Assembly (NCBI GenBank): GCA_951406725.2
Contig: OX597819.1
Location: 59,706,001-59,770,000, forward strand
Length of the DNA: 64,000 nt
From: Octopus vulgaris
Lineage: Eukaryota
Direction: 5' to 3'
Shown: positions 1 to 64,000 of the stretch, piece after piece
How the letters are laid out: the number at the start of each line of letters is the position of its first letter
Numbering within the stretch: the stretch's first letter is position 1
Program-made: the position numbers and the translations under genes
Notes under the pieces: model-generated
The model's input: only the letters and a program-made list of their open reading frames with translations
Database searches by the model: none
Told to the model about the DNA's origin: nothing

Positions 1-7
1 AGAAGCT

Positions 8-8
8 T

Positions 9-45
<37 letters not shown>

Positions 46-46
46 A
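8..46. repeat. (AGT)n microsatellite
   Basis: direct inspection. Confidence 0.95.
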
Positions 47-1832
47 TGAAGTATAATTTTCATGCATAGTTCATCTCTTACCTGTATGTTAGGATTATCA
101 AATTAAATATTAAGGGTGAAGATGGTGAACACAAATCATTTTGTTTCAACTGATTTTCGAATAAAATAATTAACTCACTTTTAATTGGTTTCAACTAGAT
201 GCACTTGTAATTATTTTCATCTGTGTGCATATATGTCTGTGTGTGCATGTGAGAGAGAGTGTAAGAGTTTTTATTTTTTTAATTCACTATAGGAAGGTAA
301 TATGTAATATAGCAGGTATGCATTAAAAATGCATTTGAGGCACAGGGACATGCACATTAAATGTGGATATGCACATTAATCTTGCTGTCAGTTGTTGCTC
401 TTTTAGTTTAGTCCCAGATAAGCCTTGATCAAGCAGATCTATTATCAGAGGTGTTGCAGCTATGCACCTTGCCTTATTGTCTATTTAAGACTATGCTGTT
501 CTGTATGTCTTTCCACCTTTGAGATAGTAGAATGTTATGGTGTTCTGAGTAGATCCATGGTGTCCTGTGAGGCTGGCATTAGAGCCAAACAAGATAACAG
601 TAATGATTAGGAAAATTACAAAGTGGAAAAAGAAAATATGTTGCACAGATTTGGCACAGATGCAAATGAAAGTAGGAGAGGAAGTTGGGTTCTCATTGGC
701 GAATGGTAAAAATAAGATAGTTTCAGAACAAGAAAGGATGCAGCTGATCCTAATTTGAGAGAGTGTTTTCTTTATGTTTGGTAAAGAGATAAGTGAGTGG
801 TAGAAAGGGTAGAATGATTTTTCTCTGGTATAAATAGACTTGGTTGAATCTTGATAGCAACAATGCAAATTAACAACACGTGAGGGACTGATACATTACT
901 GATAAAAATAATGAACAACAAATGCCTGCACATGAGTGGCTGTGTGGTTAAGCAGTTTACTTTACAATCATGTGATTCTAGGTTCAATTACAGTGTGCAG
1001 TGCCTTTGTTAAGTGTCTTCTATTGCTTCAGGTTAAGCCAAACAATGAAGTTGCAGTTCTGAATGTAAACACATTAGTGTTAAAGGACGCAATAAAGTTA
1101 TGTCAATTAAAACAATTGCATTTAATTTTGGTTCATACTAGTTACTTAATTGCATTTCTATGTTTATTCGTTATTGTTCCATTGTTGAATTGCTCCATTG
1201 ATAAAGACAGGGAAGATTAGTAAAAATTTGGCAGGGTTTGTCTTCTGCAATTATTGGTATATTGAGACAGGAATTCTCTTTGTGTGCAACTGCCTTATTT
1301 GTTGGTGGTGTTGGGTTAATCTTCTTTGGAGTGCAAGGCCACTATAGGGACAACATGGGTATTATGGGGATTATTCTTGTTTTATTGTTTTATATTGGTT
1401 TTGAAATTATTGAAAAATATTTTTTTTTAATGAGATTAGATAAAAATACTTAGTAAACCTTGAAAATATTCAATTATAGATGAAACTGATAAGCACAGAT
1501 TTATGACTCTTTTGTTATGTATTGTATTTTGAAATTATGCGAAAGCATTTAATAGTGCTACATTCCAAAATTAGATTTAAAAAAACAACTTTTAGTGCAT
1601 TATTGACTTTTTATTTTCCCTGTATGTGTGTGAGAGAGAGAGGGAGAGAGAGAGAATGAATAAGAATATCTTTTCTGATAATTATTTTCCACTTTAATGA
1701 TTAGATTTTTGCAAATCATGATTTTTTTTTTCAACAATCATCTTTTTTGTTCTTTGTATCAGAGTTCCTTTAAAATAGTTTTGGTTTCTCTTTGAGTGTT
1801 GCAGGGGAAGGAGTTTATATACACATATATGT

Positions 1833-1984
<152 letters not shown>

Positions 1985-2814
1985 GCATGTGTATATATGT
2001 GTATATATTCCTCATACAGTTTGCACTGCAGGGCATTTCCTTCGTCAGCTGTCGGCTGGAGATCATGCTTTTCTTCCGCAAACATGACTATAGTCTTAAT
2101 ATACATATCATTTTAAGGAGATAATAGACAAAACATATGTATATATGACTAAACCTGAACAAACTAAGTAAAGTATTACATCCATAAAAGGTGAAAGAAA
2201 TTCGAGAATGTAGATCTGGGAATGAAATAAATTTTGAACGCATTCATGTGGAAGGAAAAATGTTGAGAGGTTGTGGTGGGTGGAGGCAAAATAGAGCATG
2301 CAAATATTCAAATGATGGGTGAAAATTTTGGAAACTAATGCTAATTAATATCTCAGGATATTTGTGATTAAGATGAAATTAGAAATTTAAGTAAGTTATA
2401 ACCCTAATTAAAATAGTTTCTTTGTATTGATATAAGTATATAAACATTGTCATCATCATCAAATGGAGAAATAAAATTACAAATTGCATTAATTCTGAAT
2501 GTGTTTTAATTTGTGGAATATAGTTTTAAAAGGTTAGTTATGGAAATGATATCAAATTATTAAAAAGCTTTTAAAATAATATTAATTGTCCGTTTACATA
2601 TTAAAGTAAATAAAAATGTGTTTGAAGAAATTTATGTGAGAAATAGGTTTGTTTATTGTAATAAATATAAATCAAAACATGATTCTGTGTTTCCCCATTA
2701 AATTTAGTTGATCTCTGAATTTAAGAAGAATGTTTTTCAACTGCATCTACCAACCTCAGTTTCATATACAGATCCAGCTTATCTTCAAAAATTTTGTGTA
2801 AGGTTTAAGGTATC

Positions 2815-3125
2815 TTCTTTTACTTGTTTCATTCATAAGACTGTGGTCATGCTGGGGCACTGTTTTAAAGAGTTTTATTTTTAGTTAGACAAATTAACTC
2901 CACAACTTAATTTTTTTTAAAAAGTCTGGTACTTATTCTATCAGTCTCTTTTGCCAAACTCCTAAGTTATGGGGACATAAACCAACACAGTAGTCAAGTA
3001 GTGGTGGGTGTGGACAAACATACACACACAAAACGGACTTCTTTCAGTTTCCAGCTATCAAATCCACTCACAAAACTTTGGTAAGATTAGAGCTATAGTA
3101 GAAGACACTTAATCAAGATGCCATG
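2815..3125 (-). mobile_element. SINE family B, partial, inverted relative to 3465-3825
   Basis: reverse complement of the family B body and tail (ttttacttgtttca...; caaatccactcacaa). Confidence 0.75.
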
Positions 3126-3132
3126 CAATATA

Positions 3133-3360
3133 TTTCATTACTACCCACAAGGGGCTAAACACAGAGGGGACAAACAAGGACAGACAAAGGGATTAAGTCG
3201 ATTACATCGACCCCAGTGCGTAACTGGTACTTAATTTATCGACCCCGAAAGGATGAAAGGCAAAGTTGACCTTGGCGGAATTTGAACTCAGAACGTAACG
3301 GCAGACGAAATAACGCTAAGCATTTCGCCCGGCGTGCTAATGATTCTGCCAGCTCGCCGC
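3133..3360 (-). mobile_element. tRNA-derived SINE family A
   Basis: reverse complement of ggcggcgagctggcagaa...gagttcaaattccgcc (B-box-like)...; at least 12 copies in the window. Confidence 0.85.
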
Positions 3361-3464
3361 CATGCAATAGTTGCGAAACAATCATCTTTGGCCACAGCCA
3401 TGCCTTGGGATTTTACTATCCTTGGAATAGTCAAATAGATGCTAAACTGGTGTAAATAGGTACA

Positions 3465-3825
3465 CCATGGCTGTGTGGTAAGAAGTTTGCTTCCCAACCA
3501 CATGGTTCTGCGTTCAGTCCCACTGCGTGGCACCTTGAGCAAGTGTCTTCTACTATAGCCTCGGGTCAACCAAAGCCCTCTAAGTTGATTTGGTAGGCAG
3601 AAACTGAAAGAAGCCTGTTGTATGTATGTATGTGTGTGTCTGTGTCTGTGTTTGTCCCTCTACCATTGTTCAACAACTGATGCTGGTAGCTCAGCAAAAG
3701 AGACCATTAGAATAAGTGCTAGGCTTACTAAGAATAAGTCCTGGCATTGATTTCTCTGACTAATAACCCTTTAAGACAGTGCTCCAGTATGGGCACAGTC
3801 AAATGACTGAAACAAGTAAAAGAGT
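3465..3825 (+). mobile_element. tRNA-derived SINE family B
   Basis: tggctgtgtggtaag (A-box-like), gttcagtccc (B-box-like), internal (TG)n, tail aatgactgaaacaagtaaaaga. Confidence 0.85.
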
Positions 3826-4454
3826 ATGTATGTGTGTGTGTGTGTATATATATATATACACACATATATATATATAAATTCACTGTTACATAAGACCATG
3901 TGGTGTTAGAATTTGTGTTTGCTAAATGTATTTCAGGAATGTCAATATATGCAGATGATAAATTTACTTATATTATTGTATATAATAAACTGACTGTGTG
4001 ATTCATATGGTAAGTGTTACAGTGAATGGCAGCAGTGGCACAAGACAGATAAGAATGTGTGTAATGGAATGTGACAGATAGAATTGAGTATAAATATTTT
4101 GGTATGACGGAAACACATGTTTAAATTCAAATTAGTTCAGAGCATGACTTGCAAAGCATCAGAACTGCGAGCATATTTGTGTGTGTGTGTGTGTGTGTGT
4201 ATCATCATCATCATTTAATATCTGTTTTCCATGGTAGCATGGGTTGGGTGATTTGACAAGAGCTGGCAAGCTGGAGCCAGTTGCCAGAAGTCTCAGTCCC
4301 TTGTCATCTCCTCTGTGAGGCTCAGCATCTGAAAATCCTTTCTTACCACTTCAAGCATCAGGCTCCAATTGTTGTTTTGGCAAGGTTTCTACGGCTCAAT
4401 GTCCTTCCTAACACCAACCACTTTACAGGGTGTACCGGATTTTTTTTTTTTAAT

Positions 4455-4760
4455 GTGGCATCAGCACAGGTGCTTTTTATGTGGGTCCAGCACAGGTGCT
4501 TTTTTATGTGGGTCCAGCATAGGTGCTTTTTTATGTGGGACCGGCATAGGGAATTTTTTTGTGTGATACCAGCACAAGTGCTTTTTATGTGGCACCATCA
4601 TGGGTGCTTTTTATGTGATACCAGCACAAATGGTTTTCATGTAGCACCAGCATACGTGATTTTCATGTGGCACTATCACAGGTGCTTTTTATGTGGTCCC
4701 AGCACAAGTGCTTTTCATGTGGCTCCAGTATAGGGGCTTTTTATGTGGCACCAGCAGCAG
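4455..4760. repeat. ~26 bp minisatellite (gtggcaccagcacaggtgctttttat), about 11-12 copies
   Basis: direct inspection; lies inside a minus-strand RTE-tail-type repeat that starts near 4200. Confidence 0.9.
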
Positions 4761-5258
4761 TGGGGAGTGGAACTAAAGTAAGTGACTGTGTGCTGGGCAA
4801 GAGGTTAGCGTATGATAGAGGATCAGTCTGAATGAGAGAGAAAGAAATATATGTTGTTGGAGATGTATTGAGACCTACCCTTCGGGAGCAATTGGGTGAA
4901 GAGTGCAAGTAATACAGAGGAGATAGAGGGGGATGTTCCATAAGAGTTGGCGGGATATGTTTAGAGATAGGGAAGACATGACTGTTTCAAGTGTGTCTTT
5001 GTACTTGTCCCCCACCACCACTTGTAAACCAGTGTTGATGTGTTTACATCCCTATAACTTAGTGGTTTGGCAAAAGAGACTGATAGAAAGGTACTAGTGT
5101 CAATTTCAGCTATAATTCTTCAAGTGGTGCCCAACATGGTTGTTGTCTAATGATTGAAACAAGTAAAAGATATAATATATATATATATATATGTGTTAGG
5201 CTGTAGCCTCCCTCATCCTTTTTACCTGTGCTCACTAACGTATTTAAAATAGCAACAT

Positions 5259-5561
5259 TTATGCTAAAAAACAGAATGCAATCCAATTTGTCAACATTGT
5301 CACCACTACTTGAATAGGTTCCACTGTAAGAGCACCAGTTGCCTGGAACTGCTCTTTAAGATATGATGTGTAGGCATCTGTCTTGTGACCCCTTGAACCA
5401 AGGCTCTGCAAGAGGCATTTCAAATGTTCAGCAACATCTTGATGGCAAATCATACAGCAATTCCAGTTTAGGTCTGTGTTCAGAGTCATGTTAGAAAGGT
5501 TGGAATGTTTTGAAAGTTTCAACCACTTACAGGAGGAATTTCTGTAAAACCTGAAAGACAA
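5259..5561 (-). mobile_element. Probable degraded DNA-transposon ORF fragment
   Basis: WNCCMICHQDVAEHLKCL resembles Cys-rich N-termini of invertebrate transposon proteins; family not assignable. Confidence 0.3.
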
Positions 5562-6191
5562 AAAATCTTCTACGTCTTTTGTTATCCTGGAGCAACTTGG
5601 AAACTCACAAATATTAATTCTATGCCATGTGTTCCTTCAAATACAACTCAAGTCAATTTGACTCATTTGTTGGAGTTGGGCATATATAGCACAAGGACAA
5701 GAAATGTAAATTTAGTCTTTTTAAGTAATATAAAAATAACTTCGGTATTCCGCATACAGTGAATCAGACTAAATACGTGTCTTGAATAGAAAGAATGCAA
5801 GTTCAAATTACTTGAAGCATGGTCTCTAATTTAATGTCTCGTTAACCAATCAGATTTTCTCATGACTCATATGGTTAGAGAACAGTGCTTAGCTTTTCGT
5901 AAGCCTTGGCCATCTTGAATTTTGGTGTTTTGCATACATATTTCTAAAATCTCCAGAGAATTCTTTGCCACTCGTTACTAGGCAAAATGTGAGGGAACCT
6001 CATAATAAATATAGTGCTTTTATTCACTAAATGGTTGTACTCTTTAAATACAGTTCTAAGCAACCTGATTAATAGTTCACTAAAGATTTTTCTCTTGTTC
6101 CAGAACAAGACATATCTGCTGGCCAGCTAACTTCTGTAATGGTGCATGACTTTTGTTTCTTGTCTCATAGAACAATATCAGATATTTCTGT

Positions 6192-6590
6192 AAGGTGGCA
6201 AGCTGGCAGAATCGTTAGCATGCTGGGCGAAATGCTTAGCAGTATTTCGTCAGCTGCTACGTTCTAAGTTCAAATTCTGCCGAGGTCGACTTTGCTTTTC
6301 ATCCTTTCAGGGTTGATTAAATAAGTACTAGTTACGCACTGGGGTCGATATAATCGACTTAATCCATTTGTCTGTCTTTGTTTGTCCCCTCTATGTTTAG
6401 CCCCTTGTGGGCAATAAAGAAATAGGTATTTCATCTGTCTTTACGTTCTGAGTTCAAATTCCACCAAGGTTGACTTTGCCTTTCACCCTTTCAGGATCAA
6501 TAAATTAAGTACCAGCTGCATACTGGGTCGCTCTAATTGACTAGCCCCCTCCCCGAAAATTTTGGGTCTTGTGCTTAGAGTAGAAAAGAA
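6192..6590 (+). mobile_element. Two tandem SINE family A copies (second one 5'-truncated)
   Basis: two successive gttcaaatt...gactttgc...aagtac bodies. Confidence 0.8.
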
Positions 6591-6635
6591 TATCAGATAT
6601 TTCCATATTGGATTGTTGTTTTTATCAACATCAGC

Positions 6636-6930
6636 AATATCAAAATCAAATCAAATGGAAATTGTAGTTGTGATCCCTGTGCCAGTGGCACATAAAAAGC
6701 ACCATCCGAACATGGCTGATGTCAGTGCCGCTTCGACTGGCATCCGTGCCAGTAGCACATAAAAGGCACCCACTACACTCTCAGAATGGTTGGTGTTAGG
6801 AAGGGCATCCAGCTGTAGAAGCACTTCCAGATCAGATTGGGGCTTGGTACAGCCCCCTGGCTTCCCAGACCCCAGTTGAACTGTCCAACCCATGCCAGCA
6901 TGGAAAACGGACGTTACACGATGATGATAG
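6636..6930 (+). mobile_element. Monomeric copy of the (AAATC)-headed, RTE-tailed element
   Basis: aaatcaaatc head, gtggcacataaaaagcaccatccgaac subunit, and the same 3' tail as 23450-23620. Confidence 0.75.
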
Positions 6931-7414
6931 GAATGGTCCATCATTGTTTCTTATCTTTAAAGCTATGGCCATCTTCTTGTTCTGGTGTGCCTTTGGTAAC
7001 CATCAGGACAATTCTTCTTATGAATAACAATGTAATTAGATTTGGTAACAATATACTTCATTGCAACGAAGCATTGTGCAGAAATTTTGGGGGCAGATGA
7101 TGATGATATGATATCTTTCACACTGGAATGGCACAATCAGCATTTTCTATCACAAGGTGTTGATTCAGAGGAATCCTTATCTCTTTTATTTAGTTGCTAT
7201 CTCTTATTCCTGAATAGTGAAAGCATATTTTAGGTGGAATTTAATGTATCTATCGCAAGTTCAGGGTAACTCTATCAAATTCTGGGATGTTAAAGCTATC
7301 ATTTACTTTACAATAATGGCTGATATGTTTTAAGAATTACACTTCTAGAAAGTGTAATGAATAATACTTCGGGTAAACAATAAGTGGTGGTGGTGGTGGT
7401 GGTGGTGGCAGTGG

Positions 7415-7452
<38 letters not shown>

Positions 7453-9528
7453 CCGAGACCAACTGATTGTTTTGCAGTTTTGCATTTGTTTTCCTAGTAA
7501 TCGTCCTAACCACAATAATCACTATATTAATTTAAGCCACTGTGTTTCTATTACATAAATTTTCAGTGTGTGTGTGCTTATATATATGTATGTATAAGGG
7601 CAGGGCATTAAAGAATACAAGATATTTTTATTTTTCAAAAGTGTATAATCTTTCATTGATTCAAATTTAAGCCTTTTTTTGTTCTTTTAATTAGGTTTAT
7701 ATAACTTGTTAACAATGCATGTATGATTTCTAGGAAGAAGGAAGAAAAAAAACACCCGCTTGCATCATTATTATGCTTGCAAACACAAGCATAAAATGCA
7801 TCCTTTGCAAGTGATCAGGCAATGCACTAAATAATTTTAAATTACATCATTCAACGAGGGCAGACAAAATTACATGGTGTAAACTGTTAATGTGAAAGGG
7901 TTAATTATGATTTATGACTCAAATGTGAAATATTCTGAAAACATTTCTGTGCATAGGCATTTTTTAAAAACCCTGCTCTTCTCTCTTCTTCTCAATTAAT
8001 TTATTCCATTATAACTTGATTCCAATTGATTTATCACCTGCTTTATTTACTTTTATATTTCATATTTTCCTCTTAGGCTGTCGTCACAGTGGTTAAGTAT
8101 TATGTAGTTATATTGAACATTGCTGCTAAGCAGTGCAGTTTTATGATTAAGAAAATACTTAAATAATACAGCTCATCTAACAAACTAGTTGAGTTACTTA
8201 AAAATATTATATTTTTATGTCAAATTATCTAATCAGATTCTGGATTAGATAATCCATGTTCAGTCATAGCTTGACTTTTATTTTGCATTTTATTTCTATT
8301 AGTAAAATGAAACTTGAAAATAATGATGAGATAGTAAAGCCCCCAGCCTTACTGAGTCTAATTCTGACATTCTGTTTTGTTTATAATGACTGTGTATAAA
8401 AAGACAATGTTTGCTCCCCAACCCCTAAAACTTTCTCTTTTAGATTTTACAAAAAGGATTGTGACTAGACAAATTTTTCCAATGATTTTTCTGAACAAGC
8501 TTTCAGAAGCTGAAAACAAACCAGTCACATACGGCATACAAAATTTTATACTGAAGTTGTAGGTTATAATTTGGTCTAGATTTGTTTTTCTTTTTCTTTT
8601 CTTTTCCTTTTTTTTTTTTTTTTGCAGTCTCCTTTTTCTATTTCTAAAATTTAACAAAAACTTTCCTCCTTTAATAATCATGATGCAGCTGATGAAAAGT
8701 AAACCCAGAAATATTAATATTTATGCATGAGGAGTTCTCTTTTCCCTGTTTCTTTCCACATCTCACTCTGACTCTATTAAAAGAAACATGTTTTAAAAAT
8801 TAAAAAAAACTTGAAATGGGTTAGAAGGAGACATGTAAATAGGTGTTTAGCATAAACCAATTTCTGCATCCCACCCTTCTTTCTATCACACAATGAAATA
8901 ATAATAATAAGAAGAAGAAGAAGAATATAATCTCTCCATTATGCAACCCTGTAATATAATTCTCAAGTTTCACACTTTCACCATTGGGAGGTCTCTAAAG
9001 AATAATGGTATCGTTTACTTTTAGGCATGGTGTTAGTATTTAGGTGAGATGGCATGGAGTGGGGGGGTCTTCTTCACAGTTTAGTGCAGGTTCTATTTGA
9101 ATTGTTGCAGGTTAGTAAATAAGAAGGAAAACAATAGGCTAGAAAACAGTAGTTCATCTGAGGAAATATTGTATGAATAGTTAACTGCTGAGTTTGAAGA
9201 GTCTAACAACAGATGCGGCGGTGGAGGGGGGAGACACCAAGTGCATCAGGTGGGTTGTGGTGGTGGGTTTCAGAGTTTACAATTCAGATGTGTTATGGCA
9301 GATAAAGCGATTGAGGTAAAATATTAATAGTCAAATGGGAGCTAACAATATTTAATGTAACGATTGACCCATCCTACACACCACTAATCAATTAAAATTA
9401 TACATTTATGTGCAGGCATAGCTGTTTGGTTATGTCTCCCTGTTCAGCACCTTGGGCATGTCTGCTATAGTCCTGGCTCAACTGATGCCTTGTCAATGAT
9501 TTTGGTTGACAGAAACTCTGAAAACCCA

Positions 9529-9947
9529 CACAATGGGCTTCTTTCAGTTTCCATCTACCAAGTTCAGTCACAAGACTTTGATTTACTAGAAGGTGCTGCA
9601 CAATGGTACTGAACCCGAGATCACATGGATGGAAAGCAAGCTTCTCGACTCTGTAGCCTGTATTTACATGAGTGTAAATATGGGTGTGGTGGGTGCAGAG
9701 TACACCATTGTTCAACACCCAATAAGGCAGCAAACTGGCAGAAACATTAGCACGCCGGGTGAAATGCTTTGTGGTATTTCATCTGCCGCTGTGTTCTGAG
9801 TTCAAATTCCGCCAAGGTCAACTTTGCCTTTCATCCTTTCGGGGTCGATAAATTAAGTACCAGTTACGCACTGGGGTCAATGTAATCAACTTAATCCGTT
9901 TGTCTCCTCTATGTTTAGCTCCTTGTGGGCAATAAAGAAATAAGAAC
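9529..9947 (+). mobile_element. Chimeric insertion: 190 bp locally copied segment plus SINE A, with 13 bp TSD
   Basis: ctctgaaaaccca at 9516-9528 and 9948-9960; 9526-9718 is near-identical to 11458-11650. Confidence 0.75.
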
Positions 9948-10432
9948 CTCTGAAAACCCATTGTGTGTGTGTTTATATATCATCACCATCATCATCGTTT
10001 AACATTCATTTTCCATGCTGGCAAAAGTTGGACATTTTACTAGGAGCTGTTTAGGCCAGGAGCTGCACCAGGCTCCATTGTCTGTTCCAGCCTGGTTTCC
10101 AAAGCTGGATGCCCTTCCTAATGCCAACCACTTTACAGAGCAGACTGGGTGTTTTTTACATGGCACCATCACTGACAGAGTCACCAAGTAACTCATCATA
10201 TTACTTCCCTCTCATTTGAGAGGGGAATAGTATTGATAGGGGGTATGGCTTTGTGCTAGTTGATAAGAGATTAAATGTCTAGAGAGACAGAGATAGGTGT
10301 CTTGCTGTAGAGTAGATACATAGATACCCCTGTTGGAAGGAAAAGGAGGGTGAGATATATATATATATATAGATATGTTGTATCGCTAAATTCACAAGTG
10401 CTTTTATTCTCTCTGTCTATTTTCTCTTATTC

Positions 10433-10468
10433 CTTTCTGTTGAAGAGCGTAGGCTCGAAACGTAAAAG
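10433..10468 (+). ncRNA. Minimal type-I hammerhead-like motif (variant core)
   Basis: cttt-CTGTTGA-a-GAGC gtag GCTC-GAAA-cg-TA-aaag: stem I, 4 bp stem II, palindromic ACGT stem III. Confidence 0.5.
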
Positions 10469-10598
10469 ACTGTCTCACTTTCCTGAGCATCAAACTAATA
10501 CACCTGTCTTCATCTTTTGTTTTCCTGTAAATTTCAACTATGTATGTATATATGTGTGTGTGTGTTTATGTCTGTATGTATGTATGTACACACACATA

Positions 10599-11041
10599 CA
10601 GGTCGTTGTCAACTTGTGACCACATTTGGTTCCGACTGACTGGTCGGGAGTTGATTTGGTCATAAGTTGGCCTATAGGCCTACTTAGCTTTGTTTTATAT
10701 TTTTACATTCTTAAGATACATTCTCGGGTAAAAGCCACACACAGCATTCTGTATTATACTATAACAGTGTTATTTGTTCATAGAAAAGTACCAAAGAATG
10801 CAAATACAATACACAATGTAGTGTAAGAAACAGTTGTGAAACTTACATAAAAATCTATTGTAGACTGGTGCTTGGCTGTGGACCTTCGCTGTTGTTTGTT
10901 AGCTGACGTCATCCGTAGATGAGTTCATTTCTAAGAGATTAAATCCATTAGAATACAACTGGACTATTTTTTATTATTGCTGCTGGGAGCTGGCATGTCA
11001 ATAATTGTAAAGTCAATTGGTTGTAAGTCGACGACAACCTG
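10599..11041. mobile_element. Tigger/pogo-like MITE
   Basis: TA-flanked imperfect ~24 bp TIRs caggtcgttgtcaacttgtgacca / tggttgtaagtcgacgacaacctg. Confidence 0.8.
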
Positions 11042-11093
11042 TATATATGTGTATATTTATATGTATATATGTGTATATTTATATATATATATA

Positions 11094-11127
<34 letters not shown>

Positions 11128-11795
11128 GTGTATGTGTTTGTCCCTACTCCATCTGCTTTACAACTGGTGTTGGTTTGCTTATGTCCCTGTAACTTAGTGG
11201 TTCAGCAAAAGTAACCAATAGAATAAAAAGCAGACTTACAAAATAAGAACTGGGGTTAATTTTGTTTGACTAAAGCCTGCAAGGCAAGCCCCTGCATGGT
11301 TCAGTCCAGTAATTAAAATAAGAAAAAGATAAAAGATGCATTGAAGAGGGAAGTCATTTGCTTTTATGATAATTTGTATTTAAAAAAAAAGGTTAGGGAG
11401 ACCACTCCAAAATTTAAATTGATTAAAAATTGATTGGAGTGGAGGCATACAGGGGAGCCACACAATGGGCTTCTTTCAGTTTCCATCTGCCAAGTCCAGT
11501 CATAAGACTTTGATTTACTAGAAGGCACTGCACAGTGGTACTGAACCGAAGACCACATGGATGGAAAGCAAGCTTCTCGACTCTGTAGCCTGCATTTACA
11601 TGAGTGTAAATATGGGTGTGGTGGGTGCAGAGTACACCATTGTTCAACACAGGCAATTTGTATGTGATCGCTCGACCTTTTAGAAACAGCAACTAAATCT
11701 TCCTCAAACCCCAATCTGCTGTCTTAACGGACACATTTAGATGTAGTCTGAGGTACCAGTAACAGAAAAGATGGTGGTAGCTGGAATGGTTTTAA

Positions 11796-11990
11796 CCCTT
11801 TAGCATTCAAATCACTCTGTGAGATCTAATGCTTATTTATTCACACTGTTTTGAATTAATCATGCCTTATCTTGTAGCTTCAAGATTTTAGTGATGTGGT
11901 TATTTATTTTTAAAATGACATTGTTGTGTGGGTGTAAGAGGCCAGATCTGGCTGGTTTGAAAGTAAAACAGGTACAGTATTTAGGTCTGC
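11796..11990 (-). mobile_element. piggyBac-like MITE, partial
   Basis: ttaa-ccctttagcattca end; reverse complement of the host element at 42328-43610. Confidence 0.65.
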
Positions 11991-11992
11991 TG

Positions 11993-12208
11993 AAGGTGGT
12001 GAGCTGGCAGAAATGTTAGCATGCTGGGTGAAATGCTTAGCAGTATTTCGTCTGTCTTTACGTTCTGAGCTCAAATTCCACTGAGGTCGAGTTTGCCTGT
12101 CATCCTTTTGGGGTCGATAAATTAAGTACCAGTTGTATACTGGCATCGATCTAATTGACTGGACCCCTCTCCCCAAATTTTGTGCCTTGTGCCTAAAGTA
12201 GAAAAGAA
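11993..12208 (+). mobile_element. SINE family A (short-tail form)
   Basis: family A body; tatttaggtct repeated on both sides (11978, 12209). Confidence 0.8.
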
Positions 12209-13558
12209 TATTTAGGTCTACTTGATGAAGGTTCTAAACAACTTGACATCACTTTTTACAAAATCAAGGGAGCTAAATCTGTTTGCCCTTGTGTATTCCT
12301 GAGAGGACCTTGGACAATGTTAAGGCCAGTAAAACTTGTCCAATCAATTTCAGAATACTATACACCAGAGTCACCATGTGACTTCTGCAGGGACTAAGAT
12401 ACTGATGACATGATCTTTGTTACAAGGCAGCTTCGGAAGAAACTCAGGCAACATTAACAGGGCTTTTGAAGCAATGAGATATTTCTTTTTGAGCAGTTTT
12501 TTTGTACTTTTAAAAGTTATTAATTTTCTCAGAGTTTATCTTAACAGTTTTTTATATATTTATATCTCTAGCTTGTGTAGAGATGATCAGTGATGATTTT
12601 ATTTTTATTTAACATCTGGTATGTGTTTTGAAAGATGGCCCCTTTTCATCTCTTTGAAAGTGTATGATGTAAATTCTATATTTTTGATTTGGTAAAGCAC
12701 CTTGTTTTGCAACTGTTTTTCCTCTATTCTTCTGAATGTTACATCAAAATTACTTCAGTTAAAAGAAGTTTGGTAGGGCAGTAGAATTACTTTGTCCCAG
12801 CATAGCAGCACATTAATGCTGCGTTCCTCGGCCCTTTAAAAGCTAGCAGAATACACATGACGACTTCCACCCAGAGTAACAACACACGCTTTTCAAGAGC
12901 AATTATTCAGTCACTGTCTAAAGGTTGGAACATTAGCACCTGGTTCCCTTTCGTCACTGCTTTGCTTTATCCCATCCAGATGTAGACACTAAACTGTCTA
13001 CAAGCTTGTGACTCATCTAGCTTGACACGCTATGGGATTCCTACCTCACCTCATTACCACTGCAAAACTCATTGGATATTTTAGATTTGCAACCAAGTAC
13101 CAGAGCTAACTACCTTGATGTGTATTAAGGAATTAACCTTTGTCTCCTACACCCTGCTTCCTTAAATGCATATCTCTGATGTGCCTACTACTTCATGTGT
13201 GATCAAGGAATAAATTATGTTTGCTAACCAAAAACATTGCCTTTTGATATGTATCGTTACCTTCATGTAAAACATACATTCATACATTCTTACATGTACA
13301 CAACTAAATATATTTTCTGAAGTGGTAAGCCTAACTCTTAATTTTCTTCTTGTTACAAAAATAAATTTCTGAGGGAGAAAACAAAAAGGAAAATTTTTAT
13401 TTTCATTTTATATAATATACAAGGGTTATTTTTATTTTGGCACAAGGCTTCAGTTTTAATAAATAGGCTTCTATGTCCATGAAAATTTATGTTTCATTGA
13501 TGAAGATACACATTTATTATTTTTTTCTACTAACTGGTTTAATGTTCTATTTTCATAG

Positions 13559-13619
13559 GGATACATCAGGACAAGGAAGGTTCTGTACCATATTTCGCTC
13601 TTACTCACGTGGTGCTCAG
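13559..13619 (+). CDS. Rab40: Rab40 internal coding exon (G3/switch II)
   Basis: cataG|...|gtaaat splice sites; 61 bp; encodes (W)[20 protein letters not shown], the Rab40-type switch II sequence. Confidence 0.97.
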
Positions 13620-15499
13620 GTAAATATTATTTGGCTTGCTAAATTGCTTTAACTTTTATGATGAAAAAGTAAATTTTAAAAAACTGATATTTCATATTTA
13701 GAAAAATTTTTCATTTCATTGAGAATTTCCAACAATTTTAGGAATGTTATAAGAAATATTTGGTAAAATTGAGGTTGAATTAGTCTAAGTAAAATCTTGC
13801 CAAATAAAACCAGCAGAGAACTAATTGTAAAGTATTTTAAACAAGGAAATTAAGAATATAAAGTAAACCAGAGAGAACCTTAGGGATAGTAGCCAAGGTC
13901 AAAGTACGGATTACTTATTTAGTTATGTAGTACGTAGTCTGGCATTTTATTTTAACCAAGTAACAAAGTAGAGGAAGTCATAGAGAAATTGAGACATCAT
14001 CATCACCACTCTTTAACATTCATTTTCCATGCTGGCATGGGTTGGAGGGTTTAACAGAAGCTGACAAACCAGAGAACTTTGCCAAGTTCCAGTGTTTGTT
14101 CTGGCATGGTGTCTGTAGCTGGATGCCCTTCCACAAAGTGTACTGGGAAATGGTTGGTGTTAGGAAAAGTATCCAGCTGTAGGCTGTAAATTTACATTAT
14201 ACAAAGTCATAAAATTACAGCGCTTATTTATCTGAGGGGTGGGGACGCAAAAGAACAAATAACAAAGACTTGCAGATGTTGACACAGAAAGCTGGTTTAG
14301 ATAATGGACGTGTAAAGTAGATTAGTTTTAGCAATATATGAAGAGTTTCAGGTGGATGTATGCTAGGGTTTCTTTTCTCAACTCCTTTTTACCTCAACCC
14401 TGAACCTCTAGTAAAGAACTCAGTATCTGAAGGTCAGCCCTGATCCAGCTGAGGTTTGATCAGAGCATTCCAGCTATGACCATCACATCTTTTTGTATAT
14501 TTGGAACTACATTATCCAGTCTATTGTTACTCTCTTTAAGGTGATATGGTTTGTTTTGAGGGAATTTGGGCTTTTATTTCTAGCAAACTGGGTGACTGAA
14601 CTAAGTACTAGTTAATGTTGTTTATATTTTCATTGGATAATGATGACTTAATTTGTATTTATATATTTTGTAAGCTTGGTTTAATACTGAACACAAAATA
14701 ATTTATTAGTCCAGCCTGTCAGACAATTTTATTTTGTTTTTCAATTAAATAAATAGGTCCTATTATGTTAGTCTATAAAAACACAGCAGCAGGGAGTTGC
14801 AAAACAGGCACACTGTATTGGGTTTACAATACAAAAACCCAATATAAATGTAGTTATATAATTTTCTCTCTCATCAAGCCAAGTGAAATTGTAGTCGTGG
14901 CTGGTGCTGGAGACACGTAAAAGGCACCCACTACACTCTTGGATTGGTTGGTAGAAACCAAACCAAATCAGACTGGAACCTGGTTCAGCTTTCTGGCATA
15001 CCAGTTCCAGTCAAACTGTCTAACGCATGCCGGCAAGGGAAGCGGATGCTAAATAATGACGATAACTTGATTAAAATAATGCCAGACTACAATAACTAAG
15101 TAAATCCTCGTCGGGGGTTTTTTCTTCTTTTTTTTTTTTTAACTTGATATTCTTAATTTCCGTGCTCAGAATATTTTACACTTGGTCTCTCTGTTGGTTT
15201 TATTTGGTTAGGTTTTACTTACAAATTTACAGTATAGATATAAAAACTTGATTAGGCAATCCTTCAGGGTTTGCTGTGAATGACAGAAAATAAAAATGAA
15301 AATCAATATGGGATTTTGGTTGCTGAAGCATCTTTCAAGATACTTTTGTAGGCAATCATTAGGGTGTCTGATAGAAAGCATCCTAGTATTTATTCCAATT
15401 CTCTGCAATCTGAGTTTGAATCTTGCCAGAGTCAACTGTTTCTTTTTTTTCTTTTCTTTTTTTTTTTTTTGCATTGACAAAAAAGTAGGCTCTTTTTTT

Positions 15500-15735
15500 C
15501 CCTTTCTCATGTCATGCCACCTCATAAGGGCCAGTTGCCTGGTTGCCATAGCATATAAATTCCCCACCTGGATGGGACACCAGTCCATTGCAGGATTACT
15601 CATTTTTGCCAGCTGACTGGACTGGAGCAACATGAAATGAAGTGTTTTGCTCAAGAACACAATGCATCGCTCGGTCCAGGAATCGAAACCACAATCTTAT
15701 GATCATGAGTTCAACACCCTAACCACTAAGCCACA
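15500..15735 (-). mobile_element. SINE family C
   Basis: tRNA-like head, tcttgagcaaaacact and gatggactggtgtcccatccagg core on the minus strand; related copies near 16130(+), 21030(-), 23780(-), 32690(-). Confidence 0.7.
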
Positions 15736-16565
15736 TGTCTCCACGGGGCAGTGGGTTGGTAAACTATAAGAATGTCTGGATAACTTGTGGTGTTTGTTCA
15801 GTCACTTTGTGCTCCAAGTTCAAATCCCACCATAGCTTAAGTGGATTGGTAGGCTCAATCTGTTGCCCAGTTGAACACCACCACCTGGCACGATATGGTG
15901 CCTTTAGCGGAATCCACCCTGATGCAAGCATTCAAGTCAGGTCTCCAATCTGAGGATAATTTCTTCCCTCCTCTTCTTCATCCCTTTCACCAGTCTCAGA
16001 AGTCTTGAATGGATCAAGGACTCTGTCCTTCCCTCTTCACTAAATATTAGAAAAAATTTTTAATCCTACATTCATTTTGAAATGTGACTGGGTGGTTTAT
16101 TTATAAGTCAATCTGATCATGGTGAGTGAAGGTGCATGGCCTTGTGGTTAAAGTTTTGCACTCTCAATCACAAGATCATGGTTTCAATTCCCAGACCAGG
16201 CGATGCCTTGTGTTCTTGAACAAAACATTTTATTTCATATTGCTCCGGTCCTCTCAGCTGTAAATAAGTAACCCTTCAACGGGGTGGGGGGGTGATTTCA
16301 GTTACTTATATGCCATGGAAACTGGATAATTGATGCTGTGAGTTCTAGGGCTCAAAACAGTGGGGGGTTGCTGCTGCTGATAATGATGAAGAACAATTAC
16401 AACAAGAATAATTGGTGACCTTGAGCTGTATAGCAATAGCTTCCATCACCTAAGTTGCATGAATAACTGATTTTTGTCATTGGTCTCTTTTCTAACCTCA
16501 AACATTTTGGTGATTAATAAATAAATTGAGCCATATTAATAACTTTTGCACATTTGTTTCCACAG

Positions 16566-16643
16566 GGAATACTGCTGGTGTATGACATCACAAACAGATG
16601 GTCATTTGATGGTATCAACCGATGGTTAAGAGAAGTGGATGAA
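16566..16643 (+). CDS. Rab40: Rab40 internal coding exon
   Basis: cacag|...|gtatgt; 78 bp, phase 0; encodes GILLVYDITNRWSFDGINRWLREVDE, in frame with the previous exon. Confidence 0.97.
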
Positions 16644-17387
16644 GTATGTTAACCTCTTTTGAATGATATTTTGTGTTTCCGTTACTTCTTTTTCAATTTT
16701 TAATTCAAATAACATTTAGAAGATGTACGAGTTTAATGAGTGACCTGATCTGAATTTGGGTGTTAAAATTCCAACAATTACATTATAGAAGAGTCGTGTT
16801 GGCTATTTTAGAACAGATTATATACTCATTTATTTATTTAATTAAGTTTACTTTGCAATAGTGTTATATACTGAAAAGGTGTATTTCTCAAATGTTTGAG
16901 TCCCACGTTCCACATTGATTTTCTGCAAAAGTAATTTTATCTAAATCTTTATTGCTAGCTTTATTCATTTTCCATGCACCACCTTTAGAAATACTAAAGA
17001 GTATCCGAATATTCATTATATATCTACAATCTGCTCGCTGACACAAATCCACAGCATAAATATTATAGTTTTGGTTTATATTTTGTTCCAGTATTGAGTT
17101 CAAATTCTGCTGAGATCTGCTCTGCCTTTCATCCTTTGGAGGCTAATAAAATAAGTACCTGTTGAAAACTAGGGTCAATGTAATCAACTTATCCTCTTCC
17201 CTGAACTTGTACCAAAATTTGAAACCAATATTTTGTTCAGGAATATCCAACCCCATTTATCCAACCCCATTGCATGATTTGAGCACTAAATTGTTGTTAG
17301 ACTTTAGAAAATATTCTCCTAAGTTTCATATCTATGTATAATTTGCAATCTACTAACTAGCTACTTGTGTGTGTATGTATGTATGTA

Positions 17388-17421
<34 letters not shown>

Positions 17422-17467
17422 GTCCTCTATTGCATTTTTGTTCCATTTATATATATATATATATATA

Positions 17468-17915
17468 AATACAAAATGGGACAAGAATGCAAAACATCCA
17501 GATAGACGATACAAAGAAAAAAAGGAAGGGTCATTCGGACTTTTCTTTCCTCAGTTAAGTTCCAGATTATCTTTGCAATTTCGGCTGTTATACTCAAGAT
17601 TGCTCCAATCTGGCTAGCCCCAAGGAAAAACTAAGCTAAGAGCATTAGATTCCTTGGGAGAAAGCAGCAAATGTATATGAAAACAAGGATGGGGAAAAAA
17701 ACGGAGAATGTTACACAAATACAAATAACAGGACATAACAACAGGTGTCTTTCAACTAAGAACAAATTAAATTAAGCTGGCATATGTGGAAGTAAAGCCT
17801 TACAGCAGAGATACAAGATTTCACTGCCACAGGGAGGAATATAGATGACAGCCGAACCAAGAAAGAATGGTCAGGCTTGGTCGAACACCGGTCACGTGGG
17901 GAGAAAAGAGAGAGA
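17468..17915. repeat. Unclassified interspersed repeat related to the 53153-53351 foldback
   Basis: shares the aaatgg.acaa.aatgcaa...acatc...gatagacgatacaaa terminus; sits in a (TA)n tract. Confidence 0.5.
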
Positions 17916-18783
17916 GGAGGGGGCTGTGTGGTTAAGAAGCTTGCTTTGCAGCTATGTGGTTTTGGATTCAGTCCCAATGCATGGCACCTTGGGCAAACTT
18001 TTTTCTTTATTTTTTTTTTCTTACTATAGCTTTGAGCCAACTAATGCCTTGTGAGTCAGTTTGGTGGGCAGAAAACTGAGAGGTTGCCTGTCATATACAC
18101 ATGTGTGTGTGTGTGTTTATGGCTTCGTAACTTAGCTGTTCACCAAGGGAGACTTATTAGTACCAGACTAAAAATAAGTAAATAAGTACTGGGGTCGATT
18201 TGTTTAACTGAAACCCTTCAAGGCAGTGCTCCAACATGTTTGCAGTCCAATGAATGAAACAAATAACAAAAAAGATGTGTATATCATCATCATCAGTTAA
18301 TGTCCATTGTCCATGCTGGCATGGGGTGGGTGGTTTGACTGGGCTGGCACACTGGAAAGTTGCACCAGACTCCAGTCTGATTTGACATGGCTTTCTATGG
18401 CTGGATGCCCTTCCTAATGCCAACCTAATGTTGAGAGTGTAATGGGTGCTTTTACGTGCCACTAGCATGACACCAGGGTGTGTTTACATGCCAATTTGTG
18501 TGACTGCAATTCTGCTCAGTTTGATGGGTCTTCTTCTCAAGCACAACATAATGCCAAAGGCCTTGGTTGTTGTTGCCTCTGTTTGAAAAGAACTCAGCCA
18601 CTTTGCCTCTACGAGCCCAACACTTGAAAGGAACTCAGCCAGTTTACCTCCATGAGGCCCAACATTCAAAAGATGTTCTTTATGTGCCACCAGCATGGAT
18701 GCACTTGGCTTGATAGATCCTCTCAAGCACAGCACATCGCCAAAGGTCTCAATCACCAGTCATTGCTTTTATGAGGCTCAGAG

Positions 18784-19260
18784 TTCAAAGATCATGCTTC
18801 ACCATCTTGTCCCATGTCTTCCTGGGTCTACCTCTACCATTGGTTTCCTCCACGTCCTCATACACATGCATCACATGACCATACCAGCACAGTTGTCTCT
18901 CTTGCACCACATCTGATTCCTCTTACGCCTAACTTTTCTCTCCAGATACTTTCACTCTGTCAAACGTGTACACTGACACTGCACATCCAGCGAAGCATAC
19001 TGGCTTCATTTCTTTCAAGTCTACATATGCCATCATCATCGTTTAACGTCCGCTTTCCATGCTGGCATGGGTTGGACGGTTCAACTGGGGTCTGGGAAGC
19101 CAGAAGGCTGCACCAGGCACAGTCTGATCTGGCAGTGTTTCTACAGTTGGATGCCCTTCCTAACGCCAACCACTCCGTGAGTGTAGTGGGTGCTTTTTAT
19201 GTGCCAGACGAGGCTGGCAAACGGCCACAATCGGATGGTGCTTTTTACATGCTACCAATA
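18784..19260 (-). mobile_element. RTE-type LINE 3' ORF remnant with nested tail repeat
   Basis: minus strand reads RLERNEASMLRWMCSV and RGRPRKTWDKMVK, typical of the RTE RT C-terminus. Confidence 0.7.
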
Positions 19261-20483
19261 TATATATATATATAATCAAGACTTCGTATAATCAAGACAT
19301 CGTAACTGTCCTAGTGTCCTTTGATGTAACATTTATGTGCATTTAGTTTATGTACATATTCATCCAAGGTAGACATTGCTATGCAGCTTTGATCAAGGTT
19401 TTACCCATTCAGGGTAAACATTTTATATATATATATATCATCATCATCATCATTTAACGTCTCTTGTCCATGCTGGCATGGGTTGGACAGTTTGACCAGG
19501 GCTGGTAAGCTGAGGGGCTGCACCAGAGTCCATTCTGATTGGCATGGTTTCTATGGCTGGATGCCCTTCCTAATGCCAGTTGCATGAGACCAGTATCTGC
19601 CATGACTATTTTTTTCACTTGGCTTGATGGTCTTCTACTCAAGCATGGCTTATTGCCAAAGTTCTCGGTCATTTGTTATTGCCTCCATAAGTTCCAACGC
19701 TTGAAAAGTGCTTTTTACATACCACCAGCACAGGTGCTAGTTAGACGACACCAGCATCGGCCACATTGCTTTTGTGAAGCCCAATGCTCAAAATGTGCTT
19801 TTTACTTGCCACCAGCACAGGTGCCAGTTATGTGACACCAGCATCAGCCATGACTACAATTTCACTTGGCCTGACGGGACTTCTCAGGCACAAAGTTCTT
19901 AGTCAATAGTCATTGTCTCCATGAGACCCAACATTCGAAGTTCATGCTACACTACCTCTTCTCGTGTCTTCCTGGGTCTACCCCTTTCACAGGTTCCCTC
20001 CGCAGCTAGTGTACGTACATGCATGGAGACATACATACAACCACACATGATGCGTTCACTTCCTCTCATTTCTTTCATTTGTTATCAATGCCAGATGTAC
20101 AGGCATAATCAGACAACAGACACTTTTAACAGAAAGTCTGTTTGACATCCCCGTTGCCAACAAGCTAGCTTCATTGTGTATCCTCAACACTGGGATAATG
20201 CAGTTAGAAAAAGCAATTTAATTGATGAATTAATACACTTTCTAAGCTTTAGTATCATATATTTTCATTTAAAACATGAAGGCAAAATGCATCTTCTTGT
20301 CTCTCCTTTCCACTCTCTTTCCAGACACACTCATGCATGTGTGTGTGTGTGTGAGTGTGTGTGAGAGAGAAAAAAAAACGAGTGAAAATATGTTCATACA
20401 GTCGTTATGAACATCTCTCCACTTTTGTTTATATTCACATGTACATACATACATGTATGTATCTATGTATGTATATGTGTGTG

Positions 20484-20518
<35 letters not shown>

Positions 20519-21549
20519 GACAGAGAGAGAGTGATACACACACACACACATTTATATATTTATACTCAGTGTTCTGGATATCAATGAAGAACATCAAAGG
20601 ATATTTTGCTTGATAATTAGATTTTTCTTCATGGATGCATTTTCCAAACTAAAAAATAGAGTACAGAATTCTAAGCATTGGTTATATGTTATGCCCTATA
20701 TTCCACTGTGTGTGTGTGTACACAGCATGGCTGTAGTCTAATGACTGAAACAAAGAAGCAAAAAAAAGATTGTATATATTAAAATTTTTAAGGCGTGGAA
20801 CAGGTTGGGATATAGGTTACATATGTTTCTCAACTTACTGAAGTTCATTACACATTGAACTCTCCTCAGCATAGGTGGTCATTGGGCCAAAGTTGCTACT
20901 GCCGCAAGATATAAACAAAGAGTCACCAGGCTAGGAATAGAAAAGGCCAAAACCAAAATGAAAAATAGCAAAAATCAAAATAAGTCATTTAAGTTAACCA
21001 GTGAACATTTCAGTGTGGGTCACCTGAAATAGGCATGTGGTGAGTAAATGGGTAAAGACCCCCCCCCCCTTTTGTCATGAATGACCATGGGATTGCACCA
21101 AGAAAGTTATCCTCCAAGGCAGAAGTCCAGGCAAGGTTGTTTATGTGAGGCCAACAATTGCCCATGCATACCAGTCTTCCCTCTCCATGCCATCAATGTT
21201 ACACAAGAGAAAAAGCAAAGGTCGATACGGCTTGGCACCAGTGACATTGCAACTCATTTCTACTGCTGAATGAACTGGAGCAATTTAAAATAAAATGTCT
21301 TGCTCAAGAACACAACACACAACCAGGTCTGGGAATCAAACTCATTACCTCATGATTGTGAGCCCAACACTCTAACCACTGAGCCATACACCTTCTCTCT
21401 TTCTCTCTCTCTCTCTCTCTCATCACATATATATATATATTCCTGCTTTTCTTAACATAAAACCAATGGTAGCCTTAATTCCCAAATAAAGAAATTATTT
21501 CCACCAATGTGGTGTTGAGCATTCATTTTCACCGTTCAACATTTATGAA

Positions 21550-21596
<47 letters not shown>

Positions 21597-21613
21597 ATAT
21601 ATTTATATATATA

Positions 21614-21856
21614 CCAGAGTAAGCACAGAAATGTGAAAGAAGGTGGGGAAAATAGTACTCGAATACCGGAGGTAGAGTAATAAGCTTTATTAATAAAGCT
21701 GCAAAAACACCATAAAAAAAGTGTTACTCAGAGTCTCGTGTTCCCTATTGTCAGACAGTTTTGGTTGAGAATCTCAACCAAAACTGTCCAACAAACAGGA
21801 ATGTGAAACTCTGAGTAACAGTTTTTTTGTGATGTTTTTGTAGCTTTATTAATAAA

Positions 21857-21857
<1 letters not shown>
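21614..21857. mobile_element. Foldback element of two inverted degenerate hammerhead motifs (Penelope-like terminus)
   Basis: inverted repeat 21685-21857 centred at 21771; each arm retains stem I / core / GAAA-like / CTCTGAG-TA; flanked by (TA)n. Confidence 0.7.
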
Positions 21858-21907
<50 letters not shown>

Positions 21908-21910
<3 letters not shown>

Positions 21911-23620
21911 CAAACACCATCCGATCGTGGCCGTTCGCCAGCCTCATCTAGCACCTGTGTCGGTGGCACATAAAAACACCATCCGAAGACCCGGCAAGAC
22001 TAGTCAGGCCATAACCCATGGCCCCTACCTGGGACGTAGTCAGTCCACCTGTGCATACCTTCCTTCTTGTGACACTTGTGAAGACCTGTTGAGGCAAGTG
22101 AAAATCAAAATCAAAACAAATCAAAATAGATGAACATCAATGGAATCTGTATCTTTGTGGTACCAGTGCCGGTGGCACACAAGAGAACCATCCGAACGTG
22201 GCCGTAGCCAGTTCCGCATCGACCGGCCTCCGTGCTGTGGGCACGTAACAAACACCATCCGATCATGGCCGTTCGCCAGCCTCATCTGGCACCTGTGTCG
22301 GTGGCACATAAAAACACCTTCGAAGACCCGGCAAGACTAGTCAGTCCACCTGTGCATACCTTCCTTCTTGTGACACTTGTGAAGACCTGTTGAGGCAAGT
22401 GAAAATCAAATCAAATCAAATCAAAATAGATGAACATCAATGGAATTTGTATCTTTGTGGTACCAGTGCCTGTGACACACAAGAAATCCATCCGAACGTG
22501 GCCGTAGTCAGTACCGCATCGACTGGCCATCGTGCTGTGGGCACATAACAAACACCATCCGATCGTGGCCGTTCGCCAGCCTCATCTAGCACCTGTGTCA
22601 GTGGCACATAAAAACACCATCCGAAGACCCGGCAAGACTAGTCAGGCCATATCCCATGGCCCCTACCTGGGACGTAGTCAGTCCACCTGTGCATACCTTC
22701 CTCCTTGTGATACTTGTGAAGGCCTGTTGAGGCAAGTGAAAATCAAAATGAAATCAAAACAAATCAAATCAAATCAAATCAAAACAAATCAAAATAGATG
22801 AACATTAATGGAATTGTATCTTTGTGGTACCAGTGCCGGTGGCACACAAGAAAACTATCCGAACGTGGCCGTAGCCAGTACCGCACCGACTGGCCTCCGT
22901 GCTGTGGGCACGTAACAAACACCATCCGATCGTGGCCGTTCGCCAGCCTCATCTGGCACCTGTGTCGGTGGCACATAAAAACACCATCCGAAGACCCGGC
23001 AAGACTAGTCAGGCCATAACCTGTGGCCCCTACCTGGGACGTAGTCAGTCCACCTGTGCATACCTTCCTTCTTGTGACACTTGTGAAGACCTGTTGAGGC
23101 AAGTGAAAATCAAAATCAAAACAAATCAAAATAGATGAACATCAATGGAATTTGTATCTTTGTGGTACCAGTGCCGGTGGCACGTGGCACACAAGAAAAC
23201 CATCCGAACGTGGCCGTAGCCAGTACCGCATCGACTGGCCTCCGTGCTGTGGGCACGTAACAAACACCATCCGATCGTGGCCGTTTGCCAGCCTCATCTG
23301 GCACCTGTGTCGGTGGCACATAAAAACACCATCCGAGCGTGGCCGTCTGCCAGCCTCATCTGGCACCTGTGTCGGTGGCACATAAAAAACACCATCCGAG
23401 CGTGGCCGTTTGCCAGCCTCGTCTGGCACCTGTGTCGGTGGCACATAAAATCACCCACTACACTCTCGGAGTGGTTGGCATTAGGAAGGGCATCCAGCTG
23501 TAGAAACACTGTCAGATCTGACTGGACTGGTGCAGCTTTCGGGCTCCCCAGACCCCAGTTGAACCGTCCAACCCATGCTAGCATGGAAAGCGGACGTTAA
23601 ATGATGATGATGATGATATA
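21908..23620 (+). repeat. GC-rich tandem array (~337 bp unit, about 4.5 copies) ending in an RTE-like 3' tail with (GAT)n
   Basis: tagatgaacat recurs at 22127, 22427, 22795, 23132; (AAATC)n junctions; three ~60 bp subunits near 23265-23450. Confidence 0.92.
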
Positions 23621-24519
23621 TATATATATATATCTCATCATCCTCGTTTAATGATGATGATTATGATTATGAGCCAGGCGTGACTTGAGAAGGAACAAAC
23701 AACAATATATATCATCATCATCGTTTAGCATGGAGAACGGGCGTTAAACGACGATGATAATGATATATATTGTTGTTTGTTCCTTCTCAAGTCACGGCTG
23801 GTTTCCCAGTTTTCTTGGTGAGTAGGTTCCCCACCTGGATTGGACGCTGGTCCGTCATAGGTGAGCTGCAAGATGCAGGAGGAAAGAGTGAGAGAAAGTT
23901 GTGGCGAAAGAGTCAGCAGAAGTTTTGGCATTACTTTCTGCCGGAGCTGCATGGAGCTTAGGTGTTTCGCTCATAAACACACACATTGCCTGGTCTGAGA
24001 TTCGAACCTGCGAGTCCGCTGCTCTAACCACTAGGCCATGTGCCTCCATGCATGCGTGCAGGCACACACACACACATGCGTGCATGCATGGCCGTGTGGT
24101 TAAAGAATTTCCTTGGTTTCAGATTTATTCTTGCTGTAGTATGATACCAGCTGTAGGTGTTTTCTAGTACAGTCTTGGTATCTTGGGGTGTCCACAGTTG
24201 TGCACAAGAGCAATTGATTAATGCAGATAAATTGCACTTGCGTACATTAACTAGTGATTAATCTTTAAAATTTCCAATTACATATGACATTTAACTGGTG
24301 TTTTTTGTTTTATTTTTTTCTAAACTGTCTTGAAATATTTTGTTTTTGGTTACATATTCAAACAAATGTATGAATCCTGTTTTGTTTGATCAGTACTTTG
24401 GCATGGAACTTTAGGACCTTGAGTTACTTATGTAGCTTCACAGTTAATAAATAAGGAAAAATATTTGAAGTACAAAATTGTCTCAAATATATAACCCACC
24501 TATTTTTTGTACAGTAATA

Positions 24520-24579
<60 letters not shown>

Positions 24580-24581
<2 letters not shown>

Positions 24582-24719
24582 AGGGATGACCACTAAGTGG
24601 ACATCCATTATGCTAGATGTAAACTTCATATGGTCTGACCACTAAGAAAAGATGGTTCTCAAGAAAATTCAGCAAACGCCAGAACATAAGCGGGCAGTCC
24701 ACTTAGTGGTCATCCCTCT
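24580..24719. mobile_element. 140 bp MITE in a (TA)n tract
   Basis: perfect 23 bp TIRs agagggatgaccactaagtggac / gtccacttagtggtcatccctct, TA-flanked. Confidence 0.85.
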
Positions 24720-25034
24720 TATATATATGTAATATAATTTTTCTGATTCTTCAGATTTTTTAGTATGCTGAAACAAGTAATAGATAAAAGATGCATATAT
24801 ATAAATTAAGATTTTTTTTCAGTTTCTGTAATACCAAATCCACTCACAAAGCTTTGGTTGGCCTTGGGCTTATAGAAGACCCTTGCCCAAGTTGCCACAC
24901 TGTGAGATTGGATTCAAAACCATGAAGAGAAAATTGCTTTAACAAACAGCCACACTTGTGCATAACACACACACACACACACACATTTATATATTTGGAT
25001 CATTACTAATTTCTAAAAAAATTTTTTTTTCCAG

Positions 25035-25257
25035 CATGCACCCGGTGTACCTAAAATTCTAATTGGAAACCGTCTACATTTAGCTTATAAACGTCAAGTT
25101 AGTGAAATTACTGCTGAATCATATGCTCTGAAGAACGATTTGGCCTTCTTTGAAGTTAGTCCTTTATGTGACTTCAACGTTCAAGAGTCATTAGCTGAAC
25201 TTTCACGACTTGCGCTAAAAAGAAATGGAATGAGCAGAACCTGGGGTCCAAATAAAG
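25035..25257 (+). CDS. Rab40: Rab40 internal coding exon (G4/G5 region)
   Basis: polypyrimidine-ccag|...G|gtataa; 223 bp; HAPGVPKILIGNRLHLAYKRQVSEITAESYALKNDLAFFEVSPLCDFNVQESLAELSRLALKRNGMSRTWGPNK; NRLH in place of NKxD is typical of Rab40. Confidence 0.97.
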
Positions 25258-25702
25258 GTATAAAATATTTTCTTTTTTTTCTGCCTTTCTGTTTAAAATT
25301 TTTATTATTTGTTTTACTTTATTTATGACATTAATTTTCTTGATCATTATTGAAAAAATATTCAAACAGTAATATTTAAAGAGTTCTAGAGATATGAAGG
25401 TGCTCCAGCATGGCTACAGTTAAATGACTGAAACAAGTAAAAGAATAAAACTCTTGAATTCAGAGTGTGTAACTTTTTTGATACCAACCCATCTGAGACC
25501 ATCTTAGTTCTATGATATAAGCTTCATATTTTAAAGTGATCTAAATTAAAGCCTTTGGTCAAAATGTCATGTTAATTTTTGCTTCAAACTCTAACTTATT
25601 ACTGATAAAGTTATTTTACTAAAGTCTTCATCACTCTGAAAAATTTTAGTGAAACAAAATTTTTATTTCAACTGAATTATGGCAACAGAAGGATTAATAA
25701 CT

Positions 25703-25935
25703 AAGGCGGCAAGCTGGCAGAAATGTTAGCAGGCCAGGCGAAATGCTTAGCGGTATTTTGTCTGCTGCTACGTTCTGAGTTCAAATTCCGCTGAGGCTGA
25801 CTTTGCCTTTCATCCTTTCAGGGTCAATTAAATAAGTACCAGTTACGCACTGGGGTCGATATAATCGACTTAATCCATTTGTCTGTCCTTGTTTGTCCCC
25901 TCTATGTGTAGCCCCTTGTGGGCAGTAAAGAAAGA
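25703..25935 (+). mobile_element. SINE family A
   Basis: full-length match to the other copies. Confidence 0.85.
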
Positions 25936-26899
25936 AGAAAGGTTAATAGTTGTTTATATCAGTAAAAATTCAGTTCATAAATTTCTCAGAGAATTTTTTC
26001 TGTCAGAAATGCTCCATTCAAAGCATTACAATTCTTTTGCTCTTGCTACACATGAAATTATTGTAATTAGTTTTAAGAGAGATTTGTAGAATTTTGAACA
26101 GAACATTTACACTTATTTACCCACAGTATTGTGGAATGAATATCCTGCAACTTCATATATTTGGTTGAAGTGCCAGGGTGGAAATTTTAAGGCCAGGTGT
26201 CCTTAATATCAAGACCTCAGTGTCGGGTGTATAATATACCTTGGTTTCAAGATGAATTAAAAAGCTTAAAGTAGGGCTTGAAATTATAGTTTACTGGTCT
26301 TTCCATAATTTTTTTTCCTGAAATGCAGCCAACCGATGAGGCGACAATCAAGAAAGCAAACATTACTTTTGTGAACCATAAGAGCTGTAAGCTCTGGCCT
26401 TCCTAACTGACACTAAACTTTCTGATTCCTTGTAAAGATCTCTGACTACCACTCCTCAACCAAGAACACTGTATAGGTCGATAAGTTGCACTCTTGATAA
26501 GATCACTCAGTTGTTTTCCATACTACATGCGCACAACAGAACTTTCCTTCTCCACTCTTCCTCTCTTACCTCTATATGCACACAATTTCCAAGTGTGAAA
26601 AGTTCTTCAATCACTCTTACTCAGGCAGACAACTAGTCACAGCAGTGTCTACCCCATTACAAACTTTGTTGCAATAGTGTGTCTTATTCCCCAAAATACC
26701 TATACCCTGGCCCTCCTGACTTGTCAAACTGTCAAAGAGGATGAAAATAGTCATGAATAACCAACAACCACCTCATTTCCTCATTTATCACCTTTAGTTT
26801 CTCTCTCTTCTCGATGACCAGAAATAAGAACCAGATGTATCTTGTTCTCCTATATCATTCACCAATGTTTTTTTTTTTGTCCTGGAGAACTTTAGTAAA

Positions 26900-27860
26900 A
26901 ATATTTAGTATGATGGCATGAGTAACTCCTTACTAAGTTTGTTCACATATGGACTCAGTTATAGCATATGCTGACAGGACTCTCTTGGAGAAGGTAAGAG
27001 ACAGCCCTTTAAACTCTGGTATCCAACAATCTTCCTTCATTAATTACCTAATTTGCTATCAACACATTGCATCCTCCTTAATCTTCTCCATGCAAGCACC
27101 CTTCATTTCATGTCAATCTGTACCATTTCCCCAAAGAGTGACATCTTTATCAAAAACATCTTTCAGTGGAGACATAAAAATCCAGTTTCCATATAAATCT
27201 TACATTGTTTTCTAAATAATATTGTAATAGTTTTACAAATGTATAATGGCTTCACATATCAAGAAAACAGTTTTGTACCATCCACTTGTTGAGCGTGATT
27301 GTGTCTGCTGAAAATCCTCAATGCTGGGCTGCAGTTTCTGAGAATCTCTCTTCCAGACTTTTGCATACAACATAAGCAAAACAATATCCTAAAGACTAAG
27401 TATCTTATTATTAGCCAGAATATAATCAGAAAATTAAATATCTGGGACAGTGCTGCTATTACCTATACAAAGATTCAAAACATCATCCAAAAGAAAGCCT
27501 TTAGCCGTTTGGCTGATTTACAAAGGCTCTTTCTCATTCTCTTTCCTTGTTTGCCAGTTATGGCACCTCGTCCTTCCACTCACTTTTATTTTACTTTTAC
27601 TACTCCTCACTCATTCACTTTCTATTTGTCATTTGACAGCTTCTTACTTTCACACTATCTCGATACCTTAATTACAAATAAATACACAATACTTATTATA
27701 TATGGGTGTGTACGTGTCAGTGTATGCCACTGTAAATTCCTTATAGTCGTTACTCCTTGAAAATGTCTTTGGGGGTTAATATAATTGAAGTTGGTTCCTC
27801 AGAATGGATGCAGCCTGACGTCTGAAACCAGTTGTCTGCATTTAATTATTGTGCAACTCT
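26900..27860 (+). mobile_element. Possible highly degraded Penelope-like element 3' portion
   Basis: interrupted frame near 27185-27290 reads ...YKCIMASHIKKT (GIY-YIG 'YxC...YIGKT'-like); hammerhead-like remnant at 27808-27841. Confidence 0.35.
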
Positions 27861-28231
27861 ATGCAGTGCATACTCTTTAAAACTTTAGGTCATATTATTT
27901 GTGACTGATGTTTAATATTCTTAGCAATAAATGTTGATGTCTTATTACATAATTACACGTACCTAGGTTGGAAATATGTGTAGTAGTGTGTTTGCAATAA
28001 CAGGCCCTTTCGGAAGGAAAAACGTTGTAGCTCTCTCATACTGTTTTACCCTTTTGTTTTCTTCCAAAGAATTCATAGTACATGAATAAACTAAATGGCC
28101 AGTCTGTCATTATCTAATATATATTTGTAAGGTGACAATCCTGCAGAATCATTATTAGCATGCTAGATAGAGTGCTTAGTGGCATTTCATTCAGCTTCCG
28201 AGTTCAAATTCTACCAACGTTGACTTTGCTT

Positions 28232-28650
28232 TTTACTCTTACTCTTTTACTCTCTCTTTAACTTGTTTCAGTCATTTGATTGTGGCCATGCTGGAGCCAC
28301 CACCTTTAGTCGAGCAAATCGACCCCTGGACTTATTCTTTGTAAGCCTAGTTCTTATTCTATCGGTTTCTTTTGCCGAACCGCTAAGTTAGGGGGATGCA
28401 AACACACCAGCATCAGTTTTCAAGTGATGTTGGGTGGACAAACACAGACACACAAACATATACACACACACATATATATATATACATATATACGACGGGT
28501 TTCTTTCAGTCTCCATCTACCAAATCCACTCACAAGGCTTTGGTCGGCCCGAGGTTATAACAGAAGATACTTGCCCAAGGTGCCACATAGTGGGACTGAA
28601 CCTGGAACCATGTGGTTGGTAAGCAAGCTACTTACCACACAGTCACTCCT
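28232..28650 (-). mobile_element. SINE family B nested in a family A copy
   Basis: full B body on the minus strand; A-type sequence on both sides (28132-28230, 28652-28735). Confidence 0.85.
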
Positions 28651-28861
28651 ACTAAATAAGTACCAGTTGAACACAAGTCATTATAATCAACTTCCCCTCC
28701 CCTCAAAATTGCTAGCCTTCTGCCAAAGTTAAGAATTACCTAATATACATTCTTTGTTGATATTTATAGTTTAAATCAACAGTTTTTTTTTCTTCTGTAT
28801 CTTTGTTTTTTCTGGTTTTTTTAAAAAATATTTCTCAATATTTTCATGTTTCTTGTTTCAG

Positions 28862-29100
28862 TTTTGAGTCTCCAAGAACTTGCTTGTCGGACAATAGTGT
28901 CTTGTACCACCATCTATGGTATTGACCAGTTGCCATTACCACCTCGTCTGAAATCTCATTTGAAATCATATGCGATGACTAATAAAACACGCAGCACACG
29001 TATGCACAGCTTCATACACAGGGACAAGCTTAAAAAGTTGAAGTACCTTAATCCAACTGAATCACCCCCTAACTGTCGCAAAAGCTGCTGCATCAGCTAG
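28862..29100 (+). CDS. Rab40: Rab40 last coding exon: SOCS box and C-terminal lipidation motif
   Basis: tttcag| acceptor, phase matches the upstream exon; (V)LSLQELACRTIV...IDQLPLPPRLKSHL (BC box plus LPLP Cul5 box); ends RKSCCIS-TAG. Confidence 0.97.
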
Positions 29101-30787
29101 CACTCTATGTACCTCCATACTGCTGTTCCATTTGTGTAAATTGCTGGCTTTTTCTTCTTTTCTTCAAGATGAACTTTATCAAGGATCTCATTAGGAATAC
29201 TTGCTTTCATATGGATTCCTATTATTTTTATTATTATTATTATTATTATTATTGATTTTTTTTTTAAATCATTTTTTCTCCCCTTCTCTGAAGGTAATTT
29301 TTGTTTTTATTTTTATTTTTTCTGAAAACAAAAATGAAAAAAAAAAAAACCGAGCAAAGACACTCCAACCAATTGATTTTGTGCTCACACATCCCATCAT
29401 GCTAGTGACACAGCAAAATTTATATTTATTTATTTATTTGTATATTTTGGTTACGGATGCCATTTCTGTAAGGTTCACACTCTAACAAATCCCTCCTCCA
29501 TCTTAACTATTCTCATATTAAATTAAATTTTAAAAAGCCAAAAAAAAACACATAAAAATGAAAAAATAACATGCATATAAGATATGTATTTTTGACAGAT
29601 GAAAAAGTAGTTTTCAGAGAGAAAAAGAAAAAATTTACTTTATTTCATAGGCTGCATCACTTTTTTTTTTTTATCTTAAGTTAACTTTTGATAGAAAGCC
29701 TTAGGAAGTTGTTACATTTTCTAAGTTATCTGAGCTTATTTAGTAAACTTTCTTATAATATAAATGAATATGCATGGTCTCTGTACAAGATAACTTTGTC
29801 TGTGGATAATCTTTTCTTGTTTTGCTTATTTTTTCCATTGCTTTTCTTCTTATTTTCTTATATATTAAAGTAAATTATGGTTTTTAAATTAGGAGCCTGA
29901 TATTCTGTATTGAAAGCTTCACTTGAAACGTATTAGAAGTTAGATGATGATGATGCTGATAATAATAATAATAATAATAGATTAATTATTCTAGCATTCA
30001 AACTGTTTTACAATACAATTGATGTTTTGCTTCGAAATAATGCAATACCTGCTGCAGGAAATAATGCTGTGACCTCTCAGTCAGTTACATCTTCTTATTC
30101 GCTCAGCCCTTGCAGTTTTTCAAACATCAATGGGTGCAATGGAACCTCTAATTTACTCATTCGACCTGCTAGAAATAGCAACCAAATTGCACCCTACTGT
30201 CTTAAGTGAACAACTCATTGGATAATGTAGTTTAAGATGTGCTATGCCTAGAAAAACAAAGTAGATGAAATTGTCTTGGCAAGAATACTTTTGGTTTAAA
30301 AATACTTTTGCTCAGACATGACTAAGTTGTTAAAAATTAAATCTAAAAATGCTTCATAAACAAGATAGATTTTTTCCCTCTCTCTCATTCTCTCTCTCTT
30401 CTGTTTATTTTAAGCATTCATAATTAAGATTTTATTGATAAACCAACTGATGTTTTCAATATATTTTATTACCTTCTAACTCACACGATTAGTGACATTG
30501 TTTCTTTATCAAAACCATAAACCTATTCACTAATAATATTAATAATAATAATAATAATGATAATAATAAATGAAATGCAACTGCAAACATATTGAATATC
30601 AAAAGCCTGATATATTGGACATAACTCATATCCGTCTTTATTTTCATTCTTTGATCTTTCTTTGTTTTCCATCCTTCATAAAGATCTATCTCTATAAATT
30701 TTTAAAGATGAAAAGAAAATATTTTACTATTCAGATCCATCTTCATTTTTAGCCTTTAACTCAGCATTGAAAGATGGAACAGAAATA

Positions 30788-30833
<46 letters not shown>

Positions 30834-32276
30834 GGAAACGCCGTTAACTATTCATAGACAATAAATGTTAACCTTATGCTGAATTGAATTTCGCTGTTTT
30901 TGCAACAGATGCTCTTTGGTGGATTGGCAAATTCTCAAGAGTATTGGACAAAATGCCATGCATTATTTAGTTGCATCCCTTTACATTTGGTGTTCAAACC
31001 CACCGAGATTGACTTGGCCTTTTATATGTCTTCATATAATAAAATAGTTAATAAAATAGGTAACAGTCAAATTGGGTGGGGTGGTGGTGATAAAGTAACA
31101 GTCAAAGATTGATGAAGTAAATACCAATTGGGTGGGGTGGGGGGTAAAGTAAGTACTGGTCAAATAGTTGGGGTTGATAAAAGTACCAACCAGATACCAA
31201 GGGTTGATAGAATAGGGACCAATTGACTACACTGCTCACTAGCTTAGCCCTGGCCTAGTAAAGTGGCGATTATGTGTCTGAAAGACATTGGAACCTTTGT
31301 ACCAAAAATAGAATTGATTATTATTAATTTTATCAATTAATTAGTTAATTAATCACAGGCTCAGTCATACCTCAATAAAATTTTGGCAAAGTGACGCAGT
31401 TTCAGTTCTCAGTTGGAATCACTTTCATTTCTATTGCTAATGCTCATGGGAAAAGCATGAAATCACATCTCAGTATCCCCTATAATATCTATAGTCATTG
31501 TGCTTGTACAAGAAATGTATTATCGTTATTTTATTTTTATTGTCAACATTATCATCATCATCATCATTATTTTTCTTTAAGCTCCATGATGTGGTGGTAA
31601 GAAGAAGCTCTTTACAAAAACGATTCCACTATCCAGTTTTAATCCCTAATTAGGACACCTATGACTTAAAATTAATCAAACCTTTGGAGTTGCATGAATA
31701 TTGTGATTTCCCCTTCTGTACACTTATTAAGCTACTTGAATTTATAAGTGTCATTATGATCATCCTAATCATTTACTTATCCTGCTGGGAGTGAATCCCT
31801 TTTTCCACTTAGTTTAATTAAGAATGGGAATTAATGATATGCTTGTGTATATGCATATATTCACTGCATGTGTGTGTGTGTATATGTTTTTGTTTTCCCC
31901 TCAGAAAGCATAGGTGTGCAATGTACAGCTGTGACGGAAGTTTGTTGAAAATGTTAGTGTGCATGTGTATGTAAGGTATTTGATCTCCTACCACCAGTTT
32001 CCTACAGCGTCCCATGGTCACTATAATCCAGAACTAAACCCCATTGTAGATGCTACTGTATGAAACAGCTCATATGAGATTGCTATACTACTTCTTACTC
32101 TTTCTCTCTTTCACCTGTGCATACACAAACACACATATAGTTAACTCAGATTTTTACTACCCACCTACTAAACTATTTTTCTAGTTTTTGGAATAAATTC
32201 GATAACACAAATTCTGAATTCTAAATACAAAATTCCAAATTATGTTCCTAGTCATTTTTATTGTTTCATTATACAA

Positions 32277-32492
32277 TGTGGGGAGCTGGCAGAATTGTTA
32301 GCAAACCAGACAAAATACTTGTTGGCATTTTGTCCCTCTTCATGTTCTGAGTTCAAATTCCACCAAGGTTGACTTTGCTTTTCATCCTTTTGGCATTGAT
32401 GAAATAAGTACCAGTTGAACACTGGGGTCGATGTAAATTGACTAGCTCTTCCCACAGAATTTCAGGCCTTGTGCCTATAGTAGAAAGGATTA
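32277..32492 (+). mobile_element. SINE family A (short-tail form)
   Basis: gagctggcagaattgttagca...gagttcaaattccacc. Confidence 0.8.
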
Positions 32493-33823
32493 TTCTTTTA
32501 TTATATTACATATTGGCCATAAGCAGCTTTACCATTTTACATATATATATATCGTGTATGTTGCTTTCACTAATTGTTTTTGGTACCTGTGTAGTTATGA
32601 GCAGACATAAACAGCCTCTCATCCTTCTCATTCTTGAACCAGCAAAACATATTTTAAGATGCAAGGGAATGTGGGCTGCAGCTGCACTCAGCCAGGGTTC
32701 ATTTCATCTGAGTGAACTGGAACATGAAATGAAGTGCCTTGCTCAAGAGCACAAAGCACTACTTGGTCTGAGAATTGAACCCACAATCTTATGATTATGA
32801 AACCAACAGCCTAACCTTAAGACACATGTGTAATGGTAGAGCTATTCATAGGCCAGCCTGTGTGTGTGTATGTATGTATGTATGTACAGTCGTACAAATT
32901 GGAAAAGAATTTGTTTACTTGTTCTGAGCTGATTTCCTCTAACACTACTTAAGAGTTTTTATTTATTATGTGTTGTCCGTCAGATGACTTAAGGAGCACA
33001 CATAGTAGAGAAACTATGAATGAGTTGTAATGAAGTCAGTAATCAGCTTTGTATGGATGTGTGTGTGTATGAGAGATAGAGGGAGACATAAATTCATATA
33101 TGAATGCATCTTTATATATATATATATATATACATATTTAGTTCTCTTGTTGATCATATTCATAAGTAGAAAGAAGAAAAATAGACAGACATTTTTAATT
33201 CATCTAAATAATTTAAGTTTGTTTTAAATTTGTAATTTAATTTATCTTAAATGATCAAAAAAAAAAAAAAAGAAATAAAGAGATAAATTGTGAAAATTTG
33301 CTGAATCAAGCTTTTCGCCTTTTTGACATTTAGCTTTTTAAAAAAAATTTTTTTTTTAATACTTTTACTAAGAATCAAATTGTAGTATTGATTTTTCTAA
33401 CATTATTGTTTTTGTTTGTTTTTATTTTGCAATTTGTATGTTTCTCCACATTTTCTAACGGGGGTCCGTCCATTAACTTGACGATCTTCTTTCTGTTTTT
33501 TTTTCTTGTTTTTTTTTTTTTATATTTTGCTTGAATTATATTTATTGACATTTTTCTTTCTTTCTTTTTTTTTTTCTGGTTAGAAATATATAATTTATGA
33601 AAATGGAAATTTATTACTGAATCAGAACTTGTATTTAGAATTTTTTAAAACATTTTTTTTAGCTAAGATAATTTACACTTTTAATGGGGGGAGGTGATTT
33701 TTATTGATTTTTAGTTTGTGTAACAATATTTTTCATTGTTTTAAGACAAATCCATGATACATACATACATACATAAGCACACACAGCTACATGTACAGAC
33801 ACACATATTGCACACAGGTACAT

Positions 33824-33891
<68 letters not shown>

Positions 33892-35935
33892 CAGATACAT
33901 GTGTACTTATATATGAAATGTGGAATTTTATGATGTCAGATTGTCAGATCCAGAAGCAGTCTTTTGGATCTTTAATATTGTGTGTTTGTCTGCAGTTTCT
34001 TTAGAATGTTTTATTCCTTCGACAGCTTATTACATTTTCTTATCAAAGCTGTGGATTATTTTAATTTTTTTAATTATTTTTTTGTTTTTGTTTTTTGCTG
34101 TTAAAGAGTATATTTTGATAAATATTAAAAAAAATCTGATTAATCATCTTTTTCATTAAATTCTTCATATAAATCATAAATTTGTTTAAAATATTGTAAC
34201 TAAATATTCGGCTGTCTTCCTCGACTCCGCAAGCTGCCATTGTCTGTCCTCAAATGTATTTTAATGTATAAATTATCTTGTATTTTAATTAATACTGTAT
34301 TATAGTAATATTTTTTAAAAATTACTAAAACACATCACTAACTTTAAGATAAAGAGAAAAAAAATTTTTACCAAATTTGCTGAAAAGGTAAACCAAAAAA
34401 AAAAATCATTTTTATCACAATGACTGACTGACTTGTGGATATTTATTTTAACCAAATGAAGAAAAGAAAAATGTAAAAAAAAAAACAACAAAAACAAACA
34501 AGCAAATTTACAAAAAAAAAACAATAACAAAACAAGCAAAGATAATATGGAGAAAATAACCCATAAAATAACATTTTTCCTTTACATATTTCTATGTATG
34601 TGATGTCTTTAAACTCTCTTACACTATTTTGAATATTTATAGAATGTATAGTTTTTAGCCACTTGTGCACATTGATTTTAGTGTCTTCCTAGGGTAACGA
34701 TACTAATTCTTATAAATTTATCTGCTTCTTTCTTAGTCCACTCCCACCCCTACTCCAAACTTCCTGCTTTTAGTTTTTCGCAATATATGTTTCCATTTAT
34801 TTTTGTATTATTTTTATTTGAATTCTGAACTACTCTGTTTTATTTTTGAAATATAATTCTTAGTTGCTATCCAGTGGACATGGCACTATATTTTGCCATT
34901 TTCTCTACAAATGATAAGCTCATCTGACTTCATTTCCAATGTGAAGACATTCTATTTTAACTAATCTCCAGGTATCTTGCAAAGTTAGGTTAGACTTTGT
35001 TGATTGGCAATAGGTGGCAAAGTGGTAGAATCATCAGGATGCTTAGCAGCCTTTCTGCTGGCTTTATGTTCTGAGTTCAAATACCACCAAGGTCGACTTT
35101 GCTTTTTATCCTTTTGGGATCAATAAAATAAATACCCCCCTCTGCTTAAAATTCCAGGCCTTGTGCCTTTAATAAAGAGAGTCACTATTGGCTTGGTAGA
35201 ATCATTAGAGTACCCAACAAAATACTTTGTGGAGGTATTTGTTATGGCTCTTTAGATCATGATTTCAAACCCAGCCAAGATCAGTTTTACTTTTTTGTCC
35301 ATCTGAGGTCAATAAAATAAAGTACAAATCCAGTACTCAGGTTAATTGTAACTGACTCGCCTCACTCCACAAATCTCTTATCTTGTGCTTAAGTTAGAAT
35401 TTTTTTTTTCCTTTAAATTCTATTAAAATACAGTTTTTAAAGAAATTTCCTAAATAAGTCATTTATCTAAGGCTGGTTTCCATGTTGATTATATTAATTA
35501 TTCCCTCATCCTACCTGAGATTTTTTTGTTCAAGTATAAAATTATAAACTCTATTATACATGAATTGGATTTACTTTTAAATGAAAATATCTTTATATAT
35601 ATATATATACACATTATCAAACACATACATATGAAACATATATGCAAATATATATGTGTGTGTGTATGTTTAATATGGATGTTTGTATAGTCATATACAT
35701 ATACACATACACACATATATGTGTGTGTATATTATGATAATAATAATAAAGAACTTATTGTACACCTTGCTCAGGTGCAGCACAGTACATAGAATAATGC
35801 ACAGGAAGTGAATAGTAAATATATGTATGTATATATATGCATACATGATGTTCTTAATGAGATGATCAAGCAGACTACTATTCAATAAAGTGGTCAATAC
35901 ATTTTTAAAGTATTTAAGAAATATATATAAATTCA

Positions 35936-36252
35936 CAATTGCAGCGTGGGAGGTGTTTATAAGCCATCTAAGAAACACACAAACTCCATTAGATTCACTT
36001 CAACATTTAAATTTAATTTGTCAAAATATTTTCGTCACTTTGAGACCGTGTCCTGTTCACTGACTATTTCACTGTCAGTGAACAGGTCGCAGCCTCAAAA
36101 TATTTTGACAAATTAAATTTAAATGTTGATGTGAATCTAACGGATTTTGTGTGTTTCTTAAATGGCTGATAAACACCTTCCACGCTGCAATTGTTTTCGT
36201 TCCAGCACACGATCTCACATTAGGTCACTTGCTATGCAAGTACATCTCCATA
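35936..36252. mobile_element. Foldback element with inverted hammerhead-like motifs and 13 bp TSD
   Basis: inverted repeat 35935-36194 with 9 nt loop; atatataaattca at 35923-35935 and 36253-36265. Confidence 0.75.
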
Positions 36253-39200
36253 ATATATAAATTCAATTTTGGGGGATTTATATATATATTATTTATATAT
36301 ATATATATATATAATATATGATGATGATGAATACATACATACGTGCACACACACTCGCAGAGATAACTCTATATCATCAAGGCAGAATAATGGAGCATTT
36401 ATTTGGGATGTTAAGGATATTCAAATGAAATATTAATTTTGTGATTCGTATAAGTATAAAAAATATTAATGAAGCAATGAGCATAATAACCTTTGTTAAT
36501 TGAGAATAAATGAAGAAATAAATTCAAATCCGGATAGATTCTCATGGTTAAGTGGTCATATCGTGAATTATATAACCTTCAAGTGGGGAAAAATTAACTT
36601 AAAATAAAGGAGGAAATATATAAGGTAGCTTTTAAGCTATGCATGTGAAGTCTAGTAATAAATATAGATAGAATTATGGATCATGTGACTCATTTTTATT
36701 TATCCCTATGTTGAACGTTTAGAGTCACATTACATCTGTTCCTAATCCAATGCTTGACGTTCAAAGTTAAATGCAGGCAGATTTCTCAGCGTTTTTCCTG
36801 AAACAACTAAGTTATCTCCCTTCCCAAACACCCGTACGCTTCTTAAAATTTCCACAAAACATTTAAATTATTTCATATATATATATGTTTACGACTAAGT
36901 TTCCTCCCTCTTTGTATTGTTTCCCTTGTTTTCTTTTTTCATTGTTGCTTATATTATAGAAAATGCTCTGATGACTCTTAGTAAGAAATATGTGCAAATT
37001 TATAAGCATCATCCCTGATAAAAAATATATTACACTCCCATGCAAATACATTTACTAATTATCATATGTATGTATAATGCCTGCTTCTTACTGGCTTGAT
37101 GATATATATTTTCTATATAAAGGAGAGCCATGGTGTTTTATTAGAGAAGCTTAAAACGTTCATGGGGTAACATCTGGAGCTGAAGTCCTTGTAATTCTTT
37201 ATTATATTAAGATTAAGGGTTCATATTAGTAGCAAACCAATGAACACATCAAATGGTGAAGAAGACAAAAGGTGATTGGATATCACATTGGCTGTGGAAG
37301 TGGAAGGAGACTGCTATAGAGAAGGGACCCAATCTATCAAGGATCAAGTGGTAGTTTCCCCACACATCAGTTTTATTACATTACATAATAGCCACCTCCA
37401 ATCATTTGAACTGAATGTGATATCTTTATTAAATTTGGTGAAGACATTAGGCTTGGCTTATATGATTGTTGATGTTGGTGGTGGTGAGGTACAACTGTGT
37501 GATTTAAGTAGTAAACTTTGTTACAACTATTAGGTTTTGCTTTTCAACAAAGAATATAATTCTCTTTGCTCACAACGCTTACTTACTTGTCTTGCATTAT
37601 AGTTGAGCTCTTAGTAACAGGGTTGGCATTCAGCTATCTAAAAGTAGTGGCTTGTGAAACAAATTTTGCTTCTTGTTATATATTACAGGGATGAACATGG
37701 CAAAACTGATTCTACAGGTTTTAGTGTACTTAGCTGTTAGGAACACACACACACACACACTGCATCTTCTAGGAGTGTTATTTATGTTGTGATAGGTTGA
37801 TGTCCTATCCCTGTTGAAGATTCCTCCCTCATTTGCTTAATAGTATGAAACCATATCTATGCACAAGACCTTATTATTCATACATATGATCAAGAAGGAG
37901 ATTTAAGAAATATCTGTAATGGCCTTCATAAAATATATTATAAGAGATTTAAGAGCATCATTTGTCAATACAATTTCTTCCTTTCTGAGTGTATTTGCGA
38001 TAGCATTCTACATGCCTTTCTGTGTCAAAAGTAACATTTGTAGATGCTGAGAAGCATCATGCATAGGCTGAGCCCTGGATAATTTATATATTATTAACTA
38101 TTTCATTATTGGTCACTTGTTGGTGTTTTCCAGAACCTTAACAGAGACTCATTCGATATCAATGACAGTGGATGTGGATAGGCATCCTGTGCCTTTTTTT
38201 AATATGACATATGTATGTGTTTTTGAGCTTTCTGTTTTTTATTTTTTTTATAATCTATTCATAGACACTGTTTTCATGCTATGCTGAAAGTATTTGGCTA
38301 ATTTTAGAGGTTGATACACCTCCAATTCACACAAAGCATATCACTGTTCATTGCTCTTCTTTGATGCTTATGGAAAGCAAAACAGCTCTATGTTAAAGAT
38401 ACAACATCACTACAAGAATTAAATGCTGTAGGACAAAACTCTACCATATGTGACCTCAATTTAAAATCCTGTGATATCTGCTCATACATAACATAAAAAA
38501 AATATCATGCTTGTTTGTATATTGCAGATACTTTATTGACTGGCATTTGTATAGGGTATGTATAAGTGTGTGTTGATGATTATTAAAAAAATCTTGAAAA
38601 TCTGGAGCTTTGTGCCCTGGGTACATGTAGCATGTGTTTATAATCTTTAATTATAAAAAAGAAACGTAACTTTTTTTGTATCATCACTACCAGCCTATTT
38701 TTTGAGCTGCTGATTTTGTAACAAACAAGTCAGTGGGAAGCAGACAGGCATTAGATATTGTTCTGTTTTGGTTATTTTTTTTCAAATACCAAAAACTATA
38801 AGATCATCTGCAAATATTTTTAATCCCTGATATATACAGGTGTTTTCCTTACAAACATTTAAATTAAAATTCTTATCTAAAAAAAAACAAAAACAATACA
38901 TTGAAAAACTTAAAAAAAAAAAAAAGAGAGAGATACTTGTTGAAGTTTTCATATTTGCTTTATATCCTCCACTATATTTTCACTTTGCAAGGCAGTTAGT
39001 TTGTATGATCCTGTTGAATTTTAAATATTTTGTCAAACTAAGAAATGAAAGTTGCCCATTTCCATCAGATTGTTCAAATTCTAATTCTTTTTTTTTTTTT
39101 TTCTTTTATTACAATTGTTTCTGACTAGGTTCAAAGTTAACAAATATAGAACTTCAAACCTTCTTCTTCATTTACACTTTATATTACTTTAACCGATGCT

Positions 39201-40856
39201 ATTTTCAACAATTGCTTTAATGATGTACAATATAAAGCAGTACAGTGAAACCAAAGATGCATTTTTACTAAAGTTATTTAAAAATTTTTCTAAATATTGG
39301 TAAGCTTAGATCTTTCTTTGTTTTATGACTAAATGACATATATACTATCTTTTTTTTTTCTTACATCTATAAATCAATATATTGAGATGCAAATGAATTT
39401 GAACATGCCATATCCTGTTGTATATTTGCAGCTCTTCAAGTCTTTGAACTTCTATTAGTGTAATCTTAGTCAAGATAGCTTATCAGAACACATACCTTTT
39501 CAGGTTATTCCCATGGTGCACCTGAGCACTATACACAATAAGCTTATCATTGTAGTAGAATTTCTAAGATGAGCATAGCAAATTAAAGAATTGTGGAATA
39601 TTCTGAGCTGCCTCCATTTACTCCAACAGTAAGCGTTACCATTTTGTACAATTAGGTAGGTGAACTAGGTTAGCCAGAGCAAATCACTTGAGATAGCATA
39701 TGAACCACATGCAAATGAGAGAAAAAATTTAAATTTAGATTAATTGAGAAATTAAAATGTTCAAAGTAACTAACTAACTAATACTGAAAGTAATTTAATA
39801 AATATGTATGATGTTGTTATTTAGTATATTATGTTGTAACTAGATTTAGCCTATAGGAGTTGAAATAGAAATGTTTGCATTTTTATTAAAAGGTTTGTTT
39901 ATTTTTTGTAATTAAAAAAATATTCCAGTCATGTTGACATGTTATACATGTATGCTAATACATTATCCTATTAACAAAAACATTTACTATATTTCATTTC
40001 TGTTACCCATTATAACATTATGACATCACCTAAAACATTCAGTTGCTTTAAACTGCTTAAAAAATAATCTGCTTTGCATCTTCATGAATCTAATGAATTA
40101 AGGTGTTTGTAAAAATGGTAAATAATGCAGACATTTGCTTTGCCTTTTCTTTTCTTTTTTTAAAAATTTTCCGAACATGGTTTAATCTGTTATTTTTCAA
40201 TTTTATTATTTTTTGTTCTTATTGTTCTTGCCAATTTTCTATTATGTTTTTATAACTACACTTTCTGGTTCAAACGGTTCATTAACCCAACTGGATCTTC
40301 TGTTGTAAATCCTTATGATTTGGCTCTCCCCCACTCCCCCATACTGCTCTTTTAATGAAAATAGCAAATGAATGGCTATGATTTGAAATGTATTTAAAAG
40401 TTTCCTCCAAAGAGGTAGAGACGGGCCTCTGTGACTCGACAACAAAAGAATACTAAACCTATATGCTGTCATCATCTCAGAAACTCTATTCTACTGTAAT
40501 CATGTTCTGTATAGACTTTATCATACAAATTTACACTGTTTATGCTTCAAAACTTTGTTCGGTGTTTACTTCCTATTTCTATTCCTTGGAACTTTTTTTT
40601 TTTTTTCATATACACAAAATTGATGATTGAACTATAAAAATATTGAATTACCAATTTTCATGTGAATATTTGGCAGTTATGTCCTACTTGCATTCATACA
40701 TATCAATATTTATACAGGAATCTATATCTGTGTATATAAACATATGTATTGTATACATATGTTCATATATGAATATAATTCTAAATATGTATAGATGTAG
40801 ATCTACATGTGTGTATGTGTGTGTATATATATAAATATATAATTGTGTGCATGTGT

Positions 40857-40903
<47 letters not shown>

Positions 40904-41369
40904 GTTTGTATATGTCCTCATATGCATGTGTATATGTATTTTTGTACATGTTCATATATTAGGTTTGTATGTGTATGTCTATATATGTGTGTGTGCATAT
41001 ATATATATGCATACACATACATATGCTCATATAATATATTACACAATGGAATCTCAAGATTAACTCATTCGTTGATCTAGCCAATCTTTTCTATAATTCA
41101 TTTTGTTCCAAATTCAAATTTCTACTGTCTGTGCAAACCATTTTCCTCACATTTTTTTTACCAAGAACAAATATAACTTCTTTGTTTTTTTTTTGCATGT
41201 GCGTATATTTACAGTTGAATCGTGTAAAATAATTAAATGACCCATTCAACTCTCTCTCTCTCTCTCTCATTTGCTTACATACACAAGATTTTGAGTGTGT
41301 GTGTGTGTATGTATGTACGTTTTTGTGTGTGTAAATATTTCTATATATGTATATGTATGTATATATGTA

Positions 41370-41401
<32 letters not shown>

Positions 41402-41524
41402 CTCACACATATATAGAAGCATGCATATTCTTAATTCTATTTCCAAACATAAACTTCATCAGTCTGTGTATGTTTATAAACCAATATATATATATATGTA
41501 TGTATGTGTGTGTATACACACACG

Positions 41525-41561
<37 letters not shown>

Positions 41562-42151
41562 GTAATGTGCATGTGAATGATGAAAGTGGTTGTCTTTTTT
41601 CCATAAGCTGTTGTATTTATTTAGAGACTTGTAATTCCAGAACATGCTATGATTCATTGTTAAAATTAATTTATTTCTATTAGCCAACTGCATAACTTAG
41701 AAATTTTTTGCAATCATTTTCATAAACCAATCGGCTTTTGGCAATATGCCTAATCTGAAATATTGATTCATGATCTATCTCTAAATTAGCAGGATGTTAT
41801 ATACTCTATGAATTATCTTTCATTGTTCTTTCATCTATTTCAAAATAGTTCTGATCATGTTGATAATAATAATAATGATGATGATGAGGATGATGATGAT
41901 AATAATAATAATGATAATAATAATAATGATAATAATGATAATAACTTTGAAGATAATAATGATAAAGGAAAAGTCTTGTAATATAAATAAATCTGATCTG
42001 AAGCCTTGTTGTGCCCCAGGGTAAAAGCAAGCAGCATGTGTTTGTAATCTTTAATTGTAAAAAAACCCCCAAAAAAACCCCAAAAAGATTTGTTTTCCAT
42101 TTTTATTTGTACTACCAACCATCATCAGCCTATATTTTGAGCTGTTGCTTC

Positions 42152-42290
42152 TGTAAATATCTGTAAATATGTAATTTGTTTATCTGTAACTGGAAAAAAA
42201 AAAAAGAAAAGAAAACCAACAATTGAATAAAAATTTAGTACCACAACAATTTCCTTAAAGAAACATTTTCATTTTTGCATGTGACTCTTA
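42152..42290 (+). terminator. Candidate distal polyadenylation site
   Basis: TGTAAATA x2 (42152, 42162), AATAAA 42226-42231, downstream T/GT-rich element; transposon-dense DNA resumes right after. Confidence 0.45.
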
Positions 42291-42327
42291 TTCTTATCAT
42301 TTTTTGGTTACCTAATCTTTATATTAA

Positions 42328-43610
42328 CCCATTAGCATTTAAACTGGCCATAACTGGCCCAAATATTCTACCTGTTTTATATTCAAACCTGCCAGATCTA
42401 GTCTCTTACACCTACCTTGCAATGTCATTCTAAAAATAAGAAATCACATCCTCACCTGTGCTTGTGCCACATAAAAAGAAGCACTGAGTCCACTCTGCTG
42501 AGTGGTTGGTATTCGGAAGGGTATCCAGCTGTAAAAGTTCTGCCAAAACGGTCACAGAAGCCTGGTGCAGGCTTCAGCCAGGCCGGCTCTTGTGAAACCA
42601 TCCCACCCATGCTAGCATGGAAGAGGGACATTAAACGATGATGATCATCATCATTAGCAGCATCAAAATCTTGATGCTATGAGATAATGCAAGATTAATT
42701 CAAAACAATGTGAATAAATAAGTACAAAGTGCATTCTAGAAGTTAAAATTTTTTTTTTTTTTTTTTGAGAGGCAGTTATAACCGTTCTTGATAATTTTCA
42801 TTTTTTTATATCATTGCTATACATCTAATAAGCTAACCTGTGAACTTTTGTTACTCCAGACTGAAGGAGACAGCTGTAACAGCATTTTGGATACACCCTA
42901 CTAAGACAATTTGAAAGCTTGCTATGCAATAAAGTTTTTTGTTAAGCTGAGCAAAAATGCTACAGAAAATTAGAAATGCTCTAGATTGCTTATGGGTTAA
43001 CTTGTATTAGCCAAGCATGTGTTTTTCACTGGCACAAGAGGCCAGGCAAAGCAAGTCCACCAAGTAGTACATGATGATCCCTCTTTTGGTAGGAAGTGCA
43101 TCATCTACATCTAGGTTCCCTCCGGTCAGATGATCAACAAAGAGTGCCTTGTGGAGGTTTTCAGGGAGATTAAGAAAAGATTTCATCACAAAAGGCCTGA
43201 ACTCTTCCTCTTGGGTTGGTGGCACCTGTGCCAGTCCACAATTCCATCCTGGTAACCGACTACTAGACTGGGATGGGGCATCAAAACTGTCCCTTACCCT
43301 CTCTACAGCCCAGACCTTGTTCCCTGTGACTTTTGGTTGTTCCCCAAGCTGGAGAACCTCAGAAACAGTTGTTTGAAGACATTCAGAAGATGAAGGAAGT
43401 TGTGACAAGGGTCCTGGGCACATTCACTTTGGAGGACTTCCATGGGACCTTCACAGAGTGGCTGGGGTGCTACAGCAAAGGATCCTACTTTGAAGAAGAT
43501 TAGAATTGTGTATTTCTCTGAAATTAATAAATGCCTCTCTCGAAAAAGTCTGAAAACTTCTGGAATTCTCCTTGAATTACATTTGACAAAGTAATCTGAA
43601 TGCTAAAGGG
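42328..43610 (+). mobile_element. piggyBac-like MITE carrying two nested insertions
   Basis: TTAA-cccattagcatt ... aatgctaaaggg-TTAA; body collinear with 11796-11990 once the inserts are removed. Confidence 0.75.
42723..43578 (+). mobile_element. Degenerate, internally deleted mariner transposon
   Basis: remnants of the N-terminal 'AIKF..KL.KNATE' and the C-terminal YSPDLxPCDFWLFPKL motif (~43305-43350); imperfect TIRs ending agaagtt / aacttct. Confidence 0.8.
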
Positions 43611-43769
43611 TTAAGTATCTACTTTGCATTTGATTCTTTTTGATGTGGACCCACCTGAGATTACCTTTGGTTCTATAATACAGGACATATGGTGTAGTGA
43701 TTAAGAGTGTGAGCTACTAACCCCAAGATTCCAAATTCGATTCCAGGCAGTGACCTGAATAAGAATAAT

Positions 43770-44165
43770 ACTCTCTTTTACTTGTTTCAGTCATTTGACT
43801 GCAGCCATGCTGGAGCACCGCCTTTAGTCGAGCAAATCGACCCCAGGACTTATTCTTTGTAAGCCTAGTACTTATTCTATTGGTCTCTTTTTTCTGAACT
43901 GCTAAGTTACAGGGACATAAACACACCAGCATCAGTTGTCAAGCGATGTTGGGAGAACAAACACAGACATACAAAAATATACACACATATATATATATAT
44001 ATATATACATATATACGACAGGCTTCTTTCAGTTTCTGTCTAACAGATCCACTCACAAGACTTTGGTCAGCCTGAGGTTATAGTATAAGACACTTGCCCA
44101 AGTGTCTGGATTGAACCCAGAACCATGTGATTAGGAAGCAACCTTCTTACCACATAGCCACTCCT
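43770..44165 (-). mobile_element. SINE family B
   Basis: match to the family B consensus. Confidence 0.85.
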
Positions 44166-45389
44166 GCACCTGTGTGATAGATTATGTAGGAACCTGACAC
44201 TGTCTTGTTGCCACAAAAATGATGCAATAAGATATAGATCAGACCACATTAATGGGTCCTGAGGAACTAATATGAACTACCATAAATTATCCAGGTGAGT
44301 TACAGAAAGAAATATGAAAGTGAAGATAATATGGTACGTAGAATGTGAAACTGGGGAAAATTTTAGAGTACTGCTGTCTTTTGGTAATGCAAGAAGCTCT
44401 TTCGGTGATCTCACTAGTGCCAGTGGCATAAGAAAAGCACTCACTACATACTGTAAAGTGTTTGATGTTAGGAAAGGCATCCAGCCTTAGAAACCATACT
44501 AAAGCTGACCGGAAACACAATGTAGCCCTGTATCTCACGAGATCCTGTCAAACCATTCAACCCATGCTAATATGGAAGACAGACATTAAATGATGATGAT
44601 GATAAATGTATATCTATAAAACTGGAATTTGAAGAGTCCTCAACTGAATAAAGAAAATCAAATGGCATATATTCAATGTCTAATGTTAACTTACAAATTC
44701 TTTTTTTTTTTTTTTAATCAAACGAAAGGAATCGAGAAATTTCCTGAACATAAGAGGCACTGGCAGATTTCTGCATTGTCAAAGATGTCACCTAATATTG
44801 ATTGATAATAAAGGTGCTATGAATTGGTGATGATAAATAACCATGGTAGTGATACAACAAGAGAAACTTTGGAAACCCTAGAAGTGATTGAATATGAGAT
44901 TCTAGGTCACGACAGTGAGATGCAAACGGTTAGGTATGAAAATGCTTGATCATGCAACCAGATGACATGACACTGGACTGGATCAAGGGATGTGAGGAGG
45001 GGGTAAATGGTTATTTGGAGAATGTTAGGCCTCATACTGTGAACAACATTTATTTGAGATATATGATATGCAAAGGGCTAGATATGAGAATGTTCTGTGT
45101 CAGATACATAGGGAGAAATGTCATACTAGAAATAGCAGCCAAATATCTCTCCTGTCACACTTAAAAATGGAAGGTGGTGTATGTAACCAGCAAAATATAG
45201 TCCTAAATACATTATGGGTATGATTATGGCTTCAGCATCTTTGATCATAGGTCTACTGAATGAGGGCTCACTAGGACGAAACTACAACATGGAGAAATGT
45301 GTTACAGACTAATATAATCTACAATAGAAACAAGTAATAATAATCCTTTCTTAGTTCCTTACTACCCAGCAGAGTCTACTAGCTTCATT

Positions 45390-45820
45390 TCTTTCTTAGT
45401 TCCTTACTACCCACCAGGGGCTAAACACAGAGGAGACAAACAAGGACAGACAATGGGATTAAGTCAATTACATCGACTCCAGTGCATAACTGGTACTTAA
45501 TTTATCAACCCTGAAAGGATGAAAAGCAAAGTCGACCTCGGCGGAATTTGAACTCAAAAAGTAAAGACAGACGAAATACCGCTGGGCATTTCGCCTGGGG
45601 TGCTAATGTTTCTGCCACCTTATAATAATCCTTTCTACTATAGGCACAAAGTCTGAAATTTGGCGGGAGAGGACTAGTCGATTATGTTGACCCCGGTGTT
45701 TCACTGGTACTTAATTTATCATTCCTGAAAGGATGAAAGGTAAAGTTGACCTCAATGGAATTTGATCTCAGAATATAATGACAAGCAAAATAACACTAAG
45801 CACTTCATCCAGCATGCCAC
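45390..45820 (-). mobile_element. Two adjacent SINE family A copies
   Basis: two minus-strand A bodies. Confidence 0.8.
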
Positions 45821-45977
45821 CTTAATAATAATAAAATGAGGAATATGGATACTGATTTTTAACTTTTGCTTTGTGTTCTTAAATAAAAATAAATGAATAA
45901 ATAAAGCAGAACTAACGAAGATGGCTTCACAGTTTTATGCTAAAATACAGTGATTTTCATCCAGCCTACCAACCACA

Positions 45978-47060
45978 TGATGATGATGATGATGATGATG
46001 ATATTATTGTATACAGTGCTTAGGTGCACTACAACTTGTCAAAAGTGCATATAAAGCATATGCAGTAATGTACAAATGTCTGGAAAGTGAACAGTGTATG
46101 AGTCAGATACATGCTTACATGTGTATGGAGGGGAGAAAATCAGGTGTAGTGTTGGCAAATCTCAGGAAGCATGGAAGTTTTGAAGGATGCAGTGCTCTGA
46201 CAACTAACAACTGATGCTGGCAGTTTGTTCCATACTTCAGCAACTCTTAGTGTAAAAAAATGTTTCCAAAAGTCATGGGAGCTGTGCTGTTTTCTTACTT
46301 TGTAAACATGTCCATGGGTGTTAAACAGGCAGAGTTTGAAAAGGTACTCAGAGTAATTGTTAGTAAAATGGTTAATAATTTTATGGGTGTCTGCCAAGTC
46401 AGCTGCCAGACGTCGGAGTTTCAATGTATCCATGCCCAGGGAAGTAAGGCATTCAGAATATGGCAAATGCCTGATGGAGGGTATTCTCTTGGTTGCACAT
46501 CGCTGAATGGTTTCCAGTCGATTAATATCCTGGGCAAGATAGGGGTTCCAGACCAGTGATGCAAATTCCAGGTGAGGCTGCACCATAGCTATATAAAGCC
46601 CCGGAGAGTGGCTCACAAAGGACTTGGTAAGTGATGTCAAGACACTCTCAGCCTTCTTGACAATTTTAGCAATGTGTTTTGTCCAACGCAAATAGCTGTC
46701 AACAATAATGACCAGGTCACGTTCACAAGAAGACTTTTTGAGATTAGTGTTGTGGAGGAAGTAAGTAGACGCTGGGTTTTTCCCCCCAAAATGCATGGTG
46801 GTACATTTGTCCACAGCCAGCTTAAGTTGCCAGTCCACGGCAGCATTGTGTCCAGGTCTGATTGCAATAGAGATCTATAGTGTACAGGATCTGACCTCTT
46901 TATTTCGAGGTACAGCTTGATGTCATCTGCATATTTCAGCACTGTGGCATTCTTTAAGTTGGCATCTATGTCATTAACATATGCAACAAATAAAAGGGGA
47001 CCAAAAACAGATCCCTGTGGTACACCAGATGTCATCTCATAGGGTGAAGAGTGCTGAACA
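45978..47060 (-). mobile_element. 5'-truncated CR1/L2-type LINE (RT C-terminal half, frameshifted)
   Basis: SGVPQGSVFGP, YADD, V.PHLEFAS.VWNPY, FF..RV...WN.LP motifs in overlapping ORFs 46637-47035 and 46140-46838; (CAT)n tail. Confidence 0.95.
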
Positions 47061-48042
47061 TTAAAACAATGATGGTGGTTGTGGTAATGCTGCTTCTCTA
47101 GCCAAGATGATCAGGATTTCATATTTTATTTGTTTTGGCTTGAAGAACATAAAAACATTTCCAATTCAGCCTACCTCCCCAAAATATTTACCAGCCTTTG
47201 CTGTAATATATAGGTTTTAAATATTCTAGCATTGCTATATAAATGTACATCCATTTCTACGAAAACAGTTTTCACTTAAACAAAAATAAATATATATATG
47301 TGTATAGTAAATGAGTTGAACAAATATATGATGAGAAAATTGACTGTACATTCTATTCCCGGTTAATCTAGAATGGATTTCAGACAGACTATGACCACTC
47401 AGTTCAACGGTTATTGACCTTTCATATTAACCCAATATTTTGTCTTGTTCTCGTGCTCTCAGAACACAATGACAATAGCAAGCTAGACGTCAAGGGACAT
47501 AACTGCGGCTGACTAATATAACAAAATATTCTTGGTTCTCAAGATCGGTTGGGATCAGGAGCTCTTGCTTGCTGACGACTTGGTTTTTTGGTGGTACCTG
47601 TAAAGAGTGTTGAGGCGGAAGTTCCAAACATGGAAGTCTAGTTAGGAGTTGAGGGGCCTAAAAGGGGAAATTAGCAGAAACAAGAGTTTGAGTAGAGGGG
47701 AAGGAAGAGAGGATCTTTATAGTATTAGGGGGTGTCAGTGGAAGTTCCTTGGAGTGTGAGCAGTGGAGGCTTTGTAGCTTTGAAGACATGCAGAATAAAA
47801 GATCCCTTATTTGAAATATAAGTGTATTTTAACAATAGAAAGGATTTCCAGCAGTAAAATAATGCCTCAATTAGATATTTGTCTAACCTATGCTAGCAGA
47901 GAAAAGTAGACATAAATTTCACACACACGCACAACAGAATTTAATATAGATCAAACTAACATATAATGAGATATAACTTCAAGTTTCAGATCAGGCCAAT
48001 CTTTCCACACTCATTAGATGAACGTGTTATATATATATATAT

Positions 48043-48082
<40 letters not shown>

Positions 48083-48989
48083 TGGACAGAGCTAAAGACA
48101 GCTGTTGTGGAAGTCCTGTTTGCAAAGACTTTAATGAAGCTAAAAAAAGGGCTATGTTTTAATACAAAAAATGTGTCATTATTAAGGAACAAAGAATTAT
48201 TATTTCACATGCTAGAGGAAAGTTAGAAGGGAGAAAATTAAAAGTGTATGTGTAGAGAGATGAGGGGAGGAAGAGAGAAGTAACTGAAAAGAGAACTAAA
48301 TGGTTTAATAGATGAATGAGTGTATGGAGGGTTGACTGTGAAAAGGGGGTGGGGAGGGTGTATTTGTGTTGACTTCCCTATGATGGCTTGGACCAGTATT
48401 TGAGAATGTACTTCTTCTCATCTAAACAATGTGTAAATATCTCCAATTTGGCATTTAAGTGCATCCTTAAATATTCACATTTTCTCCACTAAATACAGTT
48501 CACATCTACTAATATTGGAGGAAGACTTGCAATTTTCTAACAACCTTAATTTGGGTTCATAGTTTGTGGCTTTCTCTTGAAGCCATCATATGTGCTTTGC
48601 CAGAGCTTAATGTTCTGTTTCTCAAAACATCTGAAGAATGTGGCATGGTTATGTAAGCATTTCTTAAAGGAGCTGACTGTCAATTTCATTTAGCACTTTA
48701 CAGATAGGTCATTTGGCATTCCAAGCTTGATTTCTGCCTCATACACAATATCTGTCTAAATTAAAGTGTAATGATATTTTCTTGATATGCACAGTTCTTG
48801 TATATATTTGGAGGATATTTTAGAAGTCCTCATTCATGGAGTCAGTGCAGATTTTGGCATGAGAAACATAAGTAGTATGTTAAAAATGCTTGGATACAAA
48901 AAGTGAGGGAAGGATGAGAGGTAACATCATCTGGTTAAGGGGATGGTATGTAGGTTATTGATGCTTTGAAGGAAAAGTATAGAAGAGGC

Positions 48990-49540
48990 ACAGGAATGGC
49001 TGTGTGGTAAGAAACTTGCTTCCCAACCACATGGTTCTGAGTTCAGACTCATTGCAGTGCACCTTGGGCAAGTGTCTTCTACTATAGTCTCAGGCTAGCC
49101 AAAGCCTTCTGAGTAGATTTGGTAGATGGAAACTGAAAAAAGCCTATCATATATACCTCAGGACTTATTCTTTGTAAGCCTAGCTCTTATTCTTTCAGTG
49201 TCTTTTGCAAAACTGCTAAGTTACGGGGATGTAAACACACCAGCATCTGTTGCCAAGCAATGGTGGTGGGACAAATACAGACACAAATACATACATACAT
49301 GTATATATATATATATGTATGTGTATCTGTATGTATATGTGTCTGTATTTGTCCCCGCCCCCATCGCTTGGTAACCAATGTTGGTGTGCTTACATCCCCA
49401 TAAATTAGCAGTTCAGCAAAAGAGACCAATAGAATAATTACTAGGCTTACAAAGAATAAGTCCTGGGGTCGATTTGTTCGACTAAAGGCAGTGCATCAGC
49501 ATGGCCACAGTCAAATGACTGAAACAAGTAAAAGAATCAA
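48990..49540 (+). mobile_element. SINE family B containing an inverted B fragment
   Basis: B head and tail on +, minus-strand B piece at ~49160-49290. Confidence 0.75.
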
Positions 49541-49679
49541 AGAAAGGATAGAACTAAACCCTGGCTCACACCAAATATCAGAGTTCATACAATGTGAATC
49601 AGAGTGCTCCAGTGCACATGTTGTAATTGTGTGATCTGACAGGAAATTGCAATCAAGTGGTAGAATGGAAGAATCCATT

Positions 49680-49910
49680 AAGGCAGCGAGCTGGCAGAAA
49701 AGTTAGCACACCGGGCGAAATGCTCAGCAGTATTTCATCTGCCACTACATTCTGAGTTCAAATTCCGCTGCGGTCAACTTTGCCTTTCATCCTTTCAGGA
49801 TCGATTAAATAAGTACCAGTTATGCACTGAGGTCGATATAATCGACTTAATCCATTTGTCTGTCCTTGTTTGTCCCCTCTATGTTTAGCCCCTTGTAGGC
49901 AATAAAGAAA
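49680..49910 (+). mobile_element. SINE family A with TSD
   Basis: agaatggaagaatcca on both sides. Confidence 0.85.
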
Positions 49911-52294
49911 CAAGAATGGAAGAATCCAGGAAATTGACAGAAATTTTTTTAGCAAGAGATCAAACGGAGTGAATGAAGTTTGAGTGGTGAGAGAGATTGA
50001 GGAGTGTGATGCATGAAGGCATCCTTTATAATTCAATAGATGGTGTTGCAAGAATTGTAGTGCTGGGTAAAAGCCATCCAGTTTGCAGGAGTTAGAGATT
50101 TTTAGCTAGGCTTTGTATTTCTTGTTTTTGATTAAGCTTCAGAGCATTTCAGAGATACCTCTTGTCTTTGCTCTTCAGTTTTTTCTTTAAACAGAGATCT
50201 ATCCCAATCAATGGAAACACATCATAGCATGTCCTATTCACATGCAGGAAACGATGTCTGATCCTTCCAAATACAAACTTACAACCCTAACTTCTAATGT
50301 CTCAGAAGTCAAAAAGGAGGTGGTTGTAGATAACCTGTGAGATAAGGAGACATATTGCAGTGTTTTCTTAGACTGGAGTGGGTAGGGCTCTCTCTCTCTC
50401 TCTTCAAGGTCTACAACTACGAGGCTTATTTATAGCTAGTCTAGATAATGTCGTGCCAGACCTGCACTACCTGATCAACAGAGACCTGGAAAGCATCCTT
50501 CAATATCTATCTGCGTACCCCATCATTCATGCCCACTTGATACACCCATGTATCTCACCCTTATCTTCTCTGCTGTATCACATCCCTTAAATTCCAAACT
50601 AAACAAGTAGCCCAATTATTCCTCTCTGGGGCTACAACTCTCTAAAATGTCCTCCCTGTTCGTGCTTCTCCTACATACCTCAACTTTAAAACATATTCAA
50701 GCTGAACATCACTAGCCTCAATTTCACTAGTTTGCAAATGTCATGGACACATTCCCCTTCCTTCTCCTCCTCCGCCTTTGACTAACCAATTATAAACGAG
50801 TCAACGAAGGAGTCTTTACGCAGTTGCTTGACCTGCTTGGAATTACAGACAAATCTCTCAAATCACACATAACCATCTTAAAAAAAGGAAGGACCAAACT
50901 GATATATCACTAAGTCTTGTGTTGTATGACATCTTTAATTAGACGGTCTAGATCTTTAAATAAAAAAAAAATGTTATTTAACTTATTTTAACTGTTATTT
51001 TTAAAAAATATATCTTTACATTCTTTATTTTTTCTTAACTTATCTGTTAAACTTTTCTTTTCCTGAAATAAACAGAAAATATTAAAAGCGCCTCTATTTA
51101 AATCACAATAATTCTATGTTAATAATTGCCAAAGAGTAAGACTCAATATATTTTATGTGAGAATTTTAAGTTTTAATAGTTTAATCAATGCATGAAGAAA
51201 TGTTTTGAAAAATATTTATTAAATAAATTGAAACAATTTTTTTTATATGTAATAAATCTATGAAAGTTTAAGCTTTTGTTTAGTAAGTTTATATTTGTTT
51301 ACTTCTTTTAAAAACATAATACGTACTTTTTCTTAGCAGGAAAAAAAAATAGTAAAAACAGCTGTACAGAAACGTCATTAGTGATATTTTGGGCCCTATT
51401 TCTGGCACATCCGTTTTAAAAACAAAGCAATTTAAATATCTTATCAAAGATAGTTGTAAACATCAAATACATCTAATTATCTTTCGTTAAACGTTATATT
51501 ATGCATAATAAATAACATTAGCTATTGACATTCGATCTTGTTTAAATTAAAAATGAAACTTAGTAATATGTGTTAACGTTATATGTTAAAAGTACGGATG
51601 CCCAAAATTGCTTCTATGCTAAGCGATTATATGGAGCTATTCTGATTACATTTCATCATGGATGCAGATAGTTTCTTTAAAAGAGTAGCTCTTTAAAAGA
51701 GTAGCTGTAGGAACCTTGTAAGAAAAGTCAGGAAAACTTCTGTAAATTACTGATTTAATGAGTTTCTGTTTCCATTGCTTTATTAACTGAGCAAAACTTG
51801 ATTTTTTTTCTTCACATGCACAATGCTATATAATATAAATTGCTGTCATTGTGTATAAGTCCTTGTCAGTCAGTGATCGACTCAAAATATTTGGTTAATA
51901 ATTTTGACTATTATTTATGATATTAAATGAAACGTGACTTTATTCTTGTTCCTCTTCTAATCTTTAAATTTTACTTTATTGTCTTTAAAGTGAAGGAACA
52001 TTAGCTTATATGTTTTAAGTAATGGTTTCAAAAAATCAGTTTGTGTCCTTGTCTGCAAGTATTTACCTTCTAGAATAATTGATAAAATAAATATTTGTAG
52101 GTTCCATCTATATCTAGCAACTGGAACTTGTTTATGCAGCTACCCTCATCGATACACATCACATAATTCCTGTGCAGTCTTCTCTCTTGCAAACTTGATC
52201 TGATGCCTCTTATGCCAAATTTTTCTCTCAATATTTTTGCACTTCTTGTACATGCTCACTGATCTTGCACATCCAGCAGAGTATACTAGCTTCA

Positions 52295-52540
52295 TTTCTT
52301 TCTTAGTTCCTTACTACCCACAAGGGGCTAAATATAGAGGGGACAAACAAGGACAGACAAAGGGATTAAGTCGATTACATCAACTCCAGTGCATAGCTAG
52401 TACTTAATTTATCGACCCCGAAAGGATGAAAAGCAAAGTCGACCTCAGCGGAATTTGAACTCAGAACGTAGCGGCAGATGAAATAGCACTAAGCATTTCG
52501 CCTGGCATGCTAACATTTCTGCCAGCACACCGCCTTAAAA
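52295..52540 (-). mobile_element. SINE family A inserted in an RTE remnant (~52130-52720)
   Basis: TSD atttctttct; flanks resemble the RTE remnant at 18900-19030. Confidence 0.8.
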
Positions 52541-53107
52541 ATTTCTTTCTAGTCTTTGTATGTCCTCTGCATTTAATGGTTTACTTTCCACTGTCATGTA
52601 GCATTGCTGATCTGTTGGTAACAAAAGCCTCTCTCTAAGAGTGGAAGGCAGATTGTATGATGCTTTTGTAAAAGCAGCAATATTACATGGTAGTGAAATG
52701 TGAGCTGTGAATGCAAAGAAAATTTAATAAAATAGGTCAAGTGTATTGGGATCATTCTGTAGAGTGAATGGTAGGAACAAAACTGGGATCTTAAAGTTAG
52801 AAGATAGCTGAGAAATTAGGTCAAGACATAAGAGCACTGAAGTAAATGTGTTATACTGTTTGGGTTTTACACCTTTCAATTTTGTGCTCGAATCCTATCA
52901 GGGTCTCACTAGGATCAAATGCTAGAAATTATTAAAGTGAAATTATAGGTGCAAGCAATAGTTGTGTGGTTAAGAAGGTTGCTTCCCAACCACATGATTT
53001 CAGGTTCAGTCCCACTGTTTGACAACTTGAACAAGCACCTACTCTAGCCCCAAGTTGACTAAAGCCTTGTACTTGGTTTTGATAAATGGAAACTGAAAGA
53101 AACTCAT

Positions 53108-53152
<45 letters not shown>

Positions 53153-53153
<1 letters not shown>

Positions 53154-53351
53154 AATGGAACAAAAATGCAATAGAGGGCAACAGAACATCTGGACAGTGT
53201 AAAGGGCATCTGGTAACTTGACAGACAAAAGAAGGTCACGATTGACCCATCCTTTTTTCCTGTCCCTGTGATTGCTGTTTTTCCAGTCTGCTTTTGTATC
53301 ATCTATCTGTCCAGATGTTTTATTATCCTCTATTGCGTTTTTGTTCCATTT
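53153..53351. mobile_element. ~200 bp foldback/MITE
   Basis: ~45 bp imperfect TIRs aaatggaacaaaaatgcaatagagg...acatctggacag; solitary TIR piece at ~17420-17448. Confidence 0.75.
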
Positions 53352-53839
53352 TTCATATTTATATATACATATAGTGGCATATGTACACTTTCGGCCACCT
53401 TATAGTAAATATATATACATACACACACACACACACATGTATATAGATATATTGGTTGCTAAAACGCACATATCTGAATCGATCAAGGGTTAACCAATAC
53501 ATTGAGTGTAGCTCCTTTTTTTTTTATTGGATTCTTTCCCTGAACAAATGCCCAATTAATGATATTTGATATGAAAATTTAAATTAATTTAATTTAATTC
53601 CTCAACAGCTGTAGGAGCAAGGAATTTGATATTGTACAGAATTGAATATATTCAAATAAATTGATATCTATACATCTGTTTCTCTATTTTCTTTTTCTAT
53701 TATATAAATAATTTACCCATATCCATCAATGAAAAACTAACATCTTTGGTTTTTCACTGATACACTGGATAAAACTGGCAAATTTGGATGCTGACATCCC
53801 TTTAAGAGGATTTTATATCCTTGATTTAATAGAATATAT

Positions 53840-54024
53840 ACTTTTTTACTCTTTTACTTGTTTCAGTCATTTGAGCAAATCGACCCCAGGACTTATTCTT
53901 TGTAAGCCTAGTACTTATTCTATCAGTCTCTTTTGCCAAACCGGTAAGTTATGGGGGCATAAACACACCAGTATCGGTTGTCAAGAGATGTTGGGGAGAC
54001 AAACTCAGACACAGAAACATATAT

Positions 54025-54085
<61 letters not shown>

Positions 54086-54480
54086 ACTTCTTTCAGTTTC
54101 CGTCTACCAAATCCACTCACAAGGCTTTGGTCAGACCGAGACTATATAGTAGAAGACACTTGCCCAAGGTGCCACGCAGTAGGACTGAACCCAGAACCAT
54201 GTGGTTGGTAAGCAAGCTACTTACCACACTTTCATTCTTTTTTTTCTTCTTTTATTTGTTTCAGTCATTTGGCTGCTGCTATGCTGGAGCACTGCCTTTC
54301 ATTGAACAAATCGACCCCAGGACTTATTCTCTGTAAGCCTAGTACTTATTATATCCTTATTATATACTTATCATATCGGTCTCTTTTGCCGAACTGCTAA
54401 GTCACAGGGACATAAACACACCAACATTGGTTGTCAAGTGATAGTGGGGGGCCAGATGCACAAACATATACACACACATA
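53840..54480 (-). mobile_element. Two SINE family B copies
   Basis: match to the family B consensus. Confidence 0.8.
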
Positions 54481-54589
54481 CATATATGTATATATATATA
54501 AATAGATGTGTGTATCTTTCCCTTGTTAACAATTAACATGAAAAATTTAACATACTCGGCCACATGATATATAGCCATCTATGTATTAT

Positions 54590-54875
54590 CAGGCCGAAAA
54601 TGTCGCTAGAAGCTAAGATCACCAAGCATAGATTGGCATATTTCGGTCATATTATGCGGAGAAAATCCCTGGAGAAGGACATCATTTTCAGAATGGTCAG
54701 TGGCAAGAGAAGAAGAGGCCGACCAAGAACCTGCTGGCTTGACACCATCAAGAGTGATACCGGAATGGACATAGACAATCTGAAAGAAGCGGCCCAGGAT
54801 AGAACTGACTGGAGGACACTGATCCAACGAGTAACCGAGAGTCGACTTTGACTGAGTGGATAGATAGATAGATAG
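54590..54875 (+). mobile_element. RTE/BovB-like LINE 3' fragment with TSD
   Basis: SLEAKITKHRLAYFGHIMRR..SLEKDI...GKRRRGRPR..WLD...AAQDR..WR; (GATA)n tail; TSD atgtattat at 54581-54589 and 54876-54884. Confidence 0.9.
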
Positions 54876-55579
54876 ATGTATTATACTTAATGTATACTTA
54901 CTATCAATAGGCCAGTTACTGCAGCATTTGTTTTGAGAGAATATCTGTTATGGATATGCTGTGTTAAGAATACCATAAGTATCAGGGGCAAATGAAACTT
55001 CATCTCCTAGCAGGCAGTAAGAACTAGATGCCTTTTCAACCTTTTGGGCCTTTTCCATGACGTGCACATGCAACCAGTTGCATGCTTAGATGAGAATTTA
55101 TTGCCTCTGATACAGGAAAAAGTGAATGTAACAGTCACTGATGTTGCAAATAGCAATAACATCTTTTATCCAAGTACCTACAGGGCTCTTCATTTGACTC
55201 AACTGAAAAATTATGGAAAATCTTCCTAATTTGGATAGGTTGTTTAACTCCACATCAGCTATGATCAAACAATTCTAGGATTCAAAAAGGCATTCTAGCC
55301 ATACTCATCCAGTCTTTTTGGCTGTTTGGGGTGATTCAACTGCTATTTCTAGCTGGTAGCGTCGTTATGTAGAACAGCAGTTTCCTTTCAGGACTATAGC
55401 TACGGGTGTCAAAGGTTTTAAATTACAAAAAAAAAAAAAATTCAGAATTCACAAAACGTGTCAGAGTTCACATTCCCAACATAGAAGAGTGCAGAGATTG
55501 TGAAAATATACACTTAATACATTCAGAGCAAAATCAATTTTCCTGGGGTTTATATCTTTTCTACTGGAAAAGATATATA

Positions 55580-55960
55580 CTCTTTTACATGTCATTTGAC
55601 TGTGGCCATGTTGGAGCACTGCTTTTAGTCAAGCAAATCGAACCCAGGACTTATTCTTTGTAAGCCTAGTACTTATTCTATCAGTCTCTTTTGCCGAACT
55701 GCTAAGTTACGGGGACGTAAACACACCAGCATCGGTTGTCAAGTGATGTTGGGGGTATAAACACAGACACACAAGCATATACACACACATAAACATATAT
55801 ACGACAGGCTTCTTTCAGTTTCTCTCTACCAAATCCACTCACAAGGCTTTGGTTGACCTGAGGCTATAGTAGAAGACACTTGCCCAAGGTGCCACACAGT
55901 GGGACTGGACCCGAAACCATGTAGTTGGTAAGCAAGCTACTTACCACACAGCCACTCCAG
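55580..55960 (-). mobile_element. SINE family B
   Basis: match to the family B consensus. Confidence 0.85.
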
Positions 55961-56174
55961 AAATGATGAAGGATGAAATAAATAACTCACATCAGTTGTT
56001 AAGCTGTCAGGGCACTACATCCTTCAAAACTTCCATCCTTCTCGAAATTTGCAAACAGTTGAGTGCAAATATTCTCTAAAGGAAAGATAAAGAGACCTGT
56101 TTGAAAGAAAGTAACCTAAATACCAAGGAAATTGAAAGATTTTAAAAATTCTGTTACCTCTGAAAGATTTAAAG

Positions 56175-56714
56175 ATCTGGAAACTGTTCAGTGACGTGCA
56201 GCCAGGAGAATATCCTCCATCAGGCATTTGTCATATTCTAAACGCCTTACTTCCCTGGGCAAGGACACATTGAAACTCCGACATCTGGCAGCTGACTTGG
56301 CAGACACCCATAACATTATTAACCATCTTACTAACAATAATTCTGAGCACCTTTTCAAACTCCACCTGTCTAACACCCATGGACATGTTTACAAAGTCAG
56401 AAAACAGCACAGCTCCCATGGCTTTCGGAAACATTTTTTTACACTAAGAGTTGCTGATGCATGGAACAAACTGCTAGCATCAGTTGTTAGTTGTTGGAGC
56501 ACTGCATCTTTTGAAACTTCCATGCTTCCTGAGATTTGCCAACACTACACCTGATTTTCTCCCCTCCATACACACACAAGCATGTATCTGACTCATACAC
56601 TGTTCACTTTCCAGACATTTGTACATTATTGCATATGCTTTATATGCACCTTTGACAAGTTGTAGAGCACCTGAGAACTGTATACAATAATTTCATTATT
56701 ATTATTATTATTAT
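56175..56714 (+). mobile_element. Second CR1/L2-type LINE 3' fragment, same family as 45978-47060
   Basis: near-identical peptide ...TLKLRHLAADLADTH...SMLPEICQHYT*; (ATT)n tail. Confidence 0.93.
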
Positions 56715-57615
56715 CAACAGACCATCCCAAACTATTCATAGAAGTGTGTCACTGGCGTTATGGGGGGGGGGGGTGATTTTGCTATCTCAAGTTAACTCTA
56801 CTGTAATGAAGCAGTCCCATGGTACATAGGTAGGTAGCCAACCAAATTACTGGTTATGATCCACAGATTTAGTGATTGTTCCAGGTATATTACGCCTCCA
56901 CCTAGCTGAGAACCATAATGCATGCCCAAACATGCAGTGGATAATCAAATGGAGTGCAGTGTTACTGTGTAACATATCATATCATATCATATATATATAT
57001 ATATATATATATATCGTTTTTAAAGTCCACTTTTCCATGCTTGTATTGGTCAGATGGAATTTATTGGAGCAGATTTTCTATGGCCAGATACCCTTCTTGT
57101 CATCAACACTTATCTGTTTTCAAATGAGGTAATATTTTCATGGCCAAATGTTTTCATAGAATATTGGAAATGAATGACACTGCTTGTATGATGGTGATGT
57201 TTGTTTACAATTATCACACAGTGTCAAGACAAAGAAACACTAACACACACACAATGGGCTTTTTTAAAGTTTCTGACTACCAAATCCACTCACAAAACTT
57301 TGGTTAACCTGGGGTTATAGTAGAAGACACTTGTTGAAGGTGCTGCATAGTGGGTCTGAACCCAAGACCATCTGGTTGCACCTATCACTATATAAAATTA
57401 ATGGAAATGATACTCCTCCTCCTCATCAATTATAATCAAAGAAAATATAGGGGCCTGTGATCTCCATAGAGCTTTATGAAGATTTGTACAGATAAAGTGG
57501 AATTAGTCAGAAAGCTTATTTGAAGAATTAACTGAGATTACTTTGCATCAATAAAGAAAGAAATGCATATTTTACAACTGATCCCAATATATTGGTATCA
57601 AGGCTGGATTAAGAT

Positions 57616-57651
57616 CAACTGATGAAGGCTAAACACAGCCTAACAAAGTTG
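57616..57651 (+). ncRNA. Degenerate hammerhead-like motif
   Basis: caa-CTGATGA-a-GGCT aaacac AGCC-taac...ttg; GAAA is not intact. Confidence 0.3.
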
Positions 57652-58329
57652 CCGATGCAAATCCTTCAATTTAGATACAAGTACTGAATGGGAAAAACAT
57701 AGATTGAAAATCCAATTTTCTTTCAATCAATACACCTCAACTAAATATGAAATATCAATAAGCAAAATGAATAGATTTACTTATAATAACAGGAAAAAGA
57801 TCCAAATTCTCAGCCTTTTTTAATTCTTAAAAAATGTCGATTTACCATTTGTGCCATGGTAAATCCAGCACTAGAAAAATAAAATCCATAGTACCATCCC
57901 CTTCCCTTGGTGCCCTAAGCACGTGCTTCTTTTGTTTAATGGTTTCTCTGGTCCTGATTGGAAATAATCATCGTATTGGATCCAGAAAAATAGCATCCAA
58001 AATTATTTTCGATTGATTGTAATCGTAGGTATGCTATTCTATGCTGGTTCTGTAATTTAAAGGGAATTTAAAATTAAATGAAAAGTGACAATAGGGAAGC
58101 TAATTATTGATTTTTGTTCTGTTGTTTAGCTTTCGTATTCGTAATAATTTCCCCGAAAATTACGTACGGAAACGTTTATTAAAATATAACGTTGAGCTAG
58201 TGTGAATAATAGTTTGAAAGGCAGTCCGCAATTACTTTTGAGTGAACTACAATACCACGAAGAGGAGAAAATGTCATTTTCATAAATATATGACCTGAAA
58301 GAGCTTCCGTATATATTTAATTGTTGGTG

Positions 58330-58500
58330 ATGAGTTTACTTCCGCTGAAGCAGCACTCAGAACTGTGACGTCATCACATTATGGCGCAGGAAGTGTGAAC
58401 AGGTGCCTGTTGTTATTCGATAAAAATGGTTCCCATCACATTTTTGGTTAATAATCTCTCTGGTTATCAGGTTTTTTTAAGGATTAACTATTGTCAAGGT
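58330..58500. promoter_or_regulatory. Candidate housekeeping-type, possibly bidirectional promoter / first exon
   Basis: ETS-like ACTTCCG (58338) and CAGGAAGT (58387), CRE TGACGTCA (58366-58373), YY1-like ATGGCG (58381), retained CpGs in repeat-poor DNA. Confidence 0.5.
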
Positions 58501-61067
58501 TAGTCTAAAAGCTTTCTATTACTGTTGACTTTATGGATTTGTACCCTTGCGTAGAAATCTTTCATAAAAGGATGTTTTTTTTCAATGTCTGATTTCACTA
58601 CCACACCACGTCAATACTAAAAAAGAAGAAGAAAAGAAAAGGAAAGGAAAATATTCTCTGTCTCTAAAATTGCCAATTTTCTGCTTAGAAAACATTTATT
58701 TGATTTTTAATTTTGATAATATGCACAAAGCTCTTTACTAACTCCACTCTTTATACTAAACTGAAATAGGAATTTTACGTTGTTACAAAACACTGCTACA
58801 TCTTAAACAGTTTGACATTTTTATGCATCATCTTGCTACAATAATAACATAAAACACTTCTTTTGGTTAAATCTTTTGTTTAGATATTGAAATTTATATT
58901 ATTGTTTATCATTCGGAATTTATTGCTTCTTGATGATAACTAGTATTAGAACTACTAGAATACATTTTAATAGAGAATGGTGCAATTTGTTATTAATGTA
59001 TCTAACAACAGATTTGATTCATCAGATTTATTATTATTGACACAGATTTCTTTATATTCCATATTTACTATTCTTTTGTCCTTCTCACTTTTGTTGTAAT
59101 ACACGGACCAAAGTCGATATTATAAAATAAAACATAGTAAATAAAGCCCTATTTCTTTGTATGGTTTCTAACTTCATTGATACGTACCTTGTATTATCAT
59201 CATTGATGACTATTTTAAATATCAATTTATTAAATAGTTCAAAATCAAGATTGTTTTGATTCTGTCATGATTGCACTAAACTGAATTCAGTTCACACTGT
59301 AGTCAGCTTGTCTTTTCATCTCTCTAGAGTAGTGTTTTGTCAATCGACGGTATCCTTTCCCTGCAAAATTGGCCTTGTGCCTAGTCAAGAGAAATCATCT
59401 AGAGAAAAAAAAACACCCCAAAGAAATAGATAGCAGAAATGAAATCGTTCTGTGAATTTAACTTCGAAAAATTTTATCAAACAAATATTTTAATTCATCG
59501 CTAAATAAATTGTTTCTGAAATATTCCCTTCCATATTTTATGATCCAGGATTTTTTGGCATCTTAAACAGAACTAGTTACTTCCGCCTTCAGCTCACTGC
59601 TGGCATTACTGTGAATGGAGAAGTTTGCTTTGTTTTGTTTCAAGTTCGTAATAAAGACTCAGACACAAATCACATATTTGATTTGTTAACTAGTTTTTAC
59701 GTTTTCCTCTTTTGTACTAAAGTAGTTTCTCGGTTAATTAATTTCTTCACGGTATATAATAGCAACATGTACAAGTCGATGTAATTCCCCTACTTTCTAT
59801 AATTGAATAATTGTTTGTTATTGACAAATAAAGAAAATATTATTTTCATTATTATTAACCCTAAATAATAACTTTGTTATCACTTCTGTAAATTTCATTA
59901 AATTTTTTTTTTACTTGGAAACTGCTTTGGTGAATATTTTGTATATTTTTGTACTTTGGGTTGTTTTTGTTTATATGCTAAACTGAATTAGGTCAATAGT
60001 ATATCTGTGTCAAAAAACTTCATTTTGGTGTTGTTTTTAACATTATATTTATCTTCTAAATTCCACGTGAAAGTGATGTATTATGTCTCGTAAAATACTT
60101 TATTACCTTTTCGATTATTTAAAGGTAAATGGCAATAGTTTGGGAGTAAGATTATGAATCTATTTTGTTTTTATTTTTCTGTAGTTAATACTAATTCGAG
60201 TCACAAATGTATTTTTGTGTTAATCCATTTACTAAGATTTTTTTTGCTTTTCGCATTTTGAAGGAAATAAATGTTAGTTATTTGAGTAGAAGCTGAGCAT
60301 ATTTTATAGTTCTTCTTCCTTTACAAAAATTGCCAAATACCAAAGGAAAAAATTACTTGATCTATTAAAATAGTTTACTCATTGCAATTACTCATCTTTA
60401 ACCACAAAACTAGAAGTATTTGTATATGTTTGAGTATAGAAAGAAAATATCGAGGTTCAAATTAGCGCAACCATATCCGAACCTTCTGCTATATTTTATA
60501 GGACATGAAGTATAAATTCTAAAGACAGAGAACAATCTTCCATCATAATTCGAAATTTTACATTGCCTCATGCTTTGCGATGCTCTGCAATTGAAAGCTA
60601 ATTATATGCAGAACTGATCTACTCTGTTGGCATTTGTCTACCCCCATCATATTTACAAACAGTGACTCTATTTCTTTGTTGGTAATGCAAGCAGACTGTC
60701 ATGTTTCCAAAGCCAATATATTTATTTATTCACACACAAAAAGAATGAGTAATAGTGGTGGTGATAAATTAGGCTGTGCATCTTGTTGCTAGTTATTAAC
60801 TTTTCAATCTTATTTCCTAAAATGTTCGTTCAAAATTTGATAAATACATATATATATATATATATATATAAAAAGACTATAAAAGCTTGATTTTAAAGAT
60901 GTATTTATTTATCTTTATTATTATTATTATTGGAAGAAAATCGTCTCTTCCATTGAAACAAATATATCAAATTTTTATACTTGAACGAGTTTTAGTTTAT
61001 TACAGTCACTAATTTTATGTTGAATATACCTGGTGTTCCTCCCTCATTTTTTTAAGGACTTATTCAT

Positions 61068-61180
61068 TGTCCACTTTCTGTGCATTCTATGTACTGTACA
61101 TGCACTTTCGGCTACCTTTTCTGATGAGTTGTAGTGCACCTGAGCACTGTATACAATAAATTCTTCATCATCATTATTAT
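61068..61180 (+). mobile_element. CR1/L2-type LINE extreme 3' tail
   Basis: gttgtagtgcacctgagcactgtatacaataa, shared with the two larger copies. Confidence 0.7.
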
Positions 61181-62979
61181 ATTTTTCTCATGTATTTTGT
61201 TTTTGTTCGGTCAGTTTGGCTATTTTGGCTTTATATAGCATATTTTTAAACCATTGTGTAAACCGAGAAGTCGTTCATTCATTCATTACCTTAAAAAGCA
61301 TTATTAATAAAGGGCTGTGCCGGACCAGACCAAGATTCTTAACTTTATCATTATTTTTAAAGGTTGTTTACAACTTTCCGATTATTTTCTTAATATCGTT
61401 TGAAAGACTTAAGTGAAAACAGAAAAAAAAAACATTAACTTCAAATTTTATTAATTTTATTGCTAAGATACCCTTTAAAACTATCATATCTACCTTTAGT
61501 TATTATATCAATATATATTGGCAACCAAAAAGGGGGTGGGTGTATATATTTAAAAAATTTCGCCTTGATTTCATTTTGGTTCTCTGATTCTATGAAATCC
61601 TTCTGCCCCCATTTTTTTTTATGTCGGTGCTAATGTGCAACGAATATAATAAATAGGAACATTTTACCAAATAGTCTTCAAAAAGACTTGATCAAATTCT
61701 AACGTCTTACAATTAAGCCAGAATACTGCCCCCTTTTTTTTCTCTCATTGCTGACTAATAATATCATCACTATCATTATCATCAAATTATTAAATCAGGA
61801 ATCACTTGGTCTCTTATTGTTTAGGGAAATGTTTTATTGGATACCATTAAATTTATCTTTAGTGACAACAGTAGATAGAGTAGCGACCTCTCTATGGTCA
61901 CTCGATCTGCTGGAAATAGCAGCTAAATCTCTTTGTAAATACACCGTAAATGCCTTTAAAAATGGTACATTGGATAGTGTAGTCTTAAAAACACTATGGT
62001 TGACTAAAACGGATGGTTACAACGGGAACACTGTTGATCATACGTAGGCTGGTCCATGACGATCTCAAAACAGCATCTTAATATGAAAAAATATTATTGT
62101 TTTAAAGGAATTTTTTCGAATATTAATTGATCACTAGAGTTGATACAGACTTAAAATAAAACTTCTAATTAACTTTTTATTCTGAAATAAATTATAGGGT
62201 AAGGAGTTCCTCTTAAATAGGGAGCCTTGTAGTTGTAAAATGGAGTCAATCTTTTTTCATGAGTTAGGTCGTCAATTTATACAGCAATTAGTGAATTGCA
62301 AGTGATCTTGATTTGATTATTGTAGTTATTAAACCCTATGAGCTTGATTGGGCTGATCTACACTCCAACCATGACTATCCAGTTATTTGTATTTTGAGAC
62401 ATAACGTCATCTAGGACTATATCATTTAATTTGTTCTTACTCTTTTAAGACGATACGATGTTATCTGGCTGCTATTTCTCGCAGCTCAAGTGACTACATA
62501 AGAGGCTGTCTCTGAGCTGATTTGATAGTTATGACAGGTAACTTTGTAAAACAAGTATAGTCTTACTCTCGTATAAGAAACGTAAAATGCAATAGTGGAG
62601 GCAGTCCTCCCTTTGAAATGCTGCTACAACGAGGAATGGGGGTGGGTTGTCGGGAGAGGTTGGTTGTATTAATGGTGTTTCATTTTGAACTTCTTTTTGC
62701 AGCTCGGTGTTTTAGGAAGAATACATTTGTCAGGGAATGGAATTATAGAGGAGTACAGATCTGTGGAAGAAGGAATGATTGAAAAAATTATTTTGTACGG
62801 TGAGACATTAGGGTTAAAGAAAGAAAGAAAGCCAGAAGTGGGCTTGCAGTGTCTCAGAGAAGAGAAAAAAAAAATGCACGAGTTGAAATTAGCAGGAAGT
62901 GGTAGGCGGAGAACAGGAAAAAGGTTCAACCAATTTATCATGGTTATTTTTGGATAACTTTCTTATGGTATTTATTCTT

Positions 62980-63100
62980 TTCTACTCCAGGCACAAGGCC
63001 CGAAATTTTGGGCGAGGGGGCCAGTCGATTAAATCGACCCTAGTACGCAACTGGTACTTAATTTATCGACTCTGAAAGGATGAAAGGCAAAGTCGACTCT
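62980..63100 (-). mobile_element. SINE family A fragment
   Basis: ctggtacttaatttatcgac...aaaggcaaagtcgac. Confidence 0.75.
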
Positions 63101-64000
63101 TATGATATTTATTGAGTTGAATAAAATTGTATTAAAGATAATTTAAAAGTATTATTATTGACTCAGTAATGTAAAAAAAAAAAGTATCATTGTTATTGAT
63201 TCAATATTTGTTTCCCAGCATTGCCTTAGATTTGGAGAGAAATGAATAAGATTTAAAAAAACCCAACCTTTTGAGATTTCTAGTCCTGGTCGAATTGCTA
63301 AACGTACACTATTTGACTGTTAAGATGCCACAACATTATTTTAGGGTTATTTATTTATTCATCTATTAGTATAATATATATTAATTATAAAGCATTAAAT
63401 CTGTAGTAACTCTGCTTGAACAAAATTTAAATTTCAAATCATTTTCAAAGACTATTTATATATCTGAAAGTTTTATTTTTTTAGATGAGCTACTGTTAAA
63501 ATATTTTTTAAATGTTGTCCTAATGCTTTAGTAGAGTGACTTTAAAAAAATCTGTCACCTCCAAAACATTCTTGAATAACAAATATTTACCACAATGTGA
63601 CATTTGTATCCACTAACGGACAAAACTAAAATCCAGTGACATTCTTTTTATTTTCATATTTCATAGAGATAGATTTATCAGGAAGAAGTGACTGTCCATG
63701 ATCTTCTCAAAGCATCTGAAACTTGTCAGATTTATTATAAGGCAGATATATAACATCAGTTTTCTGAAACAACAACATACTCCATTGTTTCTTCATTAGA
63801 ACATAACCCAGCAAACTACTGTATGATGTATGAAAGCATTGGATTCATAATATTCTGTGTATTTGCAAAGAAGCTTATTGATGAATTCACTTTGCAACAG
63901 TATCGTCTTGGGTTCTATTCTGTGGCATGCTACCTTGGCCAAGTGTCTCCTACCATCATTTCAGATGGTTAATACTTTGGGAATAGAATTTGGTAGGCAG

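Follow-up and report, generated by a model that had tools for sequence, protein, structure and literature searches.

An 8391-bp intron of a Rab40 gene of Octopus vulgaris holds a long palindrome, and the question that it raises is what kind of element left it there and whether the ribozyme-like sequences in its two arms are, or once were, capable of cleavage. The stretch analyzed (here called the window) comprises 64,000 nucleotides of contig OX597819.1, positions 59,706,001 to 59,770,000 of the forward strand, and coordinates are given within it. An earlier reading made from the letters alone (the sequence-only reading) had described the palindrome as a pair of inverted, inactive hammerhead ribozymes, possibly related to Penelope-like elements and existing as a small element of its own.

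Results

The palindrome lies within a longer and asymmetric insertion in a Rab40 intron

Exons with Rab motifs were found on the + strand at 13559-13619, 16566-16643 and 25035-25257 and from 28862, and the Pfam matches for the gene were Ras and SOCS box. The intron of interest (16644-25034, + strand, GT..AG) is preceded by a coding exon at 16566-16643 (+ strand; Ras PF00071, E 9e-05) and followed by one at 25035-25257 (+ strand; Pfam Ras), the closest named proteins of which are Rab-40 of Argopecten (89%) and of Solemya and Capitella (88%). A structure search with the Rab exon returned distant Rabs only. The intron borders, the Ras and SOCS box domains and the Rab-40 relatives agree with the earlier placement in a Rab40 intron, and these relatives point to a lophotrochozoan host, most likely a mollusc.

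The palindrome has two reverse-complementary arms of 86 positions each, 21685-21770 and 21772-21857, which differ at 13 positions (about 84-85% alike) and are separated by the single base 21771. The + strand from 21680 to 21862 folds at -103.4 kcal/mol with a z score of -20.8, and 0 of 200 shuffled sequences were equally stable. Arms, fold energy and shuffle test all support the original description of a 173-bp palindrome with a 1-nt loop, and the letters quoted for both arms match the sequence. Public contigs from 4 of 24 runs (X2, X11, X8 and X7, one per organism label) were placed on 21614-21859 at 80% likeness, and numbered 3226, 2909, 3385 and 1477, respectively. Every one of the 28 depth bins of this interval was covered in all four runs. 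An assembly fold-back artifact was rejected, as the arms are only about 85% alike and an X2 contig bridges the center, covering 21669-21801 with 2 letters changed; we take the center as real because of that contig.

The insertion does not start with the palindrome at 21685. The 71 bases that precede it are part of the same family of repeats, and the full insertion is therefore 21614-21857. It has (TA)n on both sides, as had been noted: a left tract at 21549-21613 (AT, 32.5 repeats), which is the likely insertion target, and a right tract at 21860-21909 (TA, 25 repeats). Directly after the right tract lies a tandem array (21907-23450) of 300- to 367-bp, GC-richer units with 63-bp subunits, in which a descriptor scan found no hammerhead frame.

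The long arm (21614-21771, 158 bp, element sense on the - strand) is a 5′-truncated end of the repeat family, and includes a one-sided 71-bp tail (21614-21684, - strand) that only this arm possesses, the arm-to-arm match stopping at 21685. Contig depth peaks at 21659-21685, within or at the edge of the tail, and loose contig ends of run X7 behind 21857 continue like the tail. Loose ends before 21772 finish in the minus-strand letter of 21771, and this base, the presumed loop, likely belongs to the long arm. The short arm (21772-21857, + strand, 86 bp) is an inverted, 5′-truncated copy without the tail. A perfect 14-bp AT-rich palindrome is present in both arms (21685-21698 and 21844-21857), and the short arm ends exactly there; the palindrome may mark a second reverse transcriptase (RT) start or a target annealing point.

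No open reading frame was found in the arms, and a sequence comparison detected no second copy of the insertion in the 64-kb window. The AT-rich palindrome at the tail junction also matches 21 bp at 61292-61312 (E 0.013), probably by chance. Other repeats in the window are a broken LINE-type RT fragment at 46140-47110 (- strand; RVT_1, E 8e-10), the 3′ part of which has a second copy at 56195-56692, and a minisatellite at 4448-4756 with 11.7 copies of 26-bp units. An open frame at 54537-54851 (+ strand) had no Pfam match and presumably resembles the C-terminal end of an RTE-type LINE protein.

Both arms carry a decayed hammerhead frame

The right arm contains a hammerhead remnant at 21780-21825 (+ strand) in which all 14 helix pairs are standard. 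An 8-bp stem I (21780-21787 with 21818-21825) encloses, in order, the core (21788-21794), which locally reads CCAACAA, a 3-bp stem II with a GGAA loop (21795-21804, with 21795-21797 paired to 21802-21804), a GAAA box (21805-21808) and a palindromic helix III of 9 nt with one central mismatch (21808-21816). N17 is the A at 21817, and the cut is predicted right after it. The left remnant (21717-21762, - strand) has a CUGACAA core, GAGA for GAAA and 3 of 14 helix pairs broken. The G12 A13 A14 A15.1 box is present at 21805-21808, and the left GAGA reverts to GAAA in the family. Moreover, the A15.1-U16.1 pair and H17 are found in both arms (A 21808, T 21816 and A 21817 in right-arm numbering), and helix I closes the core as in type I hammerheads, with 8 of 8 pairs in the right arm, 7 of which have a pairing probability of 0.84 to 0.95.

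In predicted folding, neither arm alone formed the full hammerhead fold. The minimum-energy homodimer of the unchanged right arm contained both 8-bp stems I and an intermolecular helix III of 4+4 bp and left N17 unpaired, and stem II was not formed. On the transcribed strand (21614-21859), stem I had a probability of 0.000 against arm-to-arm pairing. The hairpin predicted for the Rab40 pre-mRNA (21685-21857, + strand) would lock the sense copy in 86 bp of duplex, and no ribozyme function is expected at the locus. Local breakage affects G5 and G8 in the right arm and G8, A14 and two helices in the left arm; with core or helix positions broken in each arm, the earlier judgment that both visible copies look inactive holds. 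We conclude that the insertion is dead and that its only likely effect is intronic double-stranded RNA.

A very stable intronic hairpin on the transcribed strand might alternatively have been kept by the host for Rab40 expression, as a microRNA precursor or as a guide for A-to-I editing; in frog, palindromic repeats undergo heavy editing, and the "LINE" that is massively edited in lizard is Penelope (PMC5625713). The differences between the arms, however, resemble neutral decay, 9 of the 13 falling within the CpG-rich segment 21789-21807, and Rfam microRNA matches were all below their cut-offs. We consider a host function to be extremely improbable.

The chance rate of the frame was estimated in 30 Mb of second-order simulated sequence, searched on both strands with position 4 free, a 3-bp stem II, GAAA and UH. 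There were 4 matches with a stem I of at least 4 bp, 2 with at least 5 bp and 0 with at least 6 bp or with a 3-bp palindromic half, and the chance rate of the frame is thus below 1 in 30 Mb. Neither arm passes the strictest descriptor, which had 0 matches in the 64-kb window, and the majority letters of the family, read by hand and unphased, would meet that setting. A relaxed descriptor matched only the right arm in the window and nothing in 60 simulated windows, but it was shaped after the target had been seen and carries little weight. The Rfam search that the sequence-only reading had proposed as a check did not bear out a hammerhead: there were 0 matches at the gathering threshold in the window, no hammerhead was among the 34 matches at E values up to 10, and the best match was the hairpin family MIR1120 (40.8 bits versus a cut-off of 86).

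The majority core of the family is CCGACGA

Among right-arm contigs, per-position and unphased counts in all four runs favored G at three places, 21790 (72-77%), 21793 (80-85%) and 21797 (67-72%), and C at 21802 (73-82%). Each of these letters undoes CpG decay, and together they restore G5, G8 and the 3-bp stem II. The left-arm majority letters restore GAAA (76-85% of depth) and mend the stem I pair that is broken locally (50-81%). At position 4 (21789), C is retained. In run X2, C>T reaches 8% or more at five places, all of them listed and none of them 21789; in X11, X8 and X7, C>T at 21789 is absent among the variants listed, with two C>T places in each run outside that list and a minor T share possible. 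One contig string reads C-C-G-A-C after stem I. In the left arm, C at position 4 makes up 17-35% of depth in a contig subset that is about 2% as deep as that of the right arm and was selected for likeness to the left arm, and the T found locally is best explained by CpG decay.

The C-T-G of one arm and the C-C-A of the other can be read as a single CpG that decayed in either direction, and the majority core is therefore CCGACGA, which fits 6 of the 7 positions of the C3 U4 G5 A6 N7 G8 A9 box and departs from it at U4C. By merging the arms, the sequence-only reading had arrived at CUGACGA, and this the family contradicts, with no C>T at 21789 among the variants listed. It had also held that a consensus without CUGANGA would count against a hammerhead; taken literally, CUGANGA is lacking, although U4C is a known natural variant. 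What stands of the proposed minimal type I hammerhead is the frame in each arm, namely the 8-bp stem I, GAAA, the palindromic helix III and UA, but not the CUGACGA core. Stem II closes with A-U straight after A9, a call made with 21804 T>C absent among the variants listed, and the unpaired base and G10.1-C11.1 pair of the Penelope consensus are absent. No compensatory helix changes were among the variants listed, and one listed variant, T>C at 21822 (14-32%), disrupts a pair of stem I without a listed change at the partner position. Subfamilies more than 20% diverged from the local copy fall outside a contig set gathered at 80% likeness, and a canonical-core sister family may therefore exist alongside this one.

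Departures of this kind have precedents. A natural U4C hammerhead in a viroid has lowered activity in vitro and still permits infection, and departures at 10.1-11.1 also occur naturally (PMC3088659, Perreault et al. 2011). A virome survey uses CYGANGA and sees C or T at core position 4 (PMC13481778). The insertion might nevertheless derive from an ordinary SINE or LINE family whose 3′ end was inverted by twin priming, with a motif that is a relic or structural (for example, an RT-binding stem) and never cut. Neither U4C nor A10.1-U11.1 matches the conserved core, the former "considerably decreases activity in vitro" (PMC3088659), and an anole Penelope-like element inserts in vitro without hammerhead cleavage (PMC11167929). 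Yet the remaining core positions and three helices stand in exact register, and both the (TA)n target and the tail on one side recall Penelope-like elements (PMC8557442), which leaves a SINE or LINE origin very unlikely.

Family copies are abundant and extend beyond the palindrome

Dividing summed depth by single-contig depth gave about 7,000-14,000 for the tail and 4,000-8,000 for the hammerhead, values that give an order of magnitude only and not a copy number. Depth nevertheless indicates that the family is high-copy, with roughly 10^4 copies. The variant spectrum was nearly identical in all four runs, suggesting an expansion of the family that predates the split of the four organisms. Pattern scans for further copies found none in viral contigs and none in prokaryote genomes, and two metagenome matches were dismissed as chance, their flanks being unrelated.

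At 21772, 28 to 43 contigs per run continue 5′ into nonpalindromic sequence, and more do so at 21779 and 21782. The second 5′ form of the family, which departs at 21782 (39 to 79 contigs per run), carries a pyrimidine tract and CAG roughly 10 nt upstream of stem I. The tract and CAG resemble a 3′ splice site, but agreement is only about 0.5, and the same letters form a short palindrome too. Helix I marks the end of an intron in the Penelope element of Drosophila virilis (PMC4209133). Depth at the center of the palindrome was 0.16-0.26% of that at the hammerhead, an underestimate because assembly graphs break at palindromes.

Of 168 joints, 15 were listed. Eight of these were opposite-strand joints, as expected from plain linear copies on a palindromic reference, and seven were same-strand joints that run from the tail side (antisense) to the hammerhead side (sense) at differing points (for example, 21680 to 21801, 21705 to 21774, 21709 to 21798 and 21717 to 21794). 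One further joint was a fold-back centered on the helix III palindrome. Each joint is represented by 1 or 2 contigs per run, at a likeness prone to repeat-made joints, and the joints are suggestive of head-to-head junctions at varying points in other family copies. The palindrome itself is not the repeated unit, as copies run on in the 5′ direction and junction points vary, and the earlier notion of a small element existing alone is not supported.

The same observations bear on a MITE or foldback DNA element inserted at TA, with a hammerhead likeness due to chance. A near-perfect palindrome between TA runs, with a hairpin family (MIR1120) as its best Rfam match, is what such an element would offer. 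The insertion is asymmetric by 71 bp, however, contigs leave it at 21772 for nonpalindromic sequence, its center is shallow even if underestimated, its junction points vary, and the frame is too rare by chance. A MITE with symmetric terminal inverted repeats and fixed ends was rejected on the 71-bp asymmetry and the variable centers, and we regard MITE or foldback origin in general as highly improbable.

The insertion is probably a head-to-head pair of Penelope-like ends

Penelope-like insertions often show an inverted 5′-truncated copy, a tail at one end and microsatellite targets (PMC8557442). An inverted 5′-truncated copy with a variable junction fits both the locus and the seven same-strand joints among the 15 of 168 listed. 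The one-end tail also fits, although its 71 bp exceed the published 30-40 bp, as does the microsatellite or AT-rich target, with (TA)n on both sides at this one locus. The family could not be linked to any RT or endonuclease gene; the arms are without an open frame, and family motifs are absent from the consensus file for Naiad, Chlamys and Hydra. The Penelope-like, often inverted context proposed earlier is supported by the head-to-head truncated copies, the one-sided tail and the (TA)n.

A fragment of a non-LTR retrozyme is another candidate, namely short head-to-tail hammerhead repeats that spread by way of circular RNA, with a Penelope enzyme acting in trans. Such retrozymes originated from the pseudo-LTRs of Penelope elements, and many of the solo monomers that they leave behind lie in introns (bioRxiv 10.64898/2026.07.22.740005), and the type I frame, palindromic helix III, high copy number and absence of coding sequence in the arms are shared. 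The locus, on the other hand, has no head-to-tail units, no joint that goes back was among the 15 of 168 listed, and the arrangement is head to head with a tail, such that a retrozyme seems unlikely. We conclude that a high-copy, likely Penelope-like family probably left two truncated ends here, joined head to head in (TA)n and now dead, each with a decayed hammerhead of predicted U4C, dimer type.

How such a pair might arise is suggested by related elements. Palindromes at head-to-head Penelope-like junctions have been read as self-priming (PMC3846280). For an anole Penelope-like element in vitro, both target strands are cut and extended, RT starts at two internal sites that bound the tail, and the hammerhead cuts only with protein, its cleavage being dispensable for insertion (PMC11167929). 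In the octopus insertion, the distance from the predicted cut site to the end of the arm is 111 nt for the long arm and 40 nt for the short one. By analogy, an element-encoded RT/GIY-YIG protein would nick an AT-rich target, and copying of the element RNA would begin at two points, at these same distances downstream of the cut. Both cDNAs would stop just 5′ of stem I and be joined head to head, through priming from both target strands or through fold-back self-priming, which would yield a long arm with the tail and a short arm without it. In the active element, the motif would have dimerized with a second copy through the 21808-21816 palindrome and cut weakly after UA, probably with help from protein. 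CpG decay would later have broken G5 and G8 on the right and G8, A14 and two helices on the left.

Discussion

Minimal type I hammerheads occur by the thousands in animal genomes, mostly solo, and a U3-A8 variant is known; some form opposite-strand pairs 100-700 bp apart, and both single and paired copies come from truncated elements (PMC4209133). The supplement of that study gives the Penelope minimal hammerhead consensus as CUGANGA, an unpaired base and G10.1-C11.1. The octopus family resembles the Penelope pseudo-LTR hammerheads described there (Cervera and de la Pena 2014) in its type I topology, GAAA, dimer-suited palindromic helix III and UH, and also in its AU-rich flanks, its thousands of mostly solo copies and its close opposite-strand pairs. 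It differs in having the core CCGACGA rather than CUGANGA, a 3-bp stem II closed by A-U rather than one closed by G-C after an unpaired base and often 6-8 bp long, a stem I of 8 bp rather than 4-5 bp, and no linked RT gene. Because CUGANGA and G10.1-C11.1 both fail, the family is not filed as a canonical member; on predicted structure, it is a variant that would work like canonical minimal hammerheads. With the viroid hammerhead it shares C at core position 4 (PMC3088659), but U4C is a rare variant of an RNA pathogen there and the majority state of a high-copy animal repeat under four organism labels here.

As an insertion, the locus is like those of endonuclease-bearing Penelope-like elements (PMC3846280, PMC8557442 and PMC11167929) in its head-to-head 5′-truncated copies, junction palindrome, one-end extension and AT-rich or (TA)n target. 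Unlike the published insertions, it retains only the last 86-158 bp per side, with a tail of 71 bp instead of 30-40 bp. Octopus Naiad (Naiad_Obim and Naiad_Ovul; PMC8557442 file S1) likewise has a (TA)n target and inverted truncated copies, and CUGANGA searches reported with it found no canonical hammerhead. Six family motifs of 9-13 letters had 0 occurrences in the Naiad supplement, where line breaks can hide a motif, and the 3′ end displayed for Naiad_Obim differs from the 71-bp tail; an origin as the end of a published octopus Naiad is accordingly unsupported. Ten core-like words with C at position 4 were found in that supplement, none of them within such a hammerhead frame in the displayed text. 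Animal non-LTR retrozymes (PMC7229834; bioRxiv 10.64898/2026.07.22.740005) are also noncoding, Penelope-related and of type I, but consist of head-to-tail tandem units and not of head-to-head copies with a tail.

Penelope-like hammerheads have been found almost entirely with CUGANGA descriptors (PMC4209133; PMC8557442 methods). A family with a CCGACGA majority would score as free of ribozymes in CUGANGA searches and in Rfam, and counts of "hammerhead-less" families may thus be too high. For octopus genomes, many Penelope-like families are described, and the available text of two reports makes no mention of ribozymes (PMC13282606; PMC8967140). Within the literature searched, which was mostly open access, no animal repeat family was described in which a U4C hammerhead is the majority form, though Repbase or the survey of Lunse et al., the largest of Penelope-linked hammerhead variants and summarized in a review (PMC6765202), may record it.

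As a dead insertion, the single locus matters little in itself. The family offers a natural test of the minimum catalytic power that such elements need, and given where the arms end, 40 and 111 nt beyond the predicted cut, RT would be expected to start at two mappable points. A more far-reaching and doubtful possibility is that a Penelope-like family of some ten thousand copies spread with a fixed, working but throttled hammerhead, with U4C and A10.1-U11.1, that CUGANGA searches do not see, and that its stubs provide abundant double-stranded RNA within introns on which A-to-I editing can act. Hyper-editing is strongest in octopus (PMC5625713). If this possibility were true, CpG deamination at the C of position 4 would turn single dead copies back to canonical CUGA, and head-to-head stubs would supply ready-made intronic double-stranded RNA in a heavily editing lineage.

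Follow-up and report, generated by a model that had tools for sequence, protein, structure and literature searches.

A Penelope-like element of Octopus vulgaris with a predicted minimal hammerhead whose 3-8 core pair reads G3-C8

A decayed head-to-head copy and its surroundings

The window analysed here is a stretch of 64,000 nucleotides from Octopus vulgaris, whose genome is AT-rich and 2.8 Gb in size. Its positions 35936..36252 hold a 317-base palindrome made of two inverted pLTR arms placed head-to-head. The repeat unit behind both arms is ~207 nt long, with an ATG at unit position 118, a short end at about codon 12 and a tail end at codon 30. The features are the following.

35923..35935: left target-site duplication, 13 bp, exact direct repeat
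35936..36064, minus strand: short pLTR arm without the tail, 5'-truncated, unit positions 21-150 (repeat and family alignment)
36065..36072: head-to-head junction, variable between copies (sequence and family copies)
36073..36252, plus strand: long pLTR arm with the tail, 5'-truncated, unit positions 20-207 (family alignment)
36253..36265: right target-site duplication, 13 bp, exact direct repeat
36020..36064, minus strand: minimal type I hammerhead motif (sequence, relaxed scan, family alignments)
36064-36061 / 36023-36020, minus strand: stem I
36060-36054, minus strand: core GUGAACA, with G3 at 36060 and C8 at 36055; extra G at 36053
36052-36048 / 36038-36034, minus strand: stem II, with one A-A mismatch
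36033-36030, minus strand: GAAA, followed by the palindromic loop III (36029-36026), then U16.1 and U17
between 36024 and 36023, minus strand: predicted hammerhead cut
36073..36110, plus strand: broken hammerhead, core present at 36078-36084, 9 nt deleted
36162..36251, plus strand: first 30 codons of the Penelope-like element (PLE) RT-endonuclease ORF, decayed, ATG at 36162; the same stretch opens the ORF at loci L301 and L302
36195..36252, plus strand: PLE 'tail', 58 unpaired nt that prolong the 3' end of a single arm (repeat and family alignment; compare the accessible text of PMC11167929 and PMC8557442)

The outer parts of the arms (35935-36032 and 36097-36194) are 94% complementary, and an inner inverted pair (36039-36064 and 36074-36099) extends the arms to about 120-130 bp in all. 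An earlier note on this DNA had described inverted arms of ~125 bp, a 13 bp target-site duplication and a hammerhead-like reading of the minus strand from 36064 to 36020; all three are there, the last letter for letter. It had also noticed that the plus arm opens with the same GTGAACA and has then lost about 10 nt. Compared with family copies, the loss is of 9 nt and removes the 3' strand of stem II together with GAAA. Two features had been overlooked, namely the unpaired extension of the plus arm and the stem II mismatch of the minus arm, which pairs A with A at 36051/36035. With a mismatch in one and a deletion in the other, neither hammerhead arm of the window copy is intact. When a read-through RNA of the copy was folded, a single long hairpin resulted (-172 and -179 kcal/mol), and imposing the hammerhead stems on the minus strand carried a penalty of about 39 kcal/mol. 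We read the window copy as a decayed insertion that is unlikely to cleave, with a predicted activity near zero; the copy itself bears no sign of function. It belongs to an older subfamily whose loop II differs from that of a young one, with 88-94% identity to the former and 86-88% to the latter, which is autonomous.

Strict hammerhead scans missed the copy because of its stem II mismatch, and in a relaxed scan of the window it was the sole match. Rfam gave no match in the window at the gathering score and, at E values up to 10, only hairpin-driven miRNA and similar matches with no hammerhead family among them; standard searches do pass over the motif, as had been anticipated.

The closest coding exon found encodes a SOCS box (28825-29100, plus strand, E 3e-10) and is possibly Rab40-like. 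It is the last coding exon, terminates in a CAAX-like word and ends 6.8 kb upstream of the element, for which a position in the host 3' UTR is possible. Motif scans of the 64-kb window found no 'first' foldback family with a hammerhead. Further short inverted pairs lie at 23674-23801, 24568-24731 and 53153-53351 and are possibly what the earlier note meant by its first family; the scans detected no hammerhead motif in them. At 46140-47110, on the minus strand, there is a frameshifted LINE-type reverse-transcriptase remnant, typed by its motifs, of which the scanned piece had no Pfam match.

The repeat family and its autonomous parent

A search of the genome with the element gave 4,553 first-look candidates, 40 of which were scored. 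A 19-letter pattern taken from the motif's 5' half, positions 3, 7 and 8 being left free, had 7,244 exact matches in the genome and a downstream 20-mer of the unit had 7,933. The reversed control patterns of both had none, and the 7,244 matches against zero argue that the motif is not a product of chance. Copy anatomy was read in the first 30 loci among the 19-letter matches, three of which were dropped as partner arms. The remaining 27 comprise 15 head-to-head pairs and 12 solos. Of the 15 pairs, 14 join an arm that ends at unit position 144-153 to one that ends at 200-208; counting two loci with identical flanks once makes this 13 of 14. Target duplications of these pairs are 12-14 bp in seven and 8 bp in two; they are unreadable within (TA)n tracts in five and absent in one. 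The ends were also read in 107 arms from the 20-mer matches, taken as 30 loci and a further 40 stretches chosen among the remaining 70 places, with preference for those absent from the 19-letter list. At the 3' side, 45 arms stop at the short site, 56 at the long site and six elsewhere, which places 101/107 at two sites. At the 5' side, 50/107 start within unit positions 1-12. A single arm of the 107 starts within positions 60-64 around the predicted cut, and the genomic copies therefore give no footprint of cleaved RNA.

No head-to-tail arrays of the unit were seen among the loci examined, and the two same-strand clusters that were checked, on C2, are segmental duplications, not tandem arrays. 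One foldback copy recurs with the same junction and flanks at L022, L023, L148, L150, L187, L191, L228, L229 and L232, which suggests that it was amplified as a passenger of a larger repeat.

In contigs from runs of four other organisms, which cover the unit and by their nature cannot indicate strand or transcription, one shared sequence continues past the unit's 5' edge, and this extension has 614 exact matches in the genome. At L267 the end of a GIY-YIG ORF (PF01541, E 2e-5) is followed by a microsatellite-rich UTR of ~1 kb, the unit and the tail. A search with the GIY-YIG endonuclease domain, in which 150 of 7,697 candidates were scored, put the unit 905-1218 nt downstream on the same strand in 29 of the 30 best matches; these linked units have GUGAACA in 29/29 and the complete motif in 28/29. 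The best 30 matches are 95-100% identical to the query, which points to a young autonomous subfamily. The 1,025-codon open frame of L300 contains DKSG, YVDD, a CX3CxxC linker and GIY-YIG with CCHH. The GIY-YIG domain of the element's ORF is above the Pfam cut-off; RVT_1 gave no match to the L300 frame, so the RT assignment rests on motifs and named homologs, the closest named protein relative of the ORF being an Octopus vulgaris protein at 57%. The linker fits CX2-5CxxC; a placement in the Neptune or Nematis clade would be a tentative one.

Of seven stretches upstream of the ORF front, two (L301 and L302) have the unit running into the ORF, one holds the tail end only and four are truncated. 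In L302 the unit is itself preceded by the upstream 3' UTR, which makes it a partial tandem. Judged from its sequence, the unit is the pLTR of an autonomous EN+ Penelope-like element, because it lies 3' of the GIY-YIG ORF, runs into the ORF start and has two 3' ends. The features of EN+ PLEs found here are an ORF with RT and C-terminal GIY-YIG (CCHH) linked to the repeat; a pLTR at the 3' end and, in partial tandem, ahead of the ORF start; and an inverted 5'-truncated copy with the tail at one end and a variable target duplication in AT-rich or (TA)n DNA. In the accessible text of PMC8557442, inverted 5'-truncated copies with a tail at one end belong to PLE anatomy, and Adineta Penelope pLTRs contain the first 12 codons according to that of PMC3846280. 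The suspicion of an unrecognised ribozyme-bearing retroelement family was right as to the retroelement family; the class, that of Penelope-like elements, is already known. For the older subfamily, a putative link to an endonuclease comes from the coordinates of two copies with matches 1.7 and 2.4 kb upstream.

Other PLE families from the first GIY-YIG search were rejected as the parent, as they are without the unit at their 3' ends, and two unit matches near them were taken for separate insertions. At L083, the repeat that precedes a tail fragment is an unrelated MITE. This genome has a MITE of ~370 bp with terminal inverted repeats (L105-L134; 2,544 first-look candidates), part of which is replaced by a tail fragment of the PLE at L083/L105. 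The 3' UTR of the PLE is mostly (TACA)n and (CA)n microsatellite (L267:1153-2130; L300:680-1665), which implies that the element spreads these repeats.

The hammerhead fold and the 3-8 pair

In intact copies, folding gave all ten pairs of stems I and II a probability of 0.94-1.0. The two stems close the core, with G10.1-C11.1 and an extra nucleotide after A9; U4, G5, A6, A9, G12, A13, A14, A15.1-U16.1, H17 and the palindromic loop III are all present. The canonical C3 and G8 are not: the pair is kept and its identities are reversed to G3-C8. The proposal that GUGAACA represents hammerhead positions 3-9 with this swap holds, and the extra nucleotide, which had been called a trait of some natural hammerheads, is such a trait in the accessible text of PMC4209133. 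Of 55 motif-spanning arms, 18 pass all hammerhead checks.

Among 100 listed matches of the 19-letter pattern, 95 have G3-C8, five have one change and none has C3-G8. Among 62 arms picked on downstream sequence, 52 have G/C at positions 3/8 and none has C/G. The lack of a C3-G8 intermediate among the 100 matches listed and the 62 arms was counted as a negative point. In the copies read, G3-C8 is fixed within the family, and the single changes at 3 or 8 are most likely decay after insertion. For these two reasons the covariation among genomic copies that the earlier note had proposed as a check does not discriminate within the family; it is seen between families. Within the motif, subfamilies differ at five positions of loop II and by a single U-A to U-G change in stem I, and the core is unaffected. 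In the contigs from the four other organisms, any alternative letter stays below 8% throughout the core, GAAA, the palindrome and the cut site. The low variation of the core is partly due to the small number of subfamilies.

Stem III would consist of six A-U pairs, so that the hammerhead would need a same-strand partner or help from a protein. Head-to-head genomic pairs cannot provide such a partner. Co-folding two copies gained about 2 kcal/mol and the double hammerhead did not form; the folding z-score of the whole unit, -1.55, was counted against a ribozyme. As far as the accessible text of PMC4209133 and PMC11167929 goes, PLE minimal hammerheads are slow and rescue by G3-C8 is only partial in vitro, a laboratory C3G/G8C double mutant of a PLE hammerhead being partly able to cleave (PMC11167929). 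A G3-C8 variant is reported to have had higher activity with G17 than with C17 (data not shown in PMC3884650), and G3 would accordingly be expected to disfavour C17. We think that the intact motif is probably active in cleavage, and the intact pLTR hammerhead is likely a weak self-cleaving RNA assisted by dimerization or by protein.

A second PLE family of the genome, with a 781-aa RT-GIY-YIG ORF, has a U3-A8 core, and its ORF lies far from that of the G3-C8 family in a quick tree. This family (L103:4883 on the plus strand, L104, L060-L083) is abundant with many intact copies, and L103 has a 333-codon frame before the ORF; its hammerhead, 0.4-1.1 kb past the ORF, has a CAUG palindrome and no extra nucleotide. 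With positions 3 and 8 left free, six more motifs were found in fetched loci of the genome, three C-G and three U-A (one weak). Homologous ORFs in 42 metagenome loci, many of them without downstream DNA, yielded four motifs under the same freedom, three C-G and one U-A, with none in five shuffles. These ten motifs outside the two large families are Watson-Crick at 3-8 in 10/10. In such predicted motifs, the 3-8 pair covaries between PLE families and not within them. The nearest homologous loci (L308, L328, L332 and L337, each with >880 nt downstream) gave no motif by the hammerhead descriptor. Dispersed minimal hammerheads with C3-G8 or U3-A8 at L007, L147, L201, L124, L073, L090 and L256 point to several further PLE-related families in the genome.

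Minimal hammerheads are the norm in the pLTRs of metazoan PLEs (Cervera and de la Peña 2014, PMC4209133, accessible text). The motif described here is like them in the type I fold within the pLTR, the extra nucleotide between 9 and 10.1, G10.1-C11.1, the short palindromic loop III, the frequent U17 and the many solos and opposite-strand pairs. It differs in that the 56 representatives given there have C3 (53) or U3 (3) and none G3, whereas the core here is GUGAACA; the extra nucleotide, H in the published consensus, is G here. Natural U3-A8 hammerheads (Perreault 2011, PMC3088659; Schistosoma Cercyon, PMC4209133) share the compensatory change at the 3-8 pair; the double transversion to G3-C8 is not named as natural in the accessible text of these two sources. 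Literature searches on G3-C8 spellings found no natural G3-C8 hammerhead, one large variant collection and figure-only supplements lying outside their scope; those on octopus PLE hammerheads likewise found none. The supplement text of PMC8557442, as far as accessible, has neither G3-C8 nor canonical core spellings and is hence uninformative. An apparently new core variant, G3-C8, of the predicted hammerheads of a known class is well supported by sequence.

The element compares closely with Anolis Poseidon (Frangieh 2024, PMC11167929, accessible text) in a pLTR that overlaps the ORF start, two 3' ends that set the tail, and AT-rich targets. G3-C8 was engineered there and is natural here; the ATG precedes the cut site there and lies 56 nt after the predicted cut here; the tail is 30-40 nt there and 58 nt here, where the ORF has the CX3CxxC linker. 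With the Neptune/Nematis EN+ PLEs (Craig 2021, PMC8557442) and Adineta Penelope (PMC3846280), in the accessible parts of both sources, it has in common a C-terminal GIY-YIG with CCHH, a CX2-5CxxC linker, a (TA)n preference, an inverted 5'-truncated copy, and a pLTR with the first 12 codons, more with the tail. Metazoan non-LTR retrozymes (PMC7761336; bioRxiv 10.64898/2026.07.22.740005; accessible text of each) are likewise short, high in copy number, PLE-related and equipped with a type I hammerhead; the units here differ in occurring as head-to-head pairs and solos, with no head-to-tail arrays seen, and in being colinear with an autonomous pLTR.

Competing readings, a proposed mechanism and its meaning

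We consider it highly probable that the 317-bp element consists of two back-to-back pLTR pieces of an autonomous PLE whose pLTR carries a G3-C8 minimal type I hammerhead, likely weakly self-cleaving when intact and predicted to be inactive here. A less likely competitor accepts the PLE origin and holds the G3-C8 motif to be dead or nearly so, kept as a folded RNA that binds protein or overlaps a promoter or splice signal. Copies do not start at the predicted cut (1 of 107 arms near it), and G3 falls within a TCAGT word, which presumably resembles an initiator consensus; the 5' ends of copies, about 20 nt upstream of TCAGT, speak against an initiator. In the accessible text on the Anolis PLE, hammerhead mutants were without effect on in vitro insertion and no reads ended at the cut site (PMC11167929), and Naiad PLEs spread without canonical hammerheads (PMC8557442, likewise). 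A dead motif, however, need not retain a Watson-Crick 3-8 pair, yet 10/10 motifs outside the two large families do, and the catalytic positions are all conserved between subfamilies that differ in loop II.

It seems improbable to us that the short units form a non-autonomous family in its own right, SINE- or retrozyme-like, which would have a source RNA of its own and borrow the PLE enzymes. The unit is colinear with the pLTR, the first 30 codons included; head-to-tail arrays were not seen, the two same-strand clusters checked being segmental duplications; and two older-subfamily copies have, by coordinates, endonuclease matches 1.7 and 2.4 kb upstream. In favour of such a family, the motif has roughly 7,200-7,900 exact matches and the upstream extension 614, 50/107 arms start within positions 1-12, and the window copy has 88-94% identity to the older subfamily as against 86-88% to the young autonomous one. 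Head-to-tail arrays without coding capacity, by which non-LTR retrozymes are recognised, were not what we found. A foldback DNA transposon (MITE) or a hairpin-RNA locus in the host 3' UTR with a chance hammerhead look-alike is scarcely credible. It would suit the long inverted arms, the weak Rfam miRNA-hairpin matches and a stretch of 12 nt at the unit's 5' end that is imperfectly complementary to the short end. Against it are the tail on one side only, 5' truncations and junctions that vary, duplications of 12-14 bp, the existence of solo copies, units linked to an RT-GIY-YIG ORF and Rfam matches far below gathering scores (best 49 vs 140 bits). Symmetric terminal inverted repeats, a fixed short duplication and independence from a retro-ORF are not what the copies display, and this reading is refuted by the 29/30 endonuclease linkage and the unit running into the ORF in L301 and L302.

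For the autonomous PLE and its pLTR copies, we infer a mechanism by analogy with Anolis Poseidon. The RT-endonuclease would place one nick in each strand of an AT-rich target, with about 12-14 bp between the two, and reverse transcription would begin inside uncleaved RNA at two sites, one per strand. The products would be one short and one tailed cDNA joined at their 5' ends; one RT start per strand, at two sites bounding the tail, would explain the short-plus-tailed pairs. RNA starting at the pLTR 5' edge would give rise to the thousands of solo and paired short copies. Of 23 arms with AG at the 5' boundary, 14 have G as the adjoining outer base and four have the genomic C. That the 5' edge is fixed and frequently bears a non-genomic G suggests that the RNA starts, capped, where the pLTR begins; alternatively, the edge would be a 3' splice site. 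A branch-point, pyrimidine and CAG-like stretch adjoins the edge, and no splice donor or spliced copy was identified for the unit; a splice junction is not supported, as the preceding bases vary and G in 14/23 would fit a cap-derived G better. The predicted cut falls downstream of the RNA start and ahead of the ATG, and the putative role of cleavage would be to remove the 5' leader or to split tandem transcripts.

As a bolder and tentative proposal, a young, thousands-strong PLE family may have an active natural G3-C8 hammerhead not yet in print, which would complete a C-G, U-A and G-C series among PLEs; censuses based on descriptors would then undercount such hammerheads, and the short-plus-tailed pairs would be the genomic trace of a dimeric enzyme that primes each strand at a different RNA site. 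If the motif cleaves, it would be a natural test of the C3-G8 tertiary pair, in which evolution has fixed a swap that laboratory rescue only partly tolerates. Both large PLE families examined in this genome are non-canonical (G3-C8 and U3-A8), so that searches with CUGANGA fixed would call them hammerhead-free, and PLE groups reported to be without hammerheads merit reconsideration with positions 3 and 8 left free. The strict pairing of a short with a tailed arm offers simple in vivo evidence on how PLEs integrate.
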